NCBI GenBank assembly: GCA_965644265.1
Contig: OZ286461.1
Coordinates: forward strand, 96,534,001 to 96,598,000
Length of the DNA: 64,000 bases
Source of the DNA: Glycera tridactyla
Lineage: Eukaryota
Direction: 5' to 3'
The notes under the pieces are model-generated. The model was not told the origin of the DNA and did not search any database. It saw nothing but the letters and a program-made list of their open reading frames with translations. A program made the position numbers and the translations under genes. This document shows positions 1 through 64,000 of the stretch, one piece after another (the stretch's first letter is position 1; every line of letters starts with the position of its first letter).

Positions 1-26694: not shown

Positions 26695-29600
26695 CTCAGT
26701 GAAATCATACGAAACAAAGAATCAGTATAATGAACGTGAGGTAGTATGGATAGGGGGGGGGGGGGGGGGGAGGGGGCATAGGCAAGGATATTGAGCGAAG
26801 GAAAAGTAATACCTGGCTGCTGCATTGACCTCCTTTCCGACATCCAGGATAATACGTTAGCGTCGAGTCATCACGTTACATCCGGTGCGGGAACTCATCC
26901 CTGGAGACTTGTCAAAAGTTTGTGTTGGTTGATCTACATCCGGACTAGTTCCTTTGTCATATAACGGTCGACGACCTCAGAATCTGACTGACATCTATCT
27001 AAGGCGTATAGCCTTCCTTCTAAACTAGCATTCTGGGAAACAATACCCGTTGTTGAGGTGCCCGTATCAATATTGTCTCGGGTGGTTACTTGATTATTAA
27101 ACGCTGCTTCAGCACATTCAACATTAGCAAATGGGACACTCGGGAATCCCTTTTCTGCGAAAATGGAGAGGGAGCAATATATTCTTCACGATGCGCCGTG
27201 GAAAACCACGGATGTACTATACCTTGAATTACAACGTGTGTACTTCCCCGAGCCTGAAGGGTCTTCTTCATTTTAATCACTGCGCTTTGCAGATGTGACC
27301 CTGCTGCTTAGGGAACAATTCGAGATAACAGATTGATGACCTTGACCTTGTCATGTCGGAGGCTACCTCATTCATTATAAAAGTGGATGAACACATATAA
27401 TACGAAATCACCAGATGTTGGATGCTGCAAGTGCCTCCTTCCGATAGAGAAATTGTTGAGTTCTTTTCCCATGCAAACGATTTAAAAGCAATAACCAACT
27501 GATCCAAGGGCTACCGACCAGTACCTGCAGATGAAATTGCTGGAATGAAAAAAGAACATTTTAACATGATTGAACTCTCCTGAGACCATTTATACATTTC
27601 AACAAGATTGAACTCTTCTGAAATCATTTAGTCTCCTGAAACTAAGTATTGCCCTGAAACGATTTATTCTTTCATACAGTCTACCAGGGCTCACATGACC
27701 CATCTCGTCAGCTGTCCTTCAGGTTCGTCGAGTACAATTTCTCATATGACCTCTCGCACACAATCTCCCCTGTGGGTTATATACTAAATCCTGGTTGTAG
27801 CATGTCTGTGTCTGTGTCTGTTTGTATGCGTGTCTTACAAGTTTGGAGCCTTATATATCGAAATGAAAATCATTATATTGTTAGCTCACTGATGGTGAGT
27901 TTGATGGAAGGATTTCCAATATCAGAATCGATGAGGAATGTCTCACGAGTTTTCACCTCTATAGGATAGAGATCGATGAGGGATTCAATCGATCTTCAGA
28001 TCATCCCTGATTATTCTATCACAACAAACATCCATATCACCCATATTACTCCCATTTTCACCACTGGTGAATGCTGATGAACGAAACTAGTTCGAAGCCA
28101 TACCATTGGCTGATTCTGAATCACTTGCAAAGTCATTTGGAGAGTNNNNNNNNNNNNNNNNNNNNNNNNNNNNNNNNNNNNNNNNNNNNNNNNNNNNNNN
28201 NNNNNNNNNNNNNNNNNNNNNNNNNNNNNNNNNNNNNNNNNNNNNNNNNNNNNNNNNNNNNNNNNNNNNNNNNNNNNNNNNNNNNNNNNNTCCATCCATA
28301 CATGAGTTGCTACAATCAAATATTGTTTGATTCCCCGCGAATGAGATGTTTCTGACGTCATATTTATCTGAATAGGGCGCTCGATCACTTAGCACTGTTA
28401 TGTCATTGGCTAATGGCATTATTCTGCAATGCAATGAATCACACACGGTTCCCTTCATATTGTGGGGAACTAAAGCACGGAAAAAGGATCATATAGCTAT
28501 ATGATATATATTGTATCATGCTTCAGCAGTTCTGGATAATACTTGAATAATGTATAATTTCAATATTTAGATTTCGAAAGAACTGATGCAGCCATGTAGA
28601 ATAATTTAATGAGTGGAATCCTACCTCGACTCTAACTTGGTAAGTGACGATGAAGGAGATAATTACTTGTATGTTATCATGATGTCTGTTGTTGGACCAC
28701 TTTTCGCCTCGTCATCATAATCATCCACTCCATTCATATAATTGGCATCAGACACGATGAAAAAGGTAAGATTCCTAATCAACAGTTGAGTAAGTACAAT
28801 GACTATAGATCCATGAAACGATGCTGCTCGGTGTAAATGTTTGAAATCAACATTTCATAGAATGATTATCATCAATGCTTAGTTACCTGGGTTGTAAGGA
28901 CTCATTCCCAAATGATGAATGCTTCATCAATTTTGGAGTAGAATGAATGGATTAGTAATGAATATAGCTCAGCTTAGAGGTGGGTCATTGAGAAACACCT
29001 GGAGTCATCTCTACGTTCTGGTGTGAAATTAACGATTGTTCTTGTCCCCACTGAACGCTCTGAAAACACAGCTCCTGCTTGGCACTCAAAAATAAATGGC
29101 ACCTATCAAACGAACGTTTTCTGGATGTGAGGTTCGAGTGATAGAATCTGCATTCTTTGACTATCACCGAAGCATGCGGATGATATTAACTGTAGGCAGA
29201 GTGTAGAATCAATGACATGCGTGATATTGGGCAAATATCTCGACTCGGATCTATCAAATAAATAGATAACAAGAAATTTCTTCAAAAAGAAGAATGGTCG
29301 TCGATTTACAGCGGANNNNNNNNNNNNNNNNNNNNNNNNNNNNNNNNNNNNNNNNNNNNNNNNNNNNNNNNNNNNNNNNNNNNNNNNNNNNNNNNNNNNN
29401 NNNNNNNNNNNNNNNNNNNNNNNNNNNNNNNNNNNNNNNNNNNNTATCTCAGGATGGAGTTTGTCGATCCCGGGCACTTGATTCACTCGGCCATTGTCGT
29501 TGCGTGCGAATGTGGTTCACGGGCAGGCTGCTCACACCTTGCGGTCTCTCGATGAATACGATTCCCGTACTCACCAGTGGGTCGCAAGCGGCGAGAATTT

Positions 29601-29779
29601 AGCGACAGACCGGCTAATGTGACTCGATTAGATGATGAAGTGATTTCCATTATATACAGTCGGGTATAATCCATGCATAAATTGTGTGAATCCATTGTAT
29701 ACCCGCCAGAAACAGTGAACTATCGATCGAGTGGCAACTTCTTCCCCGTCTTCCTTGCGCGCCATCTTTGCGAACTGTT

Positions 29780-30130
29780 ATGACATCACAGGGGTTTCCC
29801 AATGATGGCACTGTCTTTGACCACCGTGTGTCGCTTTTCTTAAGATATTTTTCTTTGTAAATGTTCTCACACAGTCAATCATCTACGATCTCCAAATTTA
29901 GCAATGTTTCACGTGGAAACTTGTGTTTCTCATACATTTCACACATTTTTCAATCAGTTTCAGTTCAATTCTGATGATTTAATAGCGATCGTTTACAAAT
30001 GGTAGCCCATGGAACATGTGTGTTAAACATGGTCAAATCATCGAAGATGACCCCTTGAAATGGACGATAGTAATGTCTAGATTGGGTGGGAATCCCAAAG
30101 TGAAAATAGTACCGTTTCCGACGGAAAAAG
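29780..30130. repeat. Dispersed repeat with an inverted copy at ~46433-46835 (probably a non-autonomous DNA transposon)
   Basis: The reverse complement aligns closely (TTTTCCGTCGGA-ACGGTACTATTTTCACTTTGGG-TTCCCAC-CAATCTAGACATTACTATCGTCCATTT...GTGAAACATTGCTAAATTTGGA). Homology resumes (ACAGTGCCAT...GTGAYGTCATA) after an (ATA)n-tailed insert in the 46 kb copy. Confidence 0.75.
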
Positions 30131-30399
30131 GCATACATATACAGCACCTCCATACCATCATGACGCGCTCTCCATTTGCCTCAAAGTGCAACTAGAGCCA
30201 ATTGGATGTGATATGGTACATGACTCATTCCCTTACTTTCAATTGCATCCCTTTAATGATATTGGGAAAAGTTTGGCGTATCATCTGTCATGTTGGGCAG
30301 GATCGTTATACACTCATTTCAAAATGAACATTTCATACGATATCACCCGAGTATCTACGACCACTCAAAGACTGAAGGCATGCCACATTAGTACAAGGC

Positions 30400-31010
30400 T
30401 TGGAATTAGTCTGATAACTGATTGGAAGTATACATCTCAGAATAGGGGGACGGATGTAGAGATGTTTGAAGTTCAATTATCATGTCTCGTCCTGGAATAC
30501 CACAAATATCATCATCACGAAATGAGGGTCATGCGCCTGAATGGTTGTATTTGCCTGGACCGATTTCACTGGTTGCAGATGCCATGCTTTCTGCTTTGTG
30601 TGCTTGATTAAGCGGCAATGAAGCATCACTAACATGATTTATTTTATGGTTTTGCTGTAGTACCATCATGGGAAAACATCAGTAGTACATCAAAATGCAC
30701 TCTACCACTCAGCGATTAAACGATATCATCCCCAACCAAGTGGAAGGCAGTGATCTGATTTCAGATCCGCAATTTCTAACGATGTCAAGTGGTGTATTCC
30801 TTTAATGAGACATTCATGGACACTCATAACTTGACATGTCTAATCGGAGTTCACTGGATGGATGCATAAGTTTTTCACAGAAAGTTCTCCCTGGCCGCAT
30901 ACCAAGAATCGTACAAGGTATAGTCTCAAATGAGAAGTCTATAAATGTATTTTTCCTGCTCTTCAGGTATCTTTGGTGGAACCTCAGTTGCTTCAGACTG
31001 ACATCGATAG
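30400..31010 (-). mobile_element. Decayed LINE ORF2 fragment, related to 39410-39860 and 44780-46300
   Basis: All three loci share a nucleotide block (GCTTGATTA-GC-GCAATGAAGC-TCACTAACA-GATTTATTTTATGG, more diverged at 39 kb) and a minus-frame peptide C-L-Y..FP.M..Q.HKIN.VS.ASL. The longest copy continues into RT-like motifs. Confidence 0.5.
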
Positions 31011-31233
31011 ATTAACCGGCAACATAGAAAAATGGAGAGAAAGTCGTTCCGTGAGATTTGGAGAAACTTGAAGAACATCCTTCATGCCCTGGGTATCTGA
31101 CTTGGCATATCAATATATAATGTACAAAAGTATGAGCATCCATGTTCATGCTGAGGATATATTTCGTGAGATATTTGGTATCTGGTCTACCATGAGGCAA
31201 GGGTAGGCATCCCAAGGACAAGAGGATGTGCTG

Positions 31234-31684
31234 TAGTGTTCCGCCGATCGATGCAAAGATCGATTTAATCGACGATTCCGGGTGCCGATCCAATTAATCG
31301 GTGCTCATTTTTGGGATCGATCAAAAATCGCTAAATGAGTGGATGACCACCATTTTTTCAAGAACAGAAGGGATCATGAAAATACGACGAACATTTGCAA
31401 AATACAGATTGGTGTCTATATAAACACTCATTCTAACCTGTGAATCACGAGTTTTTCTTGATGACAACTGTGTGGAATATCCACCATCGCTTCATAATTA
31501 CTGATCGGAACTGTATGAATCATATATCTCTATAGTCGCACGACCCTAGCACACACGTGAGTGAGAACGGTATATGAATATCGGAGGTTTCCCACTCCAA
31601 GAGAAGACCGATCTGAGATCGATCATCACTCGCTCATCATGCCGATTAATCGATCCTGGTTTTTGGCGCCGAGTCCGAACACTA
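31234..31684. mobile_element. Non-autonomous hAT-type DNA transposon (451 bp)
   Basis: TIRs TAGTGTTC / GAACACTA, a perfect 8-bp TSD ATGTGCTG (31226-31233 and 31685-31692), and repeated subterminal GATCGAT/AATCG motifs at both ends. An 8-bp TSD with TAG termini fits hAT. Confidence 0.85.
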
Positions 31685-32849
31685 ATGTGCTGAGTGATGA
31701 CTCTTATATCTTAAATTTAGAGTCGAACATTTGAGATTACAAGGTTGTTCGCACTGCTCGCCGCATTGGATACTTCCGGTCGTGACAAAGTGCGAAATTT
31801 ACAGCGCTTTCCAGAAGCCAGCTGCCCAGAAAAGTGTATAGCAGAATAGTGCTAGTGCCGAGATCAGATGAGAGGTGAAAGGTTTATTCGAGCTATGGAC
31901 TACGTCATCATATGTAGGTGAAAGGGTTTCTCTTTTATGGTCTTTCCATCAAACTACAACATTGGTGTCCACTTTTCTTATCGCGAAAGTAATGCTTCAC
32001 AGATAATCAATGTCCATGCAGTCTCTCGCGGGTCATCAGGTTTCCACTTGACATCAAGGCAGCTCTTTGAACCTCTCAATCGACTTTCACTTTGGCCTGC
32101 GTTTCAGGCTGCTGACAATTCCATCTCATATTTGTTTTTGTACTTTCCCACCAACGTTGCAACGGCATATGCCACTGGGACACATCCATTTCACAGTTGG
32201 AGGCTTAATCGGTGATCAGATTTCGATACTACGCTGATGATAAACGCCGGTGAGACTTACATGAAATGCTGAAATATCGATAGGATATACGACAAAATTA
32301 CCACAATTTCAGAGCAAAACATGATACGACTGCAGCAGCACATGGTGGGGCTATCACTCGAACTGAGGAGAATATATTGTCGTTACTTTCTTGATTCTGG
32401 TGGACCTGACTACAATATCCGCTTGATCTAATCAGTGTTCAACATCAGACGTTGACAAATCAATCATCATGACATATCCCATGTAACAGGTGCCAGGATT
32501 GTCGATTGGCTTGGTCTGAGCGTTCCCCCCGGCCCTACTCTATTGAAACCACCTCCCTATACAGAATGCCATCATGGTGTATGATATCCAAGGTGTTACT
32601 TCACCGATTCCATCAGTTCTCTTGCTCCTCGGTATTTGATAACGATCCCCTACTCCTTGCTTGCTAAGAGATGAGAGGATCACCTCTTTTTATTTAAAAA
32701 CATGGAGAGGTCAGAGTGACATCTTATCCAAAAAGTAGACAGCAATTTGATACAAAATAATCAATAGAACGAAATTTATTCACACCCTATGGTACAATGA
32801 TGACAATATATAAATCAAGGTGAGTGTACGGTAATTTAAAATAGATGTC

Positions 32850-33170
32850 ACGATGTCATGATGTTTTGTTTGATAGGTGATTTCACCTGACTGATATGGC
32901 AGTGCTCCCGTTTCTACTACACTTGCGATCACCCATACACAATCTGCCATGATGGTGTGTCCGGTGGGAGGTATCACGAGAATGAGTCTGACACGTCTTC
33001 TGTTTTTACATCACTGACAATCCCCCAAACACATGATGTCATGATGGTGTGATCGATTGAATGTGTCACTTGAATAGTTTTGAGAATGTTGTTCCAACTT
33101 TACTGACAATCCCCTCCCATGTCTTGATGGTGTGATTGATCGAAGGTGTCACCTGACTGATTCGTAAAGT
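32850..33170. repeat. Degenerate tandem repeat, ~90 bp x ~4
   Basis: ATGATGGTGTG...TCAC(C/T)TGA recurs at roughly 85-93 bp spacing. Confidence 0.55.
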
Positions 33171-33229
33171 TCTGTTTCCACTCACTCATTTTGACTGCTT
33201 TCCTATTTTTCTCCACCCAAAGTTCCTCT

Positions 33230-33480
33230 AACTCAAAATTGCATGATAGTTTGATTGATCGGTTGCGTTATTTGGTTTGTTCTGACTGTGCTCCTGTTTC
33301 TCCCCCATTGGCAATACGCTCTTTAGAAGATGCTCTGATGGTGTGAGTTGAAGCTGTGGGTCAATGACGCCCAAGCTCAGATATCCATTTTTCACTTGTG
33401 CTTGATTAGCGTGCATCAGAGCATGAAGCAATCCAAGACATGGTTGACATCCCTCACATCCCACAAAAGAACAATTAAGG
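33230..33480 (-). mobile_element. Decayed RTE-clade LINE 3' fragment
   Basis: LWDVRDVNHVL followed by GYLSLGVI...TPSEHLLKSVLPMGEK resembles the RTE C-terminal W.D.V.N.EVL...LRWLGHV.RM...PKQLLYGEL..G.R. Confidence 0.4.
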
Positions 33481-35521
33481 CAACAATGTCTCACTAAATC
33501 GTGTGATTTATAGGCTGGTCTTCTTGTTCGAACATTTGTCAGCTTTTCCCGAGTAGCCTACCTCAATGACAATGAGCACAGCATCTGCATTCGCGGGTCT
33601 CTGACATGACTGTTCACACATTGGGATAAATGGTATATGCATTCAAATGAGTGACCACACTGTGTACAAGTGAGTCTAATAAGTCACGTTGGTATTAAGA
33701 TATTCCATAAAGTGATCTTAATTAAAGCAGAAGCTTATTTCAAACACCATGTTATATTCATTGATCATATGAAATGGAAAAAGTCAGATCAGATCGCAGT
33801 CTGAATTCGGTCGCCAGGATGTCTGCAACGTAGAGATAATCTCTTGCTATGGGTGACTGACTTCCATCAATATTCTATCATGTATCCCTGACACGCAAAT
33901 GCAATGTACTGATAGGCTGACCTCATGCCCTGATTCAGTAAGGTTTCTTATTTTTCTTCAAAAGACTGTGAAGTGGAATCTCACCAGATGCACAATTGCA
34001 GCACTGATTTGCTCATAGCTGGTTAGTGTGGCGACATTTTATGGTGTTATCGCTGCGCATGATTGCATGCCCATTCTGGATTTCTTATTCTCAGTCATCC
34101 TGTGGTTTGATTGGAATGAAAGAAACAGTCTACGCCCAACTCACCCCACTTACCTCCTCCAAGATTATCTAGATGAAGAATACTGCAAACACCGATGTAC
34201 CAAGACGAGATGACAGTTCTGTATGCTGTACCGTCTTTCGGAAGTGAACTGGGCCATTTATACGATTTCTGGGTACATGCACTGGATGAATCTGATTAGG
34301 TAAGTACAGGCCAGTCGTTATATACCATCCATACTACGTTAAGGACATCCATGATTGTCATTAGATAGATACTTGCATTTCATTTATTTAGTCTGTATCA
34401 TATGTGGGATACATACATGGTGGGGATGGCAACGTGAACTATCAATTCATCATCTAACCGGTCTAGGTGACTTTTGAGCTCATCTCTTTTGTCATCGAGA
34501 TTTACGTTAGCATTGTTCTTCCCCCGTGACAAGTGCCTGCAGAGGCAATTAATTCGGTAGCAAGTTTGCGCAACGATATCACTACGCAACCATTCTAAGA
34601 TGGCATTACAAAATTCGGACAAATGAGTGGATCATTTGATCAATCAATCAAGCACGCCAACCATCATCCGAACAACAATTCATATAATCTATCAGCTGTA
34701 GTCAGAAGACCAGCAAGCTAGGCATCAACTCTGTCAGTCGGTCCGCCTTTGAATCTTTGGTGTTGACTATCTCCTTCATCATTCGAACAAGATTAGAGAC
34801 CTTCAACCAATGCAGAATGACAAGTGATGTCCATGGCAAGAATACCAATAGATCATCCTGTCAGGCTTCTCAGCGTACCTGTAGTGAATTGAAACATGTT
34901 TGCTTACTTCTCTTTATACAATGCGATAATGCAATAATTCCACACATGTACATGTAAAGCACAATTCTATCGATTAGCCAATCGAGTAGATCAGTCAACA
35001 TCAGCAGAAAAGTGTCCATCGTTCTCTTGAAGGAGACACTGATGTCAGGAATTCAGTTTGAGGCTCATGAAATTTGAGCAATCCGTGAGGATTGCAGACA
35101 ACCTAGATTGAGAAAAGAATCACGATGTTACATGTGGCTCATTCATAACATTTTCCCGTCCCATGACCAATATGAGCACGATACGTGTTGTTGTCAGGTG
35201 GGTCATGTTCGATTGAATGACAATATATCTGAGTTTATCTGAAGCATGGATTCGACCAGGTCAGCAGGGGCAGGGCAAAACGGCATTGGATATCAGATTT
35301 CCGAAAGCTTTCCCAATTGATTACTCGAGCCATACTGTCATATTTGCAATACTTCCAGCAAACCACCCATTAGCTCAAGAAAAATATGATTTCACAATGA
35401 AGTTCTCACATGCCAGAGAGAGAGAGAGAGAAAAAAGACAAAGAGAGAGAGAGAGAGGGAGAGGGGGGGGGGGGGGGGGAGGACGTGGGATGAGTGTTGT
35501 TCCCATGATGCAGACGACGCA

Positions 35522-35682
35522 CAGTCGAACCTGTCTATACAGACCGCCCTCGGTCGCATCAAAATGCGGTCTTAATAGAGCGATTGTTCACTGTTGAAAA
35601 TACTACCACGGTCACAGCTCAGGGTGGTCTTTCTAGCGAGGTGGTCTTTATAGCGAGGTGGTCTTAAGAGCAGGCTCGATTG
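35522..35682. mobile_element. Tc1/mariner-pogo-type MITE (161 bp)
   Basis: TIRs CAGTCGAACCTG / CAGGCTCGATTG (2 mismatches), TA on the right and CA on the left (a degenerate TA TSD), and an internal triplicated GGTGGTCTT motif. Confidence 0.65.
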
Positions 35683-38600
35683 TATTCTGTTCTTAAGATC
35701 TAGTGCGTTATGTGTTTCAACTGCAGTAACCCTCGTACTGCGTCTCTCATGCGTAGGTTTTTCATGTTTTCGTTGGCCGCTGGACCACACAAGCGTGTCA
35801 TATGACTCCGTGGTGTATTGCTCAATTGAGGATAAAGTCTTCCAAAAAGAGATATGAAATACTCTGAAGTTGGAGTGATCTCCAAACCACATGGGTCATT
35901 CGGATACGTTGTGATGAAGCAGAGTGAACCCTCCTGACAGAGCACTCCCGAAGGAAATTCAACTGCTAGAAATTTAGCTTACCCACATGAGCTAGACACA
36001 TGTATTTCCGTGTTACAGGATGGCATGACAAGTACTATTCCTATGGCGTGTTTTTGTGAGACAAACGATGAGCAGACGCGGGGCGTGATGCAATTATCTA
36101 AATAATTTGATAGATTGAATGCGCAGAGATATATAGATGGATTCGTGGCAGGTGGATGGATGGATCGATAGTTGGATAAATAGATAAAATAATAAATGGA
36201 TGGATGNNNNNNNNNNNNNNNNNNNNNNNNNNNNNNNNNNNNNNNNNNNNNNNNNNNNNNNNNNNNNNNNNNNNNNNNNNNNNNNNNNNNNNNNNNNNNN
36301 NNNNNNNNNNNNNNNNNNNNNNNNNNNNNNNNNNNNNNNNNNNNNNNNNNNNNNNNNNNNNNNNNNNNNNNNNNNNNNNNNNNNNNNNNNNNNNNNNNNN
36401 NNNNNNNNNNNNNNNNNNNNNNNNNNNNNNNNNNNNNNNNNNNNNNNNNNNNNNNNNNNNNNNNNNNNNNNNNNNNNNNNNNNNNNNNNNNNNNNNNNNN
36501 NNNNNNNNNNNNNNNNNNNNNNNNNNNNNNNNNNNNNNNNNNNNNNNNNNNNNNNNNNNNNNNNNNNNNNNNNNNNNNNNNNNNNNNNNNNNNNNNNNNN
36601 NNNNNNNNNNNNNNNNNNNNNNNNNNNNNNNNNGCATTACCCTCTGTATGGACCATGTCCTTCCAAACCCAACCAGACAATGGACCAGAATGATCTCGTC
36701 AGTGATTGCCATTGAAGTATTTCTCAAGTCAGTATGGTACAAGGGCTTTAACGACTTGACAAATTGCAACCACACGTTGGATTCCGGCACGTTTGTTAGC
36801 CTTCCATCATGCCCCTGATTAGATTCAAATTGGCCGTTCCCAGGACCATTATTACATCACTTGTCACAATGGGATGACTGCTTCGTGTGAGAGACCTGGA
36901 GATTACGCAGCCTCATCCTTCGAAAAGATGTGAACTGAGAAAAGTAAACTTTATCCGGTAACATCAAGGCAACATTGCATTTCCGAATTCTGGCAGTTGT
37001 GATGGCTGTGATGAATTCGCAATTTGTAGAAATTGGCAATGGATTGCTGCAATCATGCCAAGCAAAGTCATTTCATCTTTGTGAACTCTCTTGTTAGTGT
37101 GAGAGTTTTGGAAGGATGACAAATAGCGTGCATTTCTTAAGAGTAGCTCACTCTGAATCAAGCCTTCATGACAGAATGGTCATATATTCGAGAATTGTCG
37201 TACTGATATAGCAATTACTATTCGACAACTCGTTTATTCTCCCTACTGCACGAATGACAAGGGGTGCTAGCTTCCAGCCTTCGCTCTAACTACGCTCAAA
37301 TCTGAAGGGCGGATTCCGGAAACTATATTCCCGTGATATTACTCAAAGGTTGTACGATAACTCTATTCACATGAACTCTCAGCAAATAGTTCAACCAGAC
37401 TCATATTGTACCCAGTGAAATATAGAGGAGTCGAATGGCTAGGCAGGTTTATTAAACACATAAGAATTCACACTTATCTTGGGACTTTTGTATGAGCTCG
37501 ACATGATAGCATAACAAAGTTTCTGGAGATAGGAGTACCATTGACTATGAAGGTATGATTCGGATTATTCGGATGGACAAGTACATGCAGCATCAAGGGT
37601 AAGGCATTGTACCTGCAGAAAATACTTGTATTATCAGATAAGATTAGAGACAGTCACTACAAGGCTACTGACCAGCACGATTTTTTTCCCTAACGAATGG
37701 CCATGACACGTCTTCCCTCTCAACACATCAATGTGGCTTTCTCACAAACACTAAGAGGACATCATGCACGAGTATATGATAACTGCTAACATAAATTCCT
37801 AAGCCATATCTCCACATTTGCATGCCGTTTCGTCAGAGTAAATGTGATTTAAAAGTAGACGTGGCTACTCTCCAGTGATATAGTTCCCTTGTGGACTCTG
37901 GTAGCCGAGCGTGCAAATTCCAACTCTGGGAATATATGTGAATCTGCCACTCCCTCTCCTGTCAGCATTATGCGGTTTGTTTGACTAAAGTGATCGCTCA
38001 AGCTTACTTATATCCCTGCTTGTCACTCAAGGCACTCGAGCGTGTGGCAGATAGCATTCTAATGTAGGAGATGAGCGCAGCAGTGCAATAAATCAGGCAT
38101 GGCTCACTCCCCTTTGTGGGGGAACAAGGCAAGAAAAATACTGAGATATGTATGCCAATTCGCTCCAGTGATCTCGAATCGTGATTTCCGAGAATGTGAT
38201 GAAAACATGGATCAACTTGATGGTAAAATCGATCCGGAACCCCAGCTTCATTCTCTATGACAAATCTGACCCCTCCATTACTGTGATGAGCGTATTACTG
38301 TGAATATTTGCACACGGCCAAGAAACTTTTTTAGGCCAAGATTACAGTCTGGCATTGAAACTATTTGGTACATTCACATAAAATCAAATCAGAGGTCCTC
38401 TATTTTTCCTAGACAAAAACAAATCAGAGCCAGGGCTCTGATTTTCTGCTCATGCGTGCTCACAAAAAACATGAATGGTAGAAAATATCACGGCCAGCTT
38501 AGTAGTGCAAATGGAACTCAGAAAAGCACCAGAAACCAGAAACTAAGGGACAGAGTACATAAATCAGAATGTGTAGCTGATACTCATTCTGAATTCAGAG

Positions 38601-41199
38601 AACAAATAGGAACAAATGGCAGATCTGAATTATTGACAAAATCTGTTCTAATCATTATAAATATATTGATAACTTGAGTCAATCTCCTTCAACTGTGGCA
38701 TGACTGCTATTCGCCCAAAGAGGAAAGGGAATTCGATTTGGATATGTGTTAATTCTTCAAGGTATTGCTAACTGCATGCTAGCCGTATTGTATGTGGTTT
38801 TCATCTCATTTCATCTCATCACCTGGTCAGAATGACGCAAACAGTACTTGAGAAACCTTCAATTCTTCAGTTATATTGAGACGATGAGACAACTGCTTTC
38901 CTCTAACTCATCTAGAAGCAATAATTTCAAAACATTTGCTTTGTTCGAACATATATACTCCTTATCCTGTACCCACCTTGATATGAATGTTTCAGTCGGA
39001 TGAACGATCAGAGCCTTCGGAATCGAAGCTACGTTGAAGGCGATTGTCCGTACGATGTTCTAGTTGTGGAACAAAAACACATCTATAGGAAAACCGAAGC
39101 CTTCTTCTCTGTCGAGATCTGGTTCCATTAGTGATGCACAATACGAACTAATCAATTTCATATGACATCATTTTTTGGCTTCGGATAAACCTTATATATG
39201 GTCCTTCTAGCGGTACATTTGATCTACTGATGAAATGATGCTGCTCGAGATGGGAATACTCGTCTAAATTGACCCATCGTTCTCAGAGAACACACATCAT
39301 CCGCTCATCATTCAGGCATAGGTTACAGGAAAAGACAGTTTTATCTGACTTGATTTTGTTTGTCATCTTCCCCCGAAAACCATTTTGAGGGAGGGAGGGC
39401 CAAGAGTCACTAGGAGTAGGTTATGTTCAGGTCGGCCTTCAGAGGTGCTAACAACAGTTTACTGGTTTCGGATGTCATTTTTTGCGTCATCCATGATTGA
39501 TCAAGCGGGGATAAAGTCCAACTAACAAGATCTATTTTATGTCGTTGTGGTACCATCAAGCGAAAAAAACCGAAGTACACCAGAATGCACTCCATCTCCC
39601 GCGATCAGGCGTGGTTGTTCCCGAGCAGATGGAAACCATGGGAACTGATTCGATATCACCATGGTAGACAGTTGCGTGATTCACCGGTAAAGCATGGTAT
39701 TTTCGGTAATCTTCTCATCATTAGATTATCCCTCCATCTGCGACTTCTCAGCAAAGGTATGCATCGTGATGACAGCTAGCCCCATGGCATAACACTACTC
39801 ATTCAAGATGCTGAGGAGATTTGGGTAAGACTCGAGGAAGATTTCAGGTGTTGAACATGAAACGGTCTGTGGAATCCCGGGCCATGGCGCAGAAAGTACG
39901 AATACTAATTTTCGAATCATGATTGAGAATTTGAATGAATTGGGCAATATCTGGGCTGGAAATCACCGTGCTTGTATTCGTATTTGAGGACTGTGACCTG
40001 GAATAGAATCTACTCTGTTTTCCCTCGAAACCTTCATTTAAAGTCAGCGAGGTACTTCTAATCTGACACCTGCCCCTAATTGCATTAGTACAATCCAGGC
40101 CAACTTCTTCGTGGCACGCTTGACAGACACAAAGACGGACAGGCAGGCTGACTAAGGGAAAGAGAGTGAACCTTTTGGAGAGTAAGTTACGAAAGGACTA
40201 AATGGACACTATTATGATCTATGAATCAATGAAGATAGCTGTTTCGTGATTCCTCATATTCATTTCTATAACATTGTAGTACAATATGGTACACCGACAG
40301 TGATTATCCATCAGGATGCTGCACTTGAACCCTTGGAGACCCAGCAACGAGCCAAGAGGGGGGGGGGGGGGCAAAGTAAGACATGTAGAGTGAAATAGAG
40401 CTCAGGGAGTGGAGTGGTCCAAATGGCCAGTACTATATCAAGGCATGGCGCAGAAAAGCAATACACGTTCAGGAACACATACATCCACATACATAAACCT
40501 TTTTCATGAGCGTTCACGGGACCCCGGTGGAAGATGTGATGCTTGATTGAACCCTACCTATCCCTGTCCTTTGGACCGAGTGCATCTTTGATTTATCACG
40601 CGCTCACATATCGAGCATGAATGAACTAGCACATAGCTTACTAAGTTTGCTCTTGCTGCGTGCTTAACCAAAAGCACTATCACCAAATATATCTCATGAT
40701 TCGACAGTTGCTTGATGATGTGTGGTAGGCTGAAAATATCATTTGCCCCGCTGAAGTCCGGCCTGACCTGGATATTAAGCGAATATGTGGACTCCCTATT
40801 CCAATAATTCTACTTATCTCAACAATAAACAGCAGAACCGCTCCACAATAATGATATATGCATATGTCTAGACCCCACTGGAACATGGTTGCAGGGACTG
40901 GAAATACCATGAAGCTGATTGGCAGCATTTTGTATATAAAAAAGGACATCGAATATGGAATTCAGAGAGCTGTTCCCACCCGCTACGCCATATGATTTCG
41001 ATGAAAAGATTATTCAGCCCTCTTTATCGATGGTGTGGTTCTGAGCGATCACTTATGTCTCCAACTCGGACGCCAGTGCTGCCTTTTTCAGACTTTTCGG
41101 CATTTTCGGCATTCACGTCCATTTCGATAGAATGAACCTCGTCACCAAGACTAATGGCATGAGAATGCGTCCAGCGAGACACCTAATGATGGACATTCA

Positions 41200-41430
41200 T
41201 GACTTATGTCCCGGTTGGAGTCTCATCTCACTACTTTTATAGAAGTGATAACATGTATTCATGGAGATAAATCTATAAGTGGCTATATTTTGACCTGGCC
41301 ATAGACTTTTGGTTGCTTTCTGATTCTTATATTCAGGAGCTAATATTTCCCAAGAAGCCAGCAAGAGAGCCCACTTTCGGTCATTGATGAGGCCAATGAA
41401 GCCGAAACTCGTCGATATAGCTTTAGTCAA
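41200..41430 (-). mobile_element. Decayed LINE RT fragment
   Basis: PGQNIATYRFISMNTCYHFYKSSEMRL resembles the RT motif NYRPISLLN.DYKI..K.L..RL. Confidence 0.35.
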
Positions 41431-43164
41431 GGTGAGGACATTGGTTATATTTTTGATGTCACGATGCTGTCATCACCAAGGGGACACCAGGTGTCAGAAT
41501 GACGCAATGGGTGCACCCATCAATACTGTATGCAGACTTTGGGAAGTCCCGAGATGTAGAGATGATGCTGTGTGCCATCAATAAGACCTAATATCGTTGA
41601 CGGCTTTACAGCAACCACATGTTTATGTGACGTGCTGAGCTGTGGTTGGTATATAGCTGGTCATGGGGTGATATCTTGTGGGGTTATCAGCGCAGAAGAT
41701 TAGACGTCCATTTTGCCAGCCATGCTCGATTAGTCTGCGAATGAGCATGGTCATCGTTTACATCATATATCAGAAATAGCGACAAGATTATATCTCCTAA
41801 AATCGTACCCAATCACCTCGAGGCTGAAAACCCCAAGCAGAATACCAAGCTCAGAATCACACTTTGTAATTTACCTGGATGGCCTCAAACATCCAACCGG
41901 AACAGCTCGAAAACAAAATGGACACATGTACACTGATACGCCTGTGATTTTGTCCTCGTTGCATAATAGAAGAAAATATCATGGCCCGTCTGAGCAAACA
42001 GTATACTACCGACTCACTGTTTTGTTACTGTGCAATTTCAGAAAAGTACCCGAAGTACTGTCTGAGCATTGTATGGTCTCTGTCGAACGCATTACCTCGT
42101 CCTCCCATCTCAGTCTTTATCATTAGCTAAAACATCCTGATCTGCACCGAGCTATAGATAATGCTATCTGATAATCCAAATCAATGGTAATCCCGTTTGT
42201 ACTCTCAAGGCACGGTTAATATATGGTTCTCATCCATAGATAGGGCGGGGAAGGGGGTAAGAGCATGTTGAGTTTCAATCAGCCTACAACCATTCAAGTG
42301 TAGTGTAGTAGTGCAGGTGTACACACCTCTCAGGCATCAACTTCATTATATAACGGTTTCTCCGACATGCTTATCCCTGTAAAGTCTCTTGCTGAACGGA
42401 AGACCTGATCAACCTTGTTCATCAAATAAATAAATCAATATGTGAAAAACTAGAATTACACCACTCCCACGCCTGACCCTACTTTCACTGATCTTCCTCA
42501 CGATAGTGCACCTCCGGCTATATCAAGCATCATCACTGTGGTAATTCTTGTACTGGGTTGATATTTTGTCTAAATTTGCATGCAATTATTCAACAACAGC
42601 GGGCACTGTCCGACAACTATCTTCTGTATCTCAATTACCGCTCTAATACCTCTAATATCCTGTAGGTATGCGATTCTGATAGTTTCAGGCCCTATTCTGG
42701 GCTACCTATAGGCGTCGTTTATGTGTGATAGGAGCAGAGTCATATCCATATCAAACCAATTTTGTAAATTGACAGGATGATTTCTCATGGAAGTGGCTTT
42801 TTTATGGGGGGGGGGGGGGGGTTATGAGGAATGCATAAGATGAGCCATCGTATTGCTCAACTGTGAGTCGTACTGTCATACATGCTATCATAGTGCCTAA
42901 TTAGTAATCGTACTGCCCAATTTGCCCAGGAGAGCAATAAATCCAACAGGAGCCCTCTTGAACACCAGACCATTCATGCGCAATGACACTTGCTATCGGA
43001 TTTGTCCTCGCAAAATAAGCACTTTTAGTACACACTGCTCAAGTGGCAATCACACTACCCAACCGGCTGGCATACTGCCCAACTGGTCATCATACCACCA
43101 GATTAGCTTTTATAATGTGCCCAATCGGCTTTATACCGCCCAACTGGCAACCGACTGTGCCTGA

Positions 43165-43780
43165 CTGGCCATCACACTGCCCAGCTGGCCACCATACAAC
43201 CAAACATACTATCATACTGCCCAGCTGGCCACCCCACTGCCCAACTTGCCACCATACAACCAAACATACTATCATACTGCCCAACTGGCCACCCCACTGC
43301 CCAGCTTGCCATCATACAACCAAACATACTATCATACTGCCCAACTGGCCACCACACTGCCAATCTTGCCACCATACAACCAAACATTCTATCATACTGC
43401 CCAACTGGCCATCACACTGCCCAGCTTGCCACCATACAACCAAACATACTATCATACTGCCCAACTGGCCATCACACTGCCCAGCTTGCCACCATACAAC
43501 CAAACATACTATCATACTGCCCAACTGGCCACCACACTGCCCAGCTTGCCACCATACAACCAAACATACTATCATACTGCCCAACTGGCCATCACACTGC
43601 CTAGCTCGCCACCATACAACCAAACATACTATCACACTGCCCAACTGGCCACCACACTGCCCGACTTGCCACCATACAACCAAACATTCTATCATACTGC
43701 CCAACTGGCCATCACACTGCCCAGCATGCCACCATACAACCAAACATACTATCATACTGCCCAACTGGCCATCATACTGT
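43165..43780. repeat. Tandem array, 60-bp unit (3 x 20-bp subunits), ~10 copies, with degenerate 20-mers on both flanks
   Basis: ACTGCCCAACTGGCCATCAC-ACTGCCCAGCTTGCCACCAT-ACAACCAAACATACTATCAT; successive 60-nt lines are nearly identical. Confidence 0.97.
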
Positions 43781-44779
43781 GCACAACAGACAATCGTATC
43801 TGCTCAACTGGCCACCATACTGCCAAGAAGGCAATAATCCTGTCTAACCGGTAATCATACTGTGCTCAACTGGCCATTACACTATCCTACTGCTCATAAT
43901 TCTGTTCGATATGCCATCTGAGTATGTCAACTGCGTTTGATACGTCACCAGAGTACCTACCCAGCAATCACAGTACCTTATAGCAATCGAACTGCCCAAC
44001 TTGTCAGCTCAAGTCATACCGACCATCACGCTGTAATGCCAAATCGGTATTCGCGCAGGCAATCTACTGCCCTACCGCCCAGCATACTACCCAAACGAAT
44101 ATCTCTTAACAAAAAGCCTCTCTTATTGGCAAACGACCGAACGATGGATATTTCGACTGCTCGATAGTCAATTTACTTGATAATCTATGCTGACCATCGA
44201 AATGAAGTTCTCATAAATCAGTCAATCTAATCAGTAAGCGACGATTTAATGAATCAGCCAAGCAATCGAGCATTGAACTGATCAACTGATCGAACAAGCG
44301 AGTGATCATTCCATCCTCTCTGTTACTCACACATCGATGGCGCAGTTGCATATTCAGTCCGATTACTCGCCAGCAAGTCGGCTGACGGCCAGCAAGTCTG
44401 TAATGTGGGCTTCCTCAGTTGTGTCTCGGCAAAGGGTGGGGGTCAAGGGTTCAAAACCTGCAGACAATGCTGAATGACAAGTGGCGGCACGTGACAAGGA
44501 TACCGGAAGAACACTCTGATTAGCTCGGCAACATATGTGCTGCATCAACAAGAGTCCACAGCCCCCTTCCTAGCATCACCACGGCTCCTGACATATGAGC
44601 GAAATCTTATTTCTACGTCTCTCAATTTCGAACCAACCTTCACTGGCACTGACAGTAGGACCCCATCTCTATTGTAATGTACCTGTGCTCAGTAGGATCA
44701 ATCGATAGTTAGGGTAATGACTATATTGCCAAGAATTGACGCGACTTCATCTTCTGGGAATCATTCTCATTCATCGACA

Positions 44780-46300
44780 CCTGCCATTGGAATGTAGCCA
44801 AGATTCATACACTGGACCATATAAGTGGTCTTGGTGATCGTCGGCATGTGCTTCATAAGTAGGTCCAATTGAAACTGAACACAACCAGAAGAGAAGTCGA
44901 TCTTAGCTGCAGACCATACGGACTGGAAAGAGGTTCATCTCTAACAAGATAATGCTGGTGCTCGATGAACATCACGTTCTTCATCATATTCGTATTGAAT
45001 GGAGTGACTGTATAACACAGCATTTGTTTTCTATGCTCACTAACACCACTCAATAACCACAGTGAATACGCCTACAGAAACATCAGTGACTCGTGGGCTA
45101 ATGAGGACTCTCCCGACCGAGTCATTGTGTCAGAGTGGTCTCTGGTGTAGACAACATGCAAAGCCATCTGTGTTTACTGACCTGGTGGTAAATACCTTCT
45201 AGCACAGCCTCATTTCAGGACATGTCCTTCTGTTTGACACAATCCATACACCTTTGAGTCTGATAGTGTATATACTGTGGAGAGATTCAAATTTGCGACA
45301 CTGAAGTCTGTGGTCGATACTACCTATCTCAGTCATTTAACTTGGTCTTCTCGATCTGAGAAAGAGAACTCGTGTAGGTAGATTAGATGTAGGGGTGAAA
45401 GGGTTTGGGTTTACCAAAGTGACGACGTGTTCGAAGATGAGTTTTTGAGTTGGAGTACCATGGTTGACCCCTATCCAAATGGCCAATCTATTGAAAATCT
45501 AGAACATTTTCCTGGCAATATGCACATTTGATCTACCACCAGAAGCAAGTTGCTTGTGGAGAAGATAGTCAGCAAAATCAAACAAGTGTTCTCGTGAAAT
45601 TGTATCTCTTAAAGAGTGTACAGATTAGACGGACATGCTGTGGAAAATGTCTATTTTTCCAGGCATTGCTCGAAATACGGCATCAGGGAAGTGAGAGACA
45701 TCTAGAATTACTGGTTGTTAGAGTGTTTGACCTAAGAGGCGATAACGCACAGTTTATTGGTCTCGGATGACATTTTTTGTGCCTGGCATGCTTGATTAGG
45801 CAGCAATGAAGCTTCACTAACAAGATTTATTTTATGGTGTTGTGACGCCATCAAGGGAAAACATCTGCAGTATATCAAAGTGCAGCCTATCTCTCGTCGA
45901 TTAGAGGTAAGTATTCCCAACCAAGTGGAAGCTGTGTGAACTGATCCAATATTCATGGGTTAGACAGCTGCCAGACTTCCTGATGAAGCTGATATGTTAA
46001 GGAAAGTTATAATCATCATAACAATATAAGGAGAATGTGGCCACGCTGCTTTGATTTGTGGGAGATGATTCTATCACACCGCAATGATCAGAGTATCACG
46101 TCATGCTTACCGATACTGGCTGAACATTACCTCCATCGTCAATCTCCCAACAAAGTCATAGTGATACATAATTATTCACCCGAACTTTCGGGGATTGGAC
46201 AATCATTTCACTCAGGGATCTGAGTGTAGTGAAGACAGGGTATCGAGCACAGACTTTGCTCAGGAGTTGTATTGAGACATCTGAAATACGATAGCAGATG
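44780..46300 (-). mobile_element. Decayed LINE ORF2 (linker plus RT)
   Basis: Ordered minus-strand remnants: AMPGKIDI (cf. APGPDGI), IARKMF*IFNRLAIWIGVN (cf. GKLF..ILNNRL..W.E.N), LHSIYT (cf. LKSIY), DFSSGCVQFQLDLL (cf. LFS.S..GLQ.QLDLL). Confidence 0.5.
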
Positions 46301-49300
46301 CAAAATATAGGCTCAGTATTACCTATGATCATTCCCTGATATTCAACTTGATAATGAAGCTGCTGTCTGCTTACCTGTGTCAATTGGTCATCGAATGGTT
46401 TGCTCATGACCCCTATGATTGATTGATTGATATTTTTCCGTCGGAGACGGTACTATTTTCACTTTGGGTTCCCACTCAATCTAGACATTACTATCGTCCA
46501 TTTTATGGGGTCATCCACCATGATTTGATCATGTTTGACACACATGCTCCCTATCAAATCATCAGAATTGAACTGAAACTGCTTCAAAAATGTGTGAAAC
46601 GTGTGAGACACAGAAGTCTTCGCGTGAAACATTGCTAAATTTGGAAATCGTAGATTACTGACTGTGTGAGAATGTTTGAAACGAGGACTATGTTTTTAGA
46701 AGCGACGCATGGCAGATAAAATGATAATAATAATAATGATAATAATAATGATAATGATAATAATCTTTATTTATAGTCGGGTGATAATACAACATATAAC
46801 AGTGCCATTACCGGCGAATCCTCTCCGTGACGTCATATTGCGGTCTGTGATTCCCATACTTGAGAAATATCATTGCTAGGCGATTTACCGGCGAATACAC
46901 GTATTATGACTCGACTCGCTGATGAATTGAAGTCTTTCATATCCATCTGTGTACAACCCATGTATAAATTGCGTGAATCCGCTAACGAAACTTTCTGAGA
47001 TGACCCGGACCGCTCAAGAAATCGTGAACAGTCGATTTGGCACTGTCGTCTAGTGTTCGGCGCATTTGCATACGGTTCGGCAGTGTGTCGTACAGGCCGA
47101 CCTGGCTCTGCCCGGCCCTGGTTGCGAGGTTGTCTCCCTGTGAACCCTCAATCGCTCTCTATCTGTCTGTCTGTCTCTCTCTCTCTCTGTATCTGTATCT
47201 ACCTGCCTGCTCGCCTGTCAATCTGTCTGTCTCCCCTCTCTCTCTGTCTCTCTCCGGTTCATGCATTTCCCCCTTTTAAATTACCACCTCTCCGCCGTAA
47301 ATCGACGACCATTCTTTGTTTTGAAGAAAATTCTTGTTTCATTTCACTTCGTCAACAGTAATACATACAATACAGTATGATGTAATATAATATAACATAC
47401 AGTACATTGTAATTACTACACATTCGCCCCAAGAGGCTTATCTAGTGTGACGGATAATGAATTCAATATATTTGACTTTCTTCTAACATGTAAGACTGAT
47501 GATGTTAGAATAAATGTCTTGAATCAAGCAGCATCAGGCGGGGGGAGATGAAGTGAGATGAAATGTTGTGATGACATGAGAGTGAAGGCAAAAGACACAA
47601 GTCGACTATAATATACTCTAATGTCTTAGTGGGCGATTAGATATGCTTTCTAAGAGTCTCTAACTTCAGTACGGTTATATGCTGCCGCCTGATATTAGGA
47701 GTATATTCGAGGACTCTGCAATATAACGTGTTTGCAAGATGGCTGATGACCCTCACATTGACCCCTAGCGCTCAACTGCCCCACACATACCCATCTCTAA
47801 CAAACTTTAAAAAAATTGGGTAGGCCGGTAATTGCTGCTAATTGTGATGAGCAAGAGATACTTCAGTGTTACTCTTCCATTTCAGGTATCAGCCTCATGC
47901 CCCACTTTCAATGATTACAACATCAATACATGTCATTGCAGTCAATACCAAAAAACACTTCTGTTGGATCAAATGCTGCTTTGCTTATGCCAGACATCTC
48001 TGAGACGGCGATTTATCTGAAATGGCCAATTTGCAAAGTATAGGTGACGATGAACATATGGATAGATGAAATCATTTGCTTCAAGTACAATATGCTCAGT
48101 ATTGGCTTTCTGATCCGCTTTATGCAATAAAGGCTTAGAGACACTCACCTGCCATCCATATACTGTCAGTAATTGGCGTCGACTGGACCCAGGCACATAT
48201 CGGCTATCGTTATTCTGGTTTCTATGTCAATCATTCCAATGCTGGTCGACATTACATATTGACAGATACGCAAAGCTGATGTGAGATCAAAACATTGTGA
48301 AAACGGCCTCGTAAAGCCTCAATGTATCAGCTCACAACTGGCTGCCATTTGGACTTGTCTCTTTTGTCAACGAGATGTGCATCAGTGGTATTGTCCTGTG
48401 GTGAAATTACAAGAGGGGGCAATAAAATCAGGAGCTCTTCTCACAAACAAGCGGTTTATTGTGTCACAACACTACTTACTATCGGACATATCTCAACATG
48501 ATAACCACCTCATGATGGCGGATGCATCGTGGGTAGATAGACGAATGAATAAATAAAGAGGAGAATGAATCAGTACATAGCCACACACTATACCAATTGT
48601 CACAGACTACACCAATGGTCTTACCTCCCCCCCCCCCCCCCCTCAGTTTTGAGCTCTAAACACAGAAACAGCTACCCACCACCAGGGCTGGGTGATGGTG
48701 TGAGCGCCTATCGGGGATCTGAAAACAATGGTCCTAGGTTAGCAGTGGCGCTATAATAAGTGACTACAAAAAAAAGCTACACTGACACACCTCTCCAGCA
48801 TACAGACACATGCAAGCACAAGAGAGGAGTACTGGACTGAGATCAGTCAAAACAGTCAAACAAACAAACAAATACAAAGAGGAATGGATGAAAAATGAAG
48901 GGATGAATGAATGTGAACTATTGATCACACATCGACATCAACATATACAACATTTGAAGACTCGCGGCACTTACAGTATATTACGTTATTTGGGATGATC
49001 AAATGTTTGCAGATGAAGTTTGTGGACAAAAAGTTATGATATAGCTCGAGTGCTGCTGAGGGGAACATAAATCCTCAACCATCAGAGTTGTGAGGATGAG
49101 ATTTGAACACTGAGTATCATGCTGATTTCTTGAATCAACTTCATTTGCCCATCTTGTAATCATACTGTTCAACCCGGTACCAAATACCCAATACTGCTCA
49201 TCAAACTGCGCAACTTTTCAACTCTTGCCAAACAAGCCATGAAATTCAACTCACATTGCACACATTGCACTTTCATACTGCTCAACTATCCACCATGCGA

Positions 49301-52060
49301 ATTATTTCACTTTTATACTGTCTAACTATCCGTCATGTGACCCATCTGTCTCTCATACTCTCCACCTATCCACCATGCTGGCTATTTGGCTAACCAGCAT
49401 TACAATAATTGAAACGTAGATGAAGACAATAGTGAGTGACACGTGAGAGTGTGTGATTAGAATATCATTAGATCACTGTTTGTGGGCAGGCGGCGTAGAT
49501 GCTACATCTCAGGCAGTTCACCAACCTCCGCCTGATTAGCATTGTTCTTGACATTATGAGCATTGTTCTTGACATTATGAGCTAGATAACCTCAGCTCTC
49601 CATACAGGTCAGATCATGCGGGAAATATCCCATGCACATCATTCATGTCTGTTACCCAGCACTGTCCACTGGTGTAGAAACTTCTGGAAATTGACTTAAT
49701 TAATTATACAGTCGTATTCATTCCTTGCCAAGTAGGATTTTGCACAGAGCATTATAGATGTGCCTGAAATATTTTTGCCCATAACAGGGAGTGGCCTATG
49801 TCATGTTGGAGGTGGAACTGAAATACCGGAAATATGTAGGGAAGACACACCATATATCTTTAAACAACAATTCATGGGCAATTTTGATTTTGTCCAAGAA
49901 ATTTTGTCCAAAATTTGCATCCAGTAGGACCAAAAAATGTTCACACCTCCACATTTCAGATTTTGCGTTTATGGGCAGAGGAAGATACAACCAACAAACC
50001 GATCAAACAAAGGATCAGGGAATTCATCAGACAATGCCCATCGCACTGGCAATATATGATGTTGAGAGCAGAATATTTGATTGGGCTCCGAGGCATGTAA
50101 CTATTCACCCATCCACCTATCTATGCATATATCCGTGCTTCCGCCCGTGCTCCCACCTGTCTGTCTGTCTGTCTGTTCATTCGCAAGGTTGAGCTAGATG
50201 TCTGTGGATAACACTACCAATATATTGTGAGAATTGGATAACCAAGATATATGAGAAAACACTTCGGAAGTACTAACCGATCCGAGAAATGTAGAACAAA
50301 ATAGTTTACCACCTAAATCATAAATGATTGATATATTTTTAATCATGTGAGTTCGCGTTTCTTTTTGCAACCGAATATCTCTGATACGTAATTAAATTTC
50401 TCGATTGCTGAAAAGATTACATCTGAAGTGTAGGCGTGATATCGACATTGAAATAATGTTTGTACTTTCTGGAGCTGTAGAAGATTCGGCAGAAAGAGGA
50501 GCGGTTCGACAAGTGTGCTGGTCCAGTCAGTGCATCACCAATGAGAGGCAATTTCACAGTTGCCAGGTACGAATTACCATAATCTCCAACAAGTATAAAA
50601 ACGACTAGAGTGAAAGCATCTGGATTTGAATAACCCTTCGGTTCATATTGTGTAAACAAACTTTGAGAAATTCGCATTTTTCATCATGCTCAGAACACAG
50701 GAGGACAACGAGGGAAATAAGTATCTATGCGACCACTCATCGAGCAATCTTAGTTAGTATTCCCTATCTTCTGTGCAGCTTCCATGTCGGCAAGACTCGG
50801 ATCATCTGCCCCGCCTGATACATCATGAATATATCTGAATGGACAACACTCTCATGGTTACATCACATGAGTAGCTCGAATGCACCTTCCTGGCTCGATC
50901 TGCTGTGTTGTGTAAACCCTGCAGGCTGAATATAGGAGGGGAGAGGTTTATTTATGATTCGGGAGGTTGCATCATGTCTTCTTCCCTGGCGACAACGTGA
51001 CATTTTATCTTGGAGCAGATGGAGGCAGTCTGAACAGCTGATCTGCTATAACACAACGTGAAAAATTGTCATATTTGATATTGAATGTACGTATAATGTT
51101 ATCTCCATAAGTTACTTGTTAAGCTCCCTTTTTAAGTTTTTTGATACCATATCTGATGACACCTGTTGCAGTAAGACGAACAAGACATTTGATTCAACCT
51201 CCGGCATCTTTTATGGATGACGTGCAATTAATCGCACAATCATATCGCATGTTATTTCAAACTGATGTCTCAAACTGATGTCTAATTCGCGCCCGGGAAA
51301 GAGACACGGAGTTCGAAGATTCAAGTGAATTGTTGAACATCTCGATGGATTGCACAACATTCACTCCTTGTAGACACGCCATCCATCTGGCTACTTACAG
51401 AATTCGTTTCTCATGGTCGGCTTCCCTGAATTTCGATTGATGAAATGAATATATTTTGAGAAAAAGTGACTTCGGATGAGGGCATTCTAGCCCTCCTGTA
51501 TATATGGTGTGTCACTTGCACAAGATGTGCCATAGCTATGATCAATATTGAATTGTGACTCTGATAATGATGTACTACGTATGATCGAACATATATATAT
51601 ATATATGGGTCATAACCAATAATTGTATCTGAGGCACATATGTTCAGAAACATTATACTAATCTTGCTATGTCGATAATTTCATGAAAACTAGTTGTGTT
51701 TAGTTTCATTTTCACTGTGAAATCCATCCCACAATTAAACTGGACATTAATGAGCGAAATTCCTGATTGAAATAGCATTCAGGCATCGAAATCTTCTTTG
51801 TCCTGCATTATTCATAGGGTCACGGAACCAGTGTAGGGATCCAACACTTGCTCGAAATTGTGATAAAAATGACGAGATACAACATATAGCCACCAGCAAA
51901 TGTAATGAAGAAAGATGCCTGGCCGGCTTTTACTTGAAGTAATGTGTCATGAAGTTACCCGATGCATAATCAGCAGTTTCTAATGCATTATTACTATTAT
52001 ATAAAGTATTTCTTGACGGACAACATGGCTGACAAGAACTCTTTGAAGGTCATCTGGTGG

Positions 52061-52877
52061 CTGATCTGGATGTTGCGCTTGATAATGAGTGTATAGGGTG
52101 CATCTTGTGATGAAGACCACTCTAATTTGTATGACAGACAGCTGGATGTTCTCTTATCTGATCTGATCTAGATGTTGCCGCTTGATAATGAGTGTATACG
52201 GTGGATCTCGTGATGAAGACCACTCTAATTTATATGACAGACAGCTGGATGTTCTCTTATCTGATCTGATCTGGATGTTGCTGCTTGATAATGAGTGTGT
52301 ACGGTGGATCTCGTGATGAAGACCACTCTAATTTGTATGACAGACAGCTGCATGTTCTCTTATCTGATCTGATCTGGATGTTGCTGCTTGATAATGAGTG
52401 TGTACGGTGGATCTCGTGATGAAGACCACTCTAATTTGTATGACAGACAGCTGGATGTTCTCTTATCTGATCTGATCTGGATGTTGCTGCTTGATAATGA
52501 GTGTGTACGGTGGATCTCGTGATGAAGACCACTAATTTGTATGACAGACAGCTGGATGTTCTCTTATCTGATCTGATCTGGATGTTGCTGCTTGATAATG
52601 AGTGTATACTGTGGATCTCGTGATGAAGACCACTCTAATTCGTATGACGGACAGCTTGATGTTCTCTTATCTGATCTGATCTGGATGTTGCCGCTTGATA
52701 ATGAGTGTATACGGTGCATCTCGTGATGAAGACCACTCTAATTTGTATGATGGACAGCTGCATGTTCTCTTATCTGATCTGATCTGGATGTTGCCACTTG
52801 ATAATGAGTGTATACGGTGCATCTCGTGATGGAGACCACTCTAATTTGTATGACGGACAGCTTGATGTTCTCTTATC
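52061..52877. repeat. Tandem array, 103-bp unit, ~8 copies
   Basis: GATGTTGC unit starts at 52069, 52171, 52274, 52377, 52480, 52581, 52684 and 52787; one 1-bp and one 2-bp deletion. Confidence 0.97.
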
Positions 52878-53257
52878 CCCTCCCAAATGTTCACTCACAT
52901 GCACTCAACTACTTATGACATTCCCTTTCGCGTGGGTTCGAGTAAATTAGCAATGGAATTCAGTCAGAACATGCAAGAGACGTTCCGTACTCGCCATTAA
53001 CACAATGATGTATCCGCCGCGAGAATAGAATCATCTTGTGTCTCACTGACAACACTTTCCAACCATCTCTACCCATCCTAATCTGAAACTTCTTTGTGAG
53101 ATTGAATGTTATCTCATGCAACTATATGCCACCATGGCATCCTCAGTATGCCACACCAAGTCCATATTCAACACACAATTTGAGACGAATTCCAACGAAT
53201 TCCACCTCTCGTTCCCTCCCTTGATTTGAGGGGGGAAACGCTCTAGCCAGATCTCGA

Positions 53258-53580
53258 AAAAAACATAATTTTTGAAATAAATTAATTTTTGTAGTTGAAA
53301 ATGATAGCTGTTATATTTGGAGGAATGAGTTATGACAACTTGTGAACACAGATGGCGGTTATTTTTTGATTATTAATTTTTATTAATTATCCGACAAACA
53401 AATACTATTGCAGAATGTTGATATATGTATTGTCCGTGTTGACCAATTTGTTGATTATGATAAAAAGGAAAAAAGAGTCTTATTTTAGGTTGTGTGTATG
53501 GAATTGAGGGTACCAGTAGAGACGGCTATAAAAGGGTCAACAACACAGTGACTCTTCCCATTCTTGTTATACAGTTGAAG
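53258..53580 (+). repeat. Split direct repeat A1 (323 bp)
   Basis: Matches 59395-59717 and 60220-60542 (AAAAAACATAAT...CAGTTGAAG). Confidence 0.96.
53527..53564 (+). promoter_or_regulatory. Candidate Pol II core promoter in repeat A (TATA box plus Inr)
   Basis: TATAAAAG at 53527-53534 and Inr-like CCA(+1)TTCT with A at 53560, 33 nt downstream. Also present in A2 (59664) and A3 (60489). Confidence 0.6.
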
Positions 53581-54464
53581 TAAGCAGGTTGCTCAGGTCG
53601 ATTTCAGATAGGATTTTGGCGGGAAACATGGTGTCAGTTGGAGTTAACCCGTCTTTATCGTATATACCTATACGACAGTGGATAAATTGGAAAGTTAAGG
53701 TTGCCGTACTAGGGCATTCCTTTACTAGACATCAAAGTGAGGAATTACTTGAGGAAATGAAAACCATGGGAGTTTATGAGGAGGTTACACAAGGATTAAT
53801 GCATAGAGGTAGGGTGAATGCTGAGATTTTGAAAGTGGATGATGTGATTGATGTGGTGAATTTCAGAACATGTCCTTTTATCAAGACATATGGAAACAAT
53901 GATCAAATAGAGTTGGAATTTCTCGCGATGGCAGCCTTGAAACCTGATGTACTGATAATCGATTTGGGGAGCAATGACTTGTGTAAAAGTGAGGTTGATC
54001 CAGCAACTCTTGCAGTTGATTTGTTTGAATTAGCAGTCAATTTGCGTCATGCTGGAATAGAGATGGTCATGTTTATGGCATGCTTAGATCGCGTAAAAGG
54101 ACCATCGGATTTCAGAGCAAGAGCGAGAACTTTCAATCAAAAACTGAAATACTGCTGTGATTATGCTAAAAACAGTGGTGGCCTTGGGTTCTATAACACC
54201 AAAGGTTTTGGAAGTTTGGAGGAAGGAGAACCATCACATGTGTATGAATGGAGTGTGGATGGCATTCACCCAATGAGAAACAGTAGATATTTCATGAGAT
54301 ACAGATATGAAGTAAGAAAGGCTATATGGAAAGGAGTAGTAGGCTTTGGGAAAGTTCTAATAGACCTGAGCAACTGAAGAAAATTGGTAGAGAATGGGAA
54401 TTTGTATTTATAATATGTATGTATAATGCAGCCATGAGCTGTGCTCTCATTAACATAATTTCAG
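53580..54464 (+). other. Predicted 885-nt intron containing the whole SGNH ORF
   Basis: Donor GAA|GTAAGC at 53579/53580; acceptor CTCTCATTAACATAATTTCAG|ATG ending at 54464, directly before the gag start. Motif-based only. Confidence 0.55.
53628..54377 (+). CDS. SGNH/GDSL-family hydrolase (esterase), 249 aa from ATG 53628
   Basis: Block I VAVLGHSF (nucleophile Ser), block III IIDLGSNDL, block V DGIHP. The track starts at TTG 53589, but the first ATG is 53628 in strong context (AACATGG). Confidence 0.9.
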   Translation: MVSVGVNPSLSYIPIRQWINWKVKVAVLGHSFTRHQSEELLEEMKTMGVYEEVTQGLMHRGRVNAEILKVDDVIDVVNFRTCPFIKTYGNNDQIELEFLAMAALKPDVLIIDLGSNDLCKSEVDPATLAVDLFELAVNLRHAGIEMVMFMACLDRVKGPSDFRARARTFNQKLKYCCDYAKNSGGLGFYNTKGFGSLEEGEPSHVYEWSVDGIHPMRNSRYFMRYRYEVRKAIWKGVVGFGKVLIDLSN

Positions 54465-56459
54465 ATGGCGAACAAGAGGAAAGTTGCAGATACGGCAGGA
54501 AGTGATCAGAAAAGAAGGAAAGAAGCTCCGGATGATACGGTAGATGATACTGAGTTTCAAGATGTAGTAGAACCTGCAGGTGTTCCGCTTTGTTCACCAC
54601 AGGTTGGGGTAGACAAATACACATCAGTATCAGAAAGCCATAGTACTACACAAACTTTTGAAGGCCAAAGTGATCAAGATGTAGTGGGAAGTGGGTTGAC
54701 TTTTGGCCAAAAGCTGGATCGCCTTAAGCGACACGCAGAAAACATATGCAGTATGCGCACACGAACAATGACACAAGGAGTTGGTGGTTACCCAAGGTTA
54801 GGTCAATCTGTGAGTCACATACCATCTTTTGGTACATATACACACCAAGGGAGACAAAGGGAGGCAACGGCAACGTCAACGGGAGGAGAAAGAAATTATT
54901 CTGTTGCAGATGTAAGACAAGATCTACAAACAGCAATGAATTCAGCCGTTACACAAATGGGTGCTCTCACGAATCTAATGTCTGGTATACAGGAACAACT
55001 GGACAGCTTGTCAGATTTGTCAAGTCGCCAGGAGGATCAGCAACCAACCAGTCAACCACAACCAAATGTACATCAAAATATGCAAGGTGAGCACCATAAC
55101 ACAAGGTTTGGGGATATACCACAGCAGAGTGAGCAAGCACGCATGTTTGACAAATACAGACAATGGGTGAAAGGTCAAAATGCTAGAAACACACAACGAA
55201 CTGACATATCAACTCATGAAACAGGTGAAACAAACATTGACAATACAACGAACGCTGACCGCACATACAGGTTGAATGAACCGGACCATGACCAGTTGAA
55301 TGCGAGCAACATTGCTCAGTTTCAGGGGGCAGGTTCACCAATACATACCGACAATACTTTGCCATTGAATGTATGGGATAGAGGAGGTTCTTTAATATGC
55401 GGGCAGTGGAGTGGTCCTGGAAATATTTCATCATCATTTGATATGTTAGAGGGTTTAAGAAGTAGTGTAACAAATTGCAGGCAAAAGCAAGATTCCTTGT
55501 TTCGAGATGCAGCGATTAATTTGGGAATGAGAGATGTAAGAAATGATGCCAGCAGAAAAAATAACAAATCGCCTTTTCAACGTAATAGTAATAGTTCAAC
55601 TAACTTTCAGCATGCAAATTACCAAGGTCCAACAGTCACAAGCGGGGACCAACAATTGCCAACTATATATGGAAGTAACCCCCCTCAACCTCAAAATAGG
55701 GTTCATTTCGGGGATCCAATGTCAAGACACATAGTATCAGGGGGGATGCCTATAGGATATAAAATAGAGTTAGAAACGAAAATAGATATATGGCAAGACA
55801 GGTACGTAGACTTAGCGGAATTGTTGCAACCACAAAAAATAACAGATCATCATTATATAGTTGACAGGAAAACAGGGGAGTTTGTTCTAGCTAAACGTAA
55901 ACGCATAATAAGAACAATTAAGGATTGGGATGAAGCATTCTTAGTTTATGTTGCCATATATAACCAAAATCCAGTAAAAAATATTGAGCAAAAAGCAAGG
56001 GAGGGGGAGGAGTTATTATCATACATAAATGATGTAAGGGGAATTGCAGCAAAAAGGGGAGATTTCAAACTTTATGATGAGGAGTTTTGCATGCAGCGAT
56101 CGTATTTACAAGAACCATATCCATGGAATTCATACCATGCTAAATTGTATCATGAATGTAGTCAACCAGTGAGTTTTCAGACAAATTATGTTAATAGATA
56201 TGAATCTAGTAGCAACTTCACACAGCAAAACAATGGCAACCAAATGAGAAAAGGTTACTGTTTCGCATATAACTCTGCAAATAGGAGATGTATCATACCG
56301 AGATGTCCATTCAAACACGTATGTTCTAGTTGTCAGCTAAGGCACCCTGTCTTCCAATGCAGGTCTGGGGCGAACCAATCAGGAAACAGTCAAGCGGGAG
56401 GAATTAAGAAAAAGCCTGGTAACACCAACGACACCAATAAACCACCAGAGTCTACTTAA
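54465..56459 (+). CDS. gag: Gag-like protein, 664 aa
   Basis: KIDIWQDRYVDLAELL, IRTIKDWDEAFLVY and LYDEEF core segments typical of DIRS/Ngaro Gag; C-terminal C-x9-C-x4-C-x3-H plus C-x2-C-x3-H-x4-C zinc-finger cluster. Confidence 0.88.
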   Translation: MANKRKVADTAGSDQKRRKEAPDDTVDDTEFQDVVEPAGVPLCSPQVGVDKYTSVSESHSTTQTFEGQSDQDVVGSGLTFGQKLDRLKRHAENICSMRTRTMTQGVGGYPRLGQSVSHIPSFGTYTHQGRQREATATSTGGERNYSVADVRQDLQTAMNSAVTQMGALTNLMSGIQEQLDSLSDLSSRQEDQQPTSQPQPNVHQNMQGEHHNTRFGDIPQQSEQARMFDKYRQWVKGQNARNTQRTDISTHETGETNIDNTTNADRTYRLNEPDHDQLNASNIAQFQGAGSPIHTDNTLPLNVWDRGGSLICGQWSGPGNISSSFDMLEGLRSSVTNCRQKQDSLFRDAAINLGMRDVRNDASRKNNKSPFQRNSNSSTNFQHANYQGPTVTSGDQQLPTIYGSNPPQPQNRVHFGDPMSRHIVSGGMPIGYKIELETKIDIWQDRYVDLAELLQPQKITDHHYIVDRKTGEFVLAKRKRIIRTIKDWDEAFLVYVAIYNQNPVKNIEQKAREGEELLSYINDVRGIAAKRGDFKLYDEEFCMQRSYLQEPYPWNSYHAKLYHECSQPVSFQTNYVNRYESSSNFTQQNNGNQMRKGYCFAYNSANRRCIIPRCPFKHVCSSCQLRHPVFQCRSGANQSGNSQAGGIKKKPGNTNDTNKPPEST

Positions 56460-58005
56460 ATGGTTGGAAGGTTATGAAGAAAGTGAAAGAGAATATCTGG
56501 TAAATGGTTTTGCGCAGGGTTTCGATATAGGGTTTAAAAGTATATCACCAGGGTATAGAGGGCGCAACCCAGATTCCATTAAGCAATATATCGATATTGC
56601 TAAAGATTTGATTTACGCAGACGTAGTGTTGGATAGAATTGCAGGCCCTTTCACAGAAGTACCTTTTTGTAACTTTCACATTTCACCGATTAGCGTAGTC
56701 CCAAAGAGAGAGCAAGGAAAATATAGATTGATACACAACCTGTCTTCACCATATAATCATTTGTCAATAAATCATCACATACCTGATAATGAAGCATCTG
56801 TAAAATACATGACTGTTGATACAGTAATTAATCATGTTTTAGAAGTAGGGAGACAAGCTTATATTTGCAAAGCGGACATTAAGTCTGCATTTAGGATAGT
56901 GCCAGTAAAACCTGAGCAATTTCACTTATTGGGGATGAGGTTGGAGAATGAATATTTTGTCAATAAATGCTTAGCTATGGGGGGTAGATCTTCTTGTAGA
57001 ATATTTGAGAGGTTTTCAACAGCAATACAGTGGGTTTGTAATAATAAATTAGGAATAAAATACATGGCACATATGATTGACGACTACTGTATTGTAGCAG
57101 AGGGGGAAAGAGAGTGCAATAAGCAGCTACAAACTTTCAAATCATTCTGTGAAAATGTGGGTATACCGTTATGTCCCAAAAAGACCCAACCACCAAATCA
57201 AATCATGGAATTCTTGGGAGTAGAAATTAATGTAATAGAGGGATATGCCAAAATTCCAGTAAACAAACTTTTGAAGTATGCACAACAAATAAACGATATA
57301 GTAGAAGCAGGCAGATGTTCTTATGGAGATATGCGCTCATTGGTAGGCAAATTAAATTGGTGTGCGTCTCTAATAAAGGTGGGAAAATCCTTTTTAAGGG
57401 GATTGATAAACAGTACAAAAGGATTGAAAAATCCAGCACATTTTGTCACATTTTCGGAACATATGAGAAATGATCTCATCATGTGGCGCATGTTTCTGAG
57501 AGAATATAATGGTTATTCATATTTAAGACACAGAGCATTACAAAGGATGGAAACAGAACACATACAGTCAGATGCTTGCAAAACGGGGGCAGCAGTAATT
57601 TTCAGAAATTTGTGGTTCTATTTGGAATACAAGAATGATTGGCAGAACAAAAACATCGCTTACCAAGAGATGTATCCTATCCTGGTTGCAATGGTGGTCT
57701 TTAGATCATCTCTCAGAAACAATAAAGTCATATTTCATTGCGATAACATGGCAGTGGTGGAGGTGCTGAGTAAGAGAAGAGGGAAAGATGAGGAACTGGT
57801 ACGTTTGTTGAGACACATAAGTTTGATGGCATTACACAATGATGTGGATATTGATTGCAAGCATGTTGCAGGAACGGATAATGTTTTGGCTGACAAGTTG
57901 TCACGATATCAGTTTTCGCAGGTGTTCTTGATGGAAGCAGGATTAGCAGTACATCCAGTTCCAGTTCCGCAGGAATACAACCCTCAGGTTTGTGGGATCT
58001 GGTAA
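56341..58005 (+). CDS. pol: Reverse transcriptase / RNase H (frame open from 56341, overlapping the gag end; track start 56464)
   Basis: TPTTPIN...GF..GFDIG N-terminus, ISPISVVPK, KYRLIHNLS, ADIKSAFRIVPV, LAMGGRSSCRIF, HMIDDY; RNase H SDA, EMYP, HCDN, NVLADKLSR. Confidence 0.95.
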   Translation, partial: GTLSSNAGLGRTNQETVKREELRKSLVTPTTPINHQSLLKWLEGYEESEREYLVNGFAQGFDIGFKSISPGYRGRNPDSIKQYIDIAKDLIYADVVLDRIAGPFTEVPFCNFHISPISVVPKREQGKYRLIHNLSSPYNHLSINHHIPDNEASVKYMTVDTVINHVLEVGRQAYICKADIKSAFRIVPVKPEQFHLLGMRLENEYFVNKCLAMGGRSSCRIFERFSTAIQWVCNNKLGIKYMAHMIDDYCIVAEGERECNKQLQTFKSFCENVGIPLCPKKTQPPNQIMEFLGVEINVIEGYAKIPVNKLLKYAQQINDIVEAGRCSYGDMRSLVGKLNWCASLIKVGKSFLRGLINSTKGLKNPAHFVTFSEHMRNDLIMWRMFLREYNGYSYLRHRALQRMETEHIQSDACKTGAAVIFRNLWFYLEYKNDWQNKNIAYQEMYPILVAMVVFRSSLRNNKVIFHCDNMAVVEVLSKRRGKDEELVRLLRHISLMALHNDVDIDCKHVAGTDNVLADKLSRYQFSQVFLMEAGLAVHPVPVPQEYNPQVCGIW

Positions 58006-58889
58006 ATCAGTTAATTGATTCCTCGTTCGCTGATACAACAATGAAACAGTATAATACAGTTTGGGAAGAATTTGAGGAATTTTTATGGCAAAGATCTTTG
58101 AGTTTGAGTCACGAAGCATTATGCGTTTATGTGGCTTTTCTAGTAAATAAAGGATATAAAGTCACATCGATCAGATCAAAATTAGCCGCTATATCTCATG
58201 GGCTAAAAGTCAGAGATTGTCCAGATTTTTGTAAGCATTATGTTATTAATAGAATGTTAACGGGGGCTACAAGGAAGGGATTGGAAGGAGACAAAAGATT
58301 AGGGGTAGGGGAAACTATTTTGAGAAAAATAGTTGAATCATATCCCATCATAGCAATCAATCAATATGAATTAGTATTATTTCGCACACTATTTGTTTGG
58401 GCTTATACAGCATGTATGAGGGTTTCGGAATATGCAGAAACAGGGACCAGTGAGCATAAAGTGATGATGGAGGATTTGAGGGTAGCGGAAAGACATGGGG
58501 AAGTGGTGGCGTTCCAGCTCAGTTTTAGGTCATACAAGTGTTCAAGGGGAGAAAGGCGATTTATCGTGGAGAGGCGCGAAGGCGACATCTTGTGCCCAGT
58601 TGCGAGAATGGTGGAGTGGCTTAACGTTAGAGGGCGTGAATCAGGACCGCTGTTTGGTATAAAAGGTAAGGCGGTGTCGGCGGGGATGGTGAACGATAGG
58701 TTAAAGAAGGCAGCAAGATTTGTATTAGGTCAAAATTTGGGGAGTCGTGTTTCAAGTCATTCTTTTCGAATTGGTCGTTGCACAGACTGGGTTGAACAGG
58801 GATATACAGAAGAACAAATCAAATTAAAGGGAAGGTGGGCCTCAAACGCATTCAAATCATACATCCGCTCTCCAGCAGTTCCTTTATAG
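57990..58889 (+). CDS. Tyrosine recombinase (frame open from 57894; first ATG 58041)
   Basis: Catalytic set MRVSE (R), SHSFRIG (H-x-x-R), GRW (W), FKSYIR (Y); N-terminal SAM-like domain T...Y...W..F..F. Confidence 0.95.
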   Translation: MWDLVNQLIDSSFADTTMKQYNTVWEEFEEFLWQRSLSLSHEALCVYVAFLVNKGYKVTSIRSKLAAISHGLKVRDCPDFCKHYVINRMLTGATRKGLEGDKRLGVGETILRKIVESYPIIAINQYELVLFRTLFVWAYTACMRVSEYAETGTSEHKVMMEDLRVAERHGEVVAFQLSFRSYKCSRGERRFIVERREGDILCPVARMVEWLNVRGRESGPLFGIKGKAVSAGMVNDRLKKAARFVLGQNLGSRVSSHSFRIGRCTDWVEQGYTEEQIKLKGRWASNAFKSYIRSPAVPL

Positions 58890-58917
58890 TGGGCCAGCTG
58901 CTTGCTACGCAATTGTG

Positions 58918-59394
58918 GGCCAGCTTGGCCCATCTATATACTACAGGAAGTCAATATGTTGCAATAATACTATGCCAAAACAAATCAATGAACTGTCGTG
59001 GAAATCCACTGTTATGATATAGCACGAATATCATCACGTTGTCTGGACAGGTTGGGCTGGATGGCTATTTCATTATTAAAAGGATATAAAGAAGTAGCGG
59101 TACAGTTTGATCAGTTTATTTCCATTGAAATATACTGATTTCGGCCAGAACAACATGTCGAAGTTCAGGTGAACTTCTGTTTAAAACAGCGCTGCTAGGC
59201 ATTTCTTTTAGGCAAGGGGATCGGAAAAGGCAGAATGAGCCGTTACATGAAGTGCCTAGTGGCACAGGTTTTGTACAAAAGATTTTGTAAATAAATTGGC
59301 AAATATGAATTGTGGAAAATGTTAATTATTCGTTGAATGAATGAGAGTTTCACAACAGGGGTGGTGAAACTAGTATGTGCTTCTGAGAAACAAC
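58918..59394 (+). repeat. Split direct repeat B1 (477 bp)
   Basis: Matches 59743-60219 with one substitution seen (TATTCGTT vs TATTTGTT); contains AATAAA at 59290. Confidence 0.96.
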
Positions 59395-59717
59395 AAAAAA
59401 CATAATTTTTGAAATAAATTAATTTTTGTAGTTGAAAATGATAGCTGTTATATTTGGAGGAATGAGTTATGACAACTTGTGAACACAGATGGCGGTTATT
59501 TTTTGATTATTAATTTTTATTAATTATCCGACAAACAAATACTATTGCAGAATGTTGATATATGTATTGTCCGTGTTGACCAATTTGTTGATTATGATAA
59601 AAAGGAAAAAAGAGTCTTATTTTAGGTTGTGTGTATGGAATTGAGGGTACCAGTAGAGACGGCTATAAAAGGGTCAACAACACAGTGACTCTTCCCATTC
59701 TTGTTATACAGTTGAAG
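59395..59717 (+). repeat. Split direct repeat A2
   Basis: Copy of A1; followed by ACC rather than TAAGC. Confidence 0.96.
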
Positions 59718-59742
59718 ACCACCACCAACCCCACCACCACCT

Positions 59743-60219
59743 GGCCAGCTTGGCCCATCTATATACTACAGGAAGTCAATATGTTGCAATAATACTATGC
59801 CAAAACAAATCAATGAACTGTCGTGGAAATCCACTGTTATGATATAGCACGAATATCATCACGTTGTCTGGACAGGTTGGGCTGGATGGCTATTTCATTA
59901 TTAAAAGGATATAAAGAAGTAGCGGTACAGTTTGATCAGTTTATTTCCATTGAAATATACTGATTTCGGCCAGAACAACATGTCGAAGTTCAGGTGAACT
60001 TCTGTTTAAAACAGCGCTGCTAGGCATTTCTTTTAGGCAAGGGGATCGGAAAAGGCAGAATGAGCCGTTACATGAAGTGCCTAGTGGCACAGGTTTTGTA
60101 CAAAAGATTTTGTAAATAAATTGGCAAATATGAATTGTGGAAAATGTTAATTATTTGTTGAATGAATGAGAGTTTCACAACAGGGGTGGTGAAACTAGTA
60201 TGTGCTTCTGAGAAACAAC
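59743..60219 (+). repeat. Split direct repeat B2 (3' end of copy 1)
   Basis: Copy of B1; AATAAA at 60115-60120. Confidence 0.96.
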
Positions 60220-60589
60220 AAAAAACATAATTTTTGAAATAAATTAATTTTTGTAGTTGAAAATGATAGCTGTTATATTTGGAGGAATGAGTTATGACAA
60301 CTTGTGAACACAGATGGCGGTTATTTTTTGATTATTAATTTTTATTAATTATCCGACAAACAAATACTATTGCAGAATGTTGATATATGTATTGTCCGTG
60401 TTGACCAATTTGTTGATTATGATAAAAAGGAAAAAAGAGTCTTATTTTAGGTTGTGTGTATGGAATTGAGGGTACCAGTAGAGACGGCTATAAAAGGGTC
60501 AACAACACAGTGACTCTTCCCATTCTTGTTATACAGTTGAAGTAAGCAGGTTGCTCAGGTCGATTTCAGATAGGATTTTGGCGGGAAAC

Positions 60590-61339
60590 ATGGTGTCAGT
60601 TGGAGTTAACCCGTCTTTATCGTATATACCTATACGACAGTGGATAAATTGGAAAGTTAAGGTTGCCGTACTAGGGCATTCCTTTACTAGACATCAAAGT
60701 GAGGAATTACTTGAGGAAATGAAAACCATGGGAGTTTATGAGGAGGTTACACAAGGATTAATGCATAGAGGTAGGGTGAATGCTGAGATTTTGAAAGTGG
60801 ATGATGTGATTGATGTGGTGAATTTCAGAACATGTCCTTTTATCAAGACATATGGAAACAATGATCAAATAGAGTTGGAATTTCTCGCGATGGCAGCCTT
60901 GAAACCTGATGTACTGATAATCGATTTGGGGAGCAATGACTTGTGTAAAAGTGAGGTTGATCCAGCAACTCTTGCAGTTGATTTGTTTGAATTAGCAGTC
61001 AATTTGCGTCATGCTGGAATAGAGATGGTCATGTTTATGGCATGCTTAGATCGCGTAAAAGGACCATCGGATTTCAGAGCAAGAGCGAGAACTTTCAATC
61101 AAAAACTGAAATACTGCTGTGATTATGCTAAAAACAGTGGTGGCCTTGGGTTCTATAACACCAAAGGTTTTGGAAGTTTGGAGGAAGGAGAACCATCACA
61201 TGTGTATGAATGGAGTGTGGATGGCATTCACCCAATGAGAAACAGTAGATATTTCATGAGATACAGATATGAAGTAAGAAAGGCTATATGGAAAGGAGTA
61301 GTAGGCTTTGGGAAAGTTCTAATAGACCTGAGCAACTGA
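60590..61339 (+). CDS. SGNH hydrolase, copy 2
   Basis: Protein identical to copy 1. Confidence 0.9.
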   Translation: MVSVGVNPSLSYIPIRQWINWKVKVAVLGHSFTRHQSEELLEEMKTMGVYEEVTQGLMHRGRVNAEILKVDDVIDVVNFRTCPFIKTYGNNDQIELEFLAMAALKPDVLIIDLGSNDLCKSEVDPATLAVDLFELAVNLRHAGIEMVMFMACLDRVKGPSDFRARARTFNQKLKYCCDYAKNSGGLGFYNTKGFGSLEEGEPSHVYEWSVDGIHPMRNSRYFMRYRYEVRKAIWKGVVGFGKVLIDLSN

Positions 61340-61426
61340 AGAAAATTGGTAGAGAATGGGAATTTGTATTTATAATATGTATGTATAATGCAGCCATGAG
61401 CTGTGCTCTCATTAACATAATTTCAG

Positions 61427-63421
61427 ATGGCGAACAAGAGGAAAGTTGCAGATACGGCAGGAAGTGATCAGAAAAGAAGGAAAGAAGCTCCGGATGATAC
61501 GGTAGATGATACTGAGTTTCAAGATGTAGTAGAACCTGCAGGTGTTCCGCTTTGTTCACCACAGGTTGGGGTAGACAAATACACATCAGTATCAGAAAGC
61601 CATAGTACTACACAAACTTTTGAAGGCCAAAGTGATCAAGATGTAGTGGGAAGTGGGTTGACTTTTGGCCAAAAGCTGGATCGCCTTAAGCGACACGCAG
61701 AAAACATATGCAGTATGCGCACACGAACAATGACACAAGGAGTTGGTGGTTACCCAAGGTTAGGTCAATCTGTGAGTCACATACCATCTTTTGGTACATA
61801 TACACACCAAGGGAGACAAAGGGAGGCAACGGCAACGTCAACGGGAGGAGAAAGAAATTATTCTGTTGCAGATGTAAGACAAGATCTACAAACAGCAATG
61901 AATTCAGCCGTTACACAAATGGGTGCTCTCACGAATCTAATGTCTGGTATACAGGAACAACTGGACAGCTTGTCAGATTTGTCAAGTCGCCAGGAGGATC
62001 AGCAACCAACCAGTCAACCACAACCAAATGTACATCAAAATATGCAAGGTGAGCACCATAACACAAGGTTTGGGGATATACCACAGCAGAGTGAGCAAGC
62101 ACGCATGTTTGACAAATACAGACAATGGGTGAAAGGTCAAAATGCTAGAAACACACAACGAACTGACATATCAACTCATGAAACAGGTGAAACAAACATT
62201 GACAATACAACGAACGCTGACCGCACATACAGGTTGAATGAACCGGACCATGACCAGTTGAATGCGAGCAACATTGCTCAGTTTCAGGGGGCAGGTTCAC
62301 CAATACATACCGACAATACTTTGCCATTGAATGTATGGGATAGAGGAGGTTCTTTAATATGCGGGCAGTGGAGTGGTCCTGGAAATATTTCATCATCATT
62401 TGATATGTTAGAGGGTTTAAGAAGTAGTGTAACAAATCGCAGGCAAAAGCAAGATTCCTTGTTTCGAGATGCAGCGATTAATTTGGGAATGAGAGATGTA
62501 AGAAATGATGCCAGCAGAAAAAATAACAAATCGCCTTTTCAACGTAATAGTAATAGTTCAACTAACTTTCAGCATGCAAATTACCAAGGTCCAACAGTCA
62601 CAAGCGGGGACCAACAATTGCCAACTATATATGGAAGTAACCCCCCTCAACCTCAAAATAGGGTTCATTTCGGGGATCCAATGTCAAGACACATAGTATC
62701 AGGGGGGATGCCTATAGGATATAAAATAGAGTTAGAAACGAAAATAGATATATGGCAAGACAGGTACGTAGACTTAGCGGAATTGTTGCAACCACAAAAA
62801 ATAACAGATCATCATTATATAGTTGACGGGAAAACAGGGGAGTTTGTTCTAGCTAAACGTAAACGCATAATAAGAACAATTAAGGATTGGGATGAAGCAT
62901 TCTTAGTTTATGTTGCCATATATAACCAAAATCCAGTAAAAAATATTGAGCAAAAAGCAAGGGAGGGGGAGGAGTTATTATCATACATAAATGATGTAAG
63001 GGGAATTGCAGCAAAAAGGGGAGATTTCAAACTTTATGATGAGGAGTTTTGCATGCAGCGATCGTATTTACAAGAACCATATCCATGGAATTCATACCAT
63101 GCTAAATTGTATCATGAATGTAGTCAACCAGTGAGTTTTCAGACAAATTATGTTAATAGATATGAATCTAGTAGCAACTTCAAACAGCAAAACAATGGCA
63201 ACCAAATGAGAAAAGGTTACTGTTTCGCATATAACTCTGCAAATAGGAGATGTATCATACCGAGATGTCCATTCAAACACGTATGTTCTAGTTGTCAGCT
63301 AAGGCACCCTGTCTTCCAATGCAGGTCTGGGGCGAACCAATCAGGAAACAGTCAAGCGGGAGGAATTAAGAAAAAGCCTGGTAACACCAACGACACCAAT
63401 AAACCACCAGAGTCTACTTAA
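61427..63421 (+). CDS. gag: Gag-like protein, copy 2
   Basis: 664 aa; differs from copy 1 at three residues (C>R, R>G, T>K). Confidence 0.88.
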   Translation: MANKRKVADTAGSDQKRRKEAPDDTVDDTEFQDVVEPAGVPLCSPQVGVDKYTSVSESHSTTQTFEGQSDQDVVGSGLTFGQKLDRLKRHAENICSMRTRTMTQGVGGYPRLGQSVSHIPSFGTYTHQGRQREATATSTGGERNYSVADVRQDLQTAMNSAVTQMGALTNLMSGIQEQLDSLSDLSSRQEDQQPTSQPQPNVHQNMQGEHHNTRFGDIPQQSEQARMFDKYRQWVKGQNARNTQRTDISTHETGETNIDNTTNADRTYRLNEPDHDQLNASNIAQFQGAGSPIHTDNTLPLNVWDRGGSLICGQWSGPGNISSSFDMLEGLRSSVTNRRQKQDSLFRDAAINLGMRDVRNDASRKNNKSPFQRNSNSSTNFQHANYQGPTVTSGDQQLPTIYGSNPPQPQNRVHFGDPMSRHIVSGGMPIGYKIELETKIDIWQDRYVDLAELLQPQKITDHHYIVDGKTGEFVLAKRKRIIRTIKDWDEAFLVYVAIYNQNPVKNIEQKAREGEELLSYINDVRGIAAKRGDFKLYDEEFCMQRSYLQEPYPWNSYHAKLYHECSQPVSFQTNYVNRYESSSNFKQQNNGNQMRKGYCFAYNSANRRCIIPRCPFKHVCSSCQLRHPVFQCRSGANQSGNSQAGGIKKKPGNTNDTNKPPEST

Positions 63422-64000
63422 ATGGTTGGAAGGTTATGAAGAAAGTGAAAGAGAATATCTGGTAAATGGTTTTGCGCAGGGTTTCGATATAGGGTTTAAA
63501 AGTATATCACCAGGGTATAGAGGGCGCAACCCAGATTCCATTAAGCAATATATCGATATTGCTAAAGATTTGATTTACGCAGACGTAGTGTTGGATAGAA
63601 TTGCAGGCCCTTTCACAGAAGTACCTTTTTGTAACTTTCACATTTCACCGATTAGCGTAGTCCCAAAGAGAGAGCAAGGAAAATATAGATTGATACACAA
63701 CCTGTCTTCACCATATAATCATTTGTCAATAAATCATCACATACCTGATAATGAAGCATCTGTAAAATACATGACTGTTGATACAGTAATTAATCATGTT
63801 TTAGAAGTAGGGAGACAAGCTTATATTTGCAAAGCGGACATTAAGTCTGCATTTAGGATAGTGCCAGTAAAACCTGAGCAATTTCACTTATTGGGGATGA
63901 GGTTGGAGAATGAATATTTTGTCAATAAATGCTTAGCTATGGGGGGTAGATCTTCTTGTAGAATATTTGAGAGGTTTTCAACAGCAATACAGTGGGTTTG
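63303..64000 (+). CDS. pol: RT/RNase H, copy 2, 5' part only
   Basis: Matches 56341 onward by eye; runs off the window before the DD motif. Confidence 0.9.

Follow-up and report, generated by a model that had tools for sequence, protein, structure and literature searches.

Probable expression of four frames from a single promoter through alternative splicing in a Ngaro-type retrotransposon of Glycera tridactyla

The window analysed here, a stretch of 64,000 nucleotides from the Glycera tridactyla genome (GCA_965644265.1 OZ286461.1:96534001-96598000), contains two head-to-tail copies of a retrotransposon which are spaced 6962 nt and 99.9% alike. The host genome comprises 2.04 Gb and harbours many related element families. 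On a single strand the element carries, in this order, a repeat A1, frames for an SGNH hydrolase, a gag-like protein, reverse transcriptase/RNase H (RT/RH) and a tyrosine recombinase (YR), and the repeat block B1-A2-B2. The features of the first copy and the start of the second are as follows.

53258..53580, + strand, split direct repeat A1, which includes the promoter, the predicted RNA start and exon 1 and matches 59395-59717 and 60220-60542 at 100% identity
53527..53533, + strand, TATA box (TATAAAA), function predicted
53557..53579, + strand, predicted exon 1 of about 23 nt; 5' edge from the helix boundary, 3' edge from the intron-less copies
53557..53566, + strand, 5' arm of a covarying helix of 10 bp, at the likely RNA 5' end
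53580..54464, + strand, putative intron 1, 885 nt, GT..AG, containing the SGNH frame
53628..54377, + strand, SGNH/GDSL hydrolase frame, 249 aa
54389..54398, + strand, 3' arm of this helix, whose sequence complements that of the RNA 5' end; within intron 1 beside the SGNH stop
54465..56459, + strand, gag-like frame, 664 aa, basic N-terminus and C-terminal Cys/His finger; named by position and finger, no Pfam match
54465..55086, + strand, exon 2, first 207 gag codons, predicted common N-terminus of the Gag, RT and YR products
55087..55092, + strand, candidate donor D2, AAG/GTGAGC, phase 1
56341..58005, + strand, RT/RNase H frame, 554 codons; PF00078 E 2.5e-13 and PF13456; first ATG at 56809, within the RT domain
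56348..56362, + strand, candidate RT acceptor, phase 1, AG ending at 56362
57894..58889, + strand, tyrosine recombinase frame, 331 codons; PF00589 E 0.0087, below the cut-off; HSFR and a late Tyr visible
57907..57921, + strand, candidate YR acceptor, phase 1, predicted only, AG ending at 57921
58918..60219, + strand, B1 (58918-59394), A2 (59395-59717), C-rich spacer and B2 (59743-60219)
60220..64000, + strand, second tandem copy with all sites offset by 6962; its own B1-A2-B2 lies beyond the window (L159)

By the features listed in PMC4157794 (split direct repeats, no methyltransferase), the element belongs to the tyrosine-recombinase retrotransposons of Ngaro type. It shows split direct repeats of the form A1 ... 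B1-A2-B2 with the inner repeats downstream of YR, and the order gag-like, RT/RH, YR on the same strand, with a weak Pfam match for the YR. No methyltransferase domain was found among Pfam matches up to E 0.05, and the RT frame stops about 30 residues past RNase H. A PAT-like assignment was rejected, since the split direct repeats fit but the methyltransferase is missing.

The hydrolase frame matches PF13472 with E 2.9e-7 and 31.6 bits, which just misses the cut-off of 32.9. It contains the blocks GHS, GSND and DGIH (GxS, GxND and DxxH), and all three patterns were matched in 24 of 29 other families; the predicted enzyme is lipase-like. A search of the PDB returned nothing beyond TesA (E 0.75), and no homologue of the protein in other species was found in the search. 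Nonsynonymous divergence is low: where nucleotide identity is about 74%, dN amounts to 0.10 in SGNH and 0.11 in RT; dN/dS is mostly saturated. Among 135 distinct gag starts the SGNH frame lies upstream of gag in 133 and the remaining two are intron-less; as this set was enriched for SGNH-less candidates, 2/135 is no genome-wide rate. The position of the SGNH frame after YR, as in the hydrolase-bearing Ngaro elements of amphibians, was not found.

For comparison 118 loci were screened. In 36 of these all four frames are unbroken and their lengths fall inside preset limits; the remaining 82 were dropped. Eight loci, including the processed copies L122 and L236, had been excluded before screening, and L271 and L274 are not in the set. 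Clustering at 85% RT identity reduced the 36 loci to 29 families (RT nucleotide identity 56-82%, median 61%), which together with the window element make 30 families. These families are kin, and the family counts given below therefore overstate independence.

A sequence-only reading of the window had proposed that the hydrolase frame sits inside an intron, so that unspliced RNA would give SGNH and spliced RNA Gag. All of its site coordinates proved correct on direct reading of the sequence: the donor GAA/GTAAGC has its GT at 53580, the acceptor TTTCAG ends at 54464 directly before the gag ATG at 54465, the span is 885 nt, and the first ATG past the donor is the SGNH start (AACATGG at 53628). 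Conservation of both sites in diverged relatives, which it had named as a check, was also found. The donor was located by script in 28/30 families, 51-55 nt after the TATA box, and the two families missed have AAG/GT at the equivalent place. The position +3 is a purine in 28/28 families and +5 a G in only 5/28, which makes it a weak site; without this G, 23 of the 28 donors would leave part of the RNA unspliced. The first ATG after the donor is in the SGNH frame in 26/28 families. At the other end, a YAG lies 0-1 nt 5' of the gag ATG in 28/30 families (AAG in the other two), compared to 87 of 1362 (6%) other in-frame ATGs. The acceptor is preceded by an AG-poor zone, with AG at 3/660 positions from -25 to -3 versus 104/2751 in the rest of the spacer, and its AG is retained where the gag ATG has shifted 1-17 nt away. 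The features of a U2-type intron, a GT donor and a YAG acceptor under selection, are thus present.

Two genomic copies, L122 (C47) and L181 (C26), lack the intron. In both the end of repeat A is fused directly to the gag ATG, and in comparison to sisters that are 93-97% alike exactly 901 nt, homologous to intron 1, are missing to the base, starting with GT and ending with AG and without microhomology. Both copies have intact A1 and B2 ends and their own flanks, and they point indirectly to an exact removal via an RNA stage. Of 20 further deletions inspected by eye, not one has GT..AG ends. L122 and L181 are 93.5% alike and belong to different subfamilies. They likely represent two separate events, because L122 shares variants at 8 sites with the intron-bearing L182 and L183 and L181 at 16 sites with L137 and L185, although tree support is low (28-65); no variant exclusive to the pair was found among the 15 classes listed. 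Other clades were also searched by pattern for copies without the intron, which gave 34 matches (control 5). The check covered 30 loci and five regions, with the last two C47 matches judged from their printed letters only, and L122 and L181 were the only real ones. The locus pair L204/L231 was rejected as intron-less, being a decayed copy with a mutated donor, and the 10 gag matches of the window's own family include no intron-less copy. The conservation of the sites together with the two base-exact genomic losses supports the view that the SGNH frame sits in a spliceosomal intron. It had also been claimed that the intron must be retained in the RNA that is reverse transcribed. This is too strong: intron-less RNA has been copied and integrated (2/135) and is able to finish the cycle, though rarely, while retention is the rule (133/135).

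Four low-depth contig sets of uncertain kind (X1-X4, with 7, 6, 29 and 9 records) show no joint of 53579 to 54465 among the matches listed, at thin coverage of the junction. One X3 contig spans the donor unspliced (53385-53881); its first base lies 170 nt 5' of the predicted RNA start. The start of an X2 contig at 54466, one base off, and the end of an X4 contig at 53580, which equals the end of repeat A, were not counted as junction support. One X4 contig omits 54540-54909, a segment with GT..AG ends.

The earlier statement that the donor exists at A1 and A3 and not at A2 stands: A2 is followed by ACC, with no donor downstream of it, and A3 (60220-60542) by the same donor as A1. That the G of the donor is also the last base of the repeat is a chance match of one base, confined to the window's clade. 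In 29 other loci (19 + 10) the identity of A1 and A2 stops 0-4 nt before the donor GT, and the robust fact is therefore that repeat A ends with exon 1. The RNA start, predicted before at about 53560, is still a prediction and more likely lies at about 53557, because a sharp helix edge is found there, 29-30 nt after the TATA box in 24/24 scored families. Exon 1 of the window copy is free of AUG; exon 1 of 4/28 families carries one.

In this helix the presumed 5' end of the RNA pairs with a segment beside the SGNH stop. Of the 10 pairs, 9 or more are formed in 26/30 families, C-G and U-A pairs exchange at four columns (15/10, 11/15, 16/10 and 7/19), and the five positions upstream are mostly unpaired. 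The longest helix is 10.4 bp within the own family, 6.2 bp across families and 5.6 bp in shuffled sequences, a difference reached in 0 of 10000 permutations. Folding favours the helix (P >0.5) in only 20/30 families, with P 0.97 in the window copy. Since splicing of intron 1 also takes out the 3' arm, the helix is possible only in RNA that retains the intron, and we see about an even chance that it helps to set retention or marks the RNA for copying. Less probably, it would be an internal complementary region for reverse transcription, in which the cDNA end or A2 pairs with the inner site as in DIRS-1. Such a region is required for the transposition of DIRS-1 according to the consulted part of PMC7192593, the 5' arm of the helix is also present in A2, and pairing begins exactly at the likely RNA end; however, L122 and L181 lack the 3' arm and nevertheless integrated with complete A1 and B2 ends, so that the helix is not essential. 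A role in reverse transcription would concern the helix alone and is compatible with the splicing scheme.

In elements of the DIRS order the reading frames overlap, and RT and YR are often without a usable start codon. The same is seen here, as the first Met of RT lies more than 200 nt beyond the acceptor region or gag finger in 20/30 families and the first Met of YR beyond the first conserved YR helix in 16/30, two YR anchors being misplaced. A second donor within gag, D2, may provide the start. With scores based on metazoan frequencies, phase 1 is the best of the three phases in 27/30 families (offsets 540-720), with a median best donor score of 4.0 versus -4.1 and -5.2 in the other phases, and two longer gags have D2 at 766-772. 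The AG/GT is kept while the preceding residue varies (Q, E, S, T, G); the codon ends with A, and +3 is A in 28/30 families. CAG/GT at the gag motifs 'EPAG' and 'PQVG' was dropped as a second donor, as it is not conserved. Candidate acceptors lie at the starts of both enzyme frames. A phase-1 YAG is found at -1 to +20 of the last gag Cys in 29/30 families (exception L086), and where the usual RT acceptor is lost a phase-1 CAG follows 17-20 nt further on. At the YR site the Gln codon of RNase H is CAG in 25/25 cases, compared to 147 of 421 (35%) Gln codons elsewhere in RT, and the YR frame opens, by its upstream stop, 10-40 nt before the acceptor in 27/30 families. Phase 1 of both acceptors is partly dictated by the overlapping frames and is not evidence in itself.

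One genomic copy, L236, shows the RT join. It lacks 1135 nt between the homologue of D2 and a phase-1 AG where RT begins; this AG precedes the homologue of the predicted acceptor by 6 nt. The loss joins gag exon 2 in frame to RT in an open frame of 762 codons, and intron 1 is kept. The site and phase of D2 had been predicted before this copy was found. It is a single event, with the join in one of 23 close copies and one frame of 762 codons among the 132 matches of an RT search, and the 4 nt of microhomology at its junction (AGGT) fit splice sites and DNA repair deletions alike. A further RT search contains matches with open frames of 1241 and 1156 codons. No copy joining the gag N-terminus (GagN) to YR was found, and no YR match has an open frame near 530 codons (131, 131 and 132 overlapping matches); YR matches with open frames of 887, 492, 381 and 368 codons turned out on inspection not to be such joins. 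A gag-type N-terminus was not seen on long RT homologues of other species in the 9 inspected out of 84, and a metagenome scan found nothing.

Taken together, all four frames of the element are probably expressed from a single promoter through alternative splicing, with SGNH lying between conserved GT and AG sites. The DNA itself documents the conserved sites, the two copies that have lost intron 1 and the single copy in which exon 2 of gag continues in frame into RT, whereas start site, products, their ratios and the function of the helix are deduced. From the single promoter in A the RNA would start near 53557 with an exon 1 of 23 nt. As a rule, unspliced RNA would be what is reverse transcribed, and it would serve as mRNA for SGNH only, because 34 AUGs lie ahead of the gag AUG. 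Removal of intron 1 would, very probably, give Gag. If D2 is in addition spliced to the RT acceptor, a GagN-RT/RH protein of 754 aa would result, for which we have good confidence, and splicing of D2 to the YR acceptor would give a GagN-YR protein of 529 aa, which we consider rather likely. The common N-terminus of 207 aa would bring an AUG to RT and YR, which have none of their own that is useful, and may pull both enzymes into the Gag particle. Of the earlier reading, the intron is thus supported by conservation and by the two copies, while the product of each RNA is predicted from the order of AUGs. Its notion of a reversed retroviral scheme is supported and becomes larger, as a second donor in gag would serve RT and probably YR. 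The complete programme would resemble that of a complex retrovirus in reverse, in which Gag, GagN-RT and GagN-YR from spliced RNAs act in trans, the genomic RNA encodes the hydrolase only, and the helix between the capped 5' end and the SGNH stop marks the RNA that is kept unspliced and copied; this we regard as tentative, at somewhat below an even chance.

Two other explanations have to be weighed against this scheme. Intron 1 could be real and yield Gag, while the two enzymes arise without splicing, through ribosomal frameshifting, leaky scanning or initiation at non-AUG codons. In that case protein constraints would explain D2 and the inner acceptors, and L236 would be a repair deletion. 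The microhomology at the L236 junction and the missing YR fusion copy would fit, the RT acceptor overlaps Cys-Arg codons of the gag finger, and overlapping frames are usual in the group according to the available part of PMC9210276. Against it, the nucleotides of D2 are kept across five different residues and the Gln codon at the YR site is always CAG; further, a lost RT site is replaced by a phase-1 CAG downstream, and L236 breaks at a site that was already predicted. We consider this explanation unlikely.

Much less probable still is that no splicing takes place at all, SGNH being an upstream frame, gag being expressed from a promoter in the spacer or by reinitiation, and GT and AG merely reflecting the end of the repeat and the context of a start codon. 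The donor does coincide with the end of repeat A, a repeat with its own role in replication, the spacer of the window copy is AT-rich, and one X3 contig is unspliced across the donor. Against it stand the acceptor AG that is kept when detached from the ATG, the AG-poor zone before it, and two independent GT..AG losses exact to the base and free of microhomology. TATAWA occurs in the SGNH-gag spacer in only 2/30 families, and the spacer of the window copy contains five AUGs. This explanation is largely refuted already.

Parts of the splicing scheme have counterparts in other systems, here compared on the basis of the accessible portions of the papers. The elements DIRS-53_XT and DIRS-54_XT of Xenopus likewise have split direct repeats, gag-like, RT/RH and YR frames, no methyltransferase and an extra SGNH frame (PMC9210276). 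In these elements the hydrolase follows YR, whereas here it comes first, ahead of gag and in the putative intron; its function in the Xenopus elements is described as unproven, and neither 'splic' nor 'intron' occurs in that text. The idea that Gag comes from spliced RNA has a precedent in the Ty1/Copia element EVD of Arabidopsis, where Gag is made from a spliced subgenomic RNA and the full-length RNA is unspliced (PMC5580714). The full-length Copia RNA still begins with gag, while here it would make neither Gag nor enzymes, and splicing shortens the gag frame in Copia but would open it here. Foamy viruses likewise make Pol from a spliced RNA with a suboptimal site and have their major donor near the cap in the terminal repeat; in contrast, their Gag comes from unspliced RNA and their Pol is separate, whereas here RT and YR would bear the first 207 residues of Gag (PMC5035957). 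DIRS-1 of Dictyostelium, likewise a YR retrotransposon, has an internal stretch that complements one of its ends. Its RT acts in trans, and when an intron was inserted ahead of ORF1 as a test, it was still partly present in cDNA; unlike the present element it has inverted repeats, an ICR near the 3' end and no native intron in that description (PMC7192593). An SGNH esterase on a retrotransposon is also known from ORF1p of ZfL2-1, where it is active and lipid-binding, but ZfL2-1 is a non-LTR element in which the esterase is fused to a coiled coil within ORF1p (PMC3905857). For the Ngaro element of Cafeteria a gag-like ORF1 is described, and splicing is not mentioned in the part consulted (PMC8547959).

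In the literature covered, which did not extend to the original Ngaro descriptions, the review by Poulter and Butler or Repbase, we found no account of splicing of native Ngaro RNA, of a hydrolase before gag, or of how Ngaro elements express RT and YR, and no prior report of an alternative-splicing scheme for this class. For this clade splicing onto a common Gag N-terminus would offer a testable answer to the question of how RT and YR are expressed. The hydrolase would be placed at the one spot which ties it to the genomic RNA, in an element that can be copied without the hydrolase in cis.

The donor of intron 1, the intron which contains the SGNH ORF, carries G at +5 in all three related families with A at -1, as against 2 of the 25 families with G at -1. 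This pattern is the usual compensation at U1 sites, but two of the three -1 A families are close kin. In many families (GTT)n tracts follow this donor and also the SGNH stop codon; these tracts could be sites for splicing regulators. Immediately 5' of the SGNH ATG lies TTTTGGCGGGAAA (window 53615-53627), which is found again in related families and is similar to an E2F site. In some of them it is also located directly upstream of the predicted start site.

Within gag, 370 nt (window 54540-54909) are skipped in one contig of X4, a thin, low-depth contig set which may be RNA or DNA. The gap has GT..AG ends and is out of frame. A genomic copy (L008/L158, G000:C39:37929766) has a 392-nt deletion, whose 3' end falls at the same AG and whose 5' end is GA. 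The shared AG is possibly a cryptic acceptor.

The C-rich spacer between A2 and B2 (window 59718-59742) is kept in every family compared for it. Two element copies, 99.9% alike, are arranged head to tail across window 53258-64000 and locus L159, with A directly after B2, and tandems of similar kind occur at L061, L143, L247, L252 and L255. The window contains further repeats:

21041-23941, minus strand, intact non-LTR retrotransposon endonuclease-RT frame of 966 codons
225-2812, tandem array, period 104 nt
43038-43877, tandem array, period 20/60 nt
52019-52934, tandem array, period 103 nt

Using ARAGORN at a relaxed threshold, tRNA-like pieces were detected in the SGNH-gag spacer of L059 and L065 as well as in repeat A of L060. 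Some element families are located among tRNA genes (L059-L061 and L065; C1:93.7-95.1 Mb, C13:72.7 Mb), and many sister copies are clustered at C1:93-95 Mb and C42:29-30 Mb. Together, these locations and clusters may reflect targeting of tRNA genes.

What the first reader, a model, noticed from the sequence alone, without database searches (positions are those of the whole stretch)
53258..60219. Ngaro-type YR retrotransposon with the SGNH hydrolase as the first ORF, upstream of gag
Seen: the left genomic junction is at 53258, followed by repeat A1, so the order inside the element is SGNH-Gag-RT/RH-YR. This is not an artefact of the tandem arrangement. All four ORFs are intact and the hydrolase keeps its Ser, GxND and DxxH motifs. 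Known: Ngaro elements described with a hydrolase (related to the CR1 ORF1 esterase) carry it downstream of the YR ORF. Inference: this is a distinct lineage or architecture in which the esterase is the cap-proximal, first-translated gene. It may act in membrane or particle handling, as proposed for CR1/L2 ORF1 esterases.
Basis: partly seen in the sequence, partly recalled or inferred. Interest (0 to 1): 0.85.

Follow-up and report, generated by a model that had tools for sequence, protein, structure and literature searches.

The report
Ngaro retrotransposon with leading esterase gene
A young, intact tyrosine-recombinase (Ngaro-type) retrotransposon sits here as a head-to-tail pair and carries its lipase-like esterase gene in front of gag instead of behind the recombinase; dozens of related elements from marine-animal samples share this layout, so it is a real but modest variant of a known family of mobile DNA.

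Summary
Window 53258-60219 is one 6,962-bp unit: A1, SGNH, gag, RT/RNase H, YR, B1, A2, 25-nt linker, B2. A second copy follows directly and runs off the window. All four reading frames are open. The SGNH keeps Ser31, G114-x-N116-D117 and D211-x-x-H214, and it folds confidently as an SGNH hydrolase.

The order is not a tandem artefact. Three solitary relatives in long contigs (L005, L009, L094) have the A repeat directly upstream of the SGNH. At least 23 non-identical related loci put the SGNH upstream of gag. SGNH and RT divergence are tightly correlated (Mantel r = 0.87), so the gene is a long-term resident.

It belongs to a distinct "GHS" subfamily, only distantly related to the CR1/L2 ORF1 esterase. 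A nested sister clade carries the CR1/L2-type "GDS" esterase behind YR, the published position.

The papers I could read describe only the position after YR. I could not check Repbase or Dfam.

Esterase function and "first translated" remain inference. A GTAAG donor before the SGNH start and a YnAG acceptor abutting the gag start suggest the SGNH may lie in a removable 5' intron; this is untested.

Verdict: new variant of a known kind, moderate interest.

The parts
53258..53580 (+). A1, left split direct repeat (323 nt). Carries TATAAAAG at 53527-53534 and an initiator-like CCATTC near 53560. AATAAA at 53276.
   Evidence: Identical to 59395-59717 and 60220-60542; sequence read; motif positions.
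53580..53585 (+). Candidate 5' splice donor GTAAGC, 48 nt upstream of the SGNH ATG, at the exact end of A1.
   Evidence: Read. GTAAG lies at the same place in L006, L008, L005, L004 and L035. The statistics are post hoc. Inference only.
53628..54377 (+). SGNH (GDSL-like) hydrolase ORF, 249 aa. It opens at the first ATG after the predicted transcription start.
   Evidence: AlphaFold2 pLDDT 89.7. Foldseek top hits are PAF acetylhydrolase Ib and GDSL lipases.
54378..54464 (+). 87-nt spacer with stops in the SGNH/gag frame. It ends in a branch-point-like CATTAAC and TTTCAG, a candidate 3' splice acceptor abutting the gag ATG.
   Evidence: L006 has the same 87-nt spacer ending in TGTTTAG|ATG, and L008 ends in TTTCAG|ATG.
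54465..56459 (+). gag-like ORF, 664 aa, with a Cys/His-rich C-terminus.
   Evidence: A profile built from four gag ORFs matches related loci. No Pfam hit.
56341..58005 (+). RT/RNase H open frame. It has no ATG before the RT domain, lies in the +1 frame relative to gag, and overlaps gag by 119 nt. No methyltransferase domain.
57894..58889 (+). Tyrosine recombinase open frame, overlapping the end of RT in the -1 frame. Catalytic R144, H257, R260 and Y291.
58918..59394 (+). B1 repeat (477 nt), with AATAAA at 59290.
59395..59717 (+). A2 repeat, identical to A1.
59718..59742 (+). 25-nt C/A-rich linker between A2 and B2. L005 has a similar C-rich tract after its A2.
   Evidence: Function unknown.
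59743..60219 (+). B2 repeat, right end of copy 1. One difference from B1, at the position matching 59331. AATAAA at 60115.
60220..64000 (+). Second, head-to-tail copy: A3, SGNH 60590-61339, gag 61427-63421, then the start of RT. Cut by the window end.
   Evidence: There are 3 differences from copy 1 in 3,781 nt.

Best explanation
This is a recently active Ngaro-type tyrosine-recombinase retrotransposon, present as two head-to-tail copies. It belongs to a broad, previously undescribed clade whose units read A1, SGNH, gag, RT/RNase H, YR, B1, A2, B2.

Shown:
- The repeat and ORF anatomy.
- An intact SGNH active-site signature and a confident SGNH fold.
- The same order in solitary relatives, with the A repeat directly upstream of the SGNH.
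- Long co-inheritance of SGNH with RT.
- The SGNH belongs to a transposon-borne "GHS...GSND...DGIHP" subfamily. This differs from the CR1/L2-type "GDS" esterase, which sits behind YR in a nested sister clade.

Inferred:
- The promoter lies in A (TATA at 53527, start near 53560). The full-length RNA then has the SGNH ATG as its first start codon.
- That RNA serves both as SGNH mRNA and as the template for reverse transcription.
- By analogy with the ZfL2-1 ORF1p esterase, the SGNH is a low-turnover lipid esterase and membrane-binding factor that helps assemble or traffic the gag/RNA/RT particle.
- gag and the downstream frames need a bypass of the 249-codon SGNH ORF. The most likely bypass is removal of an 885-nt intron (donor at 53580, acceptor at 54464), which would put the gag ATG about 20 nt from the cap.
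- RT and YR follow by frame change or re-initiation from overlapping frames.
- The YR then inserts a circular or multimeric cDNA at the B|A junction.
For: Anatomy.

Domains. YR catalytic residues.

SGNH family: 125 relatives in the representative library, best 38% identity. S31 is conserved in 103 of 121 rows, N116 in 117 and H214 in 109. pLDDT 89.7. SGNH folds lead the PDB search. The family profile reaches 3p94, PAF-AH and 4c1b.

Architecture elsewhere:
- L005: A1 about 6853-7121, SGNH 7137-7808, gag, RT, YR to 12366, B1 from 12434, A2 13032-13298, B2 to 14246, all in a 450-kb contig.
- L009 and L094 show the same layout.
- L001, L004, L006 and L008.
- Among 73 non-identical RT rows drawn from the window and 95 related loci, 23 have the SGNH upstream of gag and 5 have YR, then about 1 kb, then SGNH and gag, as expected for tandem or circular contigs.

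Co-inheritance: Mantel r = 0.873, 0 of 5,000 permutations as high. The SGNH tree mirrors the RT clades.

Sister clade: 12 RT rows, support 100 and 96. They carry GDS...HxGTND...DGVHL ORFs after YR, which hit only 4c1b, at E = 7e-10.

Splice-like signals.

Esterase analogy: PMC3905857.
Against: - No expression data. The transcription start, polyadenylation site and splicing are read from motifs only.
- The splice test was designed after the pattern had been seen. Strict GTRAG is present in only 2 of the 12 loci not used to form the idea.
- The window acceptor narrowly fails my own pyrimidine threshold.
- The first exon would be only about 20 nt.
- The single-sequence Pfam score for the SGNH is just below the gathering cut-off.
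- Some close relatives (L001, P0068, L002) keep the ORF but have lost Ser, Asn and His. Catalysis is therefore not always needed.
- One related element (L095) has 1.17 kb upstream of gag without any SGNH.
- The RT frame has no ATG and lies in the +1 frame, so how it is translated is unexplained.
- RT phylogeny against named Ngaro references was not possible.
Confidence: 0.75

Rival explanations
1. Permutation artefact. The element is an ordinary Ngaro with the hydrolase at the 3' end, and the apparent 5' position comes from choosing the wrong unit boundary in a tandem or circular array.
For: The window shows a tandem pair with the right end unseen. Several metagenome contigs are circularly permuted or overlap at their ends, for example L022, L057 and L053.
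Against: B1-A2-linker-B2 lies between YR and the next SGNH. The SGNH is therefore separated from YR by the whole repeat block in any permutation. The left flank of A1 is unrelated to B. The solitary elements L005, L009 and L094 have A directly before the SGNH and B1-A2-B2 after YR. In true 3' types the SGNH starts 18-300 nt after YR (L010, L088, L090).
Confidence: 0.03
2. Local capture. The SGNH segment is a recent insertion or a captured host gene, peculiar to this copy or family.
For: The word-index search with the SGNH found nothing. The window's proteins are absent from the collection.
Against: The exhaustive search found 125 relatives, nearly all 200-290 aa stand-alone ORFs. Those I looked up sit next to gag/RT/YR. 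SGNH and RT divergence co-vary. The catalytic motifs are conserved across the family.
Confidence: 0.02
3. Same architecture but a different route to gag. gag-RT-YR would be made without splicing, from an internal promoter in the AT-rich 87-nt spacer (TATA-like TTTATAAT and TGTATAAT at about 54405-54425), by re-initiation, or through an internal ribosome entry site. The GTAAG and YAG motifs would be coincidental.
For: The spacer is AT-rich with TATA-like strings. Splice motifs are weak or absent in several clade members such as L018 and L022. Strict donors are not enriched in the held-out loci. A 20-nt first exon is unusually short.
Against: Donor and acceptor occur together, at the same places, in the window's own subclade. 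The window, L006 and L008 share only 35-38% SGNH identity. Acceptor-like sites abut the gag ATG in 5 of 17 elements against 3.3% of all ATGs, and in 0 of 17 at the SGNH ATG. Re-initiation after a 249-codon ORF is inefficient in eukaryotes (general knowledge).
Confidence: 0.4
4. The SGNH protein acts non-catalytically, as a scaffold or a membrane or nucleic-acid binding ORF1-like protein, and its esterase chemistry is dispensable.
For: L001, P0068, L002, P0117 and P0120 keep full-length ORFs but have replaced Ser, Asn, Asp and His. In ZfL2-1, liposome binding survives active-site mutations and turnover is low (PMC3905857).
Against: In the window copy, and in about 85-95% of family members, every catalytic residue is kept. 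That argues for selection on catalysis.
Confidence: 0.25

Closest known systems
Ngaro elements with a hydrolase ORF (DrNgaro of zebrafish; Xenopus DIRS-53_XT and DIRS-54_XT)
   Same: YR plus RT/RNase H plus gag-like ORF, A1...B1-A2-B2 split direct repeats, no methyltransferase, and an extra SGNH hydrolase ORF (PMC9210276, PMC7192593).
   Different: In those elements the hydrolase follows YR and the ORFs overlap. Here it lies between A1 and gag, 87 nt before gag, and belongs to a different SGNH subfamily (GHS rather than GDS)..
CR1/L2-type LINE ORF1p esterase (ZfL2-1, PDB 4c1b)
   Same: A transposon-encoded SGNH esterase in the first ORF of the element RNA. The catalytic Ser, Asn, Asp and His are kept. 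The family profile reaches 4c1b at E = 8.8e-6.
   Different: The window protein alone does not hit 4c1b. It has Asp at the site of the transposon-specific His191; the Ser228 site was not checked. It has no coiled coil and stands alone beside a separate gag. The element is a YR retrotransposon and not a LINE.
PAF acetylhydrolase Ib catalytic subunits and bacterial GDSL-like lipases or sialate O-acetylesterases
   Same: Best structural matches (Foldseek probability 1.00, TM about 0.5-0.6) and the same active-site blocks.
   Different: Only 12-17% identity. The window protein has an extra helical segment at about residues 31-70. These are cellular enzymes, not transposon-borne ones.
DIRS1 and PAT-like YR retrotransposons
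   Same: YR-mediated integration, RT/RNase H, and terminal sequence restored from internal repeats (PMC7192593).
   Different: Those carry a methyltransferase domain, and DIRS1 has inverted repeats plus an internal complementary region. Neither is present here.
Spliced subgenomic mRNAs of retroviruses and some LTR retrotransposons
   Same: If the predicted intron is used, the unspliced RNA is both genome and mRNA for one protein, and the spliced RNA serves another.
   Different: Here the upstream accessory gene would be the one removed so that gag can be expressed. This rests on motif evidence only.

Membership tests
Ngaro-type YR retrotransposon | Tyrosine recombinase with the R-H-R-Y catalytic residues in place of a DDE integrase | tested here: met
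   R144, H257, R260 and Y291 lie on conserved columns. The Pfam Phage_integrase hit is weak, E = 0.0066.
Ngaro-type YR retrotransposon | Reverse transcriptase plus RNase H ORF | tested here: met
   RVT_1 3e-13 and RVT_3 (RNase H-like) 1.9e-4. There are 64 homologues of up to 48% identity.
Ngaro-type YR retrotransposon | Split direct repeats A1 ... B1 A2 B2 | tested here: met
   A is 323 nt in three identical copies, and B is 477 nt in two copies with one difference.
Ngaro-type YR retrotransposon | No methyltransferase domain (separates Ngaro from PAT and DIRS1) | tested here: met
   Pfam finds only RT and RNase H in the 513-aa ORF, and YR starts immediately after it.
Ngaro-type YR retrotransposon | RT groups with reference Ngaro elements (for example DrNgaro1) in a phylogeny | not testable with these tools
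   No named Ngaro reference sequences were available. The hits carry no family names.
Hydrolase-bearing Ngaro as published | Hydrolase ORF downstream of YR and overlapping it | tested here: not met
   The SGNH lies between A1 and gag. Published position: PMC9210276.
SGNH (GDSL-like) hydrolase | Block I Ser, block III G-x-N-D, block V D-x-x-H | tested here: met
   S31, G114/N116/D117 and D211/H214.
SGNH (GDSL-like) hydrolase | Block II oxyanion Gly | tested here: inconclusive
   The candidate column (about residue 89) is variable in the family alignment.
SGNH (GDSL-like) hydrolase | Three-layer alpha/beta/alpha fold | tested here: met
   AlphaFold2 pLDDT 89.7, pTM 0.87. 75 PDB matches at E <= 0.001; the 50 listed are nearly all SGNH enzymes.
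SGNH (GDSL-like) hydrolase | Pfam gathering score | tested here: inconclusive
   31.6 bits against a cut-off of 32.9 for the window protein. Relatives carry PF13472 in precomputed hits.
SGNH (GDSL-like) hydrolase | Esterase activity | not testable with these tools
   Needs recombinant protein.
Transposon esterase of CR1/L2 type (Schneider et al. 2013) | Transposon-specific His191/Ser228 pair and direct sequence similarity to ZfL2-1 | tested here: not met
   The window has Asp112 at the His191 site; the Ser228 site was not checked. It shows no phmmer hit to 4c1b. The 3' SGNH of L088 does hit 4c1b, at E = 7e-10.

The most novel reading that the evidence does not exclude
The esterase gene would sit inside a 5'-leader intron of the retrotransposon. 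The unspliced RNA would be the genome and the esterase mRNA. Removing the 885-nt intron (53580-54464) would give a gag mRNA with a roughly 20-nt leader. That would be a retrovirus-like splicing switch in a tyrosine-recombinase retrotransposon. It would explain how an accessory gene can occupy the cap-proximal slot without silencing gag. It would also explain why esterase modules of two different subfamilies could settle at different ends of related Ngaro elements.
Probability: 0.3. Interest if true: 0.6.

Novelty: new variant of a known kind. Interest (0 to 1): 0.42.

Why it matters
Esterase domains have been picked up repeatedly by unrelated retroelements: CR1/L2, RTE and Penelope-like elements, and Ngaro. 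Nobody knows what they do.

This clade adds a natural comparison set:
- a second esterase subfamily;
- a different position, cap-proximal and next to gag;
- a sister clade with the CR1/L2-type esterase behind YR;
- relatives whose esterase ORF is kept but catalytically dead.

Together these could show whether catalysis or mere binding matters, and whether gene position affects dosage.

The element is very young. Its repeats are identical and its two copies are 99.9% alike, so intact protein sequences are in hand for biochemistry.

The gain is incremental for transposon biology. It does not point to a new kind of system.

Tried and rejected
- The word-index search with the SGNH gave nothing. 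The exhaustive search was needed.
- The profile search for named relatives returned no organism names, and the cluster look-up gave no names either. The host taxa of the relatives stay unknown, apart from bivalve RT hits.
- Exact look-ups of the window's gag and LINE proteins found nothing, so the source organism is not identified.
- The search for related loci failed with the SGNH alignment (no conserved stretch) and with the single RT. It worked with the RT alignment.
- Rfam found nothing in the window.
- Goodwin & Poulter 2004 and Poulter & Butler 2015 are not held. Nine literature searches found no description of a 5' hydrolase in a YR retrotransposon. One of them was badly posed and wasted.
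- A short intron lying wholly upstream of the SGNH ATG would be only about 28 nt, so I rejected it.
- I rejected an SGNH-gag fusion by readthrough or splicing. The 87-nt spacer has four in-frame stops and there is no donor before the SGNH stop.
- I rejected a -1 frameshift at the A-rich run near the end of gag, because that frame is closed.
- Rooting the RT tree with distant outgroups gave long, unstable branches. I therefore do not claim a direction (5' to 3' or 3' to 5') for the change of position.
- Loci without an SGNH hit mostly lack enough upstream sequence to be informative.


Full report
WHAT IS THERE

The region is a head-to-tail pair of one 6,962-bp unit. Unit 1 runs 53258-60219:
- A1 53258-53580
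- SGNH ORF, ATG 53628 to stop 54377
- 87-nt spacer
- gag 54465-56459
- RT/RNase H frame 56341-58005
- YR frame 57894-58889
- B1 58918-59394
- A2 59395-59717
- a 25-nt C/A-rich linker
- B2 59743-60219

A3 begins at 60220, and the second unit runs to the window end.

The three A copies are identical. B1 and B2 differ at one base. The two units differ at 3 of 3,781 positions, all nonsynonymous in gag. The pair is therefore real and very young.

The sequence left of 53258 is a unique stretch following a 103-bp satellite, and it has no similarity to the end of B. A1 is thus a genuine left terminus.

DOMAINS

Pfam gives RVT_1 (3e-13), an RNase H-like RVT_3, a weak Phage_integrase and Lipase_GDSL_2 (2.9e-7, just under the cut-off). 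It finds no methyltransferase. The YR keeps R144, H257, R260 and Y291.

The SGNH keeps G-H-S31, G114-S-N116-D117 and D211-G-I-H214. In an alignment of 121 relatives these columns are 85-97% conserved. The AlphaFold2 model is confident (pLDDT 89.7). Its best PDB matches are PAF acetylhydrolase Ib, GDSL-like lipases and sialate O-acetylesterases.

IS THE ORDER AN ARTEFACT OF THE TANDEM?

No. The whole B1-A2-linker-B2 block separates YR from the next SGNH, so no choice of unit boundary puts the SGNH directly behind YR.

Independent relatives settle the point.
- L005 lies inside a 450-kb long-read contig. It is a solitary element reading A1, SGNH, gag, RT, YR, B1, A2, B2, with unrelated flanks.
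- L009 and L094 come from the same assembly. One is an older copy and the other is internally deleted. Both have the A repeat directly before the SGNH.
- L001, L004, L006 and L008 show the SGNH immediately before gag.

A scan of metagenome contigs with an RT alignment returned 80 loci. I mapped them with profiles of SGNH, gag, RT and YR. Among 73 non-identical RT rows:
- 23 have the SGNH upstream of gag.
- 5 have YR, then about 1 kb, then SGNH and gag, as expected for tandem or circularised contigs.
- 42 are too short to tell.

IS THE SGNH A RESIDENT GENE?

Yes. Across 20 elements, pairwise SGNH identity tracks RT identity (Mantel r = 0.87; 0 of 5,000 permutations as high). The SGNH tree recovers the same major groups as the RT tree.

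The family has 125 members in the representative library, nearly all stand-alone 200-290-aa ORFs. Every one I looked up lies in a YR-retrotransposon context.

TWO ESTERASE TYPES, TWO POSITIONS

The window's protein belongs to a "GHSF...GSNDL...WSxDGIHP" subfamily. One well-supported RT clade of 12 loci (support 100 and 96) instead carries ORFs reading "GDSIV...HxGTNDL...WSxILPR...DGVHL" downstream of YR.

The L088 example from that clade hits a single PDB entry, 4c1b, the ZfL2-1 LINE ORF1p esterase (E = 7e-10). It has the His that Schneider et al. call transposon-specific (PMC3905857).

The window protein alone does not reach 4c1b. Its family profile does so only at 8.8e-6. It has Asp at the site of that His; I did not check the partner Ser site.

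A distant TARA element (L010, L011) has a GHS-type SGNH directly behind YR. Both subfamilies can therefore occupy the 3' slot.

Outgroup rooting was unstable, so I do not claim a direction of change.

One related element, L095, shows 1.17 kb upstream of gag with no SGNH. Several relatives (L001, P0068, L002) keep the ORF but have lost Ser, Asn and His.

HOW IT PROBABLY WORKS

This section is inference.
- Transcription start: A carries TATAAAAG at 53527 and an initiator-like site near 53560. No ATG lies between there and 53628, and the SGNH ATG has A at -3 and G at +4. On a full-length RNA the SGNH is therefore the first ORF.
- RNA end: AATAAA signals in B (59290, 60115) and at the start of A fit the Ngaro model, in which the RNA starts in A1, ends in B2 and is completed from B1-A2.
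- Bypass: a 249-codon first ORF with a strong start would block scanning to gag, so some bypass is needed.
- Splice-like signals: in the window, L006 and L008 (35-38% SGNH identity) a GTAAG donor lies 10-50 nt before the SGNH ATG. A pyrimidine-rich YAG abuts the gag ATG, with a branch-point-like motif upstream. The window and L006 share the same 87-nt spacer length.

Across 17 non-redundant elements:
- G[TC]RAG occurs within 80 nt upstream of the SGNH ATG in 13, against 18% expected.
- An acceptor abuts the gag ATG in 5, against 3.3% of all ATGs.
- No acceptor abuts the SGNH ATG in any.

These tests were framed after the pattern had been seen. Strict GTRAG is present in only 2 of the 12 held-out loci, and some of the signal is a clade-specific CAGGCAAGT motif. 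I therefore give splicing about 0.3-0.4. An internal promoter in the AT-rich spacer, or re-initiation, are the alternatives.

RT lies in the +1 frame, overlaps gag by 119 nt and has no ATG. YR overlaps RT in the -1 frame. How they are translated is unexplained.

The proposed role for the SGNH is a low-turnover lipid esterase and membrane binder that helps the particle. It rests entirely on analogy with ZfL2-1 (PMC3905857).

COMPARISON WITH WHAT IS KNOWN, AND NOVELTY

The element meets the structural criteria of Ngaro: YR, RT/RNase H, split direct repeats and no methyltransferase. RT phylogeny against named references could not be run.

The papers I could read place the Ngaro hydrolase after YR (PMC9210276) or just say that some Ngaro encode one (PMC7192593, PMC6681497). 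Nine searches found no 5' hydrolase described.

The founding papers and Repbase/Dfam were out of reach. Curators may therefore already hold such consensus sequences.

I rate it a new variant of a known kind. The architecture is real, clade-wide and apparently undescribed, but all its parts are familiar.

LIMITS
- The source organism is unknown. Relatives come from bivalve genomes and marine metagenomes.
- The six N runs in the window were left untouched.
- Nothing here looked human.

Noticed in passing
window 21041-23941 (-): Intact 966-aa LINE ORF2 with an AP-endonuclease and a reverse transcriptase (RVT_1 2.8e-33). There is no esterase ORF1 upstream and no other SGNH in the window.
   Followed up: partly
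window 52019-52934: 103-bp satellite of about nine copies (72-98% identity), ending 320 nt before the element's left junction.
   Followed up: no
window 43043-43854: Tandem coding-like repeat with a period of about 66 nt (...HHTTKHTIILPNWP...), open in several frames. It coincides with a strong negative GC skew (-0.29) at 42-44 kb. The Pfam hits are spurious low-complexity matches.
   Followed up: partly
window 59718-59742; L005 13299-13325: A C-rich tract (ACCACCACCAACCCC... and TCCTCCACCACCCCTCC...) follows A2 in two distant elements. It may be a replication or priming signal. Function unknown.
   Followed up: no
L001 40-963; L002 4833-5600; P0068, P0117, P0120: Full-length SGNH-like ORFs that have replaced the catalytic Ser, Asn, Asp and His (for example GHE, ANE, NGF..T). 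These are apparent pseudo-enzymes retained next to gag.
   Followed up: partly
window 55476, 55866, 56221 (against copy 2): The only three differences between the tandem copies are all nonsynonymous changes in gag (C338R, R468G, T586K).
   Followed up: partly
L005 about 7015-7050; L006 about 1135-1145; L008 about 5-15; L095 about 195-230: CACGTG (E-box) motifs lie just upstream of the predicted start sites in the A repeats or leaders of several relatives. The window's A repeat has none.
   Followed up: no
L029, L031, L054, L065 leaders: A conserved TTTCAGGCAAGT motif lies 50-80 nt upstream of the SGNH ATG in one subclade. It could be a GC-type splice donor or a start-site motif.
   Followed up: no
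window 5121-5423, 6036-6213, 15989-16195, 28146-28290, 29316-29444, 36207-36633: Six runs of N (1,389 nt in all). They were left as they are.
   Followed up: no
L022, L053, L057, L036: Contigs of related elements overlap at their ends or run YR, repeat, SGNH, gag. Tandem or circular forms therefore seem common in this clade, as in the window.
   Followed up: partly
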